In this document: in pieces, positions 1-64,000 of the stretch
Layout: every line of letters begins with the position of its first letter
How positions within the stretch are numbered: position 1 is the stretch's first letter
Source of the DNA: an uncultured Candidatus Saccharibacteria bacterium
GTDB lineage: Bacteria > Patescibacteriota > WWE3 > UBA101185 > UBA10185
Length of the DNA stretch: 64,000 nt
Reading direction: 5' to 3'
NCBI GenBank assembly: GCA_964643995.1
Contig: CAZXUJ010000001.1
Coordinates: forward strand, 337,492-401,491
Program-made: the position numbers and the translations under genes
Notes under the pieces: model-generated
Told to the model about the DNA's origin: nothing
Database searches by the model: none
What the model saw: the letters and a program-made list of their open reading frames with translations, nothing else

Positions 1-1
1 C

Positions 2-544
2 TCGAGAGCAAAAATAATAGGGAAAGAAACTTTCCCAGACTTTTTCTTATACGTAGACGAGTTTCAAAATTTTGCTACACCAGACTTTGCTACCATATTA
101 AGCGAAGCGAGAAAATACAAACTTAATCTCACCGTGGCACACCAGTTTATTGCGCAATTACCACAAGAAATAAAAGATGCGGTTTTTGGTAATGTTGGCA
201 GCATGGGAGTATTTAGGATAAGTCCAGAAGACGCTGAATTTGTATTGCCACAGTTTGAGCCGACTTTTTCAGTAAACGATATTATAAGGAACCCTGTGGG
301 CAACTGTTATTTAAAACTTTTGATCGACGGCTATCCAAGCCCACCATTCTCGTTGAAAGTAGATTGGGAGAAAATCACAAGTATGCCAAAGAGCAAAGAG
401 AGGGCGGCACAAATAGTGGGATTATCCAGAAATAAATATGGTGTGGCAAGAAGTGAGGTAGAAGCCTTCATAAATGAACGCTCCGGGCTGAACACACCAC
501 CCCCACCGCCAAAACCAGACCCCAAAAAACTAGTGCCCTTTTAA
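2..544 (+). CDS. VirD4/TraD-like type IV secretion coupling protein (T4SS DNA-binding domain), C-terminal fragment truncated by the window start
   Basis: Frame 2 is open from the window edge and reads ...FFLYVDEFQNFATPDFATILSEARKYKLNLTVAHQFIAQLPQ..., which resembles the conserved C-terminal region of TraD/TraG/VirD4 coupling ATPases. Ends with a proline-rich tail (PPPPPKPDPKK). No start codon lies inside the window. Confidence 0.5.
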   Translation, partial: SRAKIIGKETFPDFFLYVDEFQNFATPDFATILSEARKYKLNLTVAHQFIAQLPQEIKDAVFGNVGSMGVFRISPEDAEFVLPQFEPTFSVNDIIRNPVGNCYLKLLIDGYPSPPFSLKVDWEKITSMPKSKERAAQIVGLSRNKYGVARSEVEAFINERSGLNTPPPPPKPDPKKLVPF

Positions 545-612
545 ACTAGCTATATCTGCTTTGCAATTTATATTAAAATTAGACATAATCAAACTAAGTC
601 CGAAGGTATACG

Positions 613-1839
613 ATGTTAGGATTACCATTTAAAAAAGAGAAAAAACAAAAGAGAGCTTTCCTGACTGTAGATATAGGGTCACAAACCGTTAAGTGTCTGG
701 CATTCAAAAATACAATTGATGAAACCGACATACAACATCCAGTAAAGGTAGTGGGAATTGGAAAAGAGTGGCTAGAGCCATGGAGTGTAAGGAGTGGAAC
801 GATAATTGAAATGGATAATGTGGTCAAAGCCCTGGATGCAGCAATTTTTAAAGCTACAGAGGAAATAGAAGAGGCTATTGATGACGTGATATTCGGGGTT
901 AGTGGAGATGTGAGTACATGTATGGTCACAACAGCGAGAGTTCATAGAAAAAGGCCAGATAAAGAAATTACTACCAAAGAACTCGGGGAAATTGAGGCAA
1001 AGTTATTAAATACAGCGATAACAAACGCACAAAGTAGAATTTCAAAAAAAACTGGGGATATGGAAACAACCTTGGAACTCATCACCACAGCGATAGTATC
1101 CTCGAAACTCGATGGCACCGAACATACCTCCCTGGAAGGCGTAGTTGGAAGAACAATTGAAATAGCATTGTTTAATGTTTTTACACCAAAATATTATCTG
1201 AAAACACTGGAAGATCTAGCCTCAATGCTGAATCTTAATATCTTAGCTATAACATCAAACCTCTATGCTATAAGTGAAAGCCTTAAAAAAGGTAAAAAGA
1301 ATAATAAGCTAGATTGTGTAATTGTAGATCTTGGAAGCGACACAACTGACATCGCAGTGTCGTTTGGAGGCGGTATAGTAACATCAAACACCTTAAATAT
1401 GGGTGGGCGGCAATTCACAAGACATATTAGCAACAGAACAGGTTTAAACTTCGCCGAAGCAGAAAAGAGAAAATATGATTATACGTTCGGAAAACTTGAC
1501 GAGAAAAGTAGCGAAGAGCTAGAAGTTTATTTAGAAGAAGTGACAAGTATATGGTTAAGCGGCATGGAGTTGTTATTTAACAACTTCGAAGGTGTAAAGA
1601 CATTCTCATCGGATATATATCTGACAGGGGGTGGCAGTAAACTCCCACTTGTAGCAGATTTTTTGAGAGAGAAACCCTGGACTAAGTCCATACCATTCAA
1701 AGAGCCACCTACGTTTACTAAGTTAACTGCTAAAGATATAGCCCATGTTTTGGATGCGACTGGTGAAGCAGATAAGGAAGAATACATTATACCCTTGGCA
1801 TTATCTTCGATATACTTAGAACTGATGCCAACGAAATAA
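613..1839 (+). CDS. Actin-like ATPase, PilM (type IV pilus assembly) or FtsA-like
   Basis: N-terminal LTVDIGSQTVKCLAF and C-terminal YLTGGGSKLPLVADFL are typical of the PilM/FtsA actin fold. No ftsZ neighbour; the next gene encodes a membrane-anchored protein, which favours PilM. Confidence 0.55.
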   Translation: MLGLPFKKEKKQKRAFLTVDIGSQTVKCLAFKNTIDETDIQHPVKVVGIGKEWLEPWSVRSGTIIEMDNVVKALDAAIFKATEEIEEAIDDVIFGVSGDVSTCMVTTARVHRKRPDKEITTKELGEIEAKLLNTAITNAQSRISKKTGDMETTLELITTAIVSSKLDGTEHTSLEGVVGRTIEIALFNVFTPKYYLKTLEDLASMLNLNILAITSNLYAISESLKKGKKNNKLDCVIVDLGSDTTDIAVSFGGGIVTSNTLNMGGRQFTRHISNRTGLNFAEAEKRKYDYTFGKLDEKSSEELEVYLEEVTSIWLSGMELLFNNFEGVKTFSSDIYLTGGGSKLPLVADFLREKPWTKSIPFKEPPTFTKLTAKDIAHVLDATGEADKEEYIIPLALSSIYLELMPTK

Positions 1840-1841
1840 AT

Positions 1842-3383
1842 ATGACAAAGATCGAACTAGAAATACATGATGATATTCTTTCCGCATTAGAGAAAATCAA
1901 GAATGTTGACGACCATGGTATTGAACTTATAATCCCAGAGGGATCAGTACTATTCGATAATATCATCAATCTAAAACTACTTGAAAAAGAAGCGGAAAAA
2001 GTAGAAAAAACTCTCCACTTTTCAACAACAGACAAATATGGTCTTAACATCATCGCGGAACTTACTAGTGAGGATTCTCCTGAAGACCTCACGGCAAAGG
2101 AATTCGCCATGGATGAATCTCACCATGAAGAGTCACGATCAAGAAGAGAACCCAAATTTCACGGCCAAAATGCCTTTGCCTCAATAACAAACAGACTTAA
2201 AACACGCAAATCAAAACTCTTCAAACTCCTGCTCATAATGGCAATAATTTTAGGTTTAGGAACTTATGGCGCAGTATACGCACTACAAACTGTACCAAAG
2301 GCTAACGTTAAAGTAATAGTGAATTCACAACCCTTAACAAAAAGTGTGCAAATAAAAGTGATTAAAGATGGTAGTTCGAATGCAGACTCGAAAATTCTCA
2401 AAGGCCACCAGGTAGATACTGTAGTATCAATAACTGAAGTAACCCCTGCCACAGGTGAAAGACTTATTGGAGAAAACGCTGAAGGAAAAATTCGTATTTT
2501 CAACAAAACTATCACTGAAAAAGAGTTCAAAAAAGGACATCTTGTCAGAATAGAGGAAGATGATGAGGAGTTGGAGTATAAACTAAAGGAAACTGTTACT
2601 GTACCAGCAGGAACAGAAGATCCAGACACACACGTCTTCACACCGGGAATTGCCAATGCCAACGTAACAGCAACAGATATTGGCGAGGTATACAACATAG
2701 AGGATGGAAAAGATTTAGAAGTCGACGACGAGGACACTTCAGATTTTATTGCTGAGAGTGATAAAGATTTTTCGGGTGGTAAGAGTGAAAAAATTCTTGT
2801 AGTAACCGAAGCTGACAAAACTTTACTCATAAACAATGCATTGAAAAAAAGTCAGGAAAATATAGAAAGTAACCTGGAAGCTAAAAATTCTACAAGCAGA
2901 AAATATATCAAGGGATCATTTAGCTCAAAAGTAGTTAAAGAAGAGTTCAGTCATGAAATAGACGAAGAAGCAACTGAACTAGAATTAAAGCAAGAGTTAC
3001 TTATAACTGGTCTGGCATACTCGGAAAATGAACTAGATCAGTTACTTTCCAAATTGGTAGAGGGACTGATACCAGACGGGTATACCCTATCATCGCAAGA
3101 TAAGGAAATAAAAGTTGAAGTTTTGGGTAATACTGAAACGACAGTTGCTTCAACAGATGAAGCAGATATTCAGGTGACAATAAAAGCCTTTGTGATAACT
3201 ATTATTGAGCAAGATGATTTAACAGCACAAATGGTGGGAAAACCAATTGAAGAAGCACAAAAAATACTTGGCGGTATAAAGAATATCCAAACGTATGAGC
3301 TTAACGTGTCACCAAGCATACCGTTTTTACAGAAAATGCCGACAAATCCAGAAAACATTAATTTGACTATTGAAAAACAATGA
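1842..3383 (+). CDS. Hypothetical membrane-anchored acidic protein
   Basis: 513-aa ORF with a single hydrophobic segment (LFKLLLIMAIILGLGTYGAVYAL) around residue 130 and a long Asp/Glu/Thr-rich region after it. Start follows the previous stop by 2 nt. Confidence 0.45.
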   Translation: MTKIELEIHDDILSALEKIKNVDDHGIELIIPEGSVLFDNIINLKLLEKEAEKVEKTLHFSTTDKYGLNIIAELTSEDSPEDLTAKEFAMDESHHEESRSRREPKFHGQNAFASITNRLKTRKSKLFKLLLIMAIILGLGTYGAVYALQTVPKANVKVIVNSQPLTKSVQIKVIKDGSSNADSKILKGHQVDTVVSITEVTPATGERLIGENAEGKIRIFNKTITEKEFKKGHLVRIEEDDEELEYKLKETVTVPAGTEDPDTHVFTPGIANANVTATDIGEVYNIEDGKDLEVDDEDTSDFIAESDKDFSGGKSEKILVVTEADKTLLINNALKKSQENIESNLEAKNSTSRKYIKGSFSSKVVKEEFSHEIDEEATELELKQELLITGLAYSENELDQLLSKLVEGLIPDGYTLSSQDKEIKVEVLGNTETTVASTDEADIQVTIKAFVITIIEQDDLTAQMVGKPIEEAQKILGGIKNIQTYELNVSPSIPFLQKMPTNPENINLTIEKQ

Positions 3384-3799
3384 AGACTAAATCCATAGAA
3401 AATACTGTACTTGGGGTGGATTATGGTGGTAGTAATATCGGGTTGGCTTTAGGTAGAAATGGTTTTTCGATGCCATTACATGTGATCTCTGCAAAAAACG
3501 AATCATTAGCACTACAAGAAATAGGCAAAATAACTTACGAAAATAAAGTGGACAAAATAGTCATGGGGTTACCCCTAACTGCGGAAAATAAGGAAACAGA
3601 ACAATCACTGCTGGTAAGACAGTTCGCGAAAAAACTTAAGATTCAGCTTAAAAAACCTGTTGAATTTGTGAGTGAGTATCTGACATCCCAAACAGCTCTA
3701 GAAGGTTCAATAAGTATGGGCACCTCTCAAAAGGGACGAGGTAGTATAGATCACATTGCCGCCGCAATAATACTGAAAAACTATTACGACAAAAACTAA
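3380..3799 (+). CDS. ruvX: Holliday junction resolvase-like / pre-16S rRNA nuclease RuvX (YqgF)
   Basis: GVDYGGSNIGLALG at the N-terminus; size of about 139 aa; typical YqgF architecture. Confidence 0.8.
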   Translation: MKTKSIENTVLGVDYGGSNIGLALGRNGFSMPLHVISAKNESLALQEIGKITYENKVDKIVMGLPLTAENKETEQSLLVRQFAKKLKIQLKKPVEFVSEYLTSQTALEGSISMGTSQKGRGSIDHIAAAIILKNYYDKN

Positions 3800-3804
3800 A
3801 AAAA

Positions 3805-4101
3805 CTAGTTCTTTACTTCAGGAAGATCTATCTTGACTTCTTTAGATCCACATAGCAAGCACTCAAAGTTTTCACCTGGCAACAGGCAAGAAGGGCAGAT
3901 ATACATACCATCCTTGTGTATGAGCTCATTACTTTCGCAGGTATTGCAAAGAAACATGACATCATCTCTAGATATTTGACCACACTTTGGGCAAAGAAAA
4001 TTAGTATGCGTCTCCTCAGGAGTTTCCTCCAAATCAGTATCCTCGAAGCTTTGATCCTCGTTTAAATTATAATCCATATGAAGAATCGTAACACACTTCA
4101 A
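3805..4101 (-). CDS. Small zinc-ribbon protein
   Basis: 98 aa with acidic N-terminus and repeated CxxC pairs (CPKCG, CNTCE, CPSC, CLLCG). Confidence 0.45.
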   Translation of the reverse strand: MKCVTILHMDYNLNEDQSFEDTDLEETPEETHTNFLCPKCGQISRDDVMFLCNTCESNELIHKDGMYICPSCLLPGENFECLLCGSKEVKIDLPEVKN

Positions 4102-4131
4102 AGATCTTGTTCAACATGTTAATCTTATGCT

Positions 4132-4314
4132 ATGGAGATAATCCAATTTGTCATGTATGGGTACTTGGGAATAGGCTTTTTGTATGCACTATATATTCTG
4201 CTTTTTCAAGGGGACCGTTGGTATGCATTTCCAATAAACCTTGCTCTTGGACCGATTTTTCTGGTTTATAACTTCATGGTTTTATATAAAGAAAGAAAGC
4301 ATAGGGAAATTTAA
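4132..4314 (+). CDS. Small hydrophobic hypothetical protein
   Basis: 60-aa ORF with two hydrophobic stretches, immediately upstream of the HAD gene. Only the ORF and its hydrophobicity support it. Confidence 0.25.
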   Translation: MEIIQFVMYGYLGIGFLYALYILLFQGDRWYAFPINLALGPIFLVYNFMVLYKERKHREI

Positions 4315-4316
4315 AA

Positions 4317-5042
4317 ATGTATAAAAGAATCTTTGAAGGAAAAAATACAGCAATCTTTGACCTCGATGGTACAGTAATAGATTCTGAGTACGCTTGGTAC
4401 AAAGCTTTTGAGACTGTTTTGAAAACAGCAGCTCCTGACGCACTTATAGATGCAAAAAATATCATGTTAACTTCTGGAGTACCTATCATGGATAAATGGT
4501 TTTCTTTGATGTCATCCGGAATTGTAAGCGGTAGCAATAATGCAAAGACATTGACCGAAACAACTATAACAGAGTATCTGAAACTTCTCCAGCTAGGTGC
4601 AATACAAATTAGAGAAGGTTTCTGGGAACTCGCCGCGGAATTAAAACTACTAAAAGACTTCAGACTAGCACTCGTAACAAACACCTCAAGAAATGTAGTA
4701 GATCTAGTTTCTAAAAACCTATCCTTTGGAGCAACATTTGACTTAATCATATGTGGAGACGAAATCTCAAAACCAAAACCCAATCCTGAAATATATCTCA
4801 AAGCCCTAAAAGTACTCAATATCAGAGCGAAAGATGCTTTAGCCTTTGAGGATTCTGTAACCGGCGTTACCGCTGCTACAAAAGCTGGTATTGATACAGT
4901 GGTTATATGGGATGGACGTATTCACGAACAGGACTACCCTATGGAAGTGTTGGGATACGTAGCAGACTTCACCCCATTCCCCGGTAATCTTGATAAAACT
5001 ATAAAAGATATAATAAAGGACTACGCACAGAGCAAAAGTTAA
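4317..5042 (+). CDS. HAD-superfamily hydrolase (beta-phosphoglucomutase-like subfamily)
   Basis: FDLDGTVIDSE motif I, then a conserved T/S and K...D at appropriate spacing. Confidence 0.75.
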   Translation: MYKRIFEGKNTAIFDLDGTVIDSEYAWYKAFETVLKTAAPDALIDAKNIMLTSGVPIMDKWFSLMSSGIVSGSNNAKTLTETTITEYLKLLQLGAIQIREGFWELAAELKLLKDFRLALVTNTSRNVVDLVSKNLSFGATFDLIICGDEISKPKPNPEIYLKALKVLNIRAKDALAFEDSVTGVTAATKAGIDTVVIWDGRIHEQDYPMEVLGYVADFTPFPGNLDKTIKDIIKDYAQSKS

Positions 5043-5066
5043 ATCCTAAAATCACATAAGTGAAAT

Positions 5067-5312
5067 TTAGATGAACTGTATTTGTAATTCTTCAACTGTA
5101 CAAAATACAGGTCCTCTCCTGTTTTTGTTTACGAGCGCCCATAGAGCCTTTTTCTCCCCCTCTAGATCCATTTCAATGTGACCATTGTTGTGGTACATGA
5201 TAGAGTGAGTTTTAACTCCATGCTTTCTAGCGTGATATTTATGAAACACATTGTATATGGCACTCTTTAAATTGCCTTTAATGTGCATTTTCAAGCGTGT
5301 ATTGTTCTCCAT
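5067..5312 (-). CDS. Hypothetical small basic protein
   Basis: 81-aa ORF rich in His/Lys (HKYHARKHGVKTH). No family recognised. Confidence 0.3.
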   Translation of the reverse strand: MENNTRLKMHIKGNLKSAIYNVFHKYHARKHGVKTHSIMYHNNGHIEMDLEGEKKALWALVNKNRRGPVFCTVEELQIQFI

Positions 5313-5393
5313 CGCTCCTTTTAATTAAGTACTATTCAAATGATCCTTTTGTGGATCTGACAATTATACCAAGTCCAGGGTAAAATGCAAGTT

Positions 5394-5948
5394 TTAGTTT
5401 AATTTGAGGAAATTAGCCCTATAATACTTTAGTTGCTCAATAGATTCTTGAATATCCTCCAAAGCCCTATGTGTTTCTTTTTTCTTAAAATCAGGTATAT
5501 CAGGCCGCCAACGGCTACATAACTGCTTTAGGGTGGTCACATCTAAGTTTCGATAATGTAGAAAACTGTTTAACTTAGGCATATGTTTATAGATAAATGA
5601 TCGGTCTGTATGAACTGAATTACCACATAATGGTGAAACACCTTTGCTTACATGAGATTTAATAAACTGCAAAATAGTTTCTTCAGCTTCTTCTGTACTT
5701 ATCGTTGAATTTCTTACACTATCAATGAAACCTGATTCAAAAAAACTGTTAAGTACAGCATCTGTACAATCAATTTGTACTATAACATCATCGGGTTGAT
5801 GAATAATTATTTCTGGGGCTGTAGCTACTAGTTCTAGATCTTGAGTAGTGATTATGCAGGCTATCTGAATTATCTTCTGGATTGCAGGATCAAAGCCGGT
5901 CATTTCAAGATCAATCCAGACTAAATTTGTTGCGGGATTTGAATTCAT
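5394..5948 (-). CDS. orn: Oligoribonuclease (3'-5' exoribonuclease, DEDDh family)
   Basis: NLVWIDLEMTGFDP...SPLCGNSVHTDRSFIYKHMPKLNSFLHYRNLDVTTLKQL...THRALEDIQESIEQLKYYR aligns closely with bacterial Orn along its length. The second in-frame ATG is chosen as start. Confidence 0.85.
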   Translation of the reverse strand: MNSNPATNLVWIDLEMTGFDPAIQKIIQIACIITTQDLELVATAPEIIIHQPDDVIVQIDCTDAVLNSFFESGFIDSVRNSTISTEEAEETILQFIKSHVSKGVSPLCGNSVHTDRSFIYKHMPKLNSFLHYRNLDVTTLKQLCSRWRPDIPDFKKKETHRALEDIQESIEQLKYYRANFLKLN

Positions 5949-6009
5949 AAATCCTAAACATAATAACATAAACGAAATAGGGATTACTTGGTATAATCAG
6001 AAAAAATTT

Positions 6010-6357
6010 ATGGAAACAATAAAGCCTACAATTACATACGACGATTTTGCAAAGCTGGATATCAGGGTTGGTTTAGTCACAAATTGCGAAAATGTTCCAA
6101 AATCAGATAAATTACTGAGACTTGAAATAGATTTTGGAAAACTTGGTACAAGACAAATTCTTACGGGAATGTCCATGTGGTATAAACCAAAAGATTTCAT
6201 AAATAAGCAATTTTTGTTCATTGTCAATCTTGAACCTAGAAAAATGATGGGGCTTGAGTCACAGGGCATGCTACTATCCATCGGCACTGATCATGAACAA
6301 AAACCAATATTTATCCAACCTGCTGCTGAAACTACCAACGGTGAAGGGATCTCTTAA
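6010..6357 (+). CDS. tRNA-binding domain protein (CsaA/Trbp111/EMAP-like)
   Basis: DDFAKLDIRVGLV...LLRLEIDFGKLGTRQILTGMS...NLEPRKMMGLESQGMLLS matches the MetRS C-terminal-like tRNA-binding domain. Confidence 0.75.
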   Translation: METIKPTITYDDFAKLDIRVGLVTNCENVPKSDKLLRLEIDFGKLGTRQILTGMSMWYKPKDFINKQFLFIVNLEPRKMMGLESQGMLLSIGTDHEQKPIFIQPAAETTNGEGIS

Positions 6358-6364
6358 ATTTTAA

Positions 6365-7543
6365 ATGCGTGCAGAATACTCTCCAAAAAAATATTATATA
6401 AAAACTTTGGGTTGCCAAGCTAACGTTGCGGATTCAAACACCATTTGTGGAGTACTAGAGGCCCTTGGTTTTGAGGCAACAACACAAATTCAAGATAGTG
6501 ACCTTGCAATCGTAAATACTTGTTCAATAAGGCAAAAAAGCGAAGATAAAGTTTACGGGATGGGGAAAATATTCTTGGGCGAACATGCCCAAATCGAACC
6601 AGAAAATAAACCGTTCGTAGTCATGGCAGGGTGCATGGTGGGATCAGTGACAGGGGAACGTCAAAGATATCAATTCGAGGAACTAAAGAAAAAAACTCCA
6701 TGGGTTGATGAATATATTAACCCTTCACAAATAATGGAACTGCCAACGATACTACAAAAACACCATATATTAGACAATTGGGCAGTTAAAAAATTTGATC
6801 CGGAAAATATAGTTACGGTTCAAAATGATAAAAAAAACGCTTTTGTAAATATTTCCTATGGATGTGACAACTTCTGCACATTTTGCGTTGTACCTTATGC
6901 ACGAGGTAAAGAGATCTCAAGGAGTGAAGAGGCTATTTTGAAGGAGATAAATCATCTGGTTTCACGAGGTTTTACCAAGATCACACTCTGTGGACAAAAC
7001 GTAAACTCCTGGGGACTGAATATGAGGGACAAGTTCGAGATCAGAACTGGTAGCGACCAAAACTTACCATTCGCACAACTACTTAGAAAAGTTCATGACG
7101 TTGCGCAAATCGAAAAAATAAGCTTCTTGTCGTCTAATCCTTTTGATTTCACAAATGACCTAATTCAAACACTAAAACTACCAAAAATATCAAACTACCT
7201 TCATATGGCTATTCAGTCAGGGAGCAATGAAATATTAAAAAAAATGAACCGAAGACATACCATTAAGGAATTTAAGGATTTGGTAAAAAAGCTAAAAAAA
7301 GCTCGCCCCGATATTGAGTTCGGAACGGATGTCATTGTCGGATTTCCGACTGAAACCGAAGAACAATTTCTGGAAACGGTGAAACTTTTTCAAGATGTTA
7401 AATTTAATGTGGCGTTTATATCTATCTACTCACCAAGAAAAGGGACGCCAGCACAAAAGTTTTTTAAGGATGACGTCCCGTTCAAAGAGAAAAAAAGACG
7501 GCACGCAGTACTAACTAAAGTTTGGCAGGAATCCTTAAAATAG
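6365..7543 (+). CDS. miaB: tRNA methylthiotransferase, MiaB-like (radical SAM MTTase)
   Basis: N-terminal YIKTLGCQANVADS, radical-SAM CDNFCTFC cluster, and a TRAM-like C-terminus. Immediately upstream of miaA. Confidence 0.8.
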   Translation: MRAEYSPKKYYIKTLGCQANVADSNTICGVLEALGFEATTQIQDSDLAIVNTCSIRQKSEDKVYGMGKIFLGEHAQIEPENKPFVVMAGCMVGSVTGERQRYQFEELKKKTPWVDEYINPSQIMELPTILQKHHILDNWAVKKFDPENIVTVQNDKKNAFVNISYGCDNFCTFCVVPYARGKEISRSEEAILKEINHLVSRGFTKITLCGQNVNSWGLNMRDKFEIRTGSDQNLPFAQLLRKVHDVAQIEKISFLSSNPFDFTNDLIQTLKLPKISNYLHMAIQSGSNEILKKMNRRHTIKEFKDLVKKLKKARPDIEFGTDVIVGFPTETEEQFLETVKLFQDVKFNVAFISIYSPRKGTPAQKFFKDDVPFKEKKRRHAVLTKVWQESLK

Positions 7544-7551
7544 ACAAAACT

Positions 7552-8487
7552 ATGATCAACAAACTTGTTACAATAGTTGGACCCACCTCAAGTGGTAAAA
7601 CCTCGTTAGCACTAAAGCTATGTGAAATATATGGCGGATCTATAGTATCTGCTGACTCTCGCCAAGTTGTGAAAACAATGGATATTGGAACAGGAAAGAC
7701 ACCTTTGACAAGTGGTAAAAGGTACTCAAACATAGAAATTGTAAAAGATCATTGGAAGATAAACGGCAATAATATATACGGATATGATCTTGTTTCGCCA
7801 GATGAAAGTTTTTCAGCATGGCATTTCGCCAAATTTGCTAGAAACAAAATCAATGAGCTTCTGGAAAAAGACGTTACTCCCATTCTAGTAGGTGGTACAG
7901 GTTTTTACATTGACGCTACATTAGGTAAGGTAAAACTAAGCTCAAAATCTACATCACCTGAGTTACGGAAAAAATTGAACGATATGACGTCTACAGAATT
8001 GCTAGAGTACTTTACGCAATTAAAAATAGACAAAGAAATTGATATGCGTAATAGGGTACGTATACAAAGGGCAATAGAGAATCATTTAAACCTAGAAACC
8101 ACAGAAACATTTCCAGAACTGGAACCTGTTCAGTTACTAGAATTAGGACTTACTTCTGGTAGAGAGTACTTGTTCGAGAGGGTGGACAAATGGGTGGACA
8201 CAATGTGGGAAAACGGGCTCGTAGAAGAAACAAAAAAACTTTTGAAGATTTATGGGAAACAAAACTCAAAATTAACCGGAGTAGTTTATAAAACCGTGCT
8301 GGCATATCTAAATGGAGATTTGTCGGAAGAAGATGCTAAACAACGGACTAAATTTGACCTACATGCATATATACGAAGACAGCAAACATGGTTTAAAAAG
8401 AACGAAAATATAGTTTGGTACGATATTGCCGATACTACCTATCCAAACAAAGTAATTGACCATGTAAGTAATTTTCTAAAATGCTAA
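7552..8487 (+). CDS. miaA: tRNA dimethylallyltransferase
   Basis: P-loop VTIVGPTSSGKTSLAL and ...ADSRQVVKTMDIGTGK. Start placed at the ATG following the miaB stop. Confidence 0.8.
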   Translation: MINKLVTIVGPTSSGKTSLALKLCEIYGGSIVSADSRQVVKTMDIGTGKTPLTSGKRYSNIEIVKDHWKINGNNIYGYDLVSPDESFSAWHFAKFARNKINELLEKDVTPILVGGTGFYIDATLGKVKLSSKSTSPELRKKLNDMTSTELLEYFTQLKIDKEIDMRNRVRIQRAIENHLNLETTETFPELEPVQLLELGLTSGREYLFERVDKWVDTMWENGLVEETKKLLKIYGKQNSKLTGVVYKTVLAYLNGDLSEEDAKQRTKFDLHAYIRRQQTWFKKNENIVWYDIADTTYPNKVIDHVSNFLKC

Positions 8488-8497
8488 AATAGGAACA

Positions 8498-9499
8498 ATG
8501 GACAAAGAAATTGTTATAAGCATAAAAACTATACTCTTCACATTAATTTTGGGCATTAGTGTTTATCTCTTTATAGTTATGAAACCAGTTATACTGACCG
8601 TACTTATAGCAATGATAATTGTTATTGCAATGGAGCATCCGATAGGCATCATAATGACTCAAAAGTTTATGAATAAGCCCGTTTCCAGAGGCGTCGCCGT
8701 AATAATATCCTACTTCACATTAGCAATGTTAGTAATTCTGGCGTTAGTCATAGTGTTGCCACCAGTAGTTACACAAGCACAAAAACTAATGATAAGCTTA
8801 TCCGACTTTGTAAAAAGCATTCCTGGGTTTGAGCAAGCTAATATAGGCGTGAAGGATCTTTTTGGAGACCTATCAAAGGTGTCCGAAAATTTTTTCACAA
8901 CGACGTTTTCATTCTTTTCGGGCATAACAACTGTATTGAGTTTGTTAATAATTTCCATCTACATGTCGGTAGATTGGCCAAACATCAAAAAGAAAATATT
9001 TTCTTTTTTCAGAGGTAATCTCAAACAACAGGTTCAAGATACATTTGACGAGATAGAACTAAGTATTGGGCACTGGGTTAAAGGACAACTTTACCTAATG
9101 GTCATAGTAGGATTCATGAGCTTTGGAGGTCTAGTACTGTTTAGAGTCGAGTACGCACTGGCCTTAGGACTGATTTCAGGATTGTTGGAAATAGTACCCG
9201 TACTTGGACCATTAATAGCTGTTGTAATAGGCAGTATTGTAGGCTTTTCGGACTCTTTCACAAAGGGAGTACTTGTTGTGGGGCTTTTCACACTTATACA
9301 ACAAATTGAAAACAATTTCTTGGTTCCTAAGGTTATGCAAAGGGTATCGGGATTCAGCCCATTAGCGATACTTATAGCATTACTAATTGGAACGAGATTA
9401 CTAGGAACAATCGGGGCAATAATATCAGTACCTACGATGATGGTGGGCGTTGTGATTTTAAAACAAGTTCTCAAATATCAACCAAACAAAAGTGAATAA
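8498..9499 (+). CDS. AI-2E family transporter (UPF0118/PerM-like) membrane protein
   Basis: Polytopic membrane protein with about 8 hydrophobic helices. C-terminal region NNFLVPKVMQRVSGFSPLAILIALLIG is typical of AI-2E transporters. Confidence 0.6.
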   Translation: MDKEIVISIKTILFTLILGISVYLFIVMKPVILTVLIAMIIVIAMEHPIGIIMTQKFMNKPVSRGVAVIISYFTLAMLVILALVIVLPPVVTQAQKLMISLSDFVKSIPGFEQANIGVKDLFGDLSKVSENFFTTTFSFFSGITTVLSLLIISIYMSVDWPNIKKKIFSFFRGNLKQQVQDTFDEIELSIGHWVKGQLYLMVIVGFMSFGGLVLFRVEYALALGLISGLLEIVPVLGPLIAVVIGSIVGFSDSFTKGVLVVGLFTLIQQIENNFLVPKVMQRVSGFSPLAILIALLIGTRLLGTIGAIISVPTMMVGVVILKQVLKYQPNKSE

Positions 9500-9503
9500 A
9501 TCA

Positions 9504-9860
9504 TAAGCAGGAAGCGAATAAGCCAGATTCTGTTTCAAGGCCTTGCGACCTCTAACGACCATCTATCTATGCTCCATCTTCGTACCTCGCCGAGCAAGCT
9601 GTTAACGGTACTGTCGTGGATTGCTGCGGGTGGGATTGCCCGTTTCAACTTTCTCCATACATGAGTTTTGCATCAAACTTAGGAAAAAGCTCGTCTCTGT
9701 TGCTCTCAAAACATGTCCATTCATGCTTTGTTCCTTAAGCTTTCACCTTTGGACACCAGCAGTTTCCTGTCGGAGCTTACACTCCGTTCCCTGCTCTATG
9801 CAGTCTGGACTTTCCTCCTCTTTATATAAAAAAAAGGCGGCCGTACTGCTTCCTGCAGAG
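9504..9860 (-). ncRNA. rnpB: RNase P RNA (bacterial type A M1 RNA)
   Basis: The minus strand reads GGAGGAAAGUCCAGACUGCAUAGAGCAGGGAAC..., the P4 5' strand, and ...ACAGAAUCUGGCUUAUUCG, the P4 3' strand; both are universally conserved RNase P motifs. P1 pairing GCAGGAAG/CUUCCUGC closes the molecule. Length of about 357 nt and no long ORF is consistent. Ends are approximate. Confidence 0.75.
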
Positions 9861-9973
9861 GTATTCTACCACGCGGGCAACTATACGTGCTATAGGTTGA
9901 ATTTTTACGGTTTTGGAGGTAAAATACGCGCACTCTATCTTATTTACACAAGTCACAGTTTAAGGAGATCGAC

Positions 9974-10747
9974 ATGAAAGAAAAAGAACAGAATCGACAG
10001 AGTAACTGGATCCCTTGGGTTTTGGTAGGAGCTTTAGGGATGTTCATCATTATGAGGGCATTAGGAGGGGGGTTCAACCTACCAGCCACTACTGCTGGGG
10101 CGCAAACTGTGCCAGTAGTATATGTGGCACCAACCGCCACCTCCATTCCACAGGTAGTTGTGCAAGCCGCAGCAGATCCAATCGCACAACAAGAACTAGC
10201 ACCAGATGCCTCGGCTGGAAGCAACTCAACTAATGGACAAACAGGTGGGGAATCAGACTCAGGTGCCCTGACAAACGTAGATGGCAATAATGTCGGGGAC
10301 ACGATTGGAGGTGATCAAAACACAACTATCATCGTGAACGCACCAGTGGCAGAAGCCGCCGCATTGTTGGCACAAACAACAGACGTTGACGCCAATGCGA
10401 CCAACGGACAGCCGTTATTGCCATGCGCCAGGATGAACACAGTCGGATCGGGTCAGGTGCTATACACAGTCAAGGAATTTGAATCCATGACACAGCCCAT
10501 TGATCCCCGGACTTCGGCTGGAGAATTCCAGCGCATCGCTGAGGAACAAGGATCGGAAGCCACCGCGGCGAGGCCTGCCATGCAGTCTTGTCTTTTGACA
10601 GCAGAGGCTGTGGCGGAAACAGCGTGTGCCTTCGGTTACACATACGTACTGTTTCGCCCTGAGACGGGATTATCGGGATGGTTTTGGGTTGGCCCACAGC
10701 CACACGGCATCGCAATTGCGAATGCAGTAGTGGCTTGCGAAGGCTAA
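9974..10747 (+). CDS. GC-rich hypothetical exported or membrane-anchored protein (Ala/Thr/Gly-rich)
   Basis: AGGAG RBS lies 8 nt upstream of ATG. N-terminal hydrophobic helix (WIPWVLVGALGMFIIMRAL). Base composition is strikingly GC-rich compared with its neighbours. Confidence 0.5.
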   Translation: MKEKEQNRQSNWIPWVLVGALGMFIIMRALGGGFNLPATTAGAQTVPVVYVAPTATSIPQVVVQAAADPIAQQELAPDASAGSNSTNGQTGGESDSGALTNVDGNNVGDTIGGDQNTTIIVNAPVAEAAALLAQTTDVDANATNGQPLLPCARMNTVGSGQVLYTVKEFESMTQPIDPRTSAGEFQRIAEEQGSEATAARPAMQSCLLTAEAVAETACAFGYTYVLFRPETGLSGWFWVGPQPHGIAIANAVVACEG

Positions 10748-10890
10748 CAGAAGTTGTTTTACAAGTTGAGATAGAGTAAAAAAAAGAGAATTCTACGCCT
10801 AACACTTAGATCATAAATTTGCGAAAGCATAAATCTGAACTAGTGTTAGGCACTCTCCCTTAACCTTAGGCACTATGTTAAAATCATTCC

Positions 10891-11964
10891 ATGACTCCTG
10901 AGCCTTTGGATCCAAACAGATTCCATGTTTTAAATAGAAATCAGAAGGTATTGATTGGATCTGTTACTGCTTTTATATTTCTTGTTATTTTGCCGATGTT
11001 AAGCTTTGGCTACTATAAATTTGCCGTGTTAAGACCTAATCAAAAAACTGATGATACGACTTTTGAGATCGCTAGTGGCGAAAGTGTAGCGGAGATTGCA
11101 GGTAATTTGTATGCACAAGATGCCATTAATTCGGAGTTTTTGTTTAAAGTGTATGTTGTTTGGAACAAGCTAAATCTGCAAGCTGGCATTTACAACATTC
11201 CTGGAGGTGCATCTACGGATGAGGTTGCTAAACTACTTCAACATGGCACAAATGACAAAAGCATTACATTTATTGAGGGTTGGAGGGTTGAGGAATATGC
11301 CGATGCTGTAAGTGGTTATTTCAACAAAGTAGATTACGTAGAATTTGTGAAATTGGCACGTGAACATGAGGGCTATCTGTTTCCAGATACCTACTCATTT
11401 AGTGCAGAGGTAACTGTAAATGAAATGATTGAGGTTTTGAAACAAAACTTCGAGGCCAAAACTGCTAACATTTTTACTCCTGAGAAACTCGCAAAAGTGG
11501 GGTTAACCAAAGAACAAGTAATAATATTTGCATCTATCGTCGAGCGAGAGGTTAACACAGATGCAGATATGCCAATTGTTGCTGGAATACTTGTGAAACG
11601 TTGGAAAAACGGTGAACTTGTTGGAGCCGATGCAACAACACAGTATATAGTTGCAGCACACAGATATGGATGCGCCATTGGAACTCAGGAAGTATGCCCT
11701 AACGCAGAGGATATACCAAACATTAACTGGTGGCCACATGATTTAACACAAGAGGAGCTAGATACGGTAAACGAATACAACACACGGGAGGTGGTGGGAA
11801 TACCACCAAGACCGATTTCAAACCCTGGTCTTGAGAGTATAAATGCGGTGCTAAACCTGGAAGATACTACTTACAACTATTACCTTAACGACGAAGATGG
11901 AACTACACGTTATGCCCAAACTTTGGAAGAGCACAGCCTTAATATAGAGAAATACCTTAGGTAA
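10891..11964 (+). CDS. mltG: Endolytic murein transglycosylase MltG (YceG family)
   Basis: N-terminal TM helix; FEIASGESVAEIAGNL, GIYNIPGG, ITFIEGWRVEEYA and YLFPDTY are YceG/MltG motifs. Confidence 0.8.
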   Translation: MTPEPLDPNRFHVLNRNQKVLIGSVTAFIFLVILPMLSFGYYKFAVLRPNQKTDDTTFEIASGESVAEIAGNLYAQDAINSEFLFKVYVVWNKLNLQAGIYNIPGGASTDEVAKLLQHGTNDKSITFIEGWRVEEYADAVSGYFNKVDYVEFVKLAREHEGYLFPDTYSFSAEVTVNEMIEVLKQNFEAKTANIFTPEKLAKVGLTKEQVIIFASIVEREVNTDADMPIVAGILVKRWKNGELVGADATTQYIVAAHRYGCAIGTQEVCPNAEDIPNINWWPHDLTQEELDTVNEYNTREVVGIPPRPISNPGLESINAVLNLEDTTYNYYLNDEDGTTRYAQTLEEHSLNIEKYLR

Positions 11965-12086
11965 AGCAAAATATCCTAGTCCAAAAAACCTTAGGAAACA
12001 ACAAAAAAATATTCGATTGAACTTCTGCAACGTCCCATAGTGGTATAACGGAAGTCTTATTGTCAAATGTTTTTGGAGGTATTCAG

Positions 12087-12386
12087 ATGAACTGGACACG
12101 AAAAGAATGGTTAGCTGTCGTAGTAATGATGGCTGGTTTGATGGCCATCTGGAATTTTTTTGGGACCACGGCAATGTTTCGGATTGGTGCCGCTGGTGTG
12201 GCCTTCATGGGGCTGGCGATCTTTTTAAAGGGCTACAAAGCCTTTAAACACCCCGAGGCAAGAAATGAGAATTGGAAAGTAAAAGACGATATGGAGTGGG
12301 GCAAAACAGCTATGATCGTAGGACTTGTCCTATGGGTGATCGCTGTAGTGCTTGCCCTATACGTCCCAATACTGTTCAATCTCTAG
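12087..12386 (+). CDS. Small integral membrane protein (hypothetical)
   Basis: GGAGG RBS before the ATG at 12087; three hydrophobic helices; followed by a strong hairpin terminator. Confidence 0.4.
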   Translation: MNWTRKEWLAVVVMMAGLMAIWNFFGTTAMFRIGAAGVAFMGLAIFLKGYKAFKHPEARNENWKVKDDMEWGKTAMIVGLVLWVIAVVLALYVPILFNL

Positions 12387-12393
12387 TGGCAGT

Positions 12394-12443
12394 GACGCTG
12401 TTTTGTTCAAATTTACAATATCGAACAACAACAAAACAGCGTC
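12394..12443. terminator. Bidirectional hairpin terminator between convergent genes
   Basis: Perfect 14-bp inverted repeat GACGCTGTTTTGTT ... AACAAAACAGCGTC with a 22-nt loop, placed between the + gene ending 12386 and the - gene ending 12463. Confidence 0.5.
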
Positions 12444-12462
12444 CTGCCTAATCTCTTACACT

Positions 12463-12909
12463 TTAAAGATCGATTTCCAAACTTCTATCTATCAATTCTT
12501 TTGTAACAATAATCCCTGCATATTTATAAGCATCAACAGCAATCATAATTGGAATATCTGCCAATAGTGCTAAACATATAGCATCCGTGAGTTTAATGTC
12601 GATTTCAGACTCAGTTTCGCCAATTATTACCTTTAGATAAGTATAAAATACATCATCAAGATATTTATAAACGGTTATTCCGGTTATTTTAGCCCCAAGT
12701 GCTTTAATAGTTCTCAAATATGAATCATGTACATGAGGGCGAGAAAGGCGTATTTTTTGTTTGGCGAGCAGGATTGAATCGCACGACCACCGATTAACCT
12801 TATAAGGTACAAGTACCTTGAGACCATAATTAAACAAATAAACTGTAAACAATTCTTGTTTTTTATCTGCAGGCACGATAGCTAAAATATTAAACTCTAA
12901 TGAATTCAT
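12463..12909 (-). CDS. DUF151-like bifunctional nuclease (BFN) domain protein
   Basis: ...DIKLTDAICLALLADIPIMIAVDAY... resembles the core of the DUF151/BFN domain. Size of about 148 aa fits. Confidence 0.45.
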   Translation of the reverse strand: MNSLEFNILAIVPADKKQELFTVYLFNYGLKVLVPYKVNRWSCDSILLAKQKIRLSRPHVHDSYLRTIKALGAKITGITVYKYLDDVFYTYLKVIIGETESEIDIKLTDAICLALLADIPIMIAVDAYKYAGIIVTKELIDRSLEIDL

Positions 12910-12967
12910 AATACTTTCAATTACATATTTAAATGCTCTCGTGGTTGGGATTTTATATTAAGTTTTC

Positions 12968-13423
12968 ATGTATAATTATTGTGTTATGCTCAACCTGCTC
13001 AAAAATGCTCACGACAAAGCTGAAGGATTAGAAGGCACCCGACTAGCTATCGTCCTAGCTGTTACGTTTATCGTTTTCCTAGGGATAGGTGTCACTATTA
13101 ATTACTTTACTAACAGTTCATTAAATAATGATGAAATTTTTAACAATCGTGACAGAGATAAAGATGTAACAAAATATGTTGAGGAAACTTTTGAGGAAGG
13201 CATAATAACTTATGTGGACCCTAATTTTTATCCTAATGAAGGTATTTCATTTTACCTTGCAGATCACACTGGTAAGCAAATAATATTATTAAAAGCACTA
13301 GACCAAAAACTCGAGGTTTCAGAGGGCTTATCAGTAAAAGTATACGGGAAGAAAACCACGACCGCGGATAAGAAAAAAGATGTACTATTAGTTGAAAGAA
13401 TTGTTGTTAAAAACTCCAAATAA
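12968..13423 (+). CDS. Hypothetical membrane-anchored protein
   Basis: ORF with one TM helix (LAIVLAVTFIVFLGIGV); no recognisable family. Confidence 0.35.
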   Translation: MYNYCVMLNLLKNAHDKAEGLEGTRLAIVLAVTFIVFLGIGVTINYFTNSSLNNDEIFNNRDRDKDVTKYVEETFEEGIITYVDPNFYPNEGISFYLADHTGKQIILLKALDQKLEVSEGLSVKVYGKKTTTADKKKDVLLVERIVVKNSK

Positions 13424-13426
13424 TAT

Positions 13427-14110
13427 ATGGCACAGATTGAATATCAAAATATTACGAAAAGCTTCGAAAATGATTTTACTGCGGTAAATGACGTATCTTT
13501 CAACGTAGATCGTGGGGAGTTCATTTTTATAATTGGGCCATCTGGAGCAGGAAAATCTACCTTGGTTAAGATGCTGATTCGTGAGATAAAACCTGATGCA
13601 GGGCAAATACTGGTGGACGGGCAGAATATATTTGATGATGCTTCAATTGATCTTCCAAGCTTAAGAAGAGCAATTGGTGTAGTTTTTCAAGATTTTAAGG
13701 TTTTACCATCAAAAACTGTGTTTGAAAATGTTGCTGTAGCACTGGAGGTAGCAGACACTCCAAAGCACATTATCAAAGAGGTCGTACCTAATGTTTTAAA
13801 CTTGGTTGGCCTTCAGAATAAGAGCGATGTGCTTTCTTATAAATTGTCTGGTGGAGAAAAGCAAAGATTAACAATTGCGCGAGCCTTAGCACACGAACCA
13901 AATGTTTTGGTTGCTGATGAACCTACAGGGATGATAGATCCACGCGCTGCTGAAGAAGTTATGAATATTTTGTTAAAAGTTAATTCTCTGGGCACTACAG
14001 TAATGATGGCTACACATAACGAACAAATTGTTAACGAGCTCAAAAAAAGAGTCATACGCGTCGAACAAGGAAAAATAGTATCAGACATAAAAAAAGGAAA
14101 ATATGTTTAA
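13427..14110 (+). CDS. ftsE: Cell division ATP-binding protein FtsE (ABC ATPase)
   Basis: Walker A GPSGAGKST, ABC signature LSGGEKQR, Walker B VLVADEPTG. Immediately followed by ftsX. Confidence 0.85.
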   Translation: MAQIEYQNITKSFENDFTAVNDVSFNVDRGEFIFIIGPSGAGKSTLVKMLIREIKPDAGQILVDGQNIFDDASIDLPSLRRAIGVVFQDFKVLPSKTVFENVAVALEVADTPKHIIKEVVPNVLNLVGLQNKSDVLSYKLSGGEKQRLTIARALAHEPNVLVADEPTGMIDPRAAEEVMNILLKVNSLGTTVMMATHNEQIVNELKKRVIRVEQGKIVSDIKKGKYV

Positions 14111-14969
14111 TAATCTGAAAAAAGAAAAGTTGTTGGCAATTTCAAACATTTCAGTGATGACACTAACCTTTTTAATTCTTGGGCTCTTCGTAAGCATAGT
14201 CGCACTATCGCAAACCGCCTTACGTAATCTTGAAAAGCAGGCTCAAGTTACCTTATTTTTTAAGGACGACTTTCCAGAACCTAACATTTTAGAACTAAAA
14301 ACGAGGTTGGAATCGGATGAAAGGGTTTCTTCGATTAAATATGTCTCAAAAGAGGATGCTTTTGTACTTTTTACTGAGCTAAACAAGGACGATCCAATTC
14401 TTCTAGAGTCAATTTCTGCAAGTATACTACCCGCTAGTTTAGAGATAAGAACACGCAAATTGGATGAGCTCCCAGTGTTAGCTGAAGAGCTAAGCACAAT
14501 CGATGGAGTTGAGGAAGTAAAATATTTTAAGGACGTTATAGAAGCATTCAGGTTTTGGAGTGGGTTTGCCTACACAGTGGGCTTCACAATGGTAGCTGCA
14601 TTTATTTTAATCTCCTTCGCAGTAATCATGATCACATTAAGGCTTACGATCAATTCAAAAGGTACGGAGTTAGAAATCCTCAAGCTTGTAGGCGCCTCTA
14701 ACGAGTATGTTAAGAAGCCTCTTATAAAACAGAGTGTAACTTTTGGAATAGTTTCAGCATTAATAGCGTCATCAATATTATTTTTGCTTGCGGTAATATT
14801 GCAATTAACCGGAGCCTTCACGGGAAAGATCGCTTTGGGATTTTTACCAGACGTTTTGATAAGTACAACTATTTTTACGTTACTTTTGAGCTTTGTACTT
14901 ATTGCGTCCGGTTTTACCCTAGGGTATTTTGGTAGTATCACAGCAATCAGAAAATATCTTAATTACTAA
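14103..14969 (+). CDS. ftsX: Cell division permease FtsX
   Basis: Four TM segments with a large periplasmic loop after TM1; overlaps the ftsE stop; conserved synteny. Confidence 0.75.
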   Translation: MFNNLKKEKLLAISNISVMTLTFLILGLFVSIVALSQTALRNLEKQAQVTLFFKDDFPEPNILELKTRLESDERVSSIKYVSKEDAFVLFTELNKDDPILLESISASILPASLEIRTRKLDELPVLAEELSTIDGVEEVKYFKDVIEAFRFWSGFAYTVGFTMVAAFILISFAVIMITLRLTINSKGTELEILKLVGASNEYVKKPLIKQSVTFGIVSALIASSILFLLAVILQLTGAFTGKIALGFLPDVLISTTIFTLLLSFVLIASGFTLGYFGSITAIRKYLNY

Positions 14970-14971
14970 TT

Positions 14972-16231
14972 ATGAAGATTAAAAGACTGCTTATAGTGTT
15001 AATACTGATGGTACCTTTTTTGGTTTATTTAAACCCAAACGTTGCAGCCCATATTGGGGGAACTGAAGAAGAAGGGGATGACTCCGAAGTAGTAGAGAAT
15101 CTAGAAGAAAAAATTGAGGAATTAGAAAAAAAGCTAGCAGAAACAAAAAGCAAAGGAGCCTCCTTACAAAGAGAAATCGATTCATTTAACTCACAGATTC
15201 AGCTAACAGAGCTCAGAATTCAACAATCGCTAAACGAAATACAAAAAAAAGAAAAAGAGATAGTCAAACTTGGTGGTGACATTGATGATCTTAAGGGCAG
15301 AATAGTTAAGCTTAGTGACTCAATTGGGCAACAAGAGGAAATCCTAAACGAGAGATTGAGGGCACGGTATAAAACCAAGGAAAATTCTCCAGTAGTAGTT
15401 TTATTCGGTTCCGACACCATAAATCAAATCATTCAAAAATCTGAATATCTACGTGTGATGGAAAAGCAAGATAAAAGACTGCTAGACCAGATGAATAAGA
15501 CAAAAAGCGCATATGGGTTACAAAAGGACCTGTTTGAAGACAAAAAGGAAAAGGAGGAAACTCTAAAAACCCAGTTGGTAGCTGAGAAGGCCAGCTTGGA
15601 GCAATACGAAAGTGATTTAGAAAGACAAAAAAGTGAAAAGGACTCGCTATTACAAAGAACACAAAATGATGAGGCAAAATTTCAGGAACAGCTCGCAGAT
15701 GCCCAAAGAGAGCTAAATCAGATACTTACAGCAGTTAGCGTCCTAAAAAATCAGGAACCTAGAGATGTTGAACGGGGGGAACTTATCGGAATACAGGGAA
15801 ATACAGGCTTTTCATCAGGAGAACATCTTCATTTTGGTGTTTATAGGTATTCCTCGTTCGAAGATATAACGGGATGGAACTGGTATTACTCTAATCATGT
15901 CAACCCTTCAAAGAAACTGGAAAGTCGTGATGTATATTGGAATACTGGTTGTGAATCATCAGGTACCCGCGAGGTTGGTGAAGGTGATTGGGATTGGCCA
16001 ATAAAAAATCCAACAATTTCACAAGGTTATGGGTATACGTGCTATTCAAATAGCTTCTATAACGGCAATCCGCATCCCGCATACGACATGTATGGGGCCT
16101 ATGGATCACCTGTATATGCAGTTGACGATGGAAAAGCTTATTTTTGCGAAAATTGTCTAGGGGATGGTGCGAACGGTGTGTTTATCTTTCATGACGATGA
16201 CTATATGACGGTATATTGGCATCTGCGTTAG
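14972..16231 (+). CDS. M23 family metallopeptidase with N-terminal coiled coil (EnvC-like FtsEX partner)
   Basis: Signal/TM at N-terminus, long coiled-coil region (LEEKIEELEKKLAE...), GNTGFSSGEHLHFGVY (M23 HxH region) and a downstream HPAYD. The C-terminal Cys-containing extension is atypical. Confidence 0.6.
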   Translation: MKIKRLLIVLILMVPFLVYLNPNVAAHIGGTEEEGDDSEVVENLEEKIEELEKKLAETKSKGASLQREIDSFNSQIQLTELRIQQSLNEIQKKEKEIVKLGGDIDDLKGRIVKLSDSIGQQEEILNERLRARYKTKENSPVVVLFGSDTINQIIQKSEYLRVMEKQDKRLLDQMNKTKSAYGLQKDLFEDKKEKEETLKTQLVAEKASLEQYESDLERQKSEKDSLLQRTQNDEAKFQEQLADAQRELNQILTAVSVLKNQEPRDVERGELIGIQGNTGFSSGEHLHFGVYRYSSFEDITGWNWYYSNHVNPSKKLESRDVYWNTGCESSGTREVGEGDWDWPIKNPTISQGYGYTCYSNSFYNGNPHPAYDMYGAYGSPVYAVDDGKAYFCENCLGDGANGVFIFHDDDYMTVYWHLR

Positions 16232-16291
16232 GTCTATTTTTACTAGAAAAAACGTTTTGATATTTTTTCTCCTCCAGAGTTTAATGGTTAT

Positions 16292-16729
16292 ATGAAAATG
16301 ATCATTCTCTTTCTTTTAGCAGCAATGTTAACAACACCTCAAACATATGCTAGTGAGATAAAAATTGGCATAAAAAAAAATGTCATGAATTTTGATAACG
16401 AGATTTTCACTAGCGTCGCAGGCGAATTTGAAACAAACAGATATGTTATCAGGCCAATAGAGGAACGCGGCGTATATATAGAAGTGTATGACGGAAACAA
16501 AAACATATGGGAGTCTAACTCAAGCTTATGGAATGAACAGGTACTTATAGAAAACATGAAAAAGATAAAATTTCGTGATAAACCTGACGAGATGTTTAGA
16601 GTTTATTTTGAATTACTTGATCTTAAGACTAGCAACAAATACGTTTCAACAAAGATACCAATTTTTTCCAACAAAGAGGAGATTAACTTCTTGAACGCAC
16701 TTAACCAAAACCTCAAAAACTCTGATTGA
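16292..16729 (+). CDS. Hypothetical secreted protein
   Basis: Signal-peptide-like N-terminus MKMIILFLLAAMLTTPQTYASE; no family assigned. Confidence 0.4.
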   Translation: MKMIILFLLAAMLTTPQTYASEIKIGIKKNVMNFDNEIFTSVAGEFETNRYVIRPIEERGVYIEVYDGNKNIWESNSSLWNEQVLIENMKKIKFRDKPDEMFRVYFELLDLKTSNKYVSTKIPIFSNKEEINFLNALNQNLKNSD

Positions 16730-16748
16730 AAAATGTTAAAATCAAAAC

Positions 16749-17108
16749 ATGAAGTGGGCTCCAGCAATAGTAATGTGCGTCATAATATTTGCAATTTCCT
16801 CGATACATGGAAACACAGTTAATAGTATAGGTTTGGGGAGAGAGAGCTATCATATTAATGGACACTTTGTTTTGTACATGTTGTTATGTATAGGGTTTTT
16901 CAAGGCCACGAAAATTTATATAGGGGCAACGGTTCTCTCTGGGTTATATGCGCTGAGTGACGAGTTTCATCAAACTTTCGTGCCTGGAAGATCTTGGGAG
17001 AACTTTGACCTTATGGTAGATGGTTTAGGAATAGCATTAGCTATAGTAATAGTATGGAAAATAATACATACACAATCGAACAAGTTAAAAAATTGGCTAC
17101 TGAGTTAG
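16749..17108 (+). CDS. VanZ-like family membrane protein
   Basis: SDEFHQTFVPGRS motif, characteristic of VanZ, between hydrophobic helices. Confidence 0.55.
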   Translation: MKWAPAIVMCVIIFAISSIHGNTVNSIGLGRESYHINGHFVLYMLLCIGFFKATKIYIGATVLSGLYALSDEFHQTFVPGRSWENFDLMVDGLGIALAIVIVWKIIHTQSNKLKNWLLS

Positions 17109-17497
17109 CTAGAGACATAAGACCTCAGGATGTGTTAGCGCTGTATGGTGATTTAGGAAGTGGAAAAACAACTTTTACGAATTATTTGGTGCAAGCACTT
17201 GGTTTCAAAGATCGGGTGCAAAGCCCAACATTTGTACTTTTACGTAGATATACAGAGACACCCGAAAGTAACGAGAACAATATACACGTAATTAACCACC
17301 TAGATCTGTATCGACTGAATGACAGTGGTGACCTTCATGAGCTCGGACTTAACGAGATAGTTGAGGAGCCTGCTACAATAACAATAATTGAGTGGCCAGG
17401 TATAGCAGAAAATTTGCTATCAAAAAACACAAAAAAAATATTTTTTGAGTACATAGATGAAAAAACAAGAAAAATCAAAATACATAATAAAAATTAA
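17054..17497 (+). CDS. tsaE: tRNA threonylcarbamoyladenosine biosynthesis ATPase TsaE (YjeE)
   Basis: LALYGDLGSGKTTFTNYL P-loop and SPTFVL motif; about 147 aa. Confidence 0.75.
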   Translation: MENNTYTIEQVKKLATELARDIRPQDVLALYGDLGSGKTTFTNYLVQALGFKDRVQSPTFVLLRRYTETPESNENNIHVINHLDLYRLNDSGDLHELGLNEIVEEPATITIIEWPGIAENLLSKNTKKIFFEYIDEKTRKIKIHNKN

Positions 17498-17798
17498 CAC
17501 TATAGAGAGGCATATAAAAGTGATAGAACTTGTTGAGATAAGTGAAGGAAAAGAACAGCTGATTGATAAGATAGAGGGTAATTTTGATGTGGTCAACGAA
17601 ATTAAAAAACTGCTAGTAAAAAATAAGCTTCGCCCTGAAAAAATATATGAGTATATTCCCAATGTTGGACCCGGAACCTCTTTCACGGGCACAAAAGTAG
17701 GAGTTACAGTCGCTAACGTAATCAACTGGGCATTGGGGAAAAAGAAGCTGGATGAACTTTACAACCCAATTTATATCTCAGAACCTAATATTGGTTAG
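17457..17798 (+). CDS. Hypothetical protein
   Basis: 113-aa ORF overlapping the tsaE 3' end; start uncertain; no family recognised. Confidence 0.3.
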   Translation: MKKQEKSKYIIKINTIERHIKVIELVEISEGKEQLIDKIEGNFDVVNEIKKLLVKNKLRPEKIYEYIPNVGPGTSFTGTKVGVTVANVINWALGKKKLDELYNPIYISEPNIG

Positions 17799-17822
17799 GA
17801 GATGTGGTAAAATGTCGTTGCT

Positions 17823-18791
17823 ATGAAAGTTTTAGTTACTGGAGCTGCAGGCTTTATAGGCTCAAACCTTTGTGAATATCTACTATCTAATAATCACGAG
17901 GTTATAGGTCTGGATAATTTTAACAACTATTACAGTCCAAAAATAAAAGAATATAACATAAAGAGCTTCTCAACAGATAAACACTTTAAGCTGTATAGAA
18001 ATGATTTACTGGATAATGACACCTTAACTACGTTATTTGAAGATGAAAAACCCGAGGCTATAGTACATTTAGCCGCATGGGCAGGTGTTACCAGGTCATT
18101 AAAGGAACCGGTTACCTACGTAAGAAACAATCTCGAAGCCACAGTTAATTTAGCTGAGTTAGCGGTAAAATATGGAATTAAAAGCTTCGTGCTAGCATCT
18201 ACCTCATCGATATATGGCGATAATCCAACACCTTTCACTGAAGACATGACCACAGATCATCCTCTAGCACCCTACCCTGCTACAAAAAAAGCATGTGAAG
18301 TTATGCTGAGTACCTACCATAGAAATTTTGGATTAAATGTCACAATATTTAGAATTTTTAATCCTTTAGGACCAAGACAAAGACCCGATTTAGCACTATC
18401 TATACTAATAAGGTCTTGCTTATATGAGGACGTGGCTTTTCATAAATACCAAACAGGTACTGGGCGAGACTATACATATGTAAAACACATGCTAGAGGCC
18501 ATGGAACATGTAATAAAAAAGCCTTTAGGGTATGAAATTCTAAACTTGGGTAATTCGAAACCAGTAATCCTCGAGGACATGATTGCTACTATAGCCAAAG
18601 TTACTGGGAAAGAACCTCGCATAATCGAAGCTGAAAAACGTCAGGGCGAGATGGAACTTACCTATGCCAACGTCGAAAAAGCTAAAAATATGATAAACTA
18701 CAACCCGTCTACGACCATTGAAGAAAGTATTAGAATTTATTATGAATGGTTTCTTGCCCAAGAAGAGTGGTATAAGAAAGGACAATATTAA
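17823..18791 (+). CDS. NAD-dependent nucleotide-sugar epimerase/dehydratase (SDR family)
   Basis: VLVTGAAGFIGSNLCEYLL Rossmann motif; Y..K active-site pair (YPATKKACE). Confidence 0.8.
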   Translation: MKVLVTGAAGFIGSNLCEYLLSNNHEVIGLDNFNNYYSPKIKEYNIKSFSTDKHFKLYRNDLLDNDTLTTLFEDEKPEAIVHLAAWAGVTRSLKEPVTYVRNNLEATVNLAELAVKYGIKSFVLASTSSIYGDNPTPFTEDMTTDHPLAPYPATKKACEVMLSTYHRNFGLNVTIFRIFNPLGPRQRPDLALSILIRSCLYEDVAFHKYQTGTGRDYTYVKHMLEAMEHVIKKPLGYEILNLGNSKPVILEDMIATIAKVTGKEPRIIEAEKRQGEMELTYANVEKAKNMINYNPSTTIEESIRIYYEWFLAQEEWYKKGQY

Positions 18792-19768
18792 TGTCAGAAA
18801 ATAAACACAGAAAACTAGTCTCTATTGTACTTCCTTGTTATAACGAGGAAAAAAACATAAACAGGATGTTTGATCAGATAGCGGATGTTATGAAAAATCA
18901 TGCCTACGATTACGAAATCATTGCAGTAAACGACGGTAGTAAGGACAACACATGGAATGTTATCAGTGAGTATTCAGCAAAAGATTCAAAAATAGTAGGT
19001 ATAAATCTGATGGGAAATTTTGGACAGAGCAGTGCATACATGGCTGGATTTGATAATGCCTCGGGTGACTATGTTATAACCTTTAATGCTGATTTAGAGC
19101 TTCCAACAGAAAGTTTGATCCAGGTAATAAATTACCTGGATCAAGGGTATGATTTTGTAAACGCACATAGGACAGATCGATGGAGTGCGGAAAAAGCTGC
19201 AAGACAAGTGAAAAGCGGTTATGCCAATAAAATAATTACTGCTATATCGGGAATCGATATGAAAGATCGAGGGTCAGGGCTCAAAGGTTACAAAAAATAC
19301 CTTTTACAAAATCTTAGATTGTACGGAGAAATGCACCGATTTATACCCGATTATCTCTCGGTGTATAGACCAAAAATGATCGAGTTCGAAGTTAAGTTCA
19401 AAGATCGTGACTACGGAGAATCTGCATATAAAGGCAACAAGAGAACCATTAAAGTTTTACTAGACTTGATAACATTGGCATTTATGCTTTCATTTGCACA
19501 TAAGCCATTCAAAATGATGCCAGGGAGGCTTTTTAGTTTTACGGGGGCTTTAATCTCTGGAGCCGGATTTTTAGGACTAGGGTACCTTACTATATTGAAG
19601 TTGATGGGAGAAAGTATCGGGGGGAGACCTTTGTTGATACTCTCGGCGCTGTTGGTAATAGTCGGTATTCAGTCAGTAATGATGGGCTTAATTGGCGAAC
19701 TTATGATGAGAACTTACTTTGAAGCATCCGGTAGAAAAACTTACGCAATAAGAGAAAAAACCAACTAA
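18791..19768 (+). CDS. GT2 polyprenyl-phosphate glycosyltransferase (GtrB/DPM1-like) with C-terminal TM helices
   Basis: LVSIVLPCYNEEKNI, a DGS.D motif (NDGSKDNT), and two C-terminal hydrophobic helices. Start overlaps the epimerase stop (ATGT...). Confidence 0.7.
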   Translation: MSENKHRKLVSIVLPCYNEEKNINRMFDQIADVMKNHAYDYEIIAVNDGSKDNTWNVISEYSAKDSKIVGINLMGNFGQSSAYMAGFDNASGDYVITFNADLELPTESLIQVINYLDQGYDFVNAHRTDRWSAEKAARQVKSGYANKIITAISGIDMKDRGSGLKGYKKYLLQNLRLYGEMHRFIPDYLSVYRPKMIEFEVKFKDRDYGESAYKGNKRTIKVLLDLITLAFMLSFAHKPFKMMPGRLFSFTGALISGAGFLGLGYLTILKLMGESIGGRPLLILSALLVIVGIQSVMMGLIGELMMRTYFEASGRKTYAIREKTN

Positions 19769-19776
19769 AGTCCTTG

Positions 19777-19989
19777 TTACAAAAGCTTATTTTTAAAGAA
19801 TATATAGAGAAATACTACTGAAGCTACTACTGTAACAAACAAAAGCCACAAGTAAGTAAAAGCTGGAGAATTACATTTCCAAGCCTCCTGAATATCAGGT
19901 GCGGCTTCGTGTATAGGACTGCGTAATTCTATACAGATATCTTGTTGCCACTGTGGCAATTTGTTTATGTAATTGTCTATTTTGTTCAT
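19777..19989 (-). CDS. Small membrane protein (hypothetical)
   Basis: 70 aa with a C-terminal hydrophobic helix; weak support. Confidence 0.25.
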   Translation of the reverse strand: MNKIDNYINKLPQWQQDICIELRSPIHEAAPDIQEAWKCNSPAFTYLWLLFVTVVASVVFLYIFFKNKLL

Positions 19990-20123
19990 ATCTTTTTCCT
20001 AACATCCTAAAAATCTTTACGTAAAGAAAAGGTGGTTGCCCGCAGATGTCCCTATTGAAACATTTTTTTCACTGCAATCTCCTTTTTGTTGAGTAAGCTC
20101 TTGCGAGGATATACTAAGAATAG

Positions 20124-21359
20124 CTATAGGTCACGTACAAGTTCGCGTATTGTGTGGCGATAGTCATAAAACTTGTTTCTTAGAGTTGTTTCAATAGGCA
20201 GCTCGTGATTCATGGATTCGGCAGAATCAATCCACACACGGTTTGTACCATCGATGGGAGGTTTGAGCCCCTTGTACCAATAAAAGGTGTAAAAAGATAA
20301 TACAATGTAAAATGATACTAGCATTGGGTATATATAATACTTTTTGTTTACATGTAAGTATTCATAAGTACCCAACATAAAAAATGGTAGTCCCCAGATT
20401 ATATGAGTCCTGTTGAATACAGGTGTAAAAAGGAAATAGAGTGCAAAACAAACTGCAGTGAGAATGTACTTGTCTCTGATATCTCTTTTCAGCAACAAAT
20501 ACAACGTAACCAAAGGCCCCGCAAATAAAGCCAGAGACGAGTAGAAACTAGCGAAGCGCACCTGATAAAAATTTACTCCATAATCCTGAAGATAATAAGT
20601 GATAAAAGAGAGGATTGGCCTACCTTGTATGGTACGTTCTGCGTGAACCAATAACGTCCCTTTAACATAAAAGTAGATATCCGCTATATTTGTTACAAAG
20701 GGTAAACTTATAAAAAGGAAAACACCAAATATTGCTAGTAACACTTTTCTCCAGTCCTTTGAGTGATAAATGAATATTGGAAGTAATATTATCGGGACCA
20801 GTTTTATAGATAGCGCTAGGCCGTAAAAAACTCCTGAGGCATAGTCTTTCTTGCCCAATAAATAAGTTGCCATGAAAAGAAAGAACACCTGAATTGGATC
20901 AAAGAGTGTGTACTCGTACCGTAGCAGAAAGTAGGGATTAAAAAGCCAAAATGTGGCGCAAAACAAACCCAACCATGTATTTCTATTATAAAAATAGCGC
21001 ATTAGAAACACAGCAACACCAAGATCAGCAAGAAGCGTGGGAATTTTCCAAAAAGCTGCCAACGTCAGCTCATTGGGCACAAATTCATTAAACTGCCAAA
21101 GAAAAGTTAAAATGTATAGCAGGGTTGGGAAATATGCGTAACCATGGTCTAGAGATGCGACTCTGAACGAAGATACAGTGTAAATGTATGGATTAACCCC
21201 CACAAGGAATTCTTCAACTGCACGGGTATAAATGTAGTGATCACCACCCTCATGATCAAAGATGTAGAGTCTTAAAATTGTGCTTACAAAAAGCAATGCA
21301 AAGAAAGCAACAAGTGGCAGAGATTTAAGAGACAAATTTTTTCTGAACCAATTTAACAT
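20124..21359 (-). CDS. Polytopic membrane protein, possibly a GT-C-like glycosyltransferase (DUF2029/GT87-like)
   Basis: About 11 predicted TM helices rich in aromatics, adjacent to sugar-modifying genes. The family call is an inference. Confidence 0.45.
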   Translation of the reverse strand: MLNWFRKNLSLKSLPLVAFFALLFVSTILRLYIFDHEGGDHYIYTRAVEEFLVGVNPYIYTVSSFRVASLDHGYAYFPTLLYILTFLWQFNEFVPNELTLAAFWKIPTLLADLGVAVFLMRYFYNRNTWLGLFCATFWLFNPYFLLRYEYTLFDPIQVFFLFMATYLLGKKDYASGVFYGLALSIKLVPIILLPIFIYHSKDWRKVLLAIFGVFLFISLPFVTNIADIYFYVKGTLLVHAERTIQGRPILSFITYYLQDYGVNFYQVRFASFYSSLALFAGPLVTLYLLLKRDIRDKYILTAVCFALYFLFTPVFNRTHIIWGLPFFMLGTYEYLHVNKKYYIYPMLVSFYIVLSFYTFYWYKGLKPPIDGTNRVWIDSAESMNHELPIETTLRNKFYDYRHTIRELVRDL

Positions 21360-21508
21360 GGCAATTTAATTGTATCTTATTGATATAATTTACCAATGGC
21401 AGCTCCAATCACACACATAGTTTTAACGAAGATAGACTCTATTGAGAATAGATAAAAATAGAGTGCCCCGCATTGACTATTGTGCTAGGATGCAGTTAGT
21501 ATTTAATT

Positions 21509-21796
21509 GTGCCCGCTAGAATGTATATGGAAAGTAAAATTATAACCTTTGACCCTGAACTTAAGCATCGTATATTAAAAGCCTTGGGGAAAACTGTAGA
21601 CTCTGAGGGCTTCATTGTGCAAGCGTCAGATGAAACCAACAGGGTATTAGACATATATGGAGAAGAAGTAAAGGTCGCTGAATTTGGTGGATACAAAGAG
21701 GGTTCCGAGCTGTTTGTGAAATCAGACATAAGTGCCCTAATTAAGTTCTATGAGGGGCATTTAAGAGGTCCAAATGTCTCTGGCAGACTTTCTTAA
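21509..21796 (+). CDS. Hypothetical protein
   Basis: 95-aa ORF with no motif recognised. Confidence 0.3.
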   Translation: MPARMYMESKIITFDPELKHRILKALGKTVDSEGFIVQASDETNRVLDIYGEEVKVAEFGGYKEGSELFVKSDISALIKFYEGHLRGPNVSGRLS

Positions 21797-22574
21797 ATCG
21801 TTTGAAGCAATCATTAAGTTTGATAACAGCAACGCACGAAATTTCCGGGATATAAAGTTTTTTAATTTCACCAAAAACGAAACAAACATCACAAATAATG
21901 TCCTGAATTTTAATCCAAAGGATATGTCTGATCAGGAACTAAGTCAGTTCTTGTTGAAAGCCAAAGAGAATGGTTTTACAATAGCCCCTGCAGATACAAA
22001 GTTGTTAAGTCTATCTGAGACATATGAAAGCGATTCTTTTAAAGAAGACGTTTTATGGTTTCAGGGAAAAATACCACAAGCAGATTTAGAGACTCTTAAA
22101 TCAGCCTTTTTTCTAAAGCAAAAACTCGTAAATGATGAGCCCACTGCGGAAATGAAGGAAGGTATTAGAAATAGATTTGGGGCAAGAGGCTCAACAATTT
22201 GCAACCTTTTTAGTGCCCAGTACTTCAAGGAGCTTATCAAACCCTTGTACGAGGCATGTGAAATAGATACAACTTTGGGTAGAAAAACGTTTGATTTGTA
22301 CTACGAGACATTAATAGAGGATTTCCCTGAGGCATTATTCATTTCTACATGGGAGCCCGAAGGAGCTGTGAAGGGTAAGGTTCTTTCCAAAATGGCGTAT
22401 AACAAAAACTATGGAATCTATAAGTTACATCTTCACACAGTAGGTAAAACTAATATTAAGAAAGTACTTTCGGTCGCAAAGTCAATCTGTGAAGAAACTC
22501 CTGAGTTTGAATTTAAAATTACGGATGATAAAGGCCACTACATTAGGCTTACGATGTTTTATAAGCAGAGTTAA
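21774..22574 (+). CDS. Hypothetical protein
   Basis: 266-aa ORF at the left edge of the accessory island; no family recognised. Confidence 0.4.
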   Translation: MSLADFLKSFEAIIKFDNSNARNFRDIKFFNFTKNETNITNNVLNFNPKDMSDQELSQFLLKAKENGFTIAPADTKLLSLSETYESDSFKEDVLWFQGKIPQADLETLKSAFFLKQKLVNDEPTAEMKEGIRNRFGARGSTICNLFSAQYFKELIKPLYEACEIDTTLGRKTFDLYYETLIEDFPEALFISTWEPEGAVKGKVLSKMAYNKNYGIYKLHLHTVGKTNIKKVLSVAKSICEETPEFEFKITDDKGHYIRLTMFYKQS

Positions 22575-22895
22575 CTTACTCTTAGCAGACCCACCTACTT
22601 GGCGTGTAAAATCCAATAATGGTTATACAAGACAAAAAACCCGAAAGGTAATAAACCTACGCCAAAAAGCAAAAGCAGGTAGGGCAGTAGTGAAAGACAC
22701 AATTTGCAGATATATATTCTTGAACATAAAACTCGGAGTTGATGAAGTGCTGTCGTACCAGTTAAAAGAGCCATTTGATACATTACTGAAAAGTAAAGAT
22801 ATACATTCTGGTCGAGCAGTACGGTCATGGAATTTTATATTCTCTAGGCTAGAAATGAGACAAAGGAGACAGTATAAAAAAGGGAGTGTTTTTTT

Positions 22896-23480
22896 TTATC
22901 TTGTAGCATTATTGTGCTCCTGTATTACTTCAAGGAATTTTGTTCCCTCTATTATTAGTACGTTTTTAAAGTTTCCTTCTAGCTTTCCGACCTGCTTAAG
23001 ATAATTAAAGTACCTCTTTAACCTATAGAATAGTTGGTATTTGTCCCCTCCGATTGGTAGCACTATTCCTATCTTTCCCATTACAGATGCATTTAATATA
23101 TCGCCAAAAGCACGTTTTGAATCTTTAGTGTTTTCTATTTCTATTGCAATAAAACACCTCGGATTTTTATTTAGGACACTCATAAAATCTTGAAAGCTCA
23201 TGTACTCATGTCCCTCAGCAACATGCGAAACACTATATAATTTTTCTAACAGATCTTTATGAATTTCGACCATTCTCTCAAATTTGTTGTTATTTACTGC
23301 AAGATTTTTGTCTATATTGAAAGGACCTAATGCAATATCCACCCTTGGTGCATAATAATCCCTACTATTAAAGTCATCTAAGCTGTTTTTTGCAGCATTC
23401 CATTCTTTCACAACACTATCCGGTGCATGTATTTTTTTGAGCTCTCCAAGTATTTTATCTGTGTATTCCTTTGTTTTCAT
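22896..23480 (-). CDS. Hypothetical protein with PD-(D/E)xK-like motif, last gene of the defence operon
   Basis: Start is 7 nt downstream of the helicase stop and in the same orientation. RVDIALGPF ... CFIAIEIENTK resembles the D...ExK nuclease core; this is an inference. Confidence 0.45.
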   Translation of the reverse strand: MKTKEYTDKILGELKKIHAPDSVVKEWNAAKNSLDDFNSRDYYAPRVDIALGPFNIDKNLAVNNNKFERMVEIHKDLLEKLYSVSHVAEGHEYMSFQDFMSVLNKNPRCFIAIEIENTKDSKRAFGDILNASVMGKIGIVLPIGGDKYQLFYRLKRYFNYLKQVGKLEGNFKNVLIIEGTKFLEVIQEHNNATR

Positions 23481-23487
23481 AAAACGT

Positions 23488-26034
23488 TTATCTTATTAGA
23501 AGCTTCGAAATTTCCATATATGCAATACTGTCTGGATCGATACTTTCTACTATAGATTTTATATTGATACTTATCTGTTGGTTTTCATCTAAGGATATTA
23601 GGTCGAAAAAATTTTTAAAAATATATTGCGCAGTATATCTAGATAATCCTAAATCCTGCAAAGCAATAATAAACATATTTGTGGTTCCATACTCTATATA
23701 TTTTGCCCAATTAGGACCTGCTTTGTCTTCACCAACAATGTAAGACAATGTTTGATGATAATGGTTGAAGTATTTTTCTAGCGTAAATCTAAGAATGTCT
23801 TCTATGTCGTTAAGAACACCAATTATTATACTGTTTATGTGTTGTTCGTTATTTTTGTCGAATACCCCTACTGGTTGGCCATATTCGTACATGGTTTTTT
23901 CGTTTTCAGAATACCATTTTATTGTGTTTAGAATAATTCTGTTTATGTTTGCTCCTCCTATCCATTGGTTCATTAGTGCCCCGTAGTAGGTTAATTTGTT
24001 ACTATTATCAAAGTTTTTTTCGATATGTTCCAATTGGTATAAGTCATTAAGGTACTTAAGTACATTCATACAAATTGGGTAGTTGATACTTGTTTCTGGA
24101 AGCGTTACAGGGTTACTCTTTATTGTAGTATAAACTTTGTTTTGTATATCAACATCTATCCACTCGTTTGCGCCCAAAATAGTGTATGGTACAACAATAT
24201 CTTTAACCTTTTCTTCTGCGATAGTCAGTATTTTAGATGAGTTATATGTTTTGATTTTATTGAGGGTGTAACTACTTGTTTCTCTCTTAGTTCCTATGGT
24301 GTCTACGCATATTATGTTGCTTATATACTTAATCTGTTCTTTTTCAGATTGCGTGCCGGATATTGGATTACCCTCAAGAACTTTAGTTAGCTTTATTCTA
24401 TTCCTTTCGAGTTTATCAGTTATAGTAGGTTCAACGTTTATATCTTTGGAGGGTGGTTTTTCTAATGATGTATCTTTTTCATTTTGTATGTAGAAAACAT
24501 TACCAATTAATTCTATATTGGTTCTACCAGCTCTTCCAGACAGATTCCAGAAATCTAGTTCATCCAGTTTAGCCAGGCCTTTTTTATTAGATAGAATGAA
24601 AAGATTAGTTGTTGGCAAATTTATACCTTCAAGTAATGTTGACGTAGTGAACATGTACCTAATTTCATTTTGTTTGTATAAATCTTCTATTATTAATCTA
24701 ATCTCTTGAGGTAGTTTTCCATAATGGAAGGCTATACCTAAAGACAAGAATTTTGCTAAGTAATAATCTTTATGAATATATCCTTTTATCTTATCTATTG
24801 CAGATTTTAGTTTTGGACTTGGTTCTACTTTTTCTACACGGCTAACGTACTCCGCCAGTTTCTTTGCATTTTCAACAACAGAGGCTACGGAATGACAGTA
24901 AACTAAACTATTTGAATATTGTCCTATTTTATGTACTAGTTCAATATAGTTGGTTGCAAAGTCATTCAGATTGTCACTAATGCACCTAAACTCCCCCTGC
25001 ATATTTTGATATATTATGTTTTCTTTGAAGTTGATTTTAAAGACATACTGCGAAACCGTGTTTTCATCAATACTAAAAGACTTGCCTTTGTTTTTTGAAA
25101 ATAATTCTAAATAGACATCTGGGTTTTTTACAAAAGGTGATGCAAAGTATAGATTTATTGCTGGAAATCTGTTTATAGCTTTTTCAATTGCTCTAAATGT
25201 AACTATACTCCGCACATCGTTCTTTGTTGTGATCTTATGTGCTTCGTCAACAAAAAGAAAACCCAATGGGGGGTTATTTTCTTTGTTAGCTAAATACCTA
25301 ATTAATCTCTCAGGAGTTAGTACGAGTAACAGATTTGAGTCTTCCTGAGTATTTATGATGGAACTTACACTTACCTTATAATTGAAGCGTTTTAATTCTT
25401 CTCCTAGTGAGGCATTTATATCTTCAACGTACTGATTTATTAGAGCTTTTGTAGGTACCAATGCCACTATGTTTTCTTTAGGTGCATTATGTAACACATG
25501 CCGTATAAAGTTCTTGATTAAAAAAGATTTACCAATTGATGTTGGACCAGAAAAACTAAACATCTTATTGGTAGTTAGCATGTTGTAAATTTTTAACTGA
25601 GTATCTGTAAAATATAAAGATTCTGTGTTAGGTACTGTATTACGAAGTTTCTTATAAGTTTCGTAAATCTCTCTTTCAAGTGGTACTTTTGTGTAATTAT
25701 CTTTTTCTCTTCCTAGTACATTTTTTGCAGGGAAGTTACCTAAGTTCGTAAATGTATTATATATACTTGTATTATGAAATGGATCATTTGAGAGCCTATT
25801 AACAGTAGCGACAATATTTAGCGCAATGTTCCTAAATTGGGATTCTTGAGTTAGAGATAATATATAGGCGCATCTCAACAGAAAGTCAAAATCTAGTTCC
25901 AAGTCACTCACTGATAGTTTTTCCAACTCAAACAGCTTCGAACTATATAGTAATTGCATTTGTTCATAGGCGTTTGTAAATTGCTCACTATTAACAAGCT
26001 CATTGGCCAATTTTTCTGCAACAGTCTTACTCAT
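23488..26034 (-). CDS. SF2 DEAH-box helicase, HamB-like (Hachiman helicase component)
   Basis: Motif I FSGPTSIGKS, motif II LGFLFVDEAHKI, motif VI NLSGRAGRTN, and a C-terminal extension of about 330 aa. Start codon overlaps the stop of the upstream 306-aa gene. Confidence 0.65.
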   Translation of the reverse strand: MSKTVAEKLANELVNSEQFTNAYEQMQLLYSSKLFELEKLSVSDLELDFDFLLRCAYILSLTQESQFRNIALNIVATVNRLSNDPFHNTSIYNTFTNLGNFPAKNVLGREKDNYTKVPLEREIYETYKKLRNTVPNTESLYFTDTQLKIYNMLTTNKMFSFSGPTSIGKSFLIKNFIRHVLHNAPKENIVALVPTKALINQYVEDINASLGEELKRFNYKVSVSSIINTQEDSNLLLVLTPERLIRYLANKENNPPLGFLFVDEAHKITTKNDVRSIVTFRAIEKAINRFPAINLYFASPFVKNPDVYLELFSKNKGKSFSIDENTVSQYVFKINFKENIIYQNMQGEFRCISDNLNDFATNYIELVHKIGQYSNSLVYCHSVASVVENAKKLAEYVSRVEKVEPSPKLKSAIDKIKGYIHKDYYLAKFLSLGIAFHYGKLPQEIRLIIEDLYKQNEIRYMFTTSTLLEGINLPTTNLFILSNKKGLAKLDELDFWNLSGRAGRTNIELIGNVFYIQNEKDTSLEKPPSKDINVEPTITDKLERNRIKLTKVLEGNPISGTQSEKEQIKYISNIICVDTIGTKRETSSYTLNKIKTYNSSKILTIAEEKVKDIVVPYTILGANEWIDVDIQNKVYTTIKSNPVTLPETSINYPICMNVLKYLNDLYQLEHIEKNFDNSNKLTYYGALMNQWIGGANINRIILNTIKWYSENEKTMYEYGQPVGVFDKNNEQHINSIIIGVLNDIEDILRFTLEKYFNHYHQTLSYIVGEDKAGPNWAKYIEYGTTNMFIIALQDLGLSRYTAQYIFKNFFDLISLDENQQISINIKSIVESIDPDSIAYMEISKLLIR

Positions 26035-26954
26035 TACTTAATTTTCCTTATTAATTCTTTTCTTGTATTAGAAATATCCGATAAAGGAATTATGTACAAA
26101 TAAACATTATGAAAGTTTAGCTCTTTATCCTCTAATGCCTTTGCTATAGTTTCTTTTTTTGACAATACTTCATTTTTAATCTGTTCTCTAAGTGCTACAG
26201 TAAATTCCATAGTTCCTTTGGCTTGCATCTCCTCGTCAAAATCTACATTAAACCCTAGTAAAATGCCGAATGCATCATCTGTTGGTATGTTATCTTTTGA
26301 TAATGCGGGAAAGAGTATTCGTTTAACTATTTTGTATTCATTTTCGCTAAGGCACTCTTTTATAAGGTTGGCATTTATTAGCCCTCGTTCATATGAAATT
26401 TTTCCCTCGGACTTTAACAGTTTTATAGACTTTACAGCCTCACTAATTCCACTTACTAGAGACTTGTGCACTTTTGATTCTCCGTAGATAAGCTGGTATT
26501 CCTCCTCCGATATTTTTAATAGATGAATACCATCAGAGCCTTTTACATAATCATTACCGGCTGTTTTTAATTCTAATTTAGAGATAATTTTAGGCGCCTC
26601 TAAATGACTTTCTAAAAAGCAATATAGGAGTAATTCTCCTAGTTCCCCATCATTAGATGCAGCTTTTCGCAGCTTTTCCTTTGCTCTATCATTTAGTTCC
26701 CCAAACCTTCCCTCTTTTACAAAGTTTTCAATTTCTTTTCTAGAAAGTGCATAATTGATCAGATTATTTGATAGCTCTGGTATCAAGGTGTCGTAGTCGA
26801 ATCTACTATTTCTTGTTTTCAAGATAAATAGGTCCAGTTTCTTATTGTCAGTAAGTTGGATCCCTTGTAATTCATGATAAAACAAGTTTAAGAACTCTTT
26901 ACTTGACCGGATCGACTTATTTATAGGATTTGTACCCATAGTTGCATTATACAT
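26034..26954 (-). CDS. HamA-like protein (putative DUF1837-type effector with D...ExK motif)
   Basis: 306 aa, immediately upstream of and translationally coupled to the helicase, in the classic Hachiman two-gene architecture. GSDGIHLL ... IYGESKVHK gives a D141 / E159-x-K161 PD-(D/E)xK-like arrangement. The domain call is an inference. Confidence 0.45.
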   Translation of the reverse strand: MYNATMGTNPINKSIRSSKEFLNLFYHELQGIQLTDNKKLDLFILKTRNSRFDYDTLIPELSNNLINYALSRKEIENFVKEGRFGELNDRAKEKLRKAASNDGELGELLLYCFLESHLEAPKIISKLELKTAGNDYVKGSDGIHLLKISEEEYQLIYGESKVHKSLVSGISEAVKSIKLLKSEGKISYERGLINANLIKECLSENEYKIVKRILFPALSKDNIPTDDAFGILLGFNVDFDEEMQAKGTMEFTVALREQIKNEVLSKKETIAKALEDKELNFHNVYLYIIPLSDISNTRKELIRKIK

Positions 26955-26988
26955 CCAATTAGTGGCTGTATTGAGGTATATTTTAGTG

Positions 26989-28107
26989 CTACTGTGCTTT
27001 TATAAGCATAGTTAGTTTCTCTTCTGTTTCATAACATCTTAATCTGCCACTCAAATATCCAACCCTATAACTAATACCATCGCTCATTAATCTCCAATTT
27101 GTATCCTCAAGGGTTTTGTTCAGAAGTTTTTTAAGCTGTTGTTTGCTGTCATATTCTTCTCTGTCTGATTTTTCATCTTGGGTAATAAAAGGTACAACAG
27201 CGTATTTACCTAATTCTGGCTTCTCAAATTGAAGTTCAATATAGCCTTCTTTTTCCAATGCCTCTTTAACAAGCTTGTTAAGCTCCACGACTTTTAGTTT
27301 TTTAAGGCTCATGGCTTTTTTATAAGCTGGATCTTCCTTCTTTTCTTTGTCTTTTTTTATATCGCTCATAAGATTAGAGAGATTTTCTGACCATAGTACA
27401 GCTTCATTACCTTCCTTTTCATTAAAACAAAATTCTTTTCTAAACTTTTTAAGTAATTCTTTATCTTTTGCTTCCTCTTTTTCCCGTTCTTCTCTCCATT
27501 TTTTATGATCATCAACTTTAACCTCTTTGTAATCGCAACCTGTGCATTTATGTGTCCAAGTAGTTTTATCTTTGTTATCGTCAATCTTTATTGAAACATC
27601 TATCTCAGAGCCACATTTTTCACATAATGTTGGGTTGCTTTCCCAAACTTCTCCATCATCATAATAGGCTTCTCTTTTGTGACATCTTGGGCATTCATAC
27701 ATAAACAAGACTCTAAAATTACTATCTAAACCTCTTTCCCAAGAGTCTTTGCTTATAACATCAAGCAAAACGTCACAGTCTTTGCAGTAGTATTCTCCTG
27801 AATCTGCATTATCATAAGTTTCTTGTTTTGTTCTATCTTTCTCCATCCATTCATTTATTGTTTTTTTCTTGCTTTTAAATCTTGTAACTTTAATTGAATA
27901 CAAGGTCATGTTTATTAAGCGTAACCAGTCATTTTTACGTTTTTCTTCAGAAATATTTTCTTTGTTTGGTAATTTCATTGCTTCGGGTAGCTTTTTGTAA
28001 AGGGCTTGGTAGTAGTCGAGGCATTCTTTGATTGTTACAAGGTCATGGAGATCGATATAGTATTGTTCTGGTTTGATAAATGTTTCAGATTCTAGTTTTT
28101 TTGCCAT
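26989..28107 (-). CDS. Double zinc-ribbon (4x CxxC) protein with Lys/Glu-rich coiled coil, unknown function
   Basis: CKDC, CPRC, CEKCG and CTGC pairs at residues about 108-190 form two C4 ribbons, followed by a KE-rich helix and a C-terminal domain. Start lies 2 nt after the hsdR stop. Confidence 0.5.
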   Translation of the reverse strand: MAKKLESETFIKPEQYYIDLHDLVTIKECLDYYQALYKKLPEAMKLPNKENISEEKRKNDWLRLINMTLYSIKVTRFKSKKKTINEWMEKDRTKQETYDNADSGEYYCKDCDVLLDVISKDSWERGLDSNFRVLFMYECPRCHKREAYYDDGEVWESNPTLCEKCGSEIDVSIKIDDNKDKTTWTHKCTGCDYKEVKVDDHKKWREEREKEEAKDKELLKKFRKEFCFNEKEGNEAVLWSENLSNLMSDIKKDKEKKEDPAYKKAMSLKKLKVVELNKLVKEALEKEGYIELQFEKPELGKYAVVPFITQDEKSDREEYDSKQQLKKLLNKTLEDTNWRLMSDGISYRVGYLSGRLRCYETEEKLTMLIKAQ

Positions 28108-28109
28108 AC

Positions 28110-31100
28110 TTAAGCATTTGCAAAACTAAATTGTGCATTTGCTCTAATCCCTGAAAGTACCCCAAAGATTAAATCTCTTTCTGCGGGCCCAAATACTCCG
28201 TCTATTCCTCGGTCGTCAATAAAGGTGAATGGCTGATCGTATAGGTCACCTGGCTTAACAATTCCAGTAGCAACGATATGATCTATGACTTTATCTAAAA
28301 ACTGCATTTGAGCCGCATTTAGATTATGTTTTTGCATAAACTCACTAAAGGCTGCTTTTGCTATGTCTCTATCCAGTCCAACAAGACTTCGTATAAATTC
28401 TCCAACTGTTTGTCCTTTGAGTGCATTCTCGAACTCAGTTTTATCGATATCATAGTTACTGCTGATTAATAGTGCTTCAATTTCCTGTATATCCATCTGA
28501 TCTAGTTTTTCATTATTCTTAATTTTCTGTATTGCAGATACAAACTCATTTTCTCTAATGATGGATTGCACCCTTTTCAAATAGTTGTCCCTGTTAGGTG
28601 CGTCTTTAACTACCCCACTTGAAGTGACGGTTGAACCATAAATAGTATCCGTAAAGTTTGTGTAGACTGCCTTTCTGTCTGGTGGATCAAGAAGTTTGAT
28701 TAAATCTCGTAAATCCCTACGTATCTCTTCTAGATCTTCGGTAGTTGGATTAGACCAAAAAGCCTCTTCTTTGATTTTGTTTATAGTAGCAATCTTTTCA
28801 GCAACTGCAGGAATATTGGCTTTCTCAAATAGTAGATCTGCTAATGTCATTACTCTTTTCTTGCTATTAGTAAGATTCTTAGATTCTTTAAGTGATTCAA
28901 CTTGCAGATTTAACATGAGGGAATCAAATCTTCTAGCAAATTCATCGTCATCTACGACAAGATTTGAAAATGGAGCAATGTGTTCATTAACATCCAACAC
29001 ATCTTGTTTACTTAGATTTTCCCAACGATCACGACTACTAAATTCATCAATATATCGTTTGTGTTTGCGTAGACTAAAACTCATCGGAGCCATCTGAGTT
29101 ACATCTTCATGTAGGATATTTAACAAGCTAAGTCTAAAGTCTTGCAAAGGTTGATTTTCGCTATACTTTCCTCCTTGTAGTTCATGCGCCAACTCAACTC
29201 GTCTTTCAAAAATCAATTGTGACAGTGGTTTCTGAGTTGAGCCTTTAATCCCCTCAGGATTGACTTTAAAGAATTCAAAATTTCCACAGAAATCAAAAAT
29301 CAAAAATTCTTTCTTATCGCCTTCTGGGCTATCCGGGCCAAACAGTTTTGGACATAAGCGAGTACCACGTCCTATCATTTGCCAGAATTTTGCTTTGGAA
29401 CGAGTAATTTTGAAAAAGACCAAGTTAACAATTTCAGGAATATCTATACCGGTATCAAGCATGTCTACCGAAACAGCAATAAAAGGGCTATCTGGTTTAT
29501 TTTGCTTAAATTCGTCAATTAAGGTATGAGAATAGTCGGCATAGTTATCGATCACTCTTAGTGCTCTGCCACTATAATGTGGGTAATTTTTGTTAAATCT
29601 CTCCTGAATAAACATGGCATGTTCGTGTCTTTTTGCAAAGATGATGGTTTTACCCAACCTATCACCACCTTCAACTTTTATTCCATTTTCCATTAAGTGC
29701 GCTAAAACCTGATCAACAGTATTTGTGTTGAATACCCAATCATTAAATTGAGATGGCGCAATCATCAATGGTAGTTGTCCGTCATCATCCTCAAAGGTCA
29801 TTTCATACATTTCTTTCTCTTCCTCGCTCAATTCGTCATATGTTAGACCTTCTGTTAAAAATTTGAGGGGTACATCAATCTGTTTTGGAGGTACTAAAAA
29901 CTTATCTTCAACTGCCTGATCTAGTTCATATGAATAAGTTGGGTTGTGGTCTTCTAGTCCAAATAATTCATAAGTGTTGTGATCAACCTCAGCTTTTGGA
30001 GTAGCAGTCAAGCCAATAAGTAGTGAATCAAAGTAATCAAAGATAGCACCATATTTCTGATATACACTCCTGTGTGCCTCATCAATGATAATCAAGTCAA
30101 ATCTACCAATACCAAATCTCTTTACTCCATCCTTCTTTGATTCATCAATCATATTCATCATAGTCGGATATGTGGAGAAAACGATGCGAGAAGTTGTATC
30201 TTCCTTTTCTTTGGTGATATCGATTGTAGTGGCTTCAGGATACAAATCATTAAAAGCCTCCTTAGCTTGAGTTAATAGAGCGTTTCTGTCTGCTAAGAAT
30301 AATACGTTTTTAATCCAGCCTTGCTTCATCAGTAACTCCACTAGAGCAATTGAAACTCTAGTTTTACCCGTTCCCGTTGCCATGACTATCAATGATCTTC
30401 TTTCTTTATGTTCTAGTTGTTCCAATACACTTTGGATTGCTAGTTTTTGGTAATACCTTCCAGCAACTTCATCATTGACCTGTGCTTCCAACAAACTCTT
30501 GCGAGTTTTGCGACGATTGATCATTGTTTGAAGCTGATCCTTAGTGTAAAAACCTTGAATAGGTCGCGGCGGATACATATCATCTTCCCAAATCCAATGA
30601 TCATATCCATTGGTATAGAAGATTACTGGCCTTTGCCCGTGTTTCTTTTCCAAGGCGTTTGCATACAGTTCTGCTTGCCTTTGTCCTTTTTGAGCATCAT
30701 GAGTTGTCCGTTTAGCTTCTACCAAACCTACTGGTAAACCATCATCTCCCCATAAAACATAGTCTACGTACCCAATACCTTTGTTGTTGGGCATACCCTC
30801 CACTTCGTATTCAGCTACATTTTCACCTTGTGGATCCCAGCCAGCCTCTTTTAGTAACAAGTCTATAAATAATTCTCTAGTTTCAGCCTCAGAATAGTCT
30901 TTTTGACTAACTTGTTTCTTATTCTTTTCCTTAGTGACTTGTATTTGTGTACGAAGTTCTTTAAGTTCCTCTTCATATTCAACTAACAGTAACTTCTGTT
31001 GTTCAAATTCTTTACCTTGTGAATCGAGCTTATCTTGCAATTGTTGTAGTTCTTCAGCATTTTTATCAGCCTCTCCTTCACGAGGAATAAAGGATTCTGA

Positions 31101-31502
31101 ATATTGCGGCAATTCTGGTTGCTCTTCACTGTATTGCATAGCCATCCATTCGCAGAAGTTGTAGAGATTTCTCAGAGAAGCTAGCGATTCTTTTTCACTA
31201 ATTGGTTTTCGGCTATGAACAGCTTGATTGCCAATTTTGCGGATGTAGTTGATCAAGTGAAAAAGGTTATATGGCAATAATCTTTTGAAACTTGGTTCAT
31301 GCATTAGGGCAGCCAAGTGTGTTTCGTAAGGTTGCTGCAAATCAGAGTCGTGTAAATACAACCAGTTGATGATCAGCTCTACAGTGCGTCGCGCGTAAAA
31401 CACCGAAGTGCGTGGTGCAGTAAACGTATGCTGTTCTGTTTGTAAAGCCTCTTCATAAATCTGCGGCCAGTTATTTTCTAAAAATGTAAAGTTTGATTTC
31501 AT
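28110..31502 (-). CDS. hsdR: Type I restriction enzyme R subunit
   Basis: N-terminal FLENNWPQIYEEALQTE-type domain, PD-(D/E)xK nuclease motif GYVDYVLWGDDGLPVGLVEAKRT, helicase motif I MATGTGKT, DEAH box IIIDEAHRS, and HsdR C-terminal domain; 1130 aa. Confidence 0.85.
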   Translation of the reverse strand: MKSNFTFLENNWPQIYEEALQTEQHTFTAPRTSVFYARRTVELIINWLYLHDSDLQQPYETHLAALMHEPSFKRLLPYNLFHLINYIRKIGNQAVHSRKPISEKESLASLRNLYNFCEWMAMQYSEEQPELPQYSESFIPREGEADKNAEELQQLQDKLDSQGKEFEQQKLLLVEYEEELKELRTQIQVTKEKNKKQVSQKDYSEAETRELFIDLLLKEAGWDPQGENVAEYEVEGMPNNKGIGYVDYVLWGDDGLPVGLVEAKRTTHDAQKGQRQAELYANALEKKHGQRPVIFYTNGYDHWIWEDDMYPPRPIQGFYTKDQLQTMINRRKTRKSLLEAQVNDEVAGRYYQKLAIQSVLEQLEHKERRSLIVMATGTGKTRVSIALVELLMKQGWIKNVLFLADRNALLTQAKEAFNDLYPEATTIDITKEKEDTTSRIVFSTYPTMMNMIDESKKDGVKRFGIGRFDLIIIDEAHRSVYQKYGAIFDYFDSLLIGLTATPKAEVDHNTYELFGLEDHNPTYSYELDQAVEDKFLVPPKQIDVPLKFLTEGLTYDELSEEEKEMYEMTFEDDDGQLPLMIAPSQFNDWVFNTNTVDQVLAHLMENGIKVEGGDRLGKTIIFAKRHEHAMFIQERFNKNYPHYSGRALRVIDNYADYSHTLIDEFKQNKPDSPFIAVSVDMLDTGIDIPEIVNLVFFKITRSKAKFWQMIGRGTRLCPKLFGPDSPEGDKKEFLIFDFCGNFEFFKVNPEGIKGSTQKPLSQLIFERRVELAHELQGGKYSENQPLQDFRLSLLNILHEDVTQMAPMSFSLRKHKRYIDEFSSRDRWENLSKQDVLDVNEHIAPFSNLVVDDDEFARRFDSLMLNLQVESLKESKNLTNSKKRVMTLADLLFEKANIPAVAEKIATINKIKEEAFWSNPTTEDLEEIRRDLRDLIKLLDPPDRKAVYTNFTDTIYGSTVTSSGVVKDAPNRDNYLKRVQSIIRENEFVSAIQKIKNNEKLDQMDIQEIEALLISSNYDIDKTEFENALKGQTVGEFIRSLVGLDRDIAKAAFSEFMQKHNLNAAQMQFLDKVIDHIVATGIVKPGDLYDQPFTFIDDRGIDGVFGPAERDLIFGVLSGIRANAQFSFANA

Positions 31503-32152
31503 AAACTAAATGATTCCACTAATGCAAATAAATTTTTAATAGCAGGATTTTCCGAAAAATAAAAACGATTATCCTCAAGATTCTTTCTGAGAAAGAATTG
31601 ATAATCTACCTCATTCTCTGTAGATATTGTCATCACAAAATCTAGATAGGGATATTTTAACTTAATTTCTTCATCAATCTCATAAGAATCAAGATTTTCA
31701 TCATATCGAAAACCAAATCTTTCTAATAAATTATTCCTATCAACATCTAAGTGATAGGCAAATACTCCAAATAACGGGATATTATCTTTATCCAAGTTTT
31801 TGATAATTTCAGCATCTTCATTTGCCTTTTTAAGATGTTGATTGGTAAGCCTACTTTTTATTTCCAACACTAGTTTGCAATAACGCACATGCATAACAAC
31901 ATTTCTGCTATTCGGTGGATCCAAGGGAGCACTAATTGAACAAAAAATGCTGTCGCATTGGGGACTGTGGGAGTCGTTGTCATTAAATAGTTCACCACTC
32001 TTAACAACTATATTTTTGTGTCGATTTAAAATTAAATCTTTCAAAAAGTCTTCCCTAACTGTTCCTAGGGTTGGTTTATGGATAAACTCACTAGAAACTT
32101 CATATTGAGCTAGAAGAAGTTTTTGATAATACTCAAAAACTGCATTAGACAT
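31499..32152 (-). CDS. Hypothetical protein inserted between hsdS and hsdR (possible D...ExK nuclease-like)
   Basis: 217-aa ORF overlapping hsdS by 8 nt at its start and overlapping hsdR's start (ATGA). QCDSIF ... CKLVLEIKSR gives a D...ExK-like pattern; this is an inference. Confidence 0.45.
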   Translation of the reverse strand: MSNAVFEYYQKLLLAQYEVSSEFIHKPTLGTVREDFLKDLILNRHKNIVVKSGELFNDNDSHSPQCDSIFCSISAPLDPPNSRNVVMHVRYCKLVLEIKSRLTNQHLKKANEDAEIIKNLDKDNIPLFGVFAYHLDVDRNNLLERFGFRYDENLDSYEIDEEIKLKYPYLDFVMTISTENEVDYQFFLRKNLEDNRFYFSENPAIKNLFALVESFSL

Positions 32153-33323
32153 TTAGACCTCCTATAAATGCTTTTTGCAGTAGAGATCTAAATAATATAT
32201 TGGTTACCTCTTTCGAGTTAATCATTGATTTTTTATTATCATCAATTGATTCAATTAACAACCTATACCTAGTCTGTAACTCAATAGGTGGTGTCAATAC
32301 GCTTATTTTTAATAAATTAGTTTGATTAATACCAGAGATTGTTGACTGAGTAATGTAGGGCTTAACATATTTATTTTTTGACCTTGTGTTGTTAAAAAAC
32401 TGCAGTAAATATTCACTATCAATTTTTGTTTGATTGGGTCTCACTCTAATTAGTGAGGATTCAAACACTAAATCATTGTTATCAATATTCCTAACAATGC
32501 TAGCCTTTGCTGCACCTTCAAGAACCAAAGATCTTCGTGCTATTAACAAATCATTATTATTTAATTGGTATTTTTCCAAATCATCCTTTGTTAACTCAAC
32601 AGACTGTTCAACCTCAGGTGTTACAACATCAGAAAATGCATCTGACATATGCACCATGGGAGTTCCCTCAACATTGTATTTTTCTTTTGGTAGGTATAAG
32701 CCATTTTTTGTATCTTCGACCAATTTATCCAAGGTAATCTCATCCCAGTTTTTAGGATTAGAGGCGGGATCTCCAAAAATTTCATAAAAAATAGCCTCTT
32801 TTAGTTCAGCCAATTTTTCAATTGTTTTTTCTCTTTTCTTTTGCATAGCATCGGCCTCGTCCAAAATCTCCACAATTTGCTGTTGTACTTTAAGTTGAGG
32901 AAGGGGGACTTTAATTTTTTTTAAGTATTTAAAATGACGGCTATACCCGTCATTAGGAAGATTTAATGTATGAAAAAAATAGTAGGCATACTTTGGCTCA
33001 ATCTTTTTATTGCAAGAAATAATTTTGGTACCATCTGCCCCAGCCGCAAAATCAAAATCGATATATTTAAACTTTCTAGTGTGATCCCCAAAAATAATTA
33101 GAGGTTGTGATGCTTCAATAATACCAATATTATTGTTCGTATAACCACCTATAAGCTCATCTCCCTGATCAACGATTGGATAAACCCCCTCATCTATATA
33201 AGATGATTTCTTGAACTTTTTTGGAGGTGTGATGGTATCAAACAAGGCATCAAAGGTAGCAATATCCCAAGTATTTGGCAGACTAGAAAATAATGCTGGA
33301 TTTTGAATTACACTATTTATCAT
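32145..33323 (-). CDS. hsdS: Type I restriction-modification specificity subunit
   Basis: Two target-recognition domains separated by the conserved central helix (LPLPQLKVQQQIVEILDEADAMQKKRE), with a conserved C-terminal repeat (LLQKAFIGGL). Confidence 0.8.
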   Translation of the reverse strand: MINSVIQNPALFSSLPNTWDIATFDALFDTITPPKKFKKSSYIDEGVYPIVDQGDELIGGYTNNNIGIIEASQPLIIFGDHTRKFKYIDFDFAAGADGTKIISCNKKIEPKYAYYFFHTLNLPNDGYSRHFKYLKKIKVPLPQLKVQQQIVEILDEADAMQKKREKTIEKLAELKEAIFYEIFGDPASNPKNWDEITLDKLVEDTKNGLYLPKEKYNVEGTPMVHMSDAFSDVVTPEVEQSVELTKDDLEKYQLNNNDLLIARRSLVLEGAAKASIVRNIDNNDLVFESSLIRVRPNQTKIDSEYLLQFFNNTRSKNKYVKPYITQSTISGINQTNLLKISVLTPPIELQTRYRLLIESIDDNKKSMINSKEVTNILFRSLLQKAFIGGLNV

Positions 33324-34840
33324 AGGTTAGTTTTTAATCTCTTTAGACTTTCCTGAATTTCATATTCAATTTTTTCTAAATCCTCAATAATCCTCTTTGG
33401 TTCTTCATATTCCACGTCTTCATACTCAATCTCTTTATACCGATTTATTGAGAGGTCATAGTCATTTTCGCGGATTTCTTTGACTGGCACTACGAAAGAT
33501 TGATCGGTTCTTACCCTGGCTTCTTCATCTTTAAGATTATGATAGCGTTTGATGATATCGGGAGTGTTATTTTCCTCATGTTTTTCAAGATCAAGCTCTT
33601 GGCGTTTATCATCAAGCGAATACCCATCAGCCTTCATGTCATAAAACCAAACGTTATCAGTACCGCCTGAGTTGGTCTTTGTAAACAGAAGCACTGCAGT
33701 AGAAACACCCGCGTAAGGTTTGAATACACCAGATGGCATGGATATTACTCCTTGAAGCTGATGATCATCTATAAGAAGTTTTCTAATTGCCTTATGCGCA
33801 TTGGAGCTACCAAACAACACACCATCGGGAACAATTACTGCGGCACGGCCACCAGTTCTAAGTTGTTGGATAAATAATGCAATAAACAACAACTCAGTTT
33901 TCTTAGTTCGGACAATCTGCAATAAATCATTTGCTACCACTTCATAATCCAACGATCCTTTAAATGGAGGATTGGCTAGAATCACATCATATTTGTTTCT
34001 TGTTTCTGCTTGGCTTTGAGATAGTGCATCCTTGTCAGTCACGTTGGGGTTTTCGATACCGTGAAGCACTAAGTTCATCACAGCAATACGGATCATAGTA
34101 CGATCAAAGTCGTTGCCATAAAACATAGTGTTGTTGAAATGATCTCGCAATTTATCATCAGTAAATATTTCGGGATAGGTATCACGGACATATTCACTAG
34201 CTGCTACTAAAAATCCTCCAGTTCCACAAGCAGGATCCGCAATCTTGTCAGTTCGCTTTGGTTCCACCAACTCAACCATCATTTTAATAATGTGTCGTGG
34301 AGTTCTAAATTGACCGTTTCTACCTGCCGTCGCTATTTTTGAAAGTAAGTATTCGTACACATCTCCCTTGGTATCTCTGTCATGCATCTTGATTTCATTG
34401 AGCATGTTGACGACCTTGTCCAACAGGTTTGGGGTAGGAATCATGAAGGTTGCATCTTTCATGTATTGGGTATAGGTGTCCTCTGTTTTGCCATTTAGGT
34501 TTTTTATAAAGGGAAAAACATCCTCAGAAACAATCTCATACATCTTTTTGGGCTCAAGATCTTTAAACCTAGACCAACGCAGTTGTTGTTGATTATCAGA
34601 AAAGATTGGCTTAGTTATTTCAGTTTTTTGTGCGTTAGCCTTATTTTCACGCAGTGTGTGGATTTCATCTAAACGTTTAATAAAAAGGAGATATGTGATT
34701 TGTTCTATGACTGTTAGTGGATTAGAAATACCACCTGTCCAAAAAGCATCCCATACTCTGTCAATTTCTGTTTTTAATTTTCCTGTTAACATAAGGACAT
34801 TATAACTCGTGATTTTGTTGTAGTCCTGCAATTTATACAA
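33320..34840 (-). CDS. hsdM: Type I restriction-modification DNA methyltransferase subunit (N6-adenine)
   Basis: HsdM N-terminal domain, motif I DPACGTGGFL, motif IV ILANPPFKGS. The stop overlaps the hsdS start. Confidence 0.85.
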   Translation of the reverse strand: MYKLQDYNKITSYNVLMLTGKLKTEIDRVWDAFWTGGISNPLTVIEQITYLLFIKRLDEIHTLRENKANAQKTEITKPIFSDNQQQLRWSRFKDLEPKKMYEIVSEDVFPFIKNLNGKTEDTYTQYMKDATFMIPTPNLLDKVVNMLNEIKMHDRDTKGDVYEYLLSKIATAGRNGQFRTPRHIIKMMVELVEPKRTDKIADPACGTGGFLVAASEYVRDTYPEIFTDDKLRDHFNNTMFYGNDFDRTMIRIAVMNLVLHGIENPNVTDKDALSQSQAETRNKYDVILANPPFKGSLDYEVVANDLLQIVRTKKTELLFIALFIQQLRTGGRAAVIVPDGVLFGSSNAHKAIRKLLIDDHQLQGVISMPSGVFKPYAGVSTAVLLFTKTNSGGTDNVWFYDMKADGYSLDDKRQELDLEKHEENNTPDIIKRYHNLKDEEARVRTDQSFVVPVKEIRENDYDLSINRYKEIEYEDVEYEEPKRIIEDLEKIEYEIQESLKRLKTNL

Positions 34841-35054
34841 TATTAGTTAGCGGTTGCACCCCCTCTTGTCAAGTAGGGGTTGGTTTGACAACTAAAAACA
34901 AGTGTTGTACTTTATAATTATTGAGAGTTGAATAGTAAAAAAATACCTACCTCTTACTTCATAGTAAGCAGGTTATGCTCGATATGTATGGGGCCGAGCG
35001 TTAGGAAGTAATCACTTCGATTATTTTCTGGCGTTCGGCCCTTTTTTTGTTTGT

Positions 35055-36374
35055 ATGAAAGAAGAATTAAAAATAATAAAAGTTAATATTAAGGACTTAA
35101 AAGTTGCAGATTATAACCCTCGAAAGTGGGATAAAACAAAAACTCAAAATTTAAAAGAAAGTATTGGAAAATTTGGGCTAGTTGATCCCTTGATTGTTAA
35201 TTCTGCACCAAGTAGAAATAATGTTGTAATTGGTGGCCATTTTCGCTTACAAGTTGTCAAAGAACTTGGCTATGCAGATGTACCAATTGTCTATTTAAAT
35301 ATTCCAGATATTGAAAAAGAAAAGGAATTGAATGTAAGGCTTAATAAGAATACAGGTGATTGGGATTACAAGTTGTTAGCCGAGTTTGACTCCTCCTTAC
35401 TAGATATTGTTGGTTTTAACAGTGAGGAGCTAGACGATATCTTTGGTTTAGACGAAACCCCAGAAGAGTTTAATCTGCAAAAAGAGTTAGAAAAATTAAA
35501 CATTCAAGAAATTTCTACAGTAGATGGTGATATCTATCAATTGGGTGAACATCGCCTAATGTGTGGTAATTCAACAATAGAAGATGATGTCCTAAAACTC
35601 ATGGACGGCGAAAAAGCGGATATGTGTTTTACAGACCCTCCATATATTCTCGACTATTTGAAAGGTAAAAAGAAAAGCGATAAGGGTTTTGGACTAAAGA
35701 AAAATAGAAGGTATTTAGGTACAGATTCATTGCCTGATGATTTCACTGAATTATGGATGTCAAACATCTCAAAAGTACAAAAGGATGACTTCTCAATCAT
35801 TGTTTTTGAGAATTGGAAAAACATAAGAACTATCTGGGATGCAATGGAAGATTACTGGAAAGTTAAAAACATGATTGTTTGGCATGTTCCAAATAGGACA
35901 CAGGGGTTTTCTGGAAAATACAGATTTTTCTCAAAGCATGATATTGCAATGGTTGGTGCGTCTCCAAATTCTGATATTCCTTTTAATCTAGAAGAAGAAA
36001 TTGAGGGTCTACAAAATGAGTATGAAACGGCACTATATGCAATTTCTGGTAAACCTCATTGGGAAAGTTATAAAAAGGGTAAAAAATACCAACCAACAGA
36101 TTATATTGATCATCCTGTAGATGATGCCAAACATTCAGGACAAGGTATCGTATTTGGTACGAAACCAATAGAAATATTAATTCCCTATATAAAAGTTTTA
36201 ACTAAAAGAAATGATTTAATAATTGAGCCTTTTGGTGGTAGTGGCTCTACTCTTATTGCCTCTACAAAGATGAAAAGAAGATGCTATGTGATGGAAAAAT
36301 CCCCCGTTTATGTAGAAATAATAAAACATAGATGGGAAAAATTGACTGGGCAGAAAGGGGTAAAAATACAATGA
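35055..36374 (+). CDS. ParB-like nuclease domain fused to DNA methyltransferase (phage-type orphan N6A/N4C MTase)
   Basis: N-terminal ParB/Srx fold (KVADYNPRKW..., GGHFRLQVVKELG). C-terminal MTase motifs DPPY (MCFTDPPY) and FGGSGST (IIEPFGGSGSTLIAS). Confidence 0.8.
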   Translation: MKEELKIIKVNIKDLKVADYNPRKWDKTKTQNLKESIGKFGLVDPLIVNSAPSRNNVVIGGHFRLQVVKELGYADVPIVYLNIPDIEKEKELNVRLNKNTGDWDYKLLAEFDSSLLDIVGFNSEELDDIFGLDETPEEFNLQKELEKLNIQEISTVDGDIYQLGEHRLMCGNSTIEDDVLKLMDGEKADMCFTDPPYILDYLKGKKKSDKGFGLKKNRRYLGTDSLPDDFTELWMSNISKVQKDDFSIIVFENWKNIRTIWDAMEDYWKVKNMIVWHVPNRTQGFSGKYRFFSKHDIAMVGASPNSDIPFNLEEEIEGLQNEYETALYAISGKPHWESYKKGKKYQPTDYIDHPVDDAKHSGQGIVFGTKPIEILIPYIKVLTKRNDLIIEPFGGSGSTLIASTKMKRRCYVMEKSPVYVEIIKHRWEKLTGQKGVKIQ

Positions 36375-36778
36375 GCAAATTAATTCAAAAAAGGCAAAAG
36401 CAAGAAAAAGAAGCATTAATAGAACAATTGAAGAAAACCCCAATAATACAAATGGCGTGCAAAAATGCAGGTGTTGGGAGAGCAACATACTATCGCTGGA
36501 GAAACCAAGATTACAAATTCGCACAAAAAGCAGATGAAGCATTAGAAATGAGTGTAAGTCTTATGAATGATTTAGCTGAGTCCCAGCTTATATCAGCAAT
36601 TAGAGACAAAAACATGACTGCAATAATCTTTTGGTTAAAACATAGGCATCAAGGTTATTCCACAAAAGTACTACTTTCTGGCTCCCTTGAGACCTCTATA
36701 AAGCTTTCTCCTGAACAACAGAAAGTATTTAAAAAAGCCGTACATTTAGTTTTTGGTGAGAATTCAGATGTCGAATAA
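36371..36778 (+). CDS. terS: Phage terminase small subunit (HTH-containing)
   Basis: HTH GVGRATYYRWRN and the IIFWLKHRH motif typical of small terminases. ATGA overlap with the upstream MTase; followed directly by terL. Confidence 0.6.
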   Translation: MSKLIQKRQKQEKEALIEQLKKTPIIQMACKNAGVGRATYYRWRNQDYKFAQKADEALEMSVSLMNDLAESQLISAIRDKNMTAIIFWLKHRHQGYSTKVLLSGSLETSIKLSPEQQKVFKKAVHLVFGENSDVE

Positions 36779-38324
36779 TACACGAAAAAAAGACTTAGAT
36801 ATTGTTTACGAAAGAATCCTAAGCGATAAAGCTTTTAGAATTAAGACTACTTCTGAGATGCACAAGTGGTTTTTTGTTACCTATTTTAGTGAATATGCAA
36901 AGTACAAGATTGCCCCTTTCCAAGAAGAAATGTTCAGATTAAGTGAATTGGATGATACTCCTCTAGTTGTTATCGAAGCGTTCAGGGGTTGTGGAAAGAC
37001 AACTATATTAGTTCTTTCGTACATCTTGTGGGCTGTTTTAGGTAGTCAGGGGAAAAAACACATCTTGATTGCTAGTCAAAGCTTAGATAAAGCAATGAGT
37101 ACCTTAAGAGATATAAAGACCATTCTTGAGACTAATAAATTGCTTATAGATGATTATGGGCCCTTTAGAATTCCTCCTGAACCTTGGAAAGAAAAATCGC
37201 TACACCTACCAAAGTATGATGCAAAAATAGTTCCTATTTCAGTGGAAGTAAGTCCAAGAGGCTATATACACAAAAGCAAAAGACCTGACTTAATAATTAT
37301 TGATGACCTCGAAAGTATAAATACCATAAATTCAGTTGAAATGAGAGATAAAGCGTTTAAATGGTACATGGAAGAAGTTGTTCCTAGTGGTGATGTGGAT
37401 ACAAAGATTGTAATAACAGGTAACTTTTTACATTCTGATTCTTTAATAAAACGCCTGCAAGTAATGATTGATAATGATGAGCTTGACGGCATTTATAGGC
37501 GGTATCCTTTTTATGATTCAGATAATAAACCTTTGTGGTTTAGTAAATTTCCTACATCTAAAGAAATCACCGCTTTAAAGAAAAAGGTTGGAAAAGATTC
37601 TTGGCTAAGAGAGTATCTGTTGGAGGATATTCCAGTCGGAACTAGCCCAATAACTAAAAACCTAATCAAGTATTACTCTGATTTACCTACTCAAAACATT
37701 GCCAAACAAATAAAACTACAGTATGTGGGTACGGGAGTTGACCTCGCTATATCCAAACAATCTACTGCACACTACACAGCTATGGTGTCCGTAAAGGTAT
37801 TTTATGTAGGTAACAAAGTTAATGTCTATATCCTTCCAAATCCTATAAACGCTAGATTAACTTTCCCAGAAGCATTCGATACTGTAAAAAGAGTTTCCAA
37901 AGCATTAGATCCAAATGGGGATGCAACCCCAATAATAGTTGAGACCATAGCTTATCAGGAGGCAATGGAACAGGCTCTAGTGCAGGAAACATTTCCTGTT
38001 AAAGGAATAAAACACAATTCGCTAGATAAAATGGCAAGATTAAGTTTAGTTGCAAATTTTATGGCAGACCATAATATCAATTTTCCAACGTCTGGTTCTG
38101 AATTGCTTATTTCTCAACTTTTAGGTTTTGGTAGTGAAAGATACGACGATCTTGCTGATGCTTTCACAATGATCATGACTGAAGTAATGGAAAGATGTAG
38201 TTTTAGACCATACAACTGGGATTACAAACCAAAGCCAGCACCCCCTTCTAAAAGTTTATTTAGTGACTTACATAGAGATATGTCTGATCCTGTAACAAAA
38301 GGACTAATAGACATGAAATTCTAA
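36753..38324 (+). CDS. terL: Phage terminase large subunit (ATPase + nuclease)
   Basis: Walker A-like FRGCGKTTIL, Walker B LIIIDDLE, and a C-terminal RNaseH-like nuclease region (GVDLAIS...DLADAF). Sits downstream of terS. Confidence 0.75.
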   Translation: MVRIQMSNNTRKKDLDIVYERILSDKAFRIKTTSEMHKWFFVTYFSEYAKYKIAPFQEEMFRLSELDDTPLVVIEAFRGCGKTTILVLSYILWAVLGSQGKKHILIASQSLDKAMSTLRDIKTILETNKLLIDDYGPFRIPPEPWKEKSLHLPKYDAKIVPISVEVSPRGYIHKSKRPDLIIIDDLESINTINSVEMRDKAFKWYMEEVVPSGDVDTKIVITGNFLHSDSLIKRLQVMIDNDELDGIYRRYPFYDSDNKPLWFSKFPTSKEITALKKKVGKDSWLREYLLEDIPVGTSPITKNLIKYYSDLPTQNIAKQIKLQYVGTGVDLAISKQSTAHYTAMVSVKVFYVGNKVNVYILPNPINARLTFPEAFDTVKRVSKALDPNGDATPIIVETIAYQEAMEQALVQETFPVKGIKHNSLDKMARLSLVANFMADHNINFPTSGSELLISQLLGFGSERYDDLADAFTMIMTEVMERCSFRPYNWDYKPKPAPPSKSLFSDLHRDMSDPVTKGLIDMKF

Positions 38325-38446
38325 CCTTTTGAGGTATAATTGCCTTAGAAAATTAAACAGCCGCGAAGAAAATCCACTATTTTGTGGTGCATGAAACCTT
38401 AAAAGGGGCTACTCTTCAGGGTTTCATGCTTCGCGGCTGTTACTAC

Positions 38447-38464
38447 AAGGGTAGTCCCTTTTTT
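38447..38464 (+). terminator. Intrinsic terminator downstream of terL and of a large hairpin
   Basis: AAGGG-tagt-CCCTT stem-loop followed by TTTTTT. Confidence 0.45.
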
Positions 38465-38555
38465 ATGTACAGTTGCAAAAATAACTACAATTTAAAAACT
38501 TGCCTATATTTAAGTGGTCTGTCATCAATCATCTTGAAAAATAAATTTATATTGT

Positions 38556-39302
38556 ATGGAGGTGATTAATACGGAAAATAATGAAAACAAACCAAAAAAG
38601 AAAAGTAAGTTAACAATGTTGGGTTATATAATCGGTGGATTATTCATATTTGGAGGTGTCAGTTTCATCTTTTCAAAAGAGACTGGACCGCTGGTTGGTT
38701 TAGGGTACTTAGCTTCGGGTTTAGTTGTATTTCCTCCGTTTTGGGAGTTTATGAAAAAGAAATACGATTTTGTATTATCTAGACCACTAAAAATTATGGC
38801 ATTTTTAGTTCTTATGGGAATTACAGGAGGTTTACTGGTGCAGAGAGCTGATAAATATCAAGAACCTAAACCTACTGTAGAAAAGATTACCAACGTTACG
38901 TCGCCTACAGTAAAAAAGGAAGTTAAAACTACGCCCAAAATTGTTGAAGAAAAACCCAAAGTAGAGCCTTTGGATATAGCTATTACAAGCCAGATCGTTA
39001 AAAAAGTAGATGGAAAATGCAGATACTTTTTTGATGTAAGGAACACTGATGTAAATGAATTTGAAGGTTCTGTAGAAATTGCACTTATGAACTCATCCGG
39101 AAGTACTTTAGGCAGAGAAACTTTCAACACCAATAAACCTATCCAACCATCTTTAGGTTCAACTGTTTATTTTGATATAAACACTTGTCCAGGGGGAGAA
39201 TTAGGAATATCAGATTATTCATACAAGGTTATGGTTGGGAAAGATATAGTAGCTGAGGGTAAGAAAAGTATTACTTCTAAGTATGAGAACTTGAGTTATT
39301 GA
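38556..39302 (+). CDS. Hypothetical membrane-anchored protein
   Basis: Two N-terminal hydrophobic helices, then a Lys/Pro/Val-rich linker (KKEVKTTPKIVEEKPKVEP) and a beta-rich C-terminal domain. Confidence 0.4.
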   Translation: MEVINTENNENKPKKKSKLTMLGYIIGGLFIFGGVSFIFSKETGPLVGLGYLASGLVVFPPFWEFMKKKYDFVLSRPLKIMAFLVLMGITGGLLVQRADKYQEPKPTVEKITNVTSPTVKKEVKTTPKIVEEKPKVEPLDIAITSQIVKKVDGKCRYFFDVRNTDVNEFEGSVEIALMNSSGSTLGRETFNTNKPIQPSLGSTVYFDINTCPGGELGISDYSYKVMVGKDIVAEGKKSITSKYENLSY

Positions 39303-40114
39303 CCATCTTGGAAGAACCTCTCTGGAGGTTCTTCCACTTGGTTGTTGTCAATTTTTGATAATGCATTTGAGAAGTCGGTTTCAACTTGTTTAAGTATTTG
39401 TTTCAAATCCTCTTTCACATTTCGTCTGAATTCATTTTGACCTTTTAGCCAAAAATGCTGTGTTGTATTGAAATCATAAAAAATTAACTCACTTGTTTCC
39501 CACATCATCAATAACATAAAGTTTGCTAATGATAGGTTTGCTAACGTTCTATATGAAAGTTTCTCTGTATACCCGCCACCTACAATTAGGGTGCCTTCAT
39601 GCATATTGTAATGTGTTCCGATAACTTGCCTTGATGGGTGCGTAACTTTACTCAAAATTCCATACATAGTGCCTGCATCTTTAATTACTGTTTTTAGATA
39701 ACGTATACAATCGTTGCCGCTAACTTTATTTTTTTTATATTTTTCAAATATTGTTTCATCAGCATGAAATGCGAATGCCAAAGCAAGACTTTCAAACGCA
39801 GACCGCATTAGATATTGAGGTTCTAGCACATATCCCTGCTTACTTAATTGAATGGCGCCAATCATGGTGTTACAGGCTTGCCAAATTATCGCTTGTGATT
39901 CAAACAACTCATCAGATACCTTTTCCTGTTCTGTGTTTACAATGATATCTAAGATTTTGTATATATGCGTGAGGATGAAGACATTGTGTGCTAATTGAAC
40001 TTTAAACTTTTTGTTGACTTCCTTTTGAGCATTTTCCGAGTACTCATACATAACTTTAGTTATTAATTCTGCATAATGTCTTAGCTTAGGATCGTTGTGT
40101 ATTTTATCGGTCAT
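39296..40114 (-). CDS. Hypothetical protein
   Basis: 272-aa ORF in the phage-like module; no family recognised. Confidence 0.4.
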   Translation of the reverse strand: MTDKIHNDPKLRHYAELITKVMYEYSENAQKEVNKKFKVQLAHNVFILTHIYKILDIIVNTEQEKVSDELFESQAIIWQACNTMIGAIQLSKQGYVLEPQYLMRSAFESLALAFAFHADETIFEKYKKNKVSGNDCIRYLKTVIKDAGTMYGILSKVTHPSRQVIGTHYNMHEGTLIVGGGYTEKLSYRTLANLSLANFMLLMMWETSELIFYDFNTTQHFWLKGQNEFRRNVKEDLKQILKQVETDFSNALSKIDNNQVEEPPERFFQDGQ

Positions 40115-40196
40115 AGTGCAATTATACTTGGGAAAAGGAAATGCAGGTGAAGTTGTTTTTTCTCAAGAGTTCGTATTTCCAATAGACATTTAGTTT

Positions 40197-40703
40197 TTAT
40201 TGCAATATTTTTGTCATATCTTCTAATAGTGTTTGGCAAAGTTTTTTATTCTCATCTTGTTGCTCTTTTGTAAGAATGTATTGTTCTTTTGTTTGAAAAT
40301 CCATGAGAGCAATAGTTTCGTTATTTGCCTTAAAATACACAGGGTTTAAAACAAACAGTGAATGTTTTACTAAATTTAAAATTTTATTGAACTTCTCTAA
40401 ATCACTAATGATTCTTAGATGCTCTTCTGTGGTAATACCTACCAATTGTAAGTCTATAGATTTAAACTTAGTAAGGTGTTTCCCTAACATGCCTGAGTTT
40501 ACGGGCTGTTCAAACATTTCCAACACTTGCGATAAACTTAGTATAAGGCTATTTCCTAAGGACAATATTGCTCCCATATACATCCATACTCTTTGTATAT
40601 ATTGATCCGCAATTGTTGGTCCATCAGTTGTTTTTTGTATATATATCATCTTCAACGATTTTAGCATTTTAAGTTGCCGTGTTATTAAAAGTATGTCATC
40701 CAT
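40197..40703 (-). CDS. Hypothetical protein
   Basis: 168-aa ORF diverging from the recombinase gene; no family recognised. Confidence 0.35.
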   Translation of the reverse strand: MDDILLITRQLKMLKSLKMIYIQKTTDGPTIADQYIQRVWMYMGAILSLGNSLILSLSQVLEMFEQPVNSGMLGKHLTKFKSIDLQLVGITTEEHLRIISDLEKFNKILNLVKHSLFVLNPVYFKANNETIALMDFQTKEQYILTKEQQDENKKLCQTLLEDMTKILQ

Positions 40704-40710
40704 TGTGTAG

Positions 40711-42006
40711 ATGACTAAAGCAAAAGAAGAATTAAAATACTGTCTTTATGCTCGCAAAAGTTCGGAATCAGATGAACGGCAAGCACGTTCAATAGAATCT
40801 CAAATTAATGAAATGCAGGAACAAGCAAAGAAAGAAGGATTGAATATCGTAGAAGTTAAAAAAGAGTCGCACAGTGCAAAGATATCGGGGACACGACCTG
40901 TATTCTTGGAGATACTTAAAGAAATTAATTTAGAAAAATACAATGGGATTTTAGCTTGGTCACCAGACCGATTGAGTAGAAATGCAGGAGACTTAGGAAG
41001 TTTAGTAGATTTGATGGATAGAAAGAAACTTGTTCATATTAAAACTTATTCTCAATCTTTTACCAACAACCCAAACGAAAAGTTTTTACTTATGATTTTA
41101 TGTTCCCAAGCAAAGCTAGAGAATGACAACAGATCGCTACATGTTCAAAGAGGTATTAGAAACAAATGTGAAATGGGTTGGAGACCTTGCCCTGCACCTA
41201 TTGGCTATATTAATTACTCCCATGAAGGCACTAAAAAAGTGATGCTTGATAAAGAAGCAGCTCCCTATGTAAAGGAACTGTTTGAACTTGTAGCCCATGC
41301 AAACTATAGCGGAAGAGATTTAAGAGAACATCTAAAACAAGATAAAAATCTCCGACGACTAACTAACAAGAAAATATCTTTAAGTATGATTTATACAATA
41401 TTGAAAACGCCTTTTTATTACGGTGAATTCGAATATCCACAAGGAAGTGGGAAATGGTACAAAGGTGCTCACGAACCCATAATTGAAAAGTGGCTATTTG
41501 ATAAAGTGCAAAGGAAATTAGTCACTTCAAAAAAATCGAAATGGGGTTCAACTTTCTTTTTATTTAAGCATGTATTCAAGTGTGCTTATTGTGGAGCAAA
41601 CTTTGTTGGTGAAGAAAAACATAAAATGCTCAAAGGTGGAAAGAAAAGGACATATACATATTATCGCTGTTCCAGGCAAGTGGATCCGAACTGTGAGGAA
41701 CCGTATGTAAATGAAAATGAATTAATTGGTGAGTTAATCAATTATGTGGGATTGATAGAAAATAAGAGAGACTCAAACCTACATCTAAACAGTAAAATCA
41801 GAGGCAGAATGGATAAATTTACCAAGTTAAGAATGTCTTTACTTGAAGGAAAGAATATAAAAGTCCACGAAAAAGTAACATTTACGGAGTATTTCAAATA
41901 CATTATTTATAATGGAACTAAAGAAGAAAAACAGGAAGCAATTGAAACACTGAAACTACCGTTATTCATTCACAATAAGACTGTTTACACACATCCGTTA
42001 GGATAA
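40711..42006 (+). CDS. Large serine recombinase (resolvase/invertase catalytic domain + recombinase domain + zinc ribbon)
   Basis: N-terminal YARKSSESDERQARSIESQ with a catalytic Ser context and ...SPDRLSRN. A C-terminal Cys cluster (CAYCG ... CSRQVDPNC) forms a zinc-ribbon-like element. 431 aa. Confidence 0.8.
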   Translation: MTKAKEELKYCLYARKSSESDERQARSIESQINEMQEQAKKEGLNIVEVKKESHSAKISGTRPVFLEILKEINLEKYNGILAWSPDRLSRNAGDLGSLVDLMDRKKLVHIKTYSQSFTNNPNEKFLLMILCSQAKLENDNRSLHVQRGIRNKCEMGWRPCPAPIGYINYSHEGTKKVMLDKEAAPYVKELFELVAHANYSGRDLREHLKQDKNLRRLTNKKISLSMIYTILKTPFYYGEFEYPQGSGKWYKGAHEPIIEKWLFDKVQRKLVTSKKSKWGSTFFLFKHVFKCAYCGANFVGEEKHKMLKGGKKRTYTYYRCSRQVDPNCEEPYVNENELIGELINYVGLIENKRDSNLHLNSKIRGRMDKFTKLRMSLLEGKNIKVHEKVTFTEYFKYIIYNGTKEEKQEAIETLKLPLFIHNKTVYTHPLG

Positions 42007-42010
42007 AACA

Positions 42011-42730
42011 TCAAATATTTTCACTAAGTTCAAAAACTTCCCTTTTCGAAGGGAGAGGTAAGGGACTTTTCCCAAAAACAACTTTTTTATTTGTCCCAAG
42101 AGAAAATTTACATGAATCAGGTTTTGAATAGTTATTACCATCATTAACAACATCAATTTCTATTGATTTATCTAGTTCCGGCCAAATTCTAGTAAGCACA
42201 AAAGTTTTATTTGGTTTTGGAATAGGACCTATAAGGTATACTGCTGGTTTTGGCTTTATTTCCCTAATTTCATCATGAACCTTTTTGTGATTAATATGTA
42301 CGTTGTTCTTTGTGATATTGCAAAGGATTATAGTCTTGTCGTCATATGCCTTTTTCGCAAGCTTAGGTGATAGTTTAGTATTTATAAGGAAAGTACCTAA
42401 ATCGAGCGACTCTCTTTCTGAGTATTCAACTACTTCCACATCCTGGAGATTCATGTGTACTGGTTTGTCGTCAGACTCTACTAGATTCATTGTTACTATA
42501 TCTGGAGAGTCATTTATAGCTTTGGGTACCTGCATCATGAAGTGCAATCTTGTAAACTTGTTAATTCCTAGTAGCGCTATTGCTACAACTTTTGCTTCTA
42601 TAACTTTTTTAAATTCTCTGGAAGTTAATACTTTGTCCCCATACGTTTTTAGTAGTTCATCGTAATAAACCAGAACTAATCTAGGGGAAACCCAGCATTT
42701 CTCTTGTGCATTATAATAATCTAGTGACAT
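42011..42730 (-). CDS. Hypothetical protein
   Basis: 239-aa ORF between the recombinase and tRNA-Pro; no family recognised. Confidence 0.4.
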   Translation of the reverse strand: MSLDYYNAQEKCWVSPRLVLVYYDELLKTYGDKVLTSREFKKVIEAKVVAIALLGINKFTRLHFMMQVPKAINDSPDIVTMNLVESDDKPVHMNLQDVEVVEYSERESLDLGTFLINTKLSPKLAKKAYDDKTIILCNITKNNVHINHKKVHDEIREIKPKPAVYLIGPIPKPNKTFVLTRIWPELDKSIEIDVVNDGNNYSKPDSCKFSLGTNKKVVFGKSPLPLPSKREVFELSENI

Positions 42731-42779
42731 ATCTGGATGTTAGCATAATTGCCGTCAACTGATGAGTTATACTTAGTTT

Positions 42780-43004
42780 ATGGATAAGAAAGTTCTTATT
42801 GAAAAACTTAAAAATGCTAGATCGACTATGGTTTTGGAAAGAACCCTCATTCAAGTCTTTGAAGATATGAACTATAAAAACAATCATATAGATTTTGAGG
42901 CTTTCAAGAGGGAGCTTGGCTCTGACATCGCAGTATACATCTCAAAAACTTTGGGTGATGGTAGGGGTATAGTAGAGATTCTTGAAGATCACTATAAAAA
43001 ATAG
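42780..43004 (+). CDS. Hypothetical small protein
   Basis: 74-aa ORF; weak support. Confidence 0.3.
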   Translation: MDKKVLIEKLKNARSTMVLERTLIQVFEDMNYKNNHIDFEAFKRELGSDIAVYISKTLGDGRGIVEILEDHYKK

Positions 43005-43125
43005 ATGTTGTTGTAAACTAAACCAAATCAAGCAAAACAGCGGTTCGTGAGTTAAAAAATCAATAGGGGTTTTATCAAACCATTAACGGGTAATTTAAGC
43101 ATCATGGTCACAATGATGCCCATTC

Positions 43126-43202
43126 TGGTCGGGGTGACAGGACTCGAACCTGCGACCTCACGCACCCCATGCGTGCGCGCTAGCCAACTGCGCCACACCC
43201 CG
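43126..43202 (-). tRNA. tRNA-Pro (anticodon GGG)
   Basis: Minus-strand cloverleaf: acceptor CGGGGUG/CACCCCG, D-stem GCGC/GCGC, anticodon stem CACGC/GCGUG with loop AUGGGGU, T-loop UUCGAGU, discriminator A, and encoded CCA. Confidence 0.85.
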
Positions 43203-43258
43203 ACGTATTCGGCGGGATGGTAGTGATGTACTTATCACGTCACACCCCGACGTATTCG
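43194..43258. repeat. Direct repeat (18 bp x2) comprising the tRNA-Pro 5' end plus flank, bracketing a tRNA-5'-half-like hairpin mini-element
   Basis: CACACCCCGACGTATTCG occurs at 43194-43211 and again at 43241-43258. Between the copies the minus strand reads GUCGGGGUGUGACGUGAUAAGUACAUCACUACCAUCCC. Confidence 0.6.
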
Positions 43259-43332
43259 AACAGGTGAATAATACCATTTACATGACATCGCCAACCATAT
43301 ATGAAAAAATTAATGTATAGGAGGTGATAATA

Positions 43333-43779
43333 ATGGACGAAAATATACAGCAAACAACAACACCAGCTGCGCCTAAAGTTGAAATAATGTATGCAACTTT
43401 CATGCAAAGATTTCTAGCAGTATTGATTGATGCAGTACTTGTAGGATTAGTTGTTGGTGTCAGTGGAATTATTCTAAACCCAATATTTGGGGGCGAGGAT
43501 GGTATGTTTTACAACCCTCTTGGAATAGTGCTTGGACTTGGGTATGCGATATTCATGCTAACACAGTATGGGGCGACACTTGGAAAAAAGGCACTTGGCA
43601 TAAAGGTTGTTAAACAAGAAGTTGGCGAAAATCTTAATCCCGTAGACGCATTCTTGAGAGAGGTGGTCGGTAAGTGTTTATCGAGCTTTTTCTTGATAGG
43701 ATATCTTTGGATGCTTTGGGACCCAAACAAGCAGACATGGCATGACAAGATAGCAAAGAGTTTAGTTGTGAAAGCTTAA
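43333..43779 (+). CDS. RDD family membrane protein
   Basis: AGGAGGTGA RBS then ATG. RFLAVLIDAVLVGLVVG followed by hydrophobic helices is typical of the RDD domain. Confidence 0.6.
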   Translation: MDENIQQTTTPAAPKVEIMYATFMQRFLAVLIDAVLVGLVVGVSGIILNPIFGGEDGMFYNPLGIVLGLGYAIFMLTQYGATLGKKALGIKVVKQEVGENLNPVDAFLREVVGKCLSSFFLIGYLWMLWDPNKQTWHDKIAKSLVVKA

Positions 43780-44474
43780 GGTGTTTGTAAAACTACTGGA
43801 GGACGTTTAGTAAGCTTTAGATGGAATAAAGGTCTTTCCTGCCCAAAGCTAAGTTTTTTACTCCAAGTTGAATCGAAATTTTTTAAAGTCTCTTTTTGTA
43901 GAGGGCTTATGGTTACCTCCTGAAAACCTACATTCAGAAAATTTGGGACGACGTTAGCCTTAACATACTCTAGACTCAAATTTTCCAAACCCAATCTGTC
44001 AACTTCGGTTGGTTCTGTTTCCTGCGCATAACCAAACAATATTTCTAGCTCGCCATTCTCTTTCAGTAAGTCATACAACTTTTTTGGTGCCTCAGAATCA
44101 GGCAACACTATAGAACTAAGCAGAGAACCCCAAGGCAATATAACCGTTACTTTGGTGGCGAGACCATAGAGCTCCTCAGGCAATAGCTCGATAGAACCTA
44201 AAACAAATAAACAATTATTAACTTTTGTTTTAACAGCTTTTTTGGAATATTTTTCTAGTTGTGCCTGGCTCGGATCTACACCAATAAAAAGGCCATCTTG
44301 GGTTTTGATAGCATTCTTAAAAACAAAACGACCATCACCGGTACCAATATCAATATGGACAGTATTAAATTTTTGGGTTAACTCGGCGAGATCGAGCCTT
44401 GTGATATCGCGAGTTGAACTACCTAGAATCAGTCGCATTGTTGTTATTATAGCCTTTTCAGCTAAAATAATCAT
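43776..44474 (-). CDS. Class I SAM-dependent methyltransferase, NpmA/KamB (16S rRNA m1A1408) family-like
   Basis: VHIDIGTGDGRFVFKNAI...FIGVDP, ILPWGSLL and WSKKLSFGQERPLFHL parallel the HIDLGTGDG / FPWGTLL / WAKRL.FGR blocks recalled for Kmr-family aminoglycoside-resistance methyltransferases. Comparison is from memory only. Confidence 0.5.
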   Translation of the reverse strand: MIILAEKAIITTMRLILGSSTRDITRLDLAELTQKFNTVHIDIGTGDGRFVFKNAIKTQDGLFIGVDPSQAQLEKYSKKAVKTKVNNCLFVLGSIELLPEELYGLATKVTVILPWGSLLSSIVLPDSEAPKKLYDLLKENGELEILFGYAQETEPTEVDRLGLENLSLEYVKANVVPNFLNVGFQEVTISPLQKETLKNFDSTWSKKLSFGQERPLFHLKLTKRPPVVLQTP

Positions 44475-45914
44475 ATGATCCTCGGAAAACGTGTGAATAA
44501 AACATATTTTTGTGAACCCGTTCTAAAAGAGCTGGAGTTCAAAATTGGCAATAATAAGAAGATTGGGATTGTTGGAAAAAACGGTTGTGGGAAAACCACA
44601 CTCTTAAAACTTATTGCAGGAGAAGAATCTACTACTGAAGGAACAATTGAAATTCAGAGTGAAATTGTAGGTTATATTCCACAAGAGCTGGAATTTTCAA
44701 AGGGTTTGGTAGGCGAATTACTTGAAGAAAGTCTAGAGGGGCATTGGGAATTTTACAAAGCTGAGATCCTGGTTAGCCAACTGAACTATGAAAACTTTGA
44801 TGCTTACCAGGAAATAAAAACGTTGAGTGAGGGTCAGAAAATGAAATTAAAATTAATTGAGACACTTCTTAAGGAGCCCACAGTGCTACTTATTGATGAG
44901 CCAACCAATCATTTAGATATTGAGGGCATTCATTGGTTTGAAGATTACATTAAAAATCTACACAAGACGGTAGTTATGATTTCACACGATAGAACATTTT
45001 TGAACAATACCGTAGATGAAATCTGGGAGATAGAAAATGGTTCAATAATAAGATTTGTAGGTGACTATGATAACTACAAAGGCGAAAAACTTAAATTGAT
45101 AGATAAGTGGGACCAGGAGTATGTACTATTTTTAAAGCATAAAGCAAAGCTTGAAAGACTACTCGACAATGCCAGAAAAATAAAGGGGGATAAACGAGGA
45201 AGAGCTGTGAAAGCTGCTAAGAAGAGAATTGACAGAGAAGTCACACAAAACAGCAAAGAAAAGTATTCCACCAAAATAATCAAGAATGTCGAATTTGATA
45301 CCGATACTAGAAAAAGCAAGCTCATGGTACGGTTTGACCACATCACTAAAGATTATGGCGAAAAAAATGTTTTTACAGACTTATCTTTTGAAGTGCGAGG
45401 CAAAGAAAAAGTTTGGTTATTTGGTCCAAATGGTGGTGGAAAAAGCACCATGGTAAAAATGATTATGGGCGAAGAACAGCCTACTGCAGGAAACATAACC
45501 ATTGGTGACAACATACGAGTAGGGTACTTTGCACAAAAACAAACTCACCTAGATTATGATAAAAGCCTGCTAGATCATTTTATTGAAAAAACGGGATGCA
45601 AGTACGATAAAGCATTTGGAATGCTGGACAAATTCTTGTTTGATAAGGATGCGGTAAAAAAACGTGTGCGTAATTTAAGTCCGGGGGAACGTGCTAGATT
45701 TGCATTTGCAATATTTGCATATGAGGATTACGACATGTTGATTTTGGATGAACCGACAAATCATCTGGATATTGATACCAAAGAAGTCATCGAGAAAAGT
45801 TTATCAAAGTACGAAGGAACGCTTCTTTTGGTCTCACATGATAGATATTTTGTTGAAAGTGTTGGTGTAGGAAAGCTGTTAAATCTACGGGAAGGAACTT
45901 TGGAAATACTTTAG
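44475..45914 (+). CDS. ABC-F family ATPase (tandem ABC domains, no TMD)
   Basis: Two Walker A sites (GKNGCGKTT, GPNGGGKST), two ABC signatures (LSEGQKMK, LSPGERAR), and an inter-domain linker with a basic helix. Confidence 0.8.
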   Translation: MILGKRVNKTYFCEPVLKELEFKIGNNKKIGIVGKNGCGKTTLLKLIAGEESTTEGTIEIQSEIVGYIPQELEFSKGLVGELLEESLEGHWEFYKAEILVSQLNYENFDAYQEIKTLSEGQKMKLKLIETLLKEPTVLLIDEPTNHLDIEGIHWFEDYIKNLHKTVVMISHDRTFLNNTVDEIWEIENGSIIRFVGDYDNYKGEKLKLIDKWDQEYVLFLKHKAKLERLLDNARKIKGDKRGRAVKAAKKRIDREVTQNSKEKYSTKIIKNVEFDTDTRKSKLMVRFDHITKDYGEKNVFTDLSFEVRGKEKVWLFGPNGGGKSTMVKMIMGEEQPTAGNITIGDNIRVGYFAQKQTHLDYDKSLLDHFIEKTGCKYDKAFGMLDKFLFDKDAVKKRVRNLSPGERARFAFAIFAYEDYDMLILDEPTNHLDIDTKEVIEKSLSKYEGTLLLVSHDRYFVESVGVGKLLNLREGTLEIL

Positions 45915-45916
45915 AA

Positions 45917-46717
45917 ATGCTTGAAAACGAAATTCCCAGAATCATTCCCATTTGGAAACCTGTTGGTGAATCAACTCACAGGATTGCTAAAAGTGTTTCT
46001 GAGGTTTACAACATCCTCTCGTCTCATACAGGAACATTAGACCCAATGGCAGAAGGTGTAATTGTTGTGCTAATCGACGAAACAAGGTTAAGAAAATATG
46101 AATATGCCAAGTGGAAAAAAACTTATGAATTTGACATTGTTTTGGGATTAAAATCCGACTCTTTAGACGGTCTTGGTATAGTAGAGATTGTAGAAAATAA
46201 GCAAACATTCAATTTCAAAAAACTTGAAAAAGTTTTGGATAGCATGCAAGGCGCATACACACAAAAAATACCTAACTACTCAGCTATTAAAGTAAAAGGT
46301 AAAGAACTTCATTGGTGGGCAAGAAATAACAGGCTAAGTGAAATAGAAATTCCAACAAGATCTGGTGAAATAGATGACCTGAAACTTATGGAGATAACAC
46401 AGACGAGGTTTGGAGAAATTGCTTTGCAGACAATAAAGGACATTAGGTTAGTAGATGGGGACTTGCGGCAAGATTTAGCAATAGCCTGTTGGAAAAATAT
46501 AGAAAATAAATACGGAGGTGAAAAAACAACAAAATTCAAGCTTAGGGTTCAAATGTCCAAAGGGTTATACGTAAGACAGCTAACTCAAGATATATTGGGT
46601 ATGATTGGATTGATAGGGATCACTTTAAACATAAAACGTACACAAAACGGAAAGTACGCTCAAAACAACTGCTACACGTTGAGTCAAATAATTCCAATAA
46701 CCAGGCCTCACAAATAA
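45917..46717 (+). CDS. truB: tRNA pseudouridine(55) synthase TruB-like
   Basis: HTGTLDPMAEGVIVVLI, the catalytic Asp motif of TruB-family pseudouridine synthases. Confidence 0.65.
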   Translation: MLENEIPRIIPIWKPVGESTHRIAKSVSEVYNILSSHTGTLDPMAEGVIVVLIDETRLRKYEYAKWKKTYEFDIVLGLKSDSLDGLGIVEIVENKQTFNFKKLEKVLDSMQGAYTQKIPNYSAIKVKGKELHWWARNNRLSEIEIPTRSGEIDDLKLMEITQTRFGEIALQTIKDIRLVDGDLRQDLAIACWKNIENKYGGEKTTKFKLRVQMSKGLYVRQLTQDILGMIGLIGITLNIKRTQNGKYAQNNCYTLSQIIPITRPHK

Positions 46718-46743
46718 TCGCCGGAGGCGAGAGATAAAATTTT

Positions 46744-49062
46744 CTAATCTCTCGCTCCTGGCCATTCGCTAATTATCAAAGGTTTTTCGTTAGGCAATAA
46801 ATTCAACCATATTTCTTCAGTCACAAAAGGCATAAATGGATGAAGCAACTTCAAAGATGTCAAATATAAGTGACGTAAAACCGGTAAGGCTACCTGTTTA
46901 TCCTCACGATTCTTTACATTTTCAATATAACTAGACGCCATGTCATCCCACATGAAATGATATATATCCTCCCCCGCTTGTGCGAATCTGTATTTTTCAA
47001 GGTTTTCGTTTGTTGAAATGATTAGAGAATTCATTTTGCTAAGCATTTCCCGATCAATGTCTTTGAGGGAATCAGTATCCAATCCGTTGAAGCTACAAAG
47101 AGTATTTCCAGTATCTTTTTGGTATGACTCCTCCATTAAACCCATGAATCTAGCCATATTCCAGATCTTATTTGCAAAATTCCTATAGCCTAAAACCTTA
47201 TCATGCGGAAACGCAAAGTCTTTACCACCAGCAGTACCAGATATTAAGCCCATACGTAAGGCATCCGCACCAAATTCACTTACATAGTCCAAAGGGTCAA
47301 CTTGATTACCCAAGCTTTTGCTCATTTTTCGACCATCCGATGCACGAACCAAACCATGTAAATAAACATCACTAAACGGTGGTTTACCTGTTAAGTAAAT
47401 GCCAAACATAATCATTCTTGAAACCCAAAAGCGGAGTATTTCCCAGCCGGTTTCCAATACTGCCGTAGGATAAAAGTAGTTAAAATCGGCACTGTCGGGA
47501 TAACCCAAAGTAACGAGCGGCCAATGCCCAGAAGAAAACCAAGTATCGAAGGTGTCTGTTTCTGGAAGCCACCTACCTGGCGTTTCAGGCTCTTTGTCAC
47601 TTATTTCGTACAAAATTTCGTCTTCAGATTTCTCCCATAAAGGAACCCGCAATTGTTGTAAACCTGATTTAATCTCGTCAAAAGGGAATTCCTTTAATAA
47701 ATCTTCAAGAGAGCCATTAAGTTGCCTACCATCTTTAGCAACAAAACTAAGAGTTACTAAAGACTCATGACCTTGTACGTTATACCAAACCGGAATACGT
47801 ATACCCCATACAATCTGACGACTAATCGGCCAATCATGCATTTCCTCCATCCAACGATGATATTTTGTTTCTTGCCACTCGGGATAGATCTTAACCTCAC
47901 CATTTTTTACAACATTAAGCGCCGGTTGTTTCAGGGATTTTTCTGGATGGTCCACACGAACAAACCAGTTAGGTAAGATAAGATTTTCAATTTGATTTTT
48001 GCATTTATAGCAAGTCGCAACAGAATGCTGGTACTTTTCATTAATATTTTCTTTTTTTAACAAACCCTTTGCAATTAGTATTTCTACAGCCTTAGCACGG
48101 GCTTGTTTAGCATATAAACCATCAAATCCAAGTTCGGTAGGAGAATTTATCATTTTTCCGTCAACGCCCACTGCAGTCATCAAGGGGAGTTTATGACGTT
48201 TAGCAGCTTCATAATCGTTCTTATCATGGGCTGGTGTTAACTTAACCACGCCGGTCCCAAACTCTGGGTCCACGAATGAATCAGCAATAATGGTCATCGA
48301 TGCCCCCGTAAGAGGGTTTTCAAGTTGGCGACCAATAAGCCACTTTTTACTTTCATCATCTGGGTTAACTGCTAAATGTGTGTCAACATAAATTGGCTCA
48401 GGTCGGGTGGTCGCAACTTGCACAAATTCTGGTTCATTAGAATGGCTATCCAGTAAGACGTAATCAATATAGTAAAGCGGGGTGTTTTTATCTGTATACT
48501 CTATTTCAAGATCTGAAAGGGTTGTTCCGCAGTGTGTACAGTAGTTAACCATATACTCACCTCGGTAAACTAACTCATCAGCATGCATCTTTTTGAAGGT
48601 TTTATGCACAGTCTGGATGACATCATCGTCTAAAGTGAATTTTTTACGCGACCAGTCGAGACTTGGGCCTAGGCTTCTAACCTGAGCATATATCACGTCA
48701 CCCTGCTCACGCACAAAATCATAGACCATGTTGTACAATGTTTTGCGGTCATAGTCCATCCTAGACTTACCTTCTTTTTTTAAATTTTTTTCAAAAACTG
48801 ACTGAGTCTCAAAACCCGCATGATCAGTTCCTGGTACCCACAAAGCAGAATAACCCTGCATTCTTTTCCAACGAATCAACAAGTCCTCGATTGCAATCAT
48901 CAAAGCATGCCCAACATGTAATTTACCGTTTGAGTTAGGTGGTGGCAAAACTATGGTATAGGACTTTTTAGCTGGGTCAGTTTTCGGAGTAAAATAACCA
49001 CCCTCTTCCCATAGATCGTAGATTTTTGGTTCTATTTCTTTGTGATTGTATGTTTTATTCAT
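46744..49062 (-). CDS. valS: Valyl-tRNA synthetase (C-terminally short form)
   Basis: PPPNSNGKLHVGHAL (HIGH region) and KMSKSLGN; class I editing synthetase layout. 772 aa, so it lacks the long C-terminal coiled coil. Confidence 0.8.
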   Translation of the reverse strand: MNKTYNHKEIEPKIYDLWEEGGYFTPKTDPAKKSYTIVLPPPNSNGKLHVGHALMIAIEDLLIRWKRMQGYSALWVPGTDHAGFETQSVFEKNLKKEGKSRMDYDRKTLYNMVYDFVREQGDVIYAQVRSLGPSLDWSRKKFTLDDDVIQTVHKTFKKMHADELVYRGEYMVNYCTHCGTTLSDLEIEYTDKNTPLYYIDYVLLDSHSNEPEFVQVATTRPEPIYVDTHLAVNPDDESKKWLIGRQLENPLTGASMTIIADSFVDPEFGTGVVKLTPAHDKNDYEAAKRHKLPLMTAVGVDGKMINSPTELGFDGLYAKQARAKAVEILIAKGLLKKENINEKYQHSVATCYKCKNQIENLILPNWFVRVDHPEKSLKQPALNVVKNGEVKIYPEWQETKYHRWMEEMHDWPISRQIVWGIRIPVWYNVQGHESLVTLSFVAKDGRQLNGSLEDLLKEFPFDEIKSGLQQLRVPLWEKSEDEILYEISDKEPETPGRWLPETDTFDTWFSSGHWPLVTLGYPDSADFNYFYPTAVLETGWEILRFWVSRMIMFGIYLTGKPPFSDVYLHGLVRASDGRKMSKSLGNQVDPLDYVSEFGADALRMGLISGTAGGKDFAFPHDKVLGYRNFANKIWNMARFMGLMEESYQKDTGNTLCSFNGLDTDSLKDIDREMLSKMNSLIISTNENLEKYRFAQAGEDIYHFMWDDMASSYIENVKNREDKQVALPVLRHLYLTSLKLLHPFMPFVTEEIWLNLLPNEKPLIISEWPGARD

Positions 49063-49070
49063 AATTTTCC

Positions 49071-49307
49071 TTATTCCTCAACTTCTCCATCTACTGGCTT
49101 GGCTTCATTATCAAACGTAAACTTTCCTTCAGTTTTTTTCCTTTTGTAGTAATCAAGAATCATTGTTACAACCAAAAGCAAGTCCTCAGTGTAGCCCAAA
49201 GGCATTAACACATCAGGAATTAAATCAATAGGTGAAATAACGTAAACAACTACTAGAATTAACTTCCAATGCCTTTTTATAAAACTTTTTAGTTTCACTA
49301 AATTCAT
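49071..49307 (-). CDS. DUF1232 (YkvA-like) small membrane protein
   Basis: ISPIDLIPDVLMPLGYTEDLL motif. AAGGGAG RBS lies 8 nt before the chosen ATG. Confidence 0.5.
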   Translation of the reverse strand: MNLVKLKSFIKRHWKLILVVVYVISPIDLIPDVLMPLGYTEDLLLVVTMILDYYKRKKTEGKFTFDNEAKPVDGEVEE

Positions 49308-49322
49308 AAAAAATGCTCCCTT

Positions 49323-49355
49323 AAAAACAAAAAAACCTCTCACAACAGAGAGGTT
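49323..49355 (-). terminator. Intrinsic terminator/attenuator hairpin immediately upstream of the DUF1232 gene
   Basis: The minus strand reads GGAACCUCUC-uguugu-GAGAGGUU followed by UUUUUUUGUUUUU. It lies 12 nt before the RBS of the downstream gene. Confidence 0.55.
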
Positions 49356-49567
49356 CCATAATTAAATGGAAGGTACCAACCTTCAAACATACTTATTTAC
49401 AGCTGTAACGGGCATTCCCGACGGAGTCTAGCAATAAGGCGCACCTTATGTTCTTTCCGCAGCTCGCTTGGTGACATTACTTCCAAGCTCAACGCTTTTT
49501 TGACTTATTTGCAATTTTATACATAATAGCGATTGTTTGCAAATATCACGTATGAGGAGGCTTGGTC

Positions 49568-49813
49568 ATGTTAAGAAATAGTACGGTATGCCCACATTGT
49601 GGGCGAATTCTGAGGTATTGGTTTTTTGCACCAATGTGGTGCAAAGGTTGCGGATGGGATTTTGTTACCAATGTTTTCCGAAAAATTCGTGACAATGGAA
49701 AATGTGTTTGCGGGCATTCAGCCGCAATGCACAGTCTAAGTAACGGGGGATGTCGGAAACGTGATTGTTACTGCGACGGGTTCATATCAAAAGGCACAAA
49801 TCTGTTCGAGTAA
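49568..49813 (+). CDS. Small Cys-rich protein (putative zinc-binding)
   Basis: GAGGAGG SD lies 8 nt upstream of ATG. CPHCG, CKGCG, CVCGH and CRKRDCYCDG motifs. Confidence 0.4.
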   Translation: MLRNSTVCPHCGRILRYWFFAPMWCKGCGWDFVTNVFRKIRDNGKCVCGHSAAMHSLSNGGCRKRDCYCDGFISKGTNLFE

Positions 49814-49869
49814 CAAAACTCAGTGCTTGTGGGAAGAACCCAATTAGTATACCTACACGCACTGGTTAT

Positions 49870-50643
49870 TTATTCAAAATTTTTTAGGAAATACATCAAA
49901 GCAATACCAACTAAAAACAATAATGTTGATATTATCGAACGCTGAAGGTCGTCATCCTTGCGCAGTTCTGGCAAGAGGTCAGACGTTGATACATAAATAA
50001 AACCCCCAGCAGCGAAAGGAAGCAAAAATCCTAAAAGTATTTCAGTGTAAGATGATAGAAAATACCCTGTTATTCCACCCAAGACAGCGGTTAAAGCAAC
50101 AAGAAGGTTCATTAAGAGAGCCTTTCGTTTTTCGACCCCAGAATAAACTAGGACTCCATAATCGCTTATTTCCTGAGGCACTTCATGAAAAGTTAATGCC
50201 ACAGTGGAAGCAATACCTAGGGGAACACTTACTAAAAATGTTCCTGCAATAATCATGCCATCAATAAAATTGTGAATTGCATCACCAATAAGATTCATGT
50301 GACCAAAAGTATGCTCTTCGCAAGACGCATCGTGACAATGACGCCAGTGCAAAAGTTTTTCTATGAGAAAAAACGTAATAAATGACAGTACTGTAATAAG
50401 AAAAACATTATCAAGTGCCATGCTTTCGGCTGCCTCAGGGAGTAAATGAAAGAAGGCACCACCTAGCAAAGTACCAGTAGATAGACCAACCAAATAGATT
50501 AAAACTCTACCCATCAACTTTGGACTTAGTGACAGGACCAGAATCCCAACCAATGAAAGAAGACTTATAAAGGTCGTTGTTAAAATAATGTAGGTCAATA
50601 TGCTCATATAGATATATTTTATTGATAAAATGAATATATGCAA
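49870..50643 (-). CDS. ZIP family metal transporter (ZupT-like)
   Basis: HNFIDGMIIAG and HEVPQEISDYGVL motifs; 8 TM helices. Confidence 0.75.
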   Translation of the reverse strand: MHIFILSIKYIYMSILTYIILTTTFISLLSLVGILVLSLSPKLMGRVLIYLVGLSTGTLLGGAFFHLLPEAAESMALDNVFLITVLSFITFFLIEKLLHWRHCHDASCEEHTFGHMNLIGDAIHNFIDGMIIAGTFLVSVPLGIASTVALTFHEVPQEISDYGVLVYSGVEKRKALLMNLLVALTAVLGGITGYFLSSYTEILLGFLLPFAAGGFIYVSTSDLLPELRKDDDLQRSIISTLLFLVGIALMYFLKNFE

Positions 50644-51177
50644 AATAATCTAGAAGTGGCTACGTTTGCTGGAGGATGTTTCTGGTGTACCGAGGCGATA
50701 TTTAAGCGCATAAATGGTGTATCAAAGGTTTCATCCGGATATTCAGGCGGTGATATCGAAAACCCCACATATGAGCAAGTATGCAGAAAGGATACTGGGC
50801 ACGCCGAAGCAGTTCAATTAGAATTCGATCCAAAAGTAATCGCCTACAAGGATTTAGTTGAGATATTCTTTAACACTCATGATCCTACAACGTTGAATAG
50901 ACAGGGTAATGATGTAGGACCCCAGTATAGATCTGTTATCTTTTATCATAATGAACAACAACAAAGAGAGGCTAACGATGTCAAAAATGCGCTGGAAATA
51001 AGCAACAAATCTGCGAAACCAATTGTTACAAAGGTAGAAAAGTTCAAAAACTTTTACATAGCCGAAAAATATCATCAGAACTTTTTCGCCGAGAATCAGA
51101 CATACCCATACTGCCAATTGATAATAGAGCCAAAGGTGAAAAAGTTTCTAAACGACTACAAAGATGTTACAAGTTAA
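50638..51177 (+). CDS. msrA: Peptide methionine sulfoxide reductase
   Basis: FAGGCFWCTEAIF active-site motif and a GHAEAVQLEFDP block. Confidence 0.85.
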   Translation: MQNNLEVATFAGGCFWCTEAIFKRINGVSKVSSGYSGGDIENPTYEQVCRKDTGHAEAVQLEFDPKVIAYKDLVEIFFNTHDPTTLNRQGNDVGPQYRSVIFYHNEQQQREANDVKNALEISNKSAKPIVTKVEKFKNFYIAEKYHQNFFAENQTYPYCQLIIEPKVKKFLNDYKDVTS

Positions 51178-51694
51178 CGAAATTCATTAGGGCTTCTTTT
51201 GAAGTTGCGGCAAGCTCGCCTCGAGCAGCCATCTCCTTGATCTCATCCCTTGTACACCACAATGACGTCGTATGTTCAGGTGAATGACTGACTTCGTAAC
51301 CGTCAGTTAGAGCTATTTGAAGATAAGTGTTGGCGGGTACGCCATCATACTTCCCACCCTTCATAACACGGGTACTTTGCATATCTAGCTGATCTGGGAG
51401 AGTTATTTGTAACCCTGTTTCCTCAGCTACTTCACGAACTATACTTTCTGCGACAGTCTCACCGGGGTCAATTTTTCCTCCTGGGAGTTCAAACTTACCG
51501 GCATCAAATGAACCTTCTGAACGCTGTAATAATAGGGCACATGTTTGGCCATTTACTTCACTTAAGATGATAGCGCGCGCCATGTTAAGTTCTTTTGGGG
51601 TTTCAACTGATGGTATTGTGTTTGGAGACACAAAAGCGACTTCTGGTAAGGGAGACACAATTTCATGTGTTGCTGATTCTGTTCTTGGTGCCAT
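51167..51694 (-). CDS. NUDIX hydrolase
   Basis: Nudix box GGKIDPGETVAESIVREVAEETGL. Confidence 0.7.
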   Translation of the reverse strand: MAPRTESATHEIVSPLPEVAFVSPNTIPSVETPKELNMARAIILSEVNGQTCALLLQRSEGSFDAGKFELPGGKIDPGETVAESIVREVAEETGLQITLPDQLDMQSTRVMKGGKYDGVPANTYLQIALTDGYEVSHSPEHTTSLWCTRDEIKEMAARGELAATSKEALMNFVNL

Positions 51695-51772
51695 TAATAA
51701 ATAATGCTATATATAATAAAAAATGTCTACAAAATTGACACTATTTGGGAGCAGGAATATAACTAAGTGAAT

Positions 51773-51846
51773 GTCGGGGTGTGACGTGATGAGTACATCA
51801 CTACCACCCCTCCTTCGTCGGGGTGTGACGCTGACGCTACCACCCC
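51773..51846 (+). repeat. Two tandem tRNA-5'-half-like mini-elements upstream of tRNA-Pro(CGG)
   Basis: GTCGGGGTGTGACGTGATGAGTACATCACTACCACCCC at 51773-51810 and GTCGGGGTGTGACGCTGACGCTACCACCCC at 51817-51846. Each begins like the tRNA-Pro acceptor/D region and ends CACCCC. The first copy is near-identical to the element upstream of tRNA-Pro(GGG) at about 43212-43255 (minus strand). Confidence 0.6.
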
Positions 51847-51855
51847 TCATTTCTT

Positions 51856-51931
51856 CGGGGTGTAGCTCAGTTGGTAGAGTGCACGATTCGGGTTCGTGAG
51901 GCCGAGCGTTCGAGTCGCTCCACCCCGACCA
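51856..51931 (+). tRNA. tRNA-Pro (anticodon CGG)
   Basis: Acceptor CGGGGUG/CACCCCG, D-arm GCUC-AGUUGGUA-GAGU, anticodon stem CACGA/UCGUG with loop UUCGGGU, T-arm GAGCG-UUCGAGU-CGCUC, discriminator A, CCA encoded. Confidence 0.85.
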
Positions 51932-51992
51932 GTAAACTAATTTCATAGTGTTACATATTGCAATATATATTGGTGTTTAGTAATGTTTAGAA

Positions 51993-52247
51993 GTGGATAA
52001 ACTTTCAAGTAAACAATTACTGATAAATCTCTCAAAATTCGTTGCCGAACTAAGCATAAGACTAACATCGTTAGAGAACAAAGTAGAAGTGATGACTAAA
52101 AGAACTGAATCCTATCCAAAACTATACGAAAACGTGGATAAGATCTTGAAAGAAGTGGTGGAACATAGGCAGGAAAGGGCTTTTATTTCAAACAGACTGG
52201 CCTTACACGACAAACAACTTGCGAAACTAAGCTCCTCACATCAATGA
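51993..52247 (+). CDS. Hypothetical small coiled-coil protein
   Basis: 84-aa ORF with no family; its 3' end overlaps the following minus-strand gene. Confidence 0.3.
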   Translation: MDKLSSKQLLINLSKFVAELSIRLTSLENKVEVMTKRTESYPKLYENVDKILKEVVEHRQERAFISNRLALHDKQLAKLSSSHQ

Positions 52248-53442
52248 TATTGGCTAATATCAAAAAGAGACATACTACAGCTATAAATTGGTCTCGATAA
52301 GTAAACCAGAAGTGTATGTAGGCGTGGTTAGCTGCAAACATATACCACAGATAAGGCAACAACCCTAAAAACAATAAAGTAATAATTTTTGGTAATTGTT
52401 CACGTCGAAAATTGTGGAACTTAACAATCAGAAAAACGACCATAAGGATAATTGTAAGCAAGACAGGTGGGTTATTGCCTAAAAGATAGAATAGATTGTA
52501 TTTGATGACTTCTTGATGGGCTAATCCAGCACTATCCATACTACCTGTTCGTAATAAGACATTAACTACCGCGGTAGAGATAGAACCTGGAATAACTAAC
52601 TCAGCTAAAAACCACTTTGTAAGCCAAAACCCCGACCAACCAGAAAACCAAGACAAACAGTTAAGTAAAAGCTTTCGGTTAGAATAGTTCTGAAGCTCCG
52701 CAGATACTAGTAACAACAAGCCAAGCGCGAAGATAGGGGCACTCAGCAAATCAATAAAAACGGTCAATATTCCTGACACAAAGAAAATGATATATAAGTC
52801 TTTTTCTGGTCTAAAAGTATGCAACATATAGGTTACGATGATGAAGTTCAAAATAAAAATACCCGAAAGGTGAATCGACCAACCAACAAACAACACATCC
52901 ACTGCAAGTAAACCTAAAACAATCGAGAAAAAAAATGTTTTTGTGGTCTTGTTCCATAAATTGTAAAGAAATACCCCTAAACTAAAAAGTAGCGAAGCAG
53001 TTAGTAAAATACGGATTTCGGCATAAGAAAAAAATACCAAAAGTGGTCGCAGATAAACAAGATACCCATGCCAATATCTAGAATATTCTACCGGACTAGT
53101 TAAACCACTATTATGTAATTGCTCTAGATTTTCAATTTGGTGTAGGTAATTACCATCAGCTTCTTGCCTAACATTGGCGAGAGATGAAAGAATCGGAGAA
53201 GTACTGTCAACCGAATACGCAGTATTTAACATTAATAGATCACCAAAATTATCATTCTGAACTTGTCGCCAAGTCGGTCCAATCTTCGGATACAAGCCTT
53301 CACTCTTCAATACTGGAATACTCTTACCAATATTATCACGCAAATAGCTCGAGGGAATCATACACGACAACACTAACAAACCAAACAATACCAACAATAA
53401 AACAACATAAACATAAAAAAACTTTAGTAGCTGGTTAAACAT
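52183..53442 (-). CDS. Polytopic integral membrane protein (hypothetical)
   Basis: 419 aa with about 10 hydrophobic helices. Confidence 0.45.
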   Translation of the reverse strand: MFNQLLKFFYVYVVLLLVLFGLLVLSCMIPSSYLRDNIGKSIPVLKSEGLYPKIGPTWRQVQNDNFGDLLMLNTAYSVDSTSPILSSLANVRQEADGNYLHQIENLEQLHNSGLTSPVEYSRYWHGYLVYLRPLLVFFSYAEIRILLTASLLFSLGVFLYNLWNKTTKTFFFSIVLGLLAVDVLFVGWSIHLSGIFILNFIIVTYMLHTFRPEKDLYIIFFVSGILTVFIDLLSAPIFALGLLLLVSAELQNYSNRKLLLNCLSWFSGWSGFWLTKWFLAELVIPGSISTAVVNVLLRTGSMDSAGLAHQEVIKYNLFYLLGNNPPVLLTIILMVVFLIVKFHNFRREQLPKIITLLFLGLLPYLWYMFAANHAYIHFWFTYRDQFIAVVCLFLILANIIDVRSLVSQVVCRVRPVCLK

Positions 53443-53453
53443 TTATAAAGTCA

Positions 53454-54428
53454 TTATAAACGAGATTTTGTAGACGCAGTCATATCAGCAAGAACTACTA
53501 GGCCAAGGAAAATAGTAAACCCAATAAGTCCTGTAGTTAGTCCAATATGGAATTTTTCATGCATCAAAAGTATCGCTTCGGAAAAAGATTTGTAAGCAAG
53601 ATATATAAAAGCGTAAGCAGCCAAGATGGATAACAAGGGACTAACAACAATTTTTTTTGTTAGAGCGGGTGAAGTGAAGATAAGAATATCGATTAAAATG
53701 TCTGCAAAGTAAATGCCTATCAATAAGCTAAAAACATTATAGATAGTCATTGCACCCATATAGCCTACAAGGTCGTCTAGACCAATTATAAAAGGCAGAA
53801 AAAATGACCAGCTGGCTAGACTCTTAAGTGACATTTTCTTGACATTAGGACTACCAAGTTCTGGCATCCAAAAGGTGAAAAGTCTAGTGGGATAATATAA
53901 AACTTCAAGGAGTGTAGTAGTAAATCTGCTAAAGTATTTGTTGATGTTTGAGTGTTCATCAAAGTATTCTTTACCCTCATAAGCTAGTTTTAGCATTACG
54001 CTTCCTGCAAATATTAACAAGGGCAATATTAGCCAAGAGATTTCTTTAGCGTAACCCCACAAAAACAAAACAACACTCACACCAACAAAACAACCCACAC
54101 ATGTGAATACATTCATGATAAAACGTGCTCTTAGTCCGGGGTTTACATTTTGCATGCGTCCTACTATCAAAGCGTAATCCACAGCAGTAACAAAATATAG
54201 AAAAAAACCAACAATGAAATCAAGCGGGCGCAAAATTAGCTGAATAGGCTCAGTTATAGAAGGATTAATAAAAAAAACAATAAAAAAGCGTGACAACTCT
54301 ACAAAAGCGAAAAACAACACAATGCAAACAATGATAGGAAGCAATTGGTTAACGATACGCGTCTTAGTACTATTAGGCGTGGAGTCAATTTTCTCTATAA
54401 AATTATTTAGCTTTCGGAGAAGTTGCAT
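53454..54428 (-). CDS. Polytopic integral membrane protein (hypothetical)
   Basis: 324 aa with about 8 hydrophobic helices; tandem with the preceding membrane protein gene. Confidence 0.45.
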   Translation of the reverse strand: MQLLRKLNNFIEKIDSTPNSTKTRIVNQLLPIIVCIVLFFAFVELSRFFIVFFINPSITEPIQLILRPLDFIVGFFLYFVTAVDYALIVGRMQNVNPGLRARFIMNVFTCVGCFVGVSVVLFLWGYAKEISWLILPLLIFAGSVMLKLAYEGKEYFDEHSNINKYFSRFTTTLLEVLYYPTRLFTFWMPELGSPNVKKMSLKSLASWSFFLPFIIGLDDLVGYMGAMTIYNVFSLLIGIYFADILIDILIFTSPALTKKIVVSPLLSILAAYAFIYLAYKSFSEAILLMHEKFHIGLTTGLIGFTIFLGLVVLADMTASTKSRL

Positions 54429-54540
54429 AGTCTCTTCGTATTTATTGTGTCAAATATTACCAAGAAAAGTGTACAGTACAAAGAAACTAAGAGTTGACAC
54501 CCCCTATAGACTTTGTACAATGACTTAAAGATAGGCAAAA

Positions 54541-56220
54541 ATGAGATACTCCAAACTTTTCGGCAAAACAGTCAAACAAGCAAAAAAAGACATGTCTGCA
54601 ACTTCACACAAGTTGTTGTATCAAGGTGGATTTATAAGAGAAAGTGTTGCCGGCAGATATTACATGCTGCCTCTCGGAATGCGAGTGCGCAATAAAATTA
54701 TTGGGATTATACGTGAAGAAATGGATAAAACTGGCGCACAAGAAATGTTATCCCCAGTACTCCACCCTCTTGAATTATGGAAAGAAACCAATCGAACTAA
54801 TACAGCAGGCTTTGAGCTCATGGTTGTAGCTGACAGGCGCGGTGGTGAATTTGCCTTAGGCGGAACAGGAGAGGAAATGTTCGTTGATGCAGTACGCGGA
54901 TTTACACTGTCTTATAAGGATCTTCCTATAAATATCTACCAGGTATCTTCAAAGTTTCGTGATGAGATTAGAGTCAAGGGCGGTTTGATGAGAACACGTG
55001 AATTTACCATGAAAGATGCTTATTCCTTTCACACTGACGAGGAAGAATTCAAAACAGAGTATGCCGTAATGGCTAGCACTTACACCCAAATTTTTAAAAG
55101 ATTAGGACTCGCTACAACTATGGTTCTTGCAGACAATGGCTACATCGGAGGCGAATACTGTCATGAGTTTGTAGTTGAGAATGATGCAGGGGAAAGCAGA
55201 TATTTTGTAAGTGAGGATGGTAAATATATTGCACATGAAGATGTCGCCGAATTTATACGTAATGAAGTAAATGTTGATGATGAGATTTTAGACTTAGAGA
55301 CTATTGAGCAACCTGAATGGGTTCAAACTATGGAGCATAACGAAAAGCATTACAAACTACCTGCGAGCAGATTTTTAAAGAATGTTGTTTATAAAAACCG
55401 AGTAACAAACGAGATAATTATTGCCGTGATAAGAGGCGACCTTGAGATCAACAAAACAAAACTTGAGCATGTTCTTGATGCAGTAGGACAGCTCGATGAC
55501 GCTACGGACGAAGACCTACAAAAACTAGATACAAAAACAGGTTATGTTCATTCATGGGGGCATACTGCTAGATATATCGGAGATGTTTCATTAAAGACAG
55601 TGAAAAACTTTATTGGGGGACAAAAAGAAGAAAAAACCGACACTCGAAACGTTAACTATGGAAGAGATTTTTCATGTGAGATTTTAGCAGATATTGCCTT
55701 GGCAAAAGACGGTTTTACTGCACCAAACGGCAGCAAACTGATCGAGAAAAAGGGTATTGAGGTCGGAAATATTTTCCAGCTTGGACTTCATTACTCAACA
55801 AAAATGGCAAATGCTGTCTTCACTTCTCAAGAAGGCACAGAAGTCCCTTACTATATGGGTTGTTACGGAATCGGTATCGAACGAACACTAGCAACAATAG
55901 TTGAAAATCATAGTGATGAGCGAGGGATAATTTGGCCTGAAAACGTAGCACCGTTTAAAGTGCACTTAATTGGACTTAATCTTGAAGATGAGCAAATCCG
56001 TAGCAAGGCCGAAGAAATATATAACCAACTTACCAAACAAGGCGTAGAAGTGTTGTTTGATGACCGCTTTGAAAGTTCAGCAGGTGAAAAGTTTGCGGAT
56101 GCTGATCTTATCGGATGTCCTTATAGAGTGGTGGTCTCAAAAAAAACAGGAGATCAAGTCGAAGTTAAAAAACGAAATGAAAAAGAAGCTAAATTAGTAG
56201 ACCTAGCCAATATCTTCTAG
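54541..56220 (+). CDS. proS: Prolyl-tRNA synthetase (bacterial type with insertion domain)
   Basis: N-terminal KLLYQGGFIRESVAGRYYMLPLGMRV..., class II motifs (FRDEIRVKGGLMRTREFTMKDAYSF), and a C-terminal anticodon-binding domain. Confidence 0.85.
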   Translation: MRYSKLFGKTVKQAKKDMSATSHKLLYQGGFIRESVAGRYYMLPLGMRVRNKIIGIIREEMDKTGAQEMLSPVLHPLELWKETNRTNTAGFELMVVADRRGGEFALGGTGEEMFVDAVRGFTLSYKDLPINIYQVSSKFRDEIRVKGGLMRTREFTMKDAYSFHTDEEEFKTEYAVMASTYTQIFKRLGLATTMVLADNGYIGGEYCHEFVVENDAGESRYFVSEDGKYIAHEDVAEFIRNEVNVDDEILDLETIEQPEWVQTMEHNEKHYKLPASRFLKNVVYKNRVTNEIIIAVIRGDLEINKTKLEHVLDAVGQLDDATDEDLQKLDTKTGYVHSWGHTARYIGDVSLKTVKNFIGGQKEEKTDTRNVNYGRDFSCEILADIALAKDGFTAPNGSKLIEKKGIEVGNIFQLGLHYSTKMANAVFTSQEGTEVPYYMGCYGIGIERTLATIVENHSDERGIIWPENVAPFKVHLIGLNLEDEQIRSKAEEIYNQLTKQGVEVLFDDRFESSAGEKFADADLIGCPYRVVVSKKTGDQVEVKKRNEKEAKLVDLANIF

Positions 56221-56661
56221 ATCCTCAATATATTGCAAAATATCCGGAATGTAACAGTCTCTTAAATAATCAAGTTCAATTCCGACAATTTTCTGAGGCG
56301 TGAGTTTTTTACCTTTCCAAATTTCTTCTTGCCACTTTTTTGCTGGGAAAAGGATGAGTGTCTCAAGCACTTTATCCCCTGTAAAAACCAAATCCTCATA
56401 AAGCTCGTCCCAACTGTTTTCAGCATAGTTTATGGCATCATCCTCTTCGTATGGATCTTCCCACGGAATTTCTTTACCCTCTTTGAAATCATCCAAAACC
56501 GCCACCATAAAAATCTCAGCCAATAAAATACGCTTCATTAATTGTGTGATCGTAAATCCATCAAATAGTTGCTCTTCGATTTTTTCAACCGGAAATAGCT
56601 CCAACAATTCTAGAAATTGTGCATATGTAGTTTTGTAGTCTTCAATTAATTCTTCGATCAT
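56203..56661 (-). CDS. Hypothetical acidic protein
   Basis: 152-aa ORF translationally coupled downstream of tsaD; no family recognised. Confidence 0.4.
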   Translation of the reverse strand: MIEELIEDYKTTYAQFLELLELFPVEKIEEQLFDGFTITQLMKRILLAEIFMVAVLDDFKEGKEIPWEDPYEEDDAINYAENSWDELYEDLVFTGDKVLETLILFPAKKWQEEIWKGKKLTPQKIVGIELDYLRDCYIPDILQYIEDLEDIG

Positions 56662-57692
56662 AATTCACTATCAATAGAAACATTCGAATCAGCTTGTATG
56701 TCCGCGAGCTCCCTTTGGATTGGGTTAAAATATCCAGCAGATGCGATATAAATAGCATTATCTCCACACAGCCTCAAAGGTGGAATATACACTTTAATAC
56801 TAATTTCGTCAGCAACAGCCTGCAAACGTGTACGAAGCTGAGTGTTTGCTGCAACACCACCACCAAGCAAAATGCTTTTTACTTGATATTTTTGCGCAGC
56901 TTTAATTGTTTTAGCCACCAACACGTCAACAACAGCATTTTCAAACTCACATGCTACAGCCTCGACAGGAGGGTTTTCAGTTTCAACTAATCTGCGAACG
57001 GCGGTTTTCAAACCAGAAAAAGAAAAATCGAAATCATCATCATTTATTTTTGGACGAGGTAGTCGATGTAACAAGGTATTTTCGGTACATCTTGCAGCAT
57101 ATTCAGAAATCTTTGGACCACCAAGCTTATATTTACTTATTCCCAAAAGTCTTGCAGTCTTATCAAAAGCTTCACCAGCAGCATCATCGACCGTACCACC
57201 AAGATATTCTAGATTTCCATGACCATGCATTAAAACCAAATCAGTATGACCACCACTAACTACCAGAACCAAAGCCGGAAATTCTATCTGATCTTCTTGT
57301 CCAACAAAATTCGCATAAATATGTCCTACCAAATGGTTTACAGGAATTAAAGTTTTGTCCCATGCGAAAGCCAACGCCTTAGCAGCATCAACCCCGATAA
57401 GCAATGATCCGATTAAACCTGGGCCTACAGTAACAGCTATAGCATCAATATCGTCCCTAGACATATTTGCCTTTTCGAGTGTTTGGGAGATTACAGGCAA
57501 GATATATTCTACTTGCTTGCGGGCGGCAACTTCGGGGACTATGCCACCAGTTTTTTCATGAAATTCACGAGAGGTAGCTAAAACGTCTGAAATTTCGTAG
57601 ACACCATCTCTAACAAGAGCGGCTGCCGTTTCATCACATGATGTTTCTATTCCTAGTATGACCATAGTTTGAATTGTACTACAATAAGGCAA
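56658..57692 (-). CDS. tsaD: tRNA N6-adenosine threonylcarbamoyltransferase TsaD (Kae1/Gcp)
   Basis: ILGIETSCDETAAAL N-terminus, HxxGH metal-binding motif (NHLVGHIYA) and SGGVAAN. Confidence 0.85.
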   Translation of the reverse strand: MPYCSTIQTMVILGIETSCDETAAALVRDGVYEISDVLATSREFHEKTGGIVPEVAARKQVEYILPVISQTLEKANMSRDDIDAIAVTVGPGLIGSLLIGVDAAKALAFAWDKTLIPVNHLVGHIYANFVGQEDQIEFPALVLVVSGGHTDLVLMHGHGNLEYLGGTVDDAAGEAFDKTARLLGISKYKLGGPKISEYAARCTENTLLHRLPRPKINDDDFDFSFSGLKTAVRRLVETENPPVEAVACEFENAVVDVLVAKTIKAAQKYQVKSILLGGGVAANTQLRTRLQAVADEISIKVYIPPLRLCGDNAIYIASAGYFNPIQRELADIQADSNVSIDSEL

Positions 57693-58489
57693 TGCTTATT
57701 GACTCTCATTGCCATCTTCCTGACGACTTTAAGTTAATAGATCAAATTCTTGAGAATGCCCTACAAAACGATGTTAATTATGTTGTGAACATTGGGACGG
57801 ATTTGGAGGAAAATGAAAAGGTAATGAAAACTTCGACCGCTTTTGAAAATGTTTTTGGTGTTATAGGAATTTATCCTCATAGCCACAGAGACAAACCAAT
57901 AGACAGTTTGATTGTTGAGCTAGAAAAACAACTACAATCCAAACCCGCTCGCATAGTTGCAATAGGCGAATGTGGGATAGATATTACAGCATGGGAACAA
58001 CAACGACCGGTACCGGATCAAATCCAACTTTTTGAGCAGCAACTAGAGCTTGCGAAAAAATACGCACTGCCTGTGGTAATACACAATCGCAACGGTAATG
58101 AGCAGGTTTTTAATGCACTCAAAAAGCATGAGGGAAGCGTAACCGGCGTCGCACATTGTTTTGACGATGATTGGGAAACTGCAAAAAGGTACTTAGATCT
58201 TAATTTTTTTATATCTTTTTCTGGTTTCATAACTTACAACAGTAAAAAACACCTGCTTGATGTCGTGCGCAATGTGCCTGACGATAAATTTGTGATAGAG
58301 ACTGACGCACCATATATTTTGCCTAAGGGCATAACTGAGAAGCCAAATGAACCCAAAAATGTTAAAATGGTGGCTAGGAAAATAGCTGAAGTAAAGCAAA
58401 AATCGTACGAAGAGATAAGCGATTTATCAGTTAAAAATACTTTGCGGCTATTTACAACAATGAAATTAAATTATGACACCGAAAAATGA
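57692..58489 (+). CDS. TatD family metal-dependent hydrolase
   Basis: MLIDSHCHL N-terminus, ...IGECGID..., and CFDDDWETAKRY (His/Asp metal ligands). Confidence 0.8.
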   Translation: MLIDSHCHLPDDFKLIDQILENALQNDVNYVVNIGTDLEENEKVMKTSTAFENVFGVIGIYPHSHRDKPIDSLIVELEKQLQSKPARIVAIGECGIDITAWEQQRPVPDQIQLFEQQLELAKKYALPVVIHNRNGNEQVFNALKKHEGSVTGVAHCFDDDWETAKRYLDLNFFISFSGFITYNSKKHLLDVVRNVPDDKFVIETDAPYILPKGITEKPNEPKNVKMVARKIAEVKQKSYEEISDLSVKNTLRLFTTMKLNYDTEK

Positions 58490-60035
58490 TCGCATTGTTA
58501 GTCGAATATTTGAGATACTTCCCGGCTTATTTAGCTGGGGGTTTATGTTGTCACCTGTTTGGTTGGGGCTTTTGTATCCTCCAGCTATTATTTATCTTTT
58601 ATCGTTTTTAACTATCTATTGGTGCTACATGGCAATTAAACAAACTTTAGGTTTGATGCTTGGCTATCCACAATATCAAAAGGAAATCGCTATGGATTGG
58701 TGGCAAGAATGTAAAAATCTTGATTACGATACTTTACCTGACAAAAGTACTTTACCTACTTCTTTAGAAGAAATTAAACATTTTATAGTTATCCCTTGTG
58801 TTAACGAACCGGAAGAAGTGTTAAGACCGGCGCTCGAAGCTATCATGAACCAATCAATGCCTCTTAATCATGTTTGTTTGGTTTATTCTATTGAAGAAAG
58901 GTTTGGGGATCAGGTTGAAAAAACCATTAGACATATTATTGGCGACAAAATTAACGAGTTTAATAAAGTTTTAATCTTTAGACATCCTGCAGGTATCGAA
59001 GGCGAGGCAATCGGCTCAGGTGGCGGAAACAGAACTTGGGGAGCAAGACATGCTGTAGAGATTTTGCGCCAAGAAAAAGCAATAATTAAAGATTATATTT
59101 TCACAAGTTTAGATGCCGACCACGTTTTACACAAAGAATATTTAGCTCGCTTAACTTACGCGTATCTACAAGAACCTGATAGAAACAATAAGTTTATAGC
59201 TACGGCTGTACATTTGTTTAACAATAATCACTGGACAGTACCTTCGATGGCGCGCATCGAGGCGAATTTTGTAACTATGGGAACGTTGGCAAATCGAAGT
59301 GTTTTTTGGGCAAAAAGTTCATTAACTGCAGACACCTTCGCAGCATTTTCAAACTCGTTACAAACTTTAATTGATGCAGATTTTTGGGATGTGGCCTCTG
59401 GGGCTGACGATACAACATATTTTTGGCGAGCATTTTTTGCACGTAATGGCTACTTTAGGGCAGTAAAACACTACATACCTTACTCAGCAGACGCTGTGGA
59501 AGGCGCAACATTTTACAAAGCCCACAAGAGCTTATATAAACAGTTACTTCGATGGGGCTGGGGGGTTGTTGAAATTCCAATATCATTAAAAGGCTTTATA
59601 AAAAACAAAAAAGTACCTTTAACACTAAAGTTGCTTTGGATTTACGATCATCTTAAAACCAGAGTGTTTATGATCAACATAGTATTTTTGATAACTTTTG
59701 GTTTTGGACTTCTTACACTTGTAAACCCAAATGTTAAGCAAAGTAGCTTTGCATATCTGCTACCTGACATTATGAGCATTATTTTGACTGTGACACTTAT
59801 TTTCTTAGTACCAGCCGCATATTACAGGTCAAAGCTTACACCAGACATTCCGAAAAACTGGCCATTTTGGAAAAAAACCTTGATATTCGCAGAAGGTTTC
59901 GTGGTTATCATTAATCTGTTAACGTTTTCATTTTTCCCATTAATCGAGGCACAAACTAGACTTATGTTTGGTAAAAAAATGAAAGACGTTTATTTCACGC
60001 CTAAAATGAGGACTAGTGGTAGCAGAACAAAATGA
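58473..60035 (+). CDS. Processive family-2 glycosyltransferase (cellulose/chitin-synthase-like) with flanking TM helices
   Basis: DAD-like SLDADHV and Q..RW motif (KQLLRWGWG); N- and C-terminal TM helices. Confidence 0.6.
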   Translation: MTPKNDRIVSRIFEILPGLFSWGFMLSPVWLGLLYPPAIIYLLSFLTIYWCYMAIKQTLGLMLGYPQYQKEIAMDWWQECKNLDYDTLPDKSTLPTSLEEIKHFIVIPCVNEPEEVLRPALEAIMNQSMPLNHVCLVYSIEERFGDQVEKTIRHIIGDKINEFNKVLIFRHPAGIEGEAIGSGGGNRTWGARHAVEILRQEKAIIKDYIFTSLDADHVLHKEYLARLTYAYLQEPDRNNKFIATAVHLFNNNHWTVPSMARIEANFVTMGTLANRSVFWAKSSLTADTFAAFSNSLQTLIDADFWDVASGADDTTYFWRAFFARNGYFRAVKHYIPYSADAVEGATFYKAHKSLYKQLLRWGWGVVEIPISLKGFIKNKKVPLTLKLLWIYDHLKTRVFMINIVFLITFGFGLLTLVNPNVKQSSFAYLLPDIMSIILTVTLIFLVPAAYYRSKLTPDIPKNWPFWKKTLIFAEGFVVIINLLTFSFFPLIEAQTRLMFGKKMKDVYFTPKMRTSGSRTK

Positions 60036-61564
60036 TTTTTCCTATAGAGAATACTAACGGAATAGGTAAAAAGATTCTTTACTGGTACGGTAAAAACTGG
60101 GTAAGATCATTGCTGGTAAGTTTGCTTTTGGCCTTATTGCAACTTACTTACCTTTTGTTACGCTACAAGTATATTAACGATCAAGTTCCTTTTTTTTATA
60201 CAAAACCTTGGGGGGACTATCAACTAGGTAACAAAGAATACTTATTTGCATTGCCTACCATTTCGGTGTTAATCACAGTAGGGTGCCTGTTGTTCTATAG
60301 GAAAGCAAAAGAATTTTATTGGCAGTTGATGGATAAGTTGTTGCTGCTGATCCCAATAGGCATAAACACTGTTATTGGGCTTTCTTTGATTAGAATTATT
60401 TTTAACGCCTCTAGTCCATTTAAGCCACTAGTTAATCCACAGTACCTTTCGCTAATACCCTCTTTCATTACTGCATTTGTACTAACCTTAGCTTTTACGC
60501 CAAGATTTATAGAATATTTTAACCGCAAAAATATTGTCACTAACCCCAAGGTGCATGCCCACCCTAGTATGATTCTCACAAGGCCTTCGGCAAGGGGCGG
60601 AGGTCTGGTTTTTGCAATATTTTTGATAATCACATCTGCTTTATTTGTCGGATTTTCCAGATACAGCATGGCCATTTATATCTCGATAGCCTTGGTAGCA
60701 CTACTTGGGATTATGGATGACTATCAAAACACCAACCCAAAATCGGTATTAAGATTTTTAGAAAACCCTATGATTAGACTTGCAGGGCTGTTTTGTATTG
60801 TGGCAATACCAATATATATGGGGATACGTATAAACTTTATAAACAACCCATTTAGTGGAATCTTTGATATTTTGCAGTATCAAGTCACAATTGCAGGAAC
60901 TACTATTCCTTGGCTTTCAATAATAGTGACAGCTTTATGGATGGTTTGGGTTATGAACGTATTATCATGGTCAAATGGCGTAGACGGACAATACGGTGGA
61001 ATTGTTGGCATAGCTTGTATCGTGATTGCAATACTCTCATTCAGATTTGATCTGCTCAAAGACATTCACATTGAAACAGCCAAAATTGTCGCCGCAGGAG
61101 CCGGGGCTGCAATTGGACTAACACACTTCAACTGGTACCCATCAAAAATTATGTGGGGTTTCGGAGCAATGGCAGCAGGACTTTTAATATCAATGACCTC
61201 TATCACAATTGGCGCCAAAATCGCCACCTCAACACTGATAATTCTTATTCCATTTTTAGACGCTGTTTTTATATTCATACGAAGACTAGCCCAGAAGAAA
61301 AACCCACTTAAAGGCGATCGTGGACACCTGCATCATTTACTACTAGATAGAGGCTGGGGTGTAAGAAGAATTGCAGCATTTTATTGGGTAACCACAGCTT
61401 TCTTTGGCATAATTGGAATCATTACAGCTGGTCAAAACGTTGCACAACTATCAATGATGGTGATTGGCGGAGTAGCCTTCATAATCTTGTTGTTAAGATT
61501 TACTGCCCACGAAACATTCAAACAAAAACTTAGAAAAATGATTAAAGTACCGAGTAGAAGATAA
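60032..61564 (+). CDS. Polytopic membrane protein, MraY/WecA-like (GT4 phospho-sugar transferase family) candidate
   Basis: 510 aa with 11 or more TM helices; a LGIMDDYQN aspartate-rich cytoplasmic loop and later glycine-rich loops. Family assignment is tentative. Confidence 0.4.
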   Translation: MIFPIENTNGIGKKILYWYGKNWVRSLLVSLLLALLQLTYLLLRYKYINDQVPFFYTKPWGDYQLGNKEYLFALPTISVLITVGCLLFYRKAKEFYWQLMDKLLLLIPIGINTVIGLSLIRIIFNASSPFKPLVNPQYLSLIPSFITAFVLTLAFTPRFIEYFNRKNIVTNPKVHAHPSMILTRPSARGGGLVFAIFLIITSALFVGFSRYSMAIYISIALVALLGIMDDYQNTNPKSVLRFLENPMIRLAGLFCIVAIPIYMGIRINFINNPFSGIFDILQYQVTIAGTTIPWLSIIVTALWMVWVMNVLSWSNGVDGQYGGIVGIACIVIAILSFRFDLLKDIHIETAKIVAAGAGAAIGLTHFNWYPSKIMWGFGAMAAGLLISMTSITIGAKIATSTLIILIPFLDAVFIFIRRLAQKKNPLKGDRGHLHHLLLDRGWGVRRIAAFYWVTTAFFGIIGIITAGQNVAQLSMMVIGGVAFIILLLRFTAHETFKQKLRKMIKVPSRR

Positions 61565-62015
61565 CCAAAGAAGAAACAGCAATTATAAAAATTTGAGTTA
61601 AAATTCCCCAAGGAAGAGGAGCTTGAAACTGCATCCTACTCTGCAAACGACTCAAAGGAACCAAAAACCAAGGCTCCTTCTTAGCAAAGATATGAGGAGC
61701 TTCTAACGCATCAGGCAAAACCGAAGCAATACCACACAAAAAAACATTAAGAGCCAAACTGGAATCGTTTAAATACCACAAAGAATAATAAGTAGCTGTC
61801 AAACCCAAAGCAACACCAGCAACAAGATCAGCCATCACTGCAACAGGACGCCAACCTTCGCGACGTTGCTCTTTAGTTGTGTTGGAATAAAAATCCCAAT
61901 GAGGAACCTTATCACCTAGAAAATGCATAACAAAAGATAAAGGAACCGCAAGAAAAGGGTTTGAAATAGAAGTACCTATTGCTAAACCTACAAAAACGTG
62001 TGGCGTGAGTAGCAT
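61542..62015 (-). CDS. Membrane-bound metal-dependent hydrolase-like protein (DUF457/YdjM-like) candidate
   Basis: 157 aa, hydrophobic helices, His-rich loop HFLGDKVPHWD. Confidence 0.35.
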   Translation of the reverse strand: MLLTPHVFVGLAIGTSISNPFLAVPLSFVMHFLGDKVPHWDFYSNTTKEQRREGWRPVAVMADLVAGVALGLTATYYSLWYLNDSSLALNVFLCGIASVLPDALEAPHIFAKKEPWFLVPLSRLQSRMQFQAPLPWGILTQIFIIAVSSLVIFYSVL

Positions 62016-62125
62016 AAGTACTTATGATTTTAGCATATTAGGAGAAGGGGTTGAAGGAGACTTAAAATATCGCACAAACCTAGTTTAATGAAAATTTCAT
62101 AAGTTGCTTATAAAATTATGGTGTT

Positions 62126-62806
62126 ATGAAAAATACCAAACCTCATGTTTTACTAATCGAAGATGACAACGCACTCTGCCAAACACTAGGCAAGCAACTA
62201 AGTAATGAATATGATATCGATAGAGTTGTAGAAATTAACACAGCCAAAACAATTATAGAGAAAACCACATTCGACCTATTTATAGTTGACCTGATTTTCC
62301 CAGGCCAAAGCACCACTGTGGGAATTGAACTTTGTCATCAGATACGAATGAGGGATAAATCTGCTCCAATAATTGTAATCACAGGTAAGTCGGCTATAAA
62401 TTACAAAATGAGCGCTTTTAAAGCTGGTATAAATGACTATGTGTGTAAACCATTTAATACTTTAGAACTAGGGGCGCGCATGAAGGTATGGCTTAACATG
62501 AATGGGAATATGGAAAAAGTACTAACACATAGGGATATAAGAATTGATCTGGCGATGCATACCGTCACACGTGCGCATAAACCAATTGATTTAAGAAAAA
62601 AAGAATTTGAACTACTAAAGATACTAGTACTCAATAAACAGGCACTACTTACAAGAGATACCATTATGAGGAAGTTAGCTTTGTCCGAAGATATTTTCAG
62701 TAACGTAGTCGATGTTCACATACGAAATCTGCGAAAAAAGATTGATGTGCCGTTTAAATACAAGGTCATAAAAACTGTGCACGGTGTTGGTTATGGGATT
62801 CAGTAA
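62126..62806 (+). CDS. OmpR-family response regulator
   Basis: Receiver domain (LLIEDD ... FDLFIVDL ... K) and C-terminal winged helix (VDVHIRNLRKKID ... TVHGVGYG). Confidence 0.8.
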   Translation: MKNTKPHVLLIEDDNALCQTLGKQLSNEYDIDRVVEINTAKTIIEKTTFDLFIVDLIFPGQSTTVGIELCHQIRMRDKSAPIIVITGKSAINYKMSAFKAGINDYVCKPFNTLELGARMKVWLNMNGNMEKVLTHRDIRIDLAMHTVTRAHKPIDLRKKEFELLKILVLNKQALLTRDTIMRKLALSEDIFSNVVDVHIRNLRKKIDVPFKYKVIKTVHGVGYGIQ

Positions 62807-63515
62807 CACAAAAAATCAAAAAAACGTACGACAAACAGAACTACTCCTGCGTAAAAAACTGGAGGAAGAGTTAAAACGAGTTAGATTCGCAATCTGGGAT
62901 ATCGATAAATTGTACAGACTAGAGCTTTTACAACATGAACTTAAGACACCATTAACTACTCTTACATTGCTTATGGAAAAGATGCAGTACAGCACCAAAA
63001 CAACCAAACAAGACATAAAGTTTGCACAAGATACCTTACATCATATGAAAACAGTGCTTGTAACACAACAAGTAGCAAATGAAACATTTGATCTGATAGA
63101 TACCATCAATGAGTGTATGAAAATATCAAGGATTGAGAGATACGCCATAGATATTATCAGACTCAGGACACTTCCAATGTATGGCAACAGCTGCAAGTTC
63201 CGTCAAATACTAATAAATATACTTAACAACGCAAAGGAAGCAGCTATTACTAATACAGATATAGTACACGTGAGCATAAGACGGAGAAAGGATTGGAGTG
63301 AACTGGAAATTAAAAACGAAGTAACTACTCAAACTTGTCTTCTAAATAAAAGCAATCATATCATAGCAACTAGCCTTAAAACAGAAGCTGAAAACAGAGG
63401 CCTAGGTTTTGCACTATGTAGAAAGATTGCAGAACAAGATTTTTCTGGTACAGTACGCTTGAGGGTACTACCAAATAATACGATTTCTGTAATCCTTAGG
63501 TTTCCAAGAAAGTAA
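62784..63515 (+). CDS. Cytoplasmic sensor histidine kinase (HisKA + HATPase_c)
   Basis: H-box HELKTPLT, N-box ILNNAKEA, G-box ENRGLGFALCRKI; no TM segment. Start may be at 62793. Confidence 0.65.
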   Translation: MLVMGFSNTKNQKNVRQTELLLRKKLEEELKRVRFAIWDIDKLYRLELLQHELKTPLTTLTLLMEKMQYSTKTTKQDIKFAQDTLHHMKTVLVTQQVANETFDLIDTINECMKISRIERYAIDIIRLRTLPMYGNSCKFRQILINILNNAKEAAITNTDIVHVSIRRRKDWSELEIKNEVTTQTCLLNKSNHIIATSLKTEAENRGLGFALCRKIAEQDFSGTVRLRVLPNNTISVILRFPRK

Positions 63516-63541
63516 ACCAATAATGTATAATCAACGAGCAT

Positions 63542-63630
63542 GGAGGGTTGGCAGAGTGGTAATGCAGCGGCTTGCTAAGCCGTCATCGGGTAAAACCGAT
63601 GCGTGGGTTCAAATCCCGCACCCTCCGCCA
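63542..63630 (+). tRNA. tRNA-Ser (anticodon GCU)
   Basis: Acceptor GGAGGGU/ACCCUCC, anticodon loop UUGCUAA, long variable arm (CAUCGG-GUAAAA-CCGAUG), T-loop UUCAAAU, discriminator G, CCA encoded. Confidence 0.85.
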
Positions 63631-64000
63631 TGTTTCAATAAAAACTTCTGGAATAAGTAGCTGATTCCCATAAAGATTGTTAATGCAATAAGTTCAATGC
63701 TTAACATAGTTTCCTATAATTCTCCAAAGCACTCGATTGCCTTTACAATAATCTAGCTTTCTAGTATAAACTATGCTTTCCGACCTTAAGAAATACGATA
63801 CCTGGGATAAGGATATAAGTTTCCTTTAGCGACATCTACCCTTTATACAAATCAGCTGCAATCTCCAAATATATAACCACAAACCTTCGGATATTGGTCT
63901 ACTCCTGTGCAAATTAGCTATTAAAATATATAAAATAAAATCTGTTATCCATGTTTTCAGCTCAGCTCATTTCTGTTTTCTTACGCGCTATGTAAGAGCT

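Follow-up and report, generated by a model that had tools for sequence, protein, structure and literature searches.

The eight co-directional genes at positions 22896-34840 of the window (the whole 64,000-nucleotide stretch of DNA that we analyzed) are probably the defense-cargo operon of an integrative element that is compact and phage related and carries separate, swappable modules. Across related elements, conserved core genes flank unrelated cargo, as at a defense hotspot. What looks like a fusion of a type I restriction-modification (R-M) system with Hachiman appears, from comparison of these elements, to be two cargo slots filled on either side of a backbone gene, orf372. Both arrangements found here, a mobile-element defense hotspot and a gene embedded within a restriction system, are of already-known kinds.

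The array and its R-M and Hachiman genes

The open reading frame (ORF) list placed eight minus-strand ORFs at exactly the coordinates given in a preliminary description of this DNA, and the junctions, read from the sequence, confirmed that they are co-directional and tightly packed. From hsdM to orf194, the genes are as follows.

33320..34840, minus strand: hsdM, type I R-M methyltransferase, 506 amino acids (aa) (Pfam N6_Mtase, 1.2e-73, and HsdM_N, 1.4e-20; PADLOC MTase_I, 2.8e-194)
32145..33323, minus strand: hsdS, specificity subunit, 392 aa (Pfam Methylase_S, two stretches, 7.2e-24; PADLOC Specificity_I, 9.8e-75, full length)
31499..32152, minus strand: orf217, predicted DUF6602 PD-(D/E)xK nuclease, 217 aa (Pfam DUF6602, 3.6e-10; PADLOC PD_DExK, 1.5e-13, and NucC, 8.5e-4)
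28110..31502, minus strand: hsdR, type I restriction subunit, 1130 aa (Pfam ResIII, 3.3e-42; EcoEI_R_C, 4.2e-20; DUF4145, 1e-7; HSDR_N, 2.6e-7)
26989..28107, minus strand: orf372, apparent anchor gene in the backbone of this element family, 372 aa
26034..26954, minus strand: hamA, Hachiman nuclease effector (DUF1837), 306 aa (Pfam HamA PF08878, 4.3e-56; PADLOC HamA1, 5.7e-102)
23488..26034, minus strand: hamB, Hachiman SF2 helicase, 848 aa (PADLOC HamB1, 9.8e-246; PDB 9wh1_B, 1.9e-126, full length)
22896..23480, minus strand: orf194, small stand-alone protein with a predicted restriction endonuclease-like PD-(D/E)xK fold, 194 aa (nuclease fold and motif)

All junctions are overlaps of 1 to 8 nt or gaps of 2 to 34 nt: hsdM-hsdS, -4 (ATGA); hsdS-orf217, -8; orf217-hsdR, -4 (ATGA); hsdR-orf372, +2; orf372-hamA, +34; hamA-hamB, -1 (TAATG); and hamB-orf194, +7. 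Terminator-like matches in the array region were no more frequent than in shuffled sequence (12 versus 8.4 ± 3.3). Such tight start/stop coupling suggests co-expression, and regulatory or functional synergy between the modules could therefore exist. The island had also been described as more AT-rich than its neighbors. This is so for the Hachiman genes together with orf372 and orf194 (GC content of 0.324, versus 0.379 in the flanks) but not for hsdR (0.375) or hsdM (0.379), which are near the flank value; the R-M block as a whole has a GC content of 0.361. The AT-richness of the array is thus modest and uneven.

The type I R-M assignment held for all three subunits. HsdM has motif I (DPACGTGGF, residues 202 to 210) and NPPF (residues 290 to 293). 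Its ORF lies where it had been placed, but translation most likely starts at Met17 (34792) rather than at the TTG at 34840, since residue 17 is where the PADLOC alignment begins and an independently called gene is 490 aa long. HsdS has two target-recognition domains, corresponding to the two Methylase_S stretches, and is only 26 to 33% identical to its counterparts in relatives, against 50 to 83% for HsdM and HsdR in the same relatives, as expected of variable recognition domains. HsdR also matches Pfam Helicase_C and, over its full length, PADLOC REase_I (6.3e-191). It consists of an N-terminal DUF4145 domain, a PD-(D/E)xK nuclease (D247...E262-A-K264), an SF2 motor (Walker A, 375 to 381; DEAH, 474 to 477), and EcoEI_R_C, in that order. 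Its scores against NCBIfam equivalog models are under the curated cutoffs (PRK11448, 314 versus 729 bits; EcoAI, 273 versus 550 bits), so that HsdR is a member at the level of the family and not an EcoAI equivalog. These profile and motif matches confirm that hsdM, hsdS, and hsdR are genuine type I R-M genes with predicted catalytic motifs intact.

Similarity of the 306-aa protein to DUF1837 had been set beforehand as the test of the Hachiman assignment, and it was found; the identification of the helicase as HamB stood as well. HamA matches PDB 9wh1_A (1.1e-13) and has the D-GExK motif, as defined in PMC12799240 (D141...G158-E-S-K161). HamB has Walker A (GPTSIGKS, 163 to 170) and DEAH (263 to 266) motifs, and hamB lies directly downstream of hamA, with a 1-nt overlap. 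On these matches, the pair is confirmed as genuine and, as far as motifs can tell, intact. The pair shares with canonical type I HamAB (Tuck et al. 2024, PMC12278908; PDB 8vxy and 9wh1) the DUF1837 HamA with D-GExK, the Walker A and DEAH motifs of an SF2 HamB, and the overlap of hamB by an immediately upstream hamA. Nothing essential differs, and the window's pair is an ordinary new member from a Patescibacteria-like genome; unlike the HamMAB type (PMC12799240), it has no protease or MBL add-on. Neither orf372 nor orf194 matched any PADLOC model, HamC included, and the loci of their relatives (80 and 34, respectively) did not bear out either protein as a conserved third Hachiman component.

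orf217, the gene embedded between hsdS and hsdR

The predicted nuclease motif of orf217 is D67...E97-x-K99. The protein is not among PADLOC's PDC models, and its match to the NucC structure PDB 7zgv is weak (E value, 0.034) and not significant alone. Six related loci were informative, two further contigs being too short to judge. In all six, the orf217 relative (30 to 69% identity) lies directly after hsdS, and in five it lies between hsdS and a DUF4145-type hsdR. Identity to orf217 is 69% in L171, 41% in the P0174 contig, 36% in L178 and L179, and 30% in L181 and L182, and HsdR identity (31 to 83%) drops in step with it. That orf217 and DUF4145-type HsdR diverge together across so wide a range points to a stable R-M subtype of four genes, not to a gene inserted now and then. 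All three extra genes of the array had been proposed as accessory components; orf217 appears, from its neighborhoods, to be the only true accessory among them, a co-evolving fourth R-M gene.

Extra genes between hsd genes are known from type I R-M systems with embedded prrC or rloC and from TgvAB in Vibrio cholerae VPI-2 (PMC11411939), and orf217 likewise fits the "guilt-by-embedding" pattern (Payne et al. 2024, bioRxiv 10.1101/2024.01.29.577857). Embedded genes in such systems are co-transcribed; the start and stop codons of orf217 overlap those of hsdS and hsdR. Unlike PrrC, RloC, and TgvAB, the embedded gene here encodes a single predicted DUF6602 PD-(D/E)xK nuclease. A DUF6602 protein from the V. 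cholerae chromosomal integron, Damona, is listed among antiphage systems (bioRxiv 10.1101/2024.07.02.601686). As judged by domain and model matches, Damona resembles orf217: both have a DUF6602 domain and match the Cas PD_DExK model, and each has a further match among CBASS nucleases, Damona to a small-endonuclease model and orf217 to NucC. Damona, however, is a single-gene, stand-alone cassette that is reported mainly from integrons and prophages, whereas the relatives of orf217 are fixed inside type I R-M operons.

The element around the array

Upstream of hsdM, the array is bordered by a control region and a set of genes on which the assignment to an integrative element depends.

34841..35054, no strand: control region from which the cargo and parB-MT operons diverge
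35055..36374, plus strand: ParB-like nuclease domain fused to an N4/N6 DNA methyltransferase (ParB-MTase), backbone (phrog_498, 1.4e-85; NCBIfam ParB and MTase)
36332..36778, plus strand: TerS, small terminase-like HTH protein, backbone (Pfam HTH_Tnp_1_2, 4.1e-8; PHROG small-terminase families, 3.9e-8)
36753..38324, plus strand: TerL, large terminase, backbone (phrog_38, 3.1e-58; NCBIfam T7-type TerL, 1.6e-12)
38556..40703, both strands: orf248 (plus), orf272 (minus), and orf168 (minus), three backbone ORFs (conservation in relatives)
40711..42006, plus strand: large serine recombinase, predicted element integrase (Pfam Resolvase, Recombinase, and Zn_ribbon_recom; phrog_95 integrase, 1.9e-57)
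43126..43202, minus strand: tRNA-Pro(GGG), possible right-hand landmark of the island

The backbone would thus comprise ParB-MTase, TerS, TerL, the three ORFs, which have no Pfam or PHROG match, and the serine recombinase, with orf372 on the other strand. In the closest relative, L167, ParB-MTase is 90% identical, orf248 is 76% identical, and the recombinase, which carries a YARKS17 motif, is 87% identical; the recombinase is 97% identical in L001, and orf168 and orf272 are 85% and 63% identical, respectively, in L168. ParB-MTase is 63 to 71% identical in many loci that contain orf372 relatives, and TerL is 22 to 27% identical to phage TerLs. The control region contains a terminator-like hairpin on the plus strand (34993-35039; stem of at least 20 bp and a T-run). 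Sequence from 34865 onwards is conserved with L167 and thereby marks the right edge of cargo slot A.

The island spans approximately 20 kb, starting near 22.8 kb and ending at 42-43 kb of the window, beside tRNA-Pro, with both ends approximate. Nucleotide homology to L001 ends at the stop codon of the serine recombinase (42005). An 11-nt core, CATTCTGGTCG, at 43121-43131 recurs at 22804-22814, just past the orf194 stop codon. The left end is placed by this repeat, which is too short to be significant alone and gives a candidate boundary only. Five island ORFs match no family at all. The mobile-element context had been missed by the preliminary description: the array belongs, by all indications, to a phage-related integrative element, of a kind that appears to be common in Patescibacteria.

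Family searches of 21.4-43.1 kb recognized no capsid, portal, tail, or lysis gene beside the terminase and ParB-MTase genes, and L168 has no TerL. Both observations would fit a decayed prophage remnant in which defense genes came to lie beside terminase genes by accident of deletion. This reading is the least probable of those we considered. Every backbone ORF is intact, and the order ParB-MTase, TerS, TerL, zero to three ORFs, serine recombinase, divergent from orf372, is found again in dozens of genomes whose orf372 is just 36 to 44% identical; so compact a recurring order is not expected from independent decay.

orf372 and the two cargo slots

orf372 is built of a helical N-terminal domain, a pair of zinc ribbons, a coiled-coil segment, and an alpha/beta domain at the C terminus, and its predicted fold is confident and novel. 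Its four CxxC pairs are invariant, in keeping with the double zinc ribbon first read from the sequence. We surveyed the neighbors of its relatives at 80 loci in species-representative genomes. ParB-MTase was detected at 28 of the 80 loci, TerS at 24, TerL at 19, and the serine recombinase at 10 to 12, by a tblastn search that misses very distant homologues and with gene calls from a crude ORF finder. HamA, HamB, orf194, and orf217 each had no match near orf372 relatives at these 80 loci. The layout is fixed: with orf372 on the plus strand, the serine recombinase, TerL, TerS, and ParB-MTase lie on the minus strand, followed by a gap of 0.26 to 8.7 kb and then orf372. Only six IMG/VR contigs carry orf372.

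Slot A (28108-34864) extends from the control region to orf372 and holds hsdM, hsdS, orf217, and the DUF4145-type hsdR; slot B, downstream of orf372, holds hamA, hamB, and then orf194. The cargo of both slots varies across relatives. Slot A elsewhere contains MmeI/Eco57I R-M systems, C5 and N6 methyltransferases, SMODS/SAVED/HORMA (CBASS) genes, Shedu, helicases, KAP NTPase, or S24/LexA-like repressors, and slot B contains Shedu, PDC-S39, PDC-S21, PbeA, type I and type III R-M systems, PLD, or DUF4917. Among individual loci, L168 has a type ISP R-M system together with an RNase H-like protein, a PDDEXK protein, and a helicase; in L169 the cargo includes methyltransferases and a radical SAM protein; and Shedu is present in L001 and L002.

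L167 bears most directly on the earlier idea of a single fused R-M/Hachiman array, which the comparison did not support. Its backbone is 70 to 90% identical to that of the window and its orf372 81% identical, but its gene order is ParB-MTase, then HamA, HamB, and orf372, then a Type II-like R-M system. The Hachiman pair thus lies on the opposite side of orf372, and its HamA and HamB are only 41% and 34% identical to those of the window. This comparison shows that the two Hachiman pairs are, by their sequences, of independent origin. Nor was an accessory role borne out for orf194: among 34 loci with its relatives, HamA was found at none and a weak HamB-like match was found at one, and the neighborhoods were many, unrelated, and varying in their defense genes, with no fixed partner. 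orf194 appears to be a promiscuous resident of defense islands.

Could the eight proteins nevertheless form one integrated immune system, with orf217, orf372, and orf194 linking type I restriction to Hachiman as accessory or sensor subunits? The array is uninterrupted and start/stop coupled, orf217 is truly tied to the R-M unit, and Hachiman adjoins orf372 both in the window and in L167, where the proximity could reflect a functional affinity unseen in more distant relatives. We consider such a system very improbable, given the absence of Hachiman genes from the orf372 and orf194 loci, the different gene order and divergent Hachiman genes of L167 within a conserved backbone, and the occurrence of the R-M unit with orf217, but without Hachiman or orf372, in L178 and the P0174 contig.

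Somewhat less improbable, although still unlikely, is that orf372 is itself defense associated, as a generic zinc-ribbon DNA sensor, regulator, or self-protection factor for adjoining systems. This would explain why it is always found inside defense operons. At 52 of 77 loci, its upstream neighbor, drawn from variable defense genes, is co-directional and no more than 30 nt away, and the invariant CxxC pairs and novel fold would suit such a role. Moreover, no backbone gene was detectable by BLAST at 27 of the 56 loci for which 9 kb or more of upstream sequence was available, so that orf372 is not strictly tied to the backbone and could be mobile or defense linked. Against this, tight packing is a trait of the whole family, whatever the neighbor; no single partner family recurs; orf372 identity tracks the backbone and not the cargo; and at four loci orf372 is directly divergent from ParB-MTase (gap of <500 bp), with slot A empty. 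The protein matches no PADLOC, Pfam, or PHROG family and has no nuclease or NTPase motif. We conclude that orf372 is, on these comparisons, best regarded as a backbone gene of the element and not as a Hachiman or R-M accessory.

If the array is a cargo operon of this element, all of its genes would be transcribed together from the promoter region that diverges from parB-MT, and the modules would act autonomously, in layers. HsdM2S would methylate self DNA, and HsdR would translocate on and cut unmodified DNA, with orf217 contributing a second nuclease activity linked with this subtype of R-M system. Following the mechanism described for Hachiman in E. coli, HamB may sense aberrant or damaged DNA and then free the HamA nuclease, and orf194 may be a further nuclease effector or a modification-dependent nuclease. 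New cargo would arrive via recombination between the conserved flanks. orf372 would serve the element, e.g., in maintenance, regulation, or packaging specificity via its zinc ribbons, and no particular defense system.

Like phage satellites such as phage-inducible chromosomal islands (PICIs), the island is small and combines an integrase and packaging genes with defense cargo, with no recognizable virion structural genes. It differs from PICIs in having genes for both TerS and TerL and a large serine recombinase as integrase, and no replication module or repressor family was recognized in the window; S24/LexA-like and Cro-type HTH genes were found in relatives only. Its slots resemble the cargo slots of integrative and conjugative elements, pipolins, and integrons. 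P2-like prophages and P4-like satellites have hotspots (Rousset et al. 2022, PMC9122126) that likewise hold variable antiphage systems at fixed positions between core genes, and there, as among the relatives of the island, closely related backbones bear unrelated cargo. In contrast to those hotspots, the backbone here consists of ParB-MTase, TerS, TerL, a large serine recombinase, and the novel orf372; the hosts of the family are mostly Patescibacteria metagenome-assembled genomes; and two slots surround a single anchor gene, with the cargo spliced into one tightly packed operon.

Gene array and its Type I R-M and Hachiman systems

The ORF list reproduced all eight minus-strand genes of the defense array. 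The array and the two landmarks opposite it are as follows.

22896-34840, minus strand: hsdM, hsdS, orf217, hsdR, orf372, hamA, hamB and orf194
35055-36374, plus strand: parB-MT, encoding a ParB-domain/DNA-methyltransferase fusion (ParB-MTase)
40711-42006, plus strand: gene for a large serine recombinase

As read from the sequence, genes overlap by 4 nt (ATGA) at the hsdM-hsdS and orf217-hsdR junctions, by 8 nt at hsdS-orf217 and by 1 nt (TAATG) at hamA-hamB; gaps of 2, 34 and 7 nt separate hsdR from orf372, orf372 from hamA, and hamB from orf194, respectively. Terminator-like hairpins within the array were no more frequent than in shuffled sequence. The start codon of hsdM is probably Met17 (34792) rather than an upstream TTG.

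Pfam and PADLOC profiles confirmed the identification of the Type I R-M and Hachiman genes. HsdM matched N6_Mtase (1.2e-73; Pfam) and MTase_I (2.8e-194; PADLOC), and HsdS has two Methylase_S stretches (Pfam). HsdR combines a DUF4145 N terminus with HSDR_N, ResIII and EcoEI_R_C domains (Pfam) and matched REase_I over its full length (6.3e-191; PADLOC). It did not reach the NCBIfam cut-offs for the EcoAI-type HsdR equivalogs, and its membership is therefore assigned at the family level only. HamA matched PF08878 (4.3e-56; Pfam) and HamA1 (5.7e-102; PADLOC), while HamB matched HamB1 (9.8e-246; PADLOC) and aligned end to end with the solved HamB 9wh1_B (1.9e-126). The NPPF motif of HsdM, the D247/E262/K264, Walker A and DEAH motifs of HsdR, and the Walker A and DEAH motifs of HamB are intact; in HamA, D141 and GESK (158-161) correspond to the D-GExK motif quoted in PMC12799240. 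Because the profiles match and the catalytic motifs are all present, both systems are ordinary members of their families and apparently functional.

The preliminary description had called the island AT-rich. This is true of the Hachiman/orf372/orf194 block (GC, 0.324, versus 0.379 in flanking housekeeping DNA). The R-M block (0.361) is uneven: hsdS and orf217 are much lower, but hsdR and hsdM are close to the flanking value. Since GC differs between blocks and among the R-M genes, the array is compositionally mosaic.

Phage-related island and the orf372 family

Directly upstream of the array, on the other strand, lies the ParB-MTase gene (phrog_498, 1.4e-85). Also opposite the array are genes for a small-terminase-like HTH protein (TerS) and a large terminase (TerL; phrog_38, 3.1e-58) whose matches in cultured phages share only 22-27% identity. 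The island also holds three ORFs without a family and the serine recombinase gene (phrog_95, 1.9e-57). Capsid, portal, tail and lysis families were not detected in the island. A tRNA-Pro gene lies 1.1 kb beyond the recombinase gene, and the left end of the array is near a glycosyltransferase cluster. Because the ParB-MTase, terminase and recombinase genes adjoin it, we consider the array part of a phage-related island of ~20 kb, a setting that the preliminary description missed.

The orf372 protein had no usable match in Pfam, PADLOC, NCBIfam or PHROGs. We detected 467 homologues, and 308 loci in a species-representative genome collection; the record titles are overwhelmingly of Patescibacteria lineages, with some records labelled as other taxa. 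The window proteins then served as queries against 80 loci, each taken with 10-kb flanks. HamA, HamB, orf194 and orf217 were each found in 0 of 80 loci. Backbone genes recurred instead: ParB-MTase in 28, TerS in 24, TerL in 19 and the recombinase in 10 to 12; HsdM was found in 13. These counts argue against the earlier proposal that orf372 is an accessory of the R-M or Hachiman system. The layout is constant, with recombinase, TerL, TerS and ParB-MTase genes on one strand, a gap of 0.26-8.7 kb (<500 bp in four loci), and orf372 on the other strand. The window shares this layout, with the four-gene R-M unit occupying the gap. The link between orf372 and the backbone is strong but not absolute, since no backbone gene was detectable in 27 of the 56 loci with enough upstream sequence. 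By tblastn, neither orf372 nor orf217 had a match in cultured phages. In IMG/VR, orf372 occurred on only 6 contigs, all with an island-type context and none a full phage. We infer that orf372 is tied to the element rather than to any single defense system, with zinc ribbons suggestive of nucleic-acid binding.

A long form of orf372 (~540-560 aa) was present in 28 of 78 homologues (e.g., L058, L028, L042, L043 and L070). It has an additional C-terminal region of ~190 aa with a further CxxC...CxxC pair, for which a search of PDB sequences found no relative.

Cargo slots and the additional nucleases

The closest relative, locus L167, is 70-90% identical to the window in its backbone proteins (ParB-MTase, 90%; recombinase, 87%; orf372, 81%; orf248, 76%; TerL, 72%; TerS, 70%). 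Its order is ParB-MTase, HamA-HamB-orf372, and then a pair of convergent genes, among them one for a C5 methyltransferase. HamA and HamB are only 41% and 34% identical to those of the window. Given the different order and this low identity relative to the backbone, we conclude that Hachiman was acquired independently, in the other slot, in L167. Nucleotide homology between the two loci is confined to 27029-28070, 34865-39298 and 40732-41996, and these breaks place the limits of the upstream slot, between ParB-MTase and orf372, at 28108-34864. The cargo of further relatives is listed below.

L168 (orf372 identity, 72%): Type ISP enzyme, RNase H-like protein, PDDEXK protein and large helicase
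L169 (63%): methyltransferases, unknown genes and a radical SAM protein
L001 (59%): a different Type I R-M system and Shedu
L002 (44%): Shedu

In the stretch compared (40695-42005), the L001 serine recombinase is 97% identical to that of the window in protein and 86% in nucleotide sequence; set against its orf372 identity and different cargo, this indicates mosaic recombination between elements.

Among 71 proteins from 24 loci in the upstream slot, Pfam identified MmeI/Eco57I-type R-M enzymes, C5 and N6 methyltransferases, CBASS parts (SMODS, SAVED and HORMA), Shedu, helicases, a KAP NTPase and S24/LexA-like repressors. Downstream of orf372 (117 proteins), Pfam identified Shedu, DUF5677, DUF4917, DUF2779, PLD nucleases and restriction enzymes, giving way to housekeeping genes at the island ends; PADLOC identified Shedu, PDC-S39, PDC-S21, PbeA, PDC-S11, PDC-S37, and Type I and Type III R-M. 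Further recurrent neighbors were Cro-type HTH proteins, DUF2779 nucleases, trypsin-like proteases and CD-NTases. Varied as these neighborhoods are, in 52 of 77 loci the gene before orf372 ran in the same direction and ended within 30 nt of it, and tight packing is therefore a property of the platform and not a sign of a specific partnership. The preliminary description had read the array as one fused composite system. With both systems ordinary, we mark this claim down: they stand side by side as loaded cargo and not as parts of a new fused mechanism. In how it works, the arrangement resembles the defense hotspots of P2/P4 elements (PMC9122126).

One cassette recurs directly upstream of orf372 in six loci (L029, L031, L050, L051, L052 and L063): a DUF2779/Cas4-like nuclease (~501 aa) and then a trypsin-like protease (363 aa), followed in L029, L031 and L052 by a 166- to 170-aa protein. 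It resembles published nuclease-protease defense pairs, but its nuclease fold differs.

Of the three genes proposed as accessories, only orf217 behaved as one. It matched DUF6602 (3.6e-10), a Cas-associated PD_DExK model (1.5e-13) and, weakly, NucC, and carries a D67...E97-x-K99 motif. A word-indexed search returned only 3 relatives; an exhaustive search, used instead, gave 66 representative clusters (E ≤ 1e-10), all stand-alone proteins of ~220 aa. In every relative with a long enough contig, orf217 directly follows hsdS. In five loci (L171, L178, L179, L181 and L182) it lies between hsdS and an hsdR whose product aligns from residue 1 of the window DUF4145-HsdR; contig P0174 has the order hsdR-hsdM-hsdS-DUF6602. 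Identity drops in step, from 83 to 61 to 31-36% for HsdR and from 69 to 36 to 30% for orf217. Type I R-M operons are known to harbor embedded genes (PMC11411939; bioRxiv 10.1101/2024.01.29.577857), and the arrangement here works similarly. With the DUF6602 nuclease fixed in position, this Type I R-M system lends itself to tests of a fourth, co-evolving component.

No such association was seen for orf194, which also lacked a usable match in Pfam, PADLOC, NCBIfam and PHROGs. Among 80 metagenomic loci, 34 had sufficient upstream sequence; HamA was near orf194 relatives in 0 of these 34 and a weak HamB-like match in 1, and we rejected orf194 as a third Hachiman gene. The upstream gene was co-directional in 50 of 57 loci. 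No partner family recurred among the sampled loci; neighbors included ABC/SMC-type ATPases, Eco57I, DUF1016/YhcG, DUF2326, GmrSD, AIPR, Vsr and BsuBI. Methyltransferases were only occasional neighbors, which gives no support to orf194 as a Type II endonuclease paired with its own cognate methylase. HamMAB-type Hachiman has an MBL or "gated" nuclease, a role that we rejected for orf194: the fold differs, the protease is absent and the HamA motif is kept. Our reading is that orf194 is a promiscuous nuclease that resides in defense islands. It could act alone, possibly in a modification-dependent way, or as a catalytic subunit that different sensors recruit. As a new family of small nucleases without a fixed partner, it is one of three remaining leads.

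Proposed functions and candidate edges of the element

From what is known of each family, the operon probably has its promoter in the region divergent from parB-MT and would provide layered immunity. The Type I system would discriminate self from non-self by methylation, with orf217 as a second, associated nuclease; Hachiman would sense DNA damage or aberrant DNA and then degrade DNA (mechanism as cited in PMC12799240), and orf194 would be a further nuclease.

We found no description of the orf372 element family in the literature, of which the searchable part is incomplete. What is new here is the particular backbone with its anchor protein, orf372, its apparent breadth in Patescibacteria and, to judge from gene order and sequence, the stable four-gene R-M unit hsdM-hsdS-DUF6602-hsdR(DUF4145). 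A broader joint reading is tentative, and we lean somewhat against it: that orf372-marked elements are undescribed, widespread phage-derived or satellite-like islands and the main exchangeable defense platform of Patescibacteria, that orf372 is structurally novel and essential to the element life cycle, and that the four-gene unit forms a Type I R-M subtype of its own, with four components, whose extra nuclease works with the restriction complex. If so, each element would offer two hotspots in which to search for new anti-phage systems. What interest remains lies with orf217 and the element family. With its backbone, orf372 defines a compact, widespread family whose two cargo slots contain known systems and unannotated genes, many of each. 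It is a practical handle for defense-system discovery in Patescibacteria, whose members are mostly uncultured episymbionts; little is known of the immunity and mobile elements of this phylum.

The packaging genes are preceded, at 34993-35039 (plus strand), by a hairpin whose stem spans 20 bp or more and runs into CCCTTTTTTTG; 15 nt separate this stretch from the start of parB-MT. The 87-nt leader has a folding energy of about -42 kcal/mol. The hairpin is nearly identical in L167, and a hairpin and T-run of unrelated sequence occupy the same place in L032, L169, L175, L172, L055 and L078. A possible role of the hairpin is control of the packaging operon, as terminator or attenuator. An Rfam search found nothing beyond three tRNAs.

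A search for att-site repeats near the island found, beside tRNA-Pro, only an 11-nt direct repeat, CATTCTGGTCG, at 22804-22814 and 43121-43131. One copy is ~80 nt past the orf194 stop codon, and the second shares sequence with the 3′ end of tRNA-Pro(GGG). The repeat is a candidate for the boundary core of the island but is too short for significance on its own. On the plus strand, a 171-aa GTG ORF (22489-23004) overlaps the 3′ end of orf194. Its translation is basic and of low complexity, and it is probably not a gene; homologues of its neighbors orf266 (21774-22574) and orf95 (21509-21796) were absent from all related loci. A 21-nt direct repeat (43191-43211 and 43238-43258; 95% identical) places a second copy of the tRNA-Pro 5′ end immediately beyond the gene and may be the scar of an earlier integration. 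Beside the island, on the minus strand (43776-44474), lies a gene whose product matches the NpmA family of 16S rRNA (adenine1408-N1) methyltransferases (PF24675, 7.7e-52), a family linked to aminoglycoside resistance.

Follow-up and report, generated by a model that had tools for sequence, protein, structure and literature searches.

A predicted type I Hachiman system beside a Type I restriction-modification operon on an apparent integrative element of a CPR bacterium

Two adjacent genes in a 64-kb stretch of DNA (hereafter the window, meaning the whole stretch that was analysed) from a small-genome CPR (Patescibacteria) bacterium had been proposed, from the letters alone, to form a Hachiman-like module retained in a reduced genome. 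We asked whether the pair is a genuine and intact Hachiman system, and whether it stands by itself or travels with its surroundings. In the ORF list both genes lie on the minus strand:

23488..26034, minus strand: hamB, an 848-aa Ski2/Hel308-like SF2 helicase, predicted sensor/regulator
26034..26954, minus strand: hamA, a 306-aa DUF1837 PD-(D/E)xK-type predicted effector nuclease

The layout described by the original prediction, a small effector-like gene followed by a large SF2 helicase with motifs I, II (DEAH) and VI, is present, as is the stop/start overlap that it reported. At the junction (...AAG TAATG AGT...) the stop codon of hamA and the start codon of hamB have one base in common within TAATG, and this overlap suggests that the two genes are co-transcribed or translationally coupled. 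The order, with hamA directly upstream of hamB, is identical in the relatives at two other loci, L006 and L087.

HamA matched the Pfam family PF08878 (HamA/DUF1837) with an E of 4.3e-56 (190.8 bits; the cut-off is 25 bits), its residues 57-291 aligning with positions 3-230 of the 230-position profile, and matched PADLOC HamA1 (PDLC00156) with an E of 5.7e-102 (residues 14-305 on 4-296 of 298). The closest relative is 46% identical. D141 and E159-S-K161, which had been put forward as compatible with the HamA nuclease motif, are part of an intact set of predicted catalytic residues (E104, E107, D141, E159 and K161), and among 61 diverse relatives the corresponding columns are conserved: D141 and E107 in 58 each, E159 and K161 in 46 each, and also E115 in 60. 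D141/E159-x-K161 represents the D-E(X)K motif conserved across the family. In the same motif of E. coli ECOR31 HamA, the E138A/K140A substitutions abolish defence (Tuck et al. 2024, PMC12278908). When the HamA profile built from the 61 sequences was run against the PDB, it reached only the fused variants 9wh1_A and 8zue_A; ECOR31 HamA (8vx9_A) lay beyond the reach of this lineage's profile at E<=1, so that the equivalence to E138/K140 is taken from the motif by itself. The residues found to be essential in HamA of the Streptococcus thermophilus type III-B Hachiman, D90/E93/D127/E147/K149 (Tian et al. 2025, PMC13064477), all have counterparts in the window protein at nearly identical spacing, 3/34/20/2 in S. 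thermophilus and 3/34/18/2 for E104/E107/D141/E159/K161.

HamB matched PADLOC HamB1 (PDLC00176) end to end, with an E of 9.8e-246 and 815.9 bits (residues 4-846 on 2-845 of 845), and its best match among solved structures is itself a HamB, 9wh1_B (E 1.9e-126, residues 10-843 on 9-850). Neither this HamB1 score nor the Pfam score of HamA could plausibly arise by chance. These alignments, which run from end to end, indicate that the HamB-specific N-terminal helical region, predicted to bind HamA, and the C-terminal helical region are both present. The helicase motifs are easily read: motif I GPTSIGKS at 163-170, motif II DEAH at 263-266, motif V TSTLLEGIN at 464-472 and the motif VI core GRAGR at 500-504. 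Pfam found DEAD, ResIII and Helicase_C, and the remote PDB matches were Ski2, Brr2, Hel308, Pol theta and Mtr4. The closest relative of HamB is 55% identical, and a pattern scan of GTDB species-representative genomes returned no close one. The sequence thus shows directly that both proteins belong to their families over their whole length, that the catalytic and ATPase motifs are intact and that the genes are coupled, and the profile check that had been set beforehand, DUF1837 for the small protein and HamB for the helicase, came out in favour of Hachiman for both. By sequence, hamA-hamB is a known kind of system, an ordinary intact Hachiman. Very probably the pair makes up a type I Hachiman (PADLOC HamA1/HamB1) that is complete and apparently functional, whose mechanism would follow that of its homologues and which most likely is the cargo of a mobile element, all of these taken together.

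We weighed two other readings of the pair itself. If the helicase were a housekeeping DNA-repair enzyme of the Hel308, RecQ or Rad25 kind that happens to adjoin an unrelated nuclease, the locus would have nothing to do with defence. CPR genomes contain few repair helicases, and over about 100 residues of the RecA2 domain HamB does resemble Hel308, Pol theta, Ski2 and Brr2 (E 1e-7 to 1e-12). The Hel308-type NCBIfam equivalogs, however, score only 37-53 bits on HamB against cut-offs of 887-1216, more than 800 bits short; RecQ and Rad25 models gave no match to it, and the Pfam search found neither RQC nor HRDC. The HamB profile and the solved HamB cover all 848 residues, the partner is a full-length HamA, and the locus has a lower G+C content (0.32-0.33 against ~0.37) and is part of a defence island carried by an apparent mobile element. 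The exact HamA and HamB proteins each form a singleton cluster confined to one contig, and therefore are not conserved core genes. The housekeeping reading is effectively refuted, and the helicase groups with HamB as had been foreseen. An AbpAB-like variant of Hachiman, in which DUF1837 is dead and another domain cleaves, was suggested by the closest solved complex, 9wh1, where the partner of a HamB-like helicase is a HamA of 528 aa, extended at its N-terminus, whose DUF1837 lacks the triad (H, A and F at the positions aligned to D141, E159 and K161). The window HamA, in contrast, has 306 residues and no N-terminal fusion or other second domain, and it keeps D141, E159, K161, E104 and E107, which refutes this variant at the level of sequence and leaves it scarcely any probability.

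The type I Hachiman so identified can be placed among the characterised systems. Like ECOR31 HamAB (PDB 8VX9, PMC12278908), it has two genes in the order hamA-hamB, a stand-alone DUF1837 HamA with D-E(X)K, and a Ski2/Hel308-like SF2 HamB with an N-terminal HamA-binding region; defence by ECOR31 needs the activities of both HamA and HamB (Tuck et al. 2024, PMC12278908). The sequences are nevertheless very divergent, as 8vx9_B (1174 aa) matches only the RecA2 region of the window HamB (E 2.5e-9), motif II is DEGH in ECOR31 and DEAH here, the C-terminal OB-like domain is reported only for the ECOR31 subtype (Tian et al. 2025, PMC13064477), and the host is E. coli in one case and a CPR bacterium in the other. 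The complex of PDB 9WH1/9WHK/9WHU holds the closest solved relative of the helicase (9wh1_B, 853 aa, matched end to end as above), and the DUF1837 domain is homologous in the HamA proteins of the 9WH1 type and of AbpAB (PDB 8ZUE, PMC11914072; profile E 2.7e-35); those proteins, of 528-565 aa, have an added N-terminal domain (a Cap4-type nuclease in AbpA) and an inactive DUF1837, whereas the window HamA is unfused, with its triad intact. The S. thermophilus system shares with the window, besides the HamA residues, the essential Walker A Lys and motif II Asp of HamB, and its HamA depends on the presence of HamB for activity (Tian et al. 2025, PMC13064477). It is linked to a repressing PezAT toxin-antitoxin; the window system is linked instead to a Type I R-M operon and two unannotated genes, described below.

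On the precedent of the characterised homologues (Tuck et al. 2024, PMC12278908; Cui et al. 2025, PMC11914072; Tian et al. 2025, PMC13064477), HamA and HamB would assemble as a 1:1 complex, in which HamB, as an ATP-dependent Ski2/Hel308-like DNA helicase, would grip HamA through its N-terminal helical region and so restrain the D-E(X)K nuclease of the DUF1837 domain for as long as the complex scans undamaged double-stranded DNA. Upon phage infection, HamB would bind damaged DNA or free 3' single-stranded ends and hydrolyse ATP there, and this hydrolysis would activate HamA, either released or still in the complex; the published models conflict on this point, some having HamA released from HamB and others having it cleave within the complex (PMC12278908, PMC13064477, PMC11914072). 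Active HamA may then break down DNA of any origin, so that the infection is aborted and the cell sacrificed.

The hamAB pair is not isolated. It forms the distal portion of an array of eight minus-strand genes, in the order HsdM, HsdS, DUF6602, HsdR, a 372-aa ORF (Zn372), HamA, HamB and a 194-aa ORF (orf194), which are separated by gaps of no more than 34 nt or overlap. A Type I R-M operon (28110..34840) lies immediately upstream on the same strand. The members of the array other than hamA and hamB are:

33320-34840, minus strand: hsdM of the Type I R-M operon (Pfam N6_Mtase/HsdM_N)
32145-33323, minus strand: hsdS of the Type I R-M operon (Pfam Methylase_S)
31499-32152, minus strand: DUF6602 gene within the Type I R-M operon (Pfam DUF6602)
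28110-31502, minus strand: hsdR of the Type I R-M operon (Pfam ResIII/HSDR_N/EcoEI_R_C; PADLOC REase_I, E 6e-191)
26989..28107, minus strand: Zn372, 372 aa with two CxxC...CxxC zinc ribbons, unannotated
22896..23480, minus strand: orf194, 194 aa, starting 7 nt past the hamB stop, unannotated

A search for terminators inside the array found none, and a promoter consensus scan gave 40 sites, fewer than the 48.5 expected from shuffled controls, none of them assignable. Restriction by the Type I R-M enzymes and abortive infection by Hachiman could act as layers of one defence, restriction first and abortive infection second.

Beyond the array, the defence genes fall within a region of ~20 kb that also encodes a large serine recombinase, TerS/TerL and a ParB-methyltransferase and that adjoins a tRNA-Pro gene. 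The backbone genes of this putative element (35055..42006, plus strand) diverge from the defence array, and the features on that side and at the candidate ends are:

35055-36374, plus strand: ParB_N-N6/N4 methyltransferase (Pfam ParB_N+N6_N4_Mtase)
36332-36778, plus strand: TerS-like (PHROG small-subunit families)
36753-38324, plus strand: TerL (PHROG terminase large subunit phrog_38, E 3e-58)
38556-39302, plus strand: orf248
between orf248 and the serine recombinase, minus strand: two ORFs without an assigned family
40711-42006, plus strand: large serine recombinase (Resolvase+Recombinase+Zn_ribbon_recom)
43126-43202, minus strand: tRNA-Pro(GGG)
22804..22814, plus strand: candidate left junction with CATTCTGGTCG as att core; the orf194 stop lies 82 nt away
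43121..43202, minus strand: candidate right junction, with a second CATTCTGGTCG copy (43121-43131) overlapping the 3' end of tRNA-Pro(GGG)

A site-specific recombinase and packaging genes are both present, as they would be in a prophage or a phage satellite. Searches of the ORFs at 35-43 kb against Pfam and PHROG gave no match for capsid, portal or tail genes, of which highly divergent ones could escape, and the DNA other than cargo amounts to only ~8 kb. The identity of TerL to sequenced phages does not exceed 27%. The LeuRS of the host, which places it among CPR bacteria, reaches no more than 61% identity with Microgenomates/WWE3-type MAGs. The 11-mer CATTCTGGTCG occurs exactly twice in the 64-kb window against 0.02 expected, both times at a predicted junction, a count made post hoc in a search where repeats of 9-10 nt also match by chance; in none of the 92 compared loci was it found, and L091 and L004 gave only low-complexity 10-mers when inspected for a comparable repeat. 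We tentatively regard the two copies as candidate att junctions. Taken together, these findings make it most likely that hamAB, with the Type I R-M operon at its side, is carried as cargo by an integrative element of ~20 kb in the CPR host. Of the original prediction that the system is "retained" in a reduced genome, the reduced genome stands, the host being a small-genome CPR bacterium, but retention is the less likely part: since the locus looks like the cargo of an integrated mobile element, "acquired" fits better.

The backbone is shared with L087 at 70-91% amino acid identity, and at lower identity with L003, L088 and L091. The related element in L087 bears a different Hachiman lineage, 34-41% identical. 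In its compact, integrative form, in its recombinase and packaging genes, and in a conserved backbone that flanks differing defence systems (Type I R-M and Hachiman in the window, the other Hachiman in L087, Shedu in L091), the window element resembles P4-like satellites, P2-like phages and PICIs (PMC13586616, PMC10085698). Unlike these, it is found in a CPR host and carries a large serine recombinase rather than a tyrosine integrase; it encodes TerS and TerL itself, lacks recognisable genes for capsid, portal or tail, and has no known helper phage. A literature search on CPR phage satellites or serine-recombinase elements yielded nothing specific. Hachiman may be the cargo of an undescribed family of CPR elements, compact, tRNA-adjacent and satellite-like, with a backbone of about 6-8 kb (large serine recombinase, TerS/TerL, ParB-methyltransferase) and two defence hotspots flanking the conserved zinc-ribbon gene Zn372, whose slots variably hold Type I R-M, two unrelated Hachiman lineages, Shedu and others; as a whole we consider this reading possible yet rather doubtful. 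If true, Zn372 and orf194 would be new defence-associated or element-maintenance proteins, mainly of CPR.

Identification of a Hachiman system alone adds little, as Hachiman occurs in >5% of prokaryotic genomes, structural work has already explained how it functions, and it is already catalogued in ~0.5-2% of CPR MAGs. The mildly unusual point is its position beside R-M, on what looks like an integrated mobile element of a CPR bacterium with a small genome. The locus illustrates cleanly how a bacterium that is ultra-small and depends on a host could gain layered immunity (restriction plus an abortive-infection nuclease-helicase) by way of a mobile element of small size. Defence systems in CPR are few per genome but dense per Mb, and the locus is therefore relevant to this pattern. 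More useful leads are the apparently recurrent CPR element with exchangeable defence slots, and the two families of conserved proteins, well predicted in structure yet unassignable, orf194 (~50 members) and Zn372 (>460), that track CPR defence islands.

The close linkage of these two genes to hamAB raised the question of whether they belong to a larger, three- or four-gene Hachiman, with orf194 and/or Zn372 as functional accessories of HamAB that serve, for example, as an additional nuclease, as a regulator or as a brake of the antitoxin type. The 7-nt distance from hamB to orf194 and the 34-nt distance from Zn372 to hamA speak for it, as do the precedents of Pez-Ham and trypsin-MBL-Hachiman, and an 81%-identical Zn372 copy directly follows the different HamAB of L087, overlapping the 3' end of hamB. 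Zn372, however, is upstream of HamAB in the window, 2 nt from hsdR, and downstream in L087, an inconsistent placement, and at loci where no Hachiman is present its homologues neighbour Shedu, Type I and Type II R-M, an RT or PLD-SNF2 systems. Homologues of orf194 (up to 66% identical) likewise come after unrelated large NTPases, namely a 1077-aa helicase in L003 and a 916-aa AAA_21 ATPase in L004, or after other genes (L001), and none lies beside the HamAB of L006 or L087. An extended system is thus unlikely, although the two tightly linked genes could modify HamAB; orf194 is a recurrent defence-island gene and not a conserved component of Hachiman, and both families recur in CPR defence islands.

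The orf194 product has no match in Pfam, PADLOC, NCBIfam or PHROG, and hmmsearch against the PDB gave nothing meaningful. An invariant P-R-x-D ... E-x-E ... K pattern is reminiscent of the PD-(D/E)xK core and would suit a second nuclease, but such a fold was not confirmed with the AF2 model (pLDDT 94), for which the best Foldseek E against the PDB was 0.5 (XPF/SgrAI probability 0.13); nor was a distant relation to HamA, with an hhalign probability of 0.3% against the HamA profile. For Zn372 (AF2 pLDDT 92), Foldseek and hmmsearch returned only non-significant generic resemblances, to zinc ribbons (Rpb9/NrdR-like) and small ferredoxin-like folds (S24e/S6). Every one of its 467 homologues is labelled "hypothetical", and the named members are almost all Patescibacteria; eight cysteines are invariant, and all seven of the inspected genomic contexts are rich in defence genes.

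The two genes described in the original prediction as a Hachiman-like module are both present on the minus strand:

26034-26954 (-), hamA, 306 aa
23488-26034 (-), hamB, 848 aa

They overlap in the stop/start manner described, the hamA stop and the hamB start having one base in common (AAG-TAATG-AGT). The 306-aa protein indeed carries D141 and E159-S-K161, and the 848-aa protein carries SF2 motif I (GPTSIGKS, at 163), motif II (DEAH, at 263), motif V (at 464) and the motif VI core (GRAGR, at 500). Profile comparisons proposed with the prediction agreed with it. The smaller protein matched the DUF1837 profile Pfam PF08878 (HamA) at E 4.3e-56 and 190.8 bits (cut-off 25 bits; profile 3-230 of 230), as well as 21 HamA models of PADLOC, the top match being HamA1 (PDLC00156; E 5.7e-102, profile 4-296 of 298). 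Residues 4-846 of the helicase aligned to positions 2-845 of 845 of PADLOC HamB1 (PDLC00176; E 9.8e-246), and its closest solved relative is HamB 9wh1_B (E 1.9e-126, residues 10-843 aligned). Judged from sequence, hamAB is a type I Hachiman system that is intact and of an ordinary kind; it adds a divergent new member to a family already well characterised. We rejected a housekeeping identity for the helicase: NCBIfam Hel308-type equivalogs scored only 37-53 bits against cut-offs of 887-1216, and Pfam found no RecQ-specific domain in the 848-aa protein.

HamA has a conserved D-E(X)K motif, and defence is lost upon HamA E138A/K140A or HamB motif II mutation (Tuck et al., PMC12278908). In S. thermophilus HamA, D90, E93, D127, E147 and K149 are essential (Tian et al., PMC13064477); their spacing (3/34/20/2) is nearly equal to that of E104/E107/D141/E159/K161 in the window's HamA (3/34/18/2). 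When 61 diverse representatives were aligned, D141 was conserved in 58, and E159 and K161 in 46 each; E107 (58/61) and E115 (60/61) were further conserved columns. A profile of the window's HamA lineage did not reach ECOR31 HamA (8vx9_A) at E<=1, so that the motif, rather than a direct alignment, underlies the equivalence to E138/K140. The nearest solved HamA, 9wh1_A (528 aa), in contrast, has H, A and F in place of D141, E159 and K161, and possesses an additional N-terminal region, whereas the window's HamA is unfused. 9wh1_A fits the AbpA-like state, where the DUF1837 domain is dead and serves to recruit a different effector (PMC11914072; PMC12278908). Being unfused and having kept the triad, the window's HamA is predicted to be of the canonical stand-alone nuclease type. 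We noted that 9wh1_B is partnered with this 528-aa HamA, which lacks the catalytic D/E/K in DUF1837, while the closely related HamB of the window is paired with an unfused HamA predicted to be catalytically intact; one HamB lineage thus appears to exchange active for inactive forms of HamA.

By homology, the N-terminal helical region of HamB would bind HamA and restrain it on intact dsDNA. The helicase would be engaged by DNA damage or by 3' ssDNA ends arising in infection, ATP binding and hydrolysis would activate HamA, and activated HamA would degrade DNA, aborting the infection (PMC12278908). Studies differ as to whether HamA is released or cuts DNA inside the complex (PMC12278908; PMC13064477; PMC11914072).

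The reduced genome assumed for the host was borne out by a Patescibacteria-type LeuRS and a source contig of 403 kb. The LeuRS gene (46744-49062) shows <=61% identity to any GTDB species representative, with best matches in WWE3, Woesebacteria, Levybacteria and other Patescibacteria MAGs. According to a groundwater defensome survey (PMC12259885), CPR bacteria have few defence systems per genome, yet many per Mb, and mobile elements are a place of enrichment for such systems. In the source data of this survey, the share of MAGs with Hachiman is 0.5% in Microgenomatia, 0.6% in Paceibacteria and ABY1, 1.1% in Saccharimonadia and 2.2% in JAEDAM01, and R-M is found in 40-56%; Hachiman is therefore uncommon in CPR, yet already recorded there. 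The lineage found here is divergent (nearest HamB 55% identity, nearest HamA 46%), and the exact HamA and HamB are singletons in a collection of 15 billion proteins. HamB-like genes are common on plasmids (161 records).

hamAB forms the distal portion of a closely packed minus-strand array, the other genes of which are:

33320-34840 (-), hsdM
32145-33323 (-), hsdS
31499-32152 (-), DUF6602 gene
28110-31502 (-), hsdR
26989-28107 (-), Zn372, a 372-aa zinc-ribbon ORF
22896-23480 (-), orf194, a 194-aa ORF starting 7 nt after hamB

The G+C content is 0.32-0.33 over 24-28 kb versus ~0.37 for the window. The DUF6602 gene sits between hsdS and hsdR, overlapping both, and another DUF6602 gene (locus L092, 12004-12798) has a Zn372 homologue and a Type I R-M system nearby; the gene may serve as an accessory to R-M. 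Where hsdM and the ParB-methyltransferase gene diverge, the intergenic region contains a long, near-perfect hairpin (34993-35039, +) with a 20-bp stem followed by a T-run. It could be a regulatory or terminator-like structure where backbone and cargo meet.

orf194 has ~50 homologues and Zn372 >460, none annotated, and the named ones are nearly all from Patescibacteria. Both gave confident AlphaFold2 models (pLDDT 94 and 92, respectively), with no significant match for either in Foldseek against the PDB or in profile searches. Invariant in the orf194 family are Y43, P45, D48, N104, N106, P107, R108, C109, K122, G126 and N130; a PD-(D/E)xK fold was not confirmed. Zn372 combines two zinc ribbons, formed by eight invariant Cys, with long helices and an alpha/beta domain at the C-terminus. 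An accessory role of these proteins in Hachiman seems unlikely to us: orf194 homologues are always tightly coupled to the 3' ends of differing large NTPase or helicase operons and are missing from two other HamAB loci, and the neighbourhoods of Zn372 homologues, defence-rich in 7/7 contexts checked, are mostly without Hachiman. We therefore treat both as defence-island or element genes rather than as Hachiman components.

Divergent from hsdM lie genes for a ParB_N-N6/N4 methyltransferase, a TerS-like protein, TerL and a large serine recombinase, with three ORFs without assignment preceding the latter. An 11-mer, CATTCTGGTCG, has exactly two copies in the window. The coordinates of these features are:

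35055-42006, backbone genes of the putative element
40711-42006, large serine recombinase, with tRNA-Pro(GGG) next
43126-43202, tRNA-Pro(GGG)
22804-22814, first copy of CATTCTGGTCG, 82 nt past orf194
43121-43131, second copy, overlapping the 3' end of tRNA-Pro(GGG)

The copies suggest an element of ~20.3 kb (22815-43120), the boundaries being tentative as the repeat was found post hoc and shorter matches arise by chance, and as two related loci yielded no comparable repeat. TerL matches phrog_38 (E 3e-58) and has <=27% identity to any sequenced phage. No phage structural genes were recognised in the element, which therefore resembles a satellite or remnant rather than a complete prophage.

The related locus L087 (GCA_020051655.1) shares with the window the ParB-methyltransferase (90% identity), recombinase (91%), TerL (72%), TerS (70%), orf248 (a backbone ORF at 38556-39302, +; 77%) and Zn372 (81%). 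Identity to the window's proteins is only 41% for its HamA and 34% for its HamB, and its hamAB lies on the opposite side of Zn372. In L091 the same backbone carries Shedu after the zinc-ribbon gene, L088 has methyltransferases and unannotated genes in the cargo positions, and in L003 a 1077-aa helicase occurs together with an orf194 homologue and a zinc-ribbon fusion of 560 aa. The pattern fits conserved slots with exchangeable defence cargo; Hachiman, proposed to be notably retained in a reduced genome, is therefore better described as acquired, the reduced genome itself standing. The whole looks like a CPR satellite-like integrative element with defence hotspots, putative and only partly established. 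A literature search did not find the family described, and it is mainly this setting that makes the locus interesting: a family of CPR integrative elements, putative and apparently undescribed, that has defence hotspots and the two unassigned conserved proteins orf194 and Zn372.

The 5' end of tRNA-Pro(GGG) with its upstream flank (43191-43211, 21 nt) is duplicated at 43238-43258, 47 nt apart and with one mismatch, which could be a scar left at the tRNA by integration or excision in the past. Just outside the element, a gene adjoining an RDD-family gene (43776-44474, -) encodes a 232-aa protein matching Pfam NpmA (E 8e-52, 176 bits, cut-off 60), a 16S rRNA (adenine1408-N1)-methyltransferase of an aminoglycoside-resistance-type family.

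Follow-up and report, generated by a model that had tools for sequence, protein, structure and literature searches.

An orphan double zinc-ribbon protein among the defence genes carried by a phage-derived integrative island in Patescibacteria

The ORF located on the minus strand at positions 26989..28107 of the window, by which the whole analysed stretch of 64,000 nt is meant, is a genuine gene, and its zinc-binding product belongs to a large family that is as yet uncharacterised. The entire operon of which this gene is a part is carried as cargo by an integrative island of phage origin, a point that was missed in the first-pass annotation. The product has a conserved four-part layout, its gene is present in the island only optionally, and no fixed partner accompanies it from locus to locus. 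The explanation that we favour, tentatively, is that of a self-contained and probably non-enzymatic nucleic-acid-binding protein, which serves as an optional cargo module of the island and would be co-transcribed with whatever genes happen to surround it in each locus.

The gene and its predicted product

The gene encodes a protein of 372 aa, starts with ATG and ends with a stop codon at 26989-26991, and the plus-strand frame over the same coordinates is full of stops. The ORF of the type I restriction subunit hsdR (28110..31502, minus strand; Pfam ResIII, HSDR_N and EcoEI_R_C; PADLOC REase_I, 6e-191), directly upstream in the same operon, ends at 28110, 2 nt before the ATG at 28107, and 34 nt separate the stop codon from the ATG of hamA at 26954. 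Both these distances and the identity of the neighbours as hsdR and Hachiman genes had been given by the first-pass annotation, and they agree with the ORF coordinates and with the Pfam and PADLOC matches. The operon, encoded on the minus strand throughout, starts with hsdM (33320-34840; Pfam N6_Mtase, 1e-73), followed by hsdS (32145-33323; Pfam Methylase_S, 7e-24) and a DUF6602/PD-DExK gene (31499-32152; Pfam DUF6602, 4e-10; PADLOC PD_DExK, 1.5e-13). Downstream of the zinc-ribbon gene it continues with hamA (26034-26954; PF08878, 4e-56; PADLOC HamA1, 6e-102) and hamB (23488-26034; PADLOC HamB1, 1e-245), and its last member is an unknown ORF of 194 aa (22896-23480) that has no matches in Pfam, PADLOC, NCBIfam or PHROGs. 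A scan of the operon for promoters and terminators performed no better than on shuffled sequence; when a conserved hairpin or terminator was sought at the 3' end of the zinc-ribbon genes, the minimum free energy was found to equal that of other gene ends (p=0.38).

According to the AlphaFold2 model (mean pLDDT 94.0, pTM 0.74), the protein is composed of four parts, all of them encoded on the minus strand. The N-terminal helical domain (aa 1-103, about 14-100 in the model; 27799..28107) comprises the DSSP helices 14-38, 54-78 and 80-100, and carries the conserved motifs QYYIDxYDLxTIxEC and TIxEWMxxDR. It is followed by a highly charged, acidic domain (pI 4.6) of tandem C4 zinc ribbons (aa 104-200; 27508..27798), which is delineated by cysteine conservation and by six beta strands in the model. 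The two C4 ribbons with four CxxC pairs that had been read from the ORF are confirmed, C108/C111 pairing with C139/C142, and C162/C165 with C188/C191. Since six of the eight cysteines are invariant in an alignment of 104 homologs and the remaining two are conserved in at least 90%, the CxxC pattern is not due to chance. The strongly charged Lys/Glu helix of the first-pass annotation also stands, in the form of a helical hairpin (aa 201-270; 27298..27507; model helices 201-226 and 230-258), in which 54% of the residues between aa 201 and about 267 or 270 are charged (21 K+R, 17 D+E) and the turn bears the conserved sequence LLxKYRxEFC...KEG. The last part, the expected C-terminal globular domain, is modelled as an alpha/beta domain (aa 271-372, about 273-371 in the model; 26992..27297) and is the most conserved of all, with a mean top-residue frequency of 0.66 versus 0.47-0.53 in the other domains and a near-invariant motif, TNWRLMSDGISYRLGYLSGRLKxYE. 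About a third of the family (30 of 89 loci) is represented by a long form, the extension of which consists of one more Cys4 knuckle together with a beta-alpha-alpha-beta-beta unit (model pLDDT 89), and in a few family members a P-loop kinase of the AAA_18/AAA_33 type is added.

Family relationships and taxonomic range

The protein belongs to no named family, as the first-pass annotation had supposed: Pfam, NCBIfam, PADLOC and PHROGs yielded no match above threshold. All matches in the Pfam scan were below the gathering score, the best being that to DZR (PF12773, 19.5 bits against a cutoff of 27.3), followed by Zn_Ribbon_TF (PF08271, 17.7 against 29 bits), Zn_ribbon_IS1595 (PF12760, 14.6 against 25.4 bits) and HypA (PF01155, 13.3 against 28.9 bits). 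None of the 5027 models of PADLOC-DB v2 matched at E<=0.1, the NCBIfam and PHROGs scans returned nothing meaningful, and literature searches found no published description of the family.

Comparisons of structure gave a similar picture. Neither the model of the protein nor that of the long form has a Foldseek match at E<=0.001 in PDB or BFVD, and no integrases occur among the Foldseek matches of either. The lone match of a PDB sequence profile search with the whole family was a weak one of the Rpb9 type (E=0.0099), in which both ribbons were aligned, each ribbon alone giving E>1; in separate profile searches of PDB the N-terminal domain had no match at E<=10, and the C-terminal domain and the long-form extension had no sequence match. 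An NCBIfam scan of the extension revealed nothing under E=0.02. By Foldseek, the ribbons resemble those of Rpb9/RPA12-type RNA polymerase subunits and TFS/TFIIS cleavage factors (8hyj_I, E=0.017, probability 0.89; 4c2m_I, E=0.086), with which they share two consecutive C4 ribbons and long beta hairpins. However, this similarity is weak, covers ~100 of the 372 residues with the ribbon order swapped in the alignment, and nothing in those proteins corresponds to the N-terminal helices, the hairpin or the C-terminal domain. To our knowledge, bacteria possess no RNA polymerase subunit of the Rpb9/RPA12/TFS type, and the host of the present gene is a bacterium. The best structural matches of the C-terminal domain are ribosomal protein eS24 and S6-like ferredoxin-type RNA-binding folds, again weak (E 0.01-0.1, probability 0.96-0.99, target-normalised TM 0.4-0.6, identity 10-19%) and with no sequence-profile match; the resemblance is one of fold only. 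All these fold similarities of the model are weak (Foldseek E>0.01) and could be generic.

The family comprises 467 full-length homologs, and an exhaustive HMMER search of 1.84 billion representatives placed its members in 828 50%-identity clusters; the best 150 matches listed were all full-length members, none of which was fused to a known domain or pointed to a remote relative. Relatives occur in 315 of about 185,000 GTDB species genomes, some of which have two copies, nearly all of them in Patescibacteria, with a few in DPANN and a few in Omnitrophota. The ValRS encoded in the window is closest to those of WWE3 and Woesebacteria. No homologs were found by tblastn in 50,697 GenBank phages or 72,556 PLSDB plasmids, and IMG/VR contained only 6.

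This distribution bears on whether an ordinary housekeeping zinc-ribbon protein has come to lie here by accident. JGI pipelines do label a few homologs as 'HypA/HybF' or 'Zn ribbon nucleic-acid-binding protein', but the HypA score given above lies below its cutoff, and a known housekeeping zinc-ribbon family matching the protein was looked for and not found. Because the distribution among species genomes is patchy and the flanks are variable, being rich in defence and mobile-element genes, this explanation is effectively refuted, and we give it practically no weight.

The integrative island and its variable cargo

The backbone of the island (35055..42006, plus strand) is divergent from the cargo operon. 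It encodes a ParB_N+N6_N4 methyltransferase (35055-36374; Pfam; phrog_498, 1e-85), a TerS-like HTH protein (36332-36778; PHROGs terminase small subunit, 4e-08) and TerL (36753-38324; phrog_38, terminase large subunit, 3e-58). These are followed by four small unknown genes and by a large serine recombinase (40711-42006; Pfam); all lie on the plus strand, and capsid genes are absent. An 11-nt repeat, CATTCTGGTCG, present at 22804..22814 and again at 43121-43131, where it overlaps the 3' end of tRNA-Pro (43126-43202), was taken as the candidate end of the island; this assignment is tentative, since an 11-mer alone is weak evidence. Literature searches found no published description of this type of island.

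The same backbone lies beside homologs of the gene in 33 of 84 90%-identity clusters and in 11 of 20 50%-identity clusters. In 31 loci the ParB-methyltransferase gene is divergent from and upstream of the zinc-ribbon gene, at a median distance of 3.7 kb, and in three of the loci (L087, L021 and L079) the gap is only 243-434 nt, occupied by nothing at all in L087 and by a single ORF of 50-59 aa in L021 and L079. Often a Cro-like XRE or LexA-like repressor gene precedes it in the rightward operon. Conversely, none of 10 ParB-methyltransferase-anchored islands of the CPR type with at least 4 kb on the cargo side carries it, and the gene diverges only weakly in step with the backbone (Mantel r=0.26, p=0.015 for the ParB-methyltransferase; r=-0.04 for the integrase). 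By these two results the gene was rejected as a core gene of the island.

The great majority of homologs have defence genes in their surroundings. That homologs would prove scattered in non-defence contexts, an outcome against which the first-pass annotation had set its proposal, is not what the Pfam contexts and neighbour scans indicate: recognised defence genes were found within three genes in 10 of 11 Pfam-annotated independent contexts, as a raw count, and scans of the +1/-1 neighbours agree with a defence-rich context. These genes include type I, IIG and ISP restriction-modification, Shedu, Gabija-like and CBASS components, as well as reverse transcriptase, Mrr and DUF2779/Cas4-like nucleases. 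Among 124 near neighbours PADLOC recognised SduA, PbeA and PDC-S39 (four each), RmrA and Cas4-like proteins (three each), type I specificity subunits, type IIG enzymes and MADS genes. Hence the protein qualifies as a resident of defence islands; a role in defence is suggested by guilt by association only, in genomes that are gene-dense anyway. A fixed protein partner was rejected: when all neighbours were clustered, no family occurred in more than about 20% of loci, the largest being DUF2779 (18 of 89 loci) and all others reaching 7 at most.

The title given to the gene by the first-pass annotation, a bridge between hsdR and the Hachiman genes, did not survive the comparison of loci, and the proposed check for recurrence beside hamAB or hsdR showed no consistent association. 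Of the 91 non-redundant other loci, one (L088) contains HamA and 15 contain HsdR; the latter lies 1-8 genes upstream in every case and is in no case the immediate neighbour on the same strand. In L088, the closest homolog on a long contig, the zinc-ribbon protein is 81% identical to that of the window and the island backbone 87-90%, whereas HamA and HamB share just 41% and 34% identity; moreover, the order there is HamA-HamB-zinc ribbon, with Hachiman upstream instead of downstream. It follows that the two Hachiman systems were acquired separately. The possibility that the protein is a dedicated accessory or third subunit of HamAB or of the type I enzyme, linking both, could draw on the short gaps to hsdR and hamA within one operon and on the HamAB pair adjoining the L088 homolog as well. 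The rarity of HamA and HsdR elsewhere and the divergence of HamAB between otherwise similar islands speak against it, as does the absence of any PADLOC match, HamC-type models included. In addition, the literature presents Hachiman as a complex of two proteins, HamAB (PMC12278908, PMC11914072). The protein contains neither the HamA (DUF1837 nuclease) nor the HamB (SF2 helicase) domain, matches no Pfam or PADLOC Hachiman model, and has no HsdR, HsdM or HsdS domain in Pfam. Such a subunit is thus very unlikely; the idea of a coupling between the restriction enzyme and Hachiman can be set aside, and Hachiman is here ordinary two-gene cargo.

The position of the gene relative to restriction-modification genes is one-directional. 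HsdM-like genes occur in 33 of the 91 other loci and lie upstream in all but one of them, and the other defence genes (Shedu, Hachiman, reverse transcriptase, DUF4209, DUF5677 and others) are mostly downstream, the zinc-ribbon gene itself often being in the middle of the operon or at its 3' end. This order would suit a counter-defence or establishment factor, which blunts host restriction or delays the restriction enzymes of the island itself on entering a new cell and would be a functional analogue of anti-restriction and restriction-alleviation proteins; carriage by a mobile element and the acidity of the zinc-ribbon domain are also in its favour. On the other hand, some two thirds of the loci lack restriction-modification genes over a distance of 10 kb, the sequenced phages and plasmids, where anti-restriction genes abound, yielded no homologs, and there is no similarity to anti-restriction families in Pfam or PHROGs. 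A factor of this kind is therefore regarded as improbable.

A somewhat stronger competitor, though still a doubtful one, is a gene of the island life cycle, which would serve the mobile element itself as a regulator of induction or helper sensing, as an accessory of replication or recombination, or as a mark of the cargo-slot boundary for the exchange of defence modules. The frequent vicinity of the backbone, the short gaps to the ParB-methyltransferase gene, the preceding repressor genes and the one-way position with restriction-modification genes upstream all point in this direction. So does the sister island L088, where the zinc-ribbon protein is kept while HamAB is swapped, a finding which fits a function for the island as well as one in defence. 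Nonetheless, the absence of the gene from the 10 backbone-anchored islands means that the element does not need it, and its phylogeny follows the backbone only weakly. The gene is also found in other types of element (L183, with Replic_Relax and T4 coupling protein; L007, with Toprim primase) and, in L004, next to housekeeping genes. Nor is there similarity to integrase domains: that the helical-zinc-hairpin part of the protein might be a degenerate serine-integrase DNA-binding region was rejected by comparing its profile with that of the island's own integrase family (hhalign probability 0.4% over 11 aligned columns).

Possible function and comparison with known systems

The favoured explanation, an autonomous nucleic-acid-binding cargo protein, can be outlined as follows. 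One arm of the island, with the large serine integrase, TerL, TerS and ParB-methyltransferase, is conserved, and a variable defence operon diverges from it; where the zinc-ribbon gene is present, it is placed after restriction-modification genes and mostly ahead of other defence genes. The Rpb9/TFIIS-like ribbons and the eS24-like domain, the beta sheet of which carries conserved Arg, Tyr and Asn, may bind RNA or ssDNA, or else an enzyme acting on nucleic acids, for instance RNA polymerase, and the charged helical hairpin may act as a spacer or an interaction arm. The protein would then work alone as a defence-related sensor, blocker or regulator, belonging neither to the Hachiman complex nor to the type I enzyme, its output side being possibly extended, in the long form and in the few members with a kinase, by the additional units. 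Nucleic-acid binding, any role in defence and autonomy of action are what we infer from this arrangement, and the role of sensor or regulator, which the first-pass annotation had drawn from other zinc-ribbon proteins of defence islands, is a reasonable guess by analogy. Against the favoured explanation, no effector or enzymatic domain is recognisable, so that a stand-alone mechanism of defence is hard to picture, and the position in the middle or at the 3' end of operons is unusual for a regulator of transcription.

A bolder version, which is rather unlikely, would see here a new single-protein immune sensor or blocker of ultra-small episymbiotic bacteria and archaea. Lacking a recognisable enzyme domain, such a protein would use its Rpb9-like ribbons and eS24-like domain to clamp, for example, phage nucleic acid or the polymerase, and would be spread by an undescribed terminase-bearing, capsid-less defence island, possibly a phage satellite. 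Little of the defence repertoire of CPR and DPANN has been mapped, since it was from cultured bacteria that the standard catalogues were compiled. Hundreds of diverged members, a confidently predicted structure with no detectable relative and a recurrent position on a mobile island, with restriction systems on one side and abortive-infection-type systems on the other, together make the family a well-defined candidate, open to testing, for a new immune function or for a new kind of accessory of the island. The island may be the larger finding; this capsid-less combination of integrase, TerL, TerS and ParB-methyltransferase recurs across more than 30 CPR species.

As regards known systems, Hachiman (HamAB) and HsdRMS share an operon with the protein in the window, but they have no domain in common with it and do not co-occur with it above chance-level frequencies. 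DksA/TraR and Gre-type factors combine a zinc finger or globular domain with a coiled-coil hairpin that enters the secondary channel of RNA polymerase, and TraR and similar members are carried by mobile elements. The zinc module, long helical hairpin and globular domain of the present protein may be likened to them in outline; however, Pfam, NCBIfam and Foldseek detect no homology, and matches to the TraR family were confined to the long-form extension (E=0.024, 2 of 20 members). The island resembles the hotspots of P2/P4-like prophages and satellites, where defence hotspots are known, and PICI-type islands in being a compact, integrative, phage-derived element with a variable region loaded with defence genes, and differs from them in carrying TerS, TerL, a ParB-methyltransferase and a serine integrase with no capsid genes. 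A parallel in behaviour is that with BrxR and CapW, WYL-domain repressors and regulators of defence islands, which recur next to many unrelated defence systems and not beside one in particular, just as the zinc-ribbon protein does. The latter, however, has no wHTH-WYL domain, is restricted to CPR and DPANN, and is usually encoded in the middle or at the 3' end of the operon, whereas BrxR and CapW are placed at the 5' end or divergently.

Architecture and distribution of the zinc-ribbon protein

The gene at 26989-28107 on the minus strand encodes, from an ATG start, the 372-aa protein proposed in the first-pass annotation, while the plus-strand reading of the same interval is interrupted by many stops. 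The four CxxC pairs were located at C108/111, C139/142, C162/165 and C188/191. Six of these cysteines (C108, C139, C142, C165, C188 and C191) never vary among 104 aligned homologs, and conservation is at least 90% for each of the other two, C111 and C162. In the AlphaFold2 model built with this alignment (mean pLDDT 94.0, pTM 0.74), the N-domain is helical (helices 14-38, 54-78 and 80-100), and a double zinc-ribbon domain of six strands follows at about aa 104-200. Next come a long hairpin of two helices (201-226 and 230-258), in which 54% of residues are charged, and an alpha/beta C-domain (273-371). The double zinc ribbon, charged helical part and C-terminal globular domain read earlier from the sequence are all present in the model. 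Conservation within the family peaks in the C-terminal domain, which contains a near-invariant TNWRLMSDGISYRLGYLSGRLKxYE motif.

That the protein belongs to no named family was borne out by database scans: the Pfam zinc-ribbon matches were all sub-threshold (DZR, 19.5 bits vs a cutoff of 27.3), PADLOC gave zero matches, and NCBIfam and PHROGs yielded no meaningful match. Foldseek comparison of the model with PDB and BFVD returned nothing at E≤0.001, and domain-wise PDB profile searches with the N-domain or C-domain were without a match. Weak likenesses link the C-domain to ribosomal protein eS24 and S6-like ferredoxin folds (probability 0.96-0.99, E 0.01-0.1) and the ribbons to Rpb9/RPA12 (Foldseek E 0.017-0.086; PDB profile E 0.0099). 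Kinship with the island's own integrase was rejected (hhalign probability 0.4%). The family is without a known relative, and literature searches found no account of it.

A set of 5.8 billion proteins contains 467 homologs at E≤0.001, essentially all full length, and in an exhaustive search the family fell into 828 clusters at 50% identity, the 150 best listed being likewise full length. Nearly all of the 315 relatives in the one-genome-per-species GTDB set belong to Patescibacteria, the minority being a few Woesearchaeota, Nanoarchaeota and Omnitrophota; the title "uncultured Gammaproteobacteria" on many homolog records, which come from bins of about 1 Mb, was taken to be unreliable. Judged by its valyl-tRNA synthetase (46744-49062), which has its nearest matches among WWE3 and Woesebacteria proteins, the host of the window is a Patescibacterium. 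No homologs were found in 50,697 GenBank phages or 72,556 plasmids, and IMG/VR contains only six.

In 30 of 89 loci, about a third, the protein is extended at its C-terminus by about 180 aa; this extension includes an invariant CxxC...CxxC together with a beta-alpha-alpha-beta-beta unit (long-form model pLDDT 89), and searches with it gave no match. Such forms are about 550 aa long (homologous loci L021, L028, L029, L037, L046, L048 and others) or, in a few members, about 697 aa (L013, L017, L044), where a P-loop kinase domain of the AAA_18/AAA_33 type is added (AAA_18 at 1e-08). One locus encodes a similar kinase separately, downstream. Two family copies in different islands are present in some genomes of about 1 Mb, as in L028 and L064 (both on contig CAZBEF010000001.1) and in L010 and L035 (same genome).

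A phage-derived island and its defence operon

The region 22800-43130 looks like a single integrative island, a compact element of about 20 kb in which a backbone arm diverges from an 8-gene defence operon. The backbone encodes a ParB_N+N6_N4 methyltransferase (ParB-MTase; phrog_498, 1e-85), a TerS-like HTH protein, TerL (phrog_38, 3e-58), a large serine recombinase and four small genes without assigned function; portal or capsid genes are absent from the island, and tRNA-Pro lies just past this arm. The 11-nt direct repeat CATTCTGGTCG occurs at 22804-22814, just past the last cargo gene, and at 43121-43131, overlapping the 3' end of tRNA-Pro (43126-43202); the two copies are a tentative candidate for the att core and island boundary, an 11-mer by itself being weak evidence. 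A second direct repeat (21 nt, 95% identical; 43191-43211 and 43238-43258) repeats 5' sequence of tRNA-Pro at a distance of 47 nt and may be the scar of another integration event.

In the operon, a complete type I system (hsdM, hsdS, a DUF6602/PD-DExK gene and hsdR) precedes the zinc-ribbon gene and a canonical Hachiman pair follows (HamA PF08878 at 4e-56; PADLOC HamA1 at 6e-102, HamB1 at 1e-245); these neighbours agree with the initial description, as do the distances to hsdR (2 nt) and hamA (34 nt). The DUF6602 nuclease-like gene (31499-32152, minus strand) is wedged between hsdS and hsdR, overlapping both, and the last gene (22896-23480, minus strand), a 194-aa ORF without a match in Pfam, PADLOC, NCBIfam or PHROGs, begins 8 nt past hamB; neither has a counterpart in any of 91 other loci of the family. 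Within the divergent hsdM/ParB-methyltransferase intergenic region, a 47-nt inverted repeat (34993-35039) whose stem measures 20 bp is a possible operator, terminator or packaging-related site. No conserved 3' hairpin was found at the ends of the zinc-ribbon genes, and promoter and terminator scans performed no better than shuffles.

More than 30 CPR species loci, and metagenomes as well, contain the same type of backbone. This backbone accompanies the homologs in 33 of 84 clusters at 90% identity and 11 of 20 at 50% identity, always upstream and on the opposite strand; other recurrent island genes encode XRE/Cro-like HTH proteins (30 loci), LexA/S24-type repressors (18) and PLD-like nucleases (8). 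The element may be a satellite-like, terminase-bearing defence island, a type of which literature searches found no description.

Neighbours of the family and its place in the islands

Hachiman has been described as a two-protein HamAB complex (PMC12278908, PMC11914072). The suggestion that the zinc-ribbon protein bridges hsdR and Hachiman failed in a comparison with 91 non-redundant loci outside the window: HamA occurs in one (L088) and HsdR in 15, in each case 1-8 genes upstream and in no case as an immediate same-strand neighbour. L088 (JAHZTJ010013248.1) is the closest long-contig relative (zinc-ribbon protein 81% identical, integrase 87%, ParB-MTase 90%, TerL 72%). Since its HamA shares only 41% identity with that of the window and its HamB only 34%, and both lie upstream of the zinc-ribbon gene instead of downstream, two Hachiman systems were separately acquired around a retained gene; different Hachiman systems in sister islands with 87-90% identical backbones indicate rapid module turnover at both cargo slots. 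A dedicated accessory of Hachiman or of the type I system, as the gene order of the window might imply, is therefore very improbable. What stands of the first interpretation is an orphan zinc-ribbon family of defence islands; the link between hsdR and Hachiman does not.

Genes were called in 98 loci anchored on the family and all neighbours were clustered. The genes that directly flank the family on either side show no kinship across loci (mean column identity 7%). The commonest near neighbour, a DUF2779/Cas4-like nuclease of about 500 aa (18 of 89 loci; 5 of 20 clusters at 50% identity; L005, L007, L010, L058, L183, L184 and others), is mostly preceded by a restriction-modification system and sits at -1 to -3 in all but one locus; Shedu follows with seven loci, and all other families are rarer. 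Pfam and PADLOC scans of the neighbours identified SduA, PbeA, PDC-S39, RmrA, type I and type IIG restriction-modification and MADS genes, DUF4209, DUF5677, DUF559 and DUF3800, as well as reverse transcriptase, nSTAND3, KAP NTPase, SMODS/SAVED, Cap4 nuclease, trypsin-like proteases and UvrD and Pif1 helicases; Pfam-annotated contigs agree in placing defence genes around the family. Restriction-modification genes lie upstream in all but one case and other defence genes mostly downstream, with such orders as type ISP RM-PDDEXK-zinc ribbon-helicase (L089), OLD-TOPRIM/UvrD (Gabija-like)-DUF2779-zinc ribbon (L183) and HsdMSR-DUF2779-...-zinc ribbon-Shedu (L184). The family lives in defence islands without a fixed partner. 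A housekeeping protein is scarcely credible.

The distance from ParB-MTase to the zinc-ribbon gene has a median of 3.7 kb; in three loci the two genes are separated by only 243-434 nt and no more than one small ORF. A role in the island life cycle or at the cargo slot is rather unlikely. A metagenome scan anchored on ParB-MTase (CPR-type islands, at least 58% identity) gave ten islands with at least 4 kb of cargo side, five of them with 10 kb, and none of the ten carries the gene, which was found only in two more distant anchored islands (L126, L129). Co-divergence with the backbone is weak (Spearman r=0.26, p=0.015, for ParB-MTase; 0.24 for TerL; -0.04 for the integrase), and the gene also resides in a conjugative-type element (L183), in an element with a Toprim primase (L007) and beside housekeeping genes (L004). 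The absence from the ten islands and the weak co-divergence led us to reject a core island gene and, together with the other settings, argue for an optional mobile module; nor does the protein belong as a subunit to one particular system.

Possible function

No enzymatic signature was found in the protein, and the beta sheet of its eS24-like domain bears conserved Asn, Arg, Tyr and Ser. Together with the TFIIS/Rpb9-like ribbons, the charged hairpin and the conservation of the eS24-like domain, the modelled architecture suggests a protein that binds nucleic acid or a nucleic-acid enzyme. Because of the defence-gene context, a putative autonomous defence-related sensor, blocker or regulator is tentatively favoured, at somewhat less than an even chance. 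A counter-defence or establishment factor seems quite improbable, and the remaining probability falls to none of these readings. Among known systems, the protein may, by analogy, be likened to DksA/TraR/Gre-type factors and to island regulators of the BrxR/CapW type. Most plausibly it represents an already known kind of thing, namely mobile-element-borne defence-island cargo built of nucleic-acid-binding modules.
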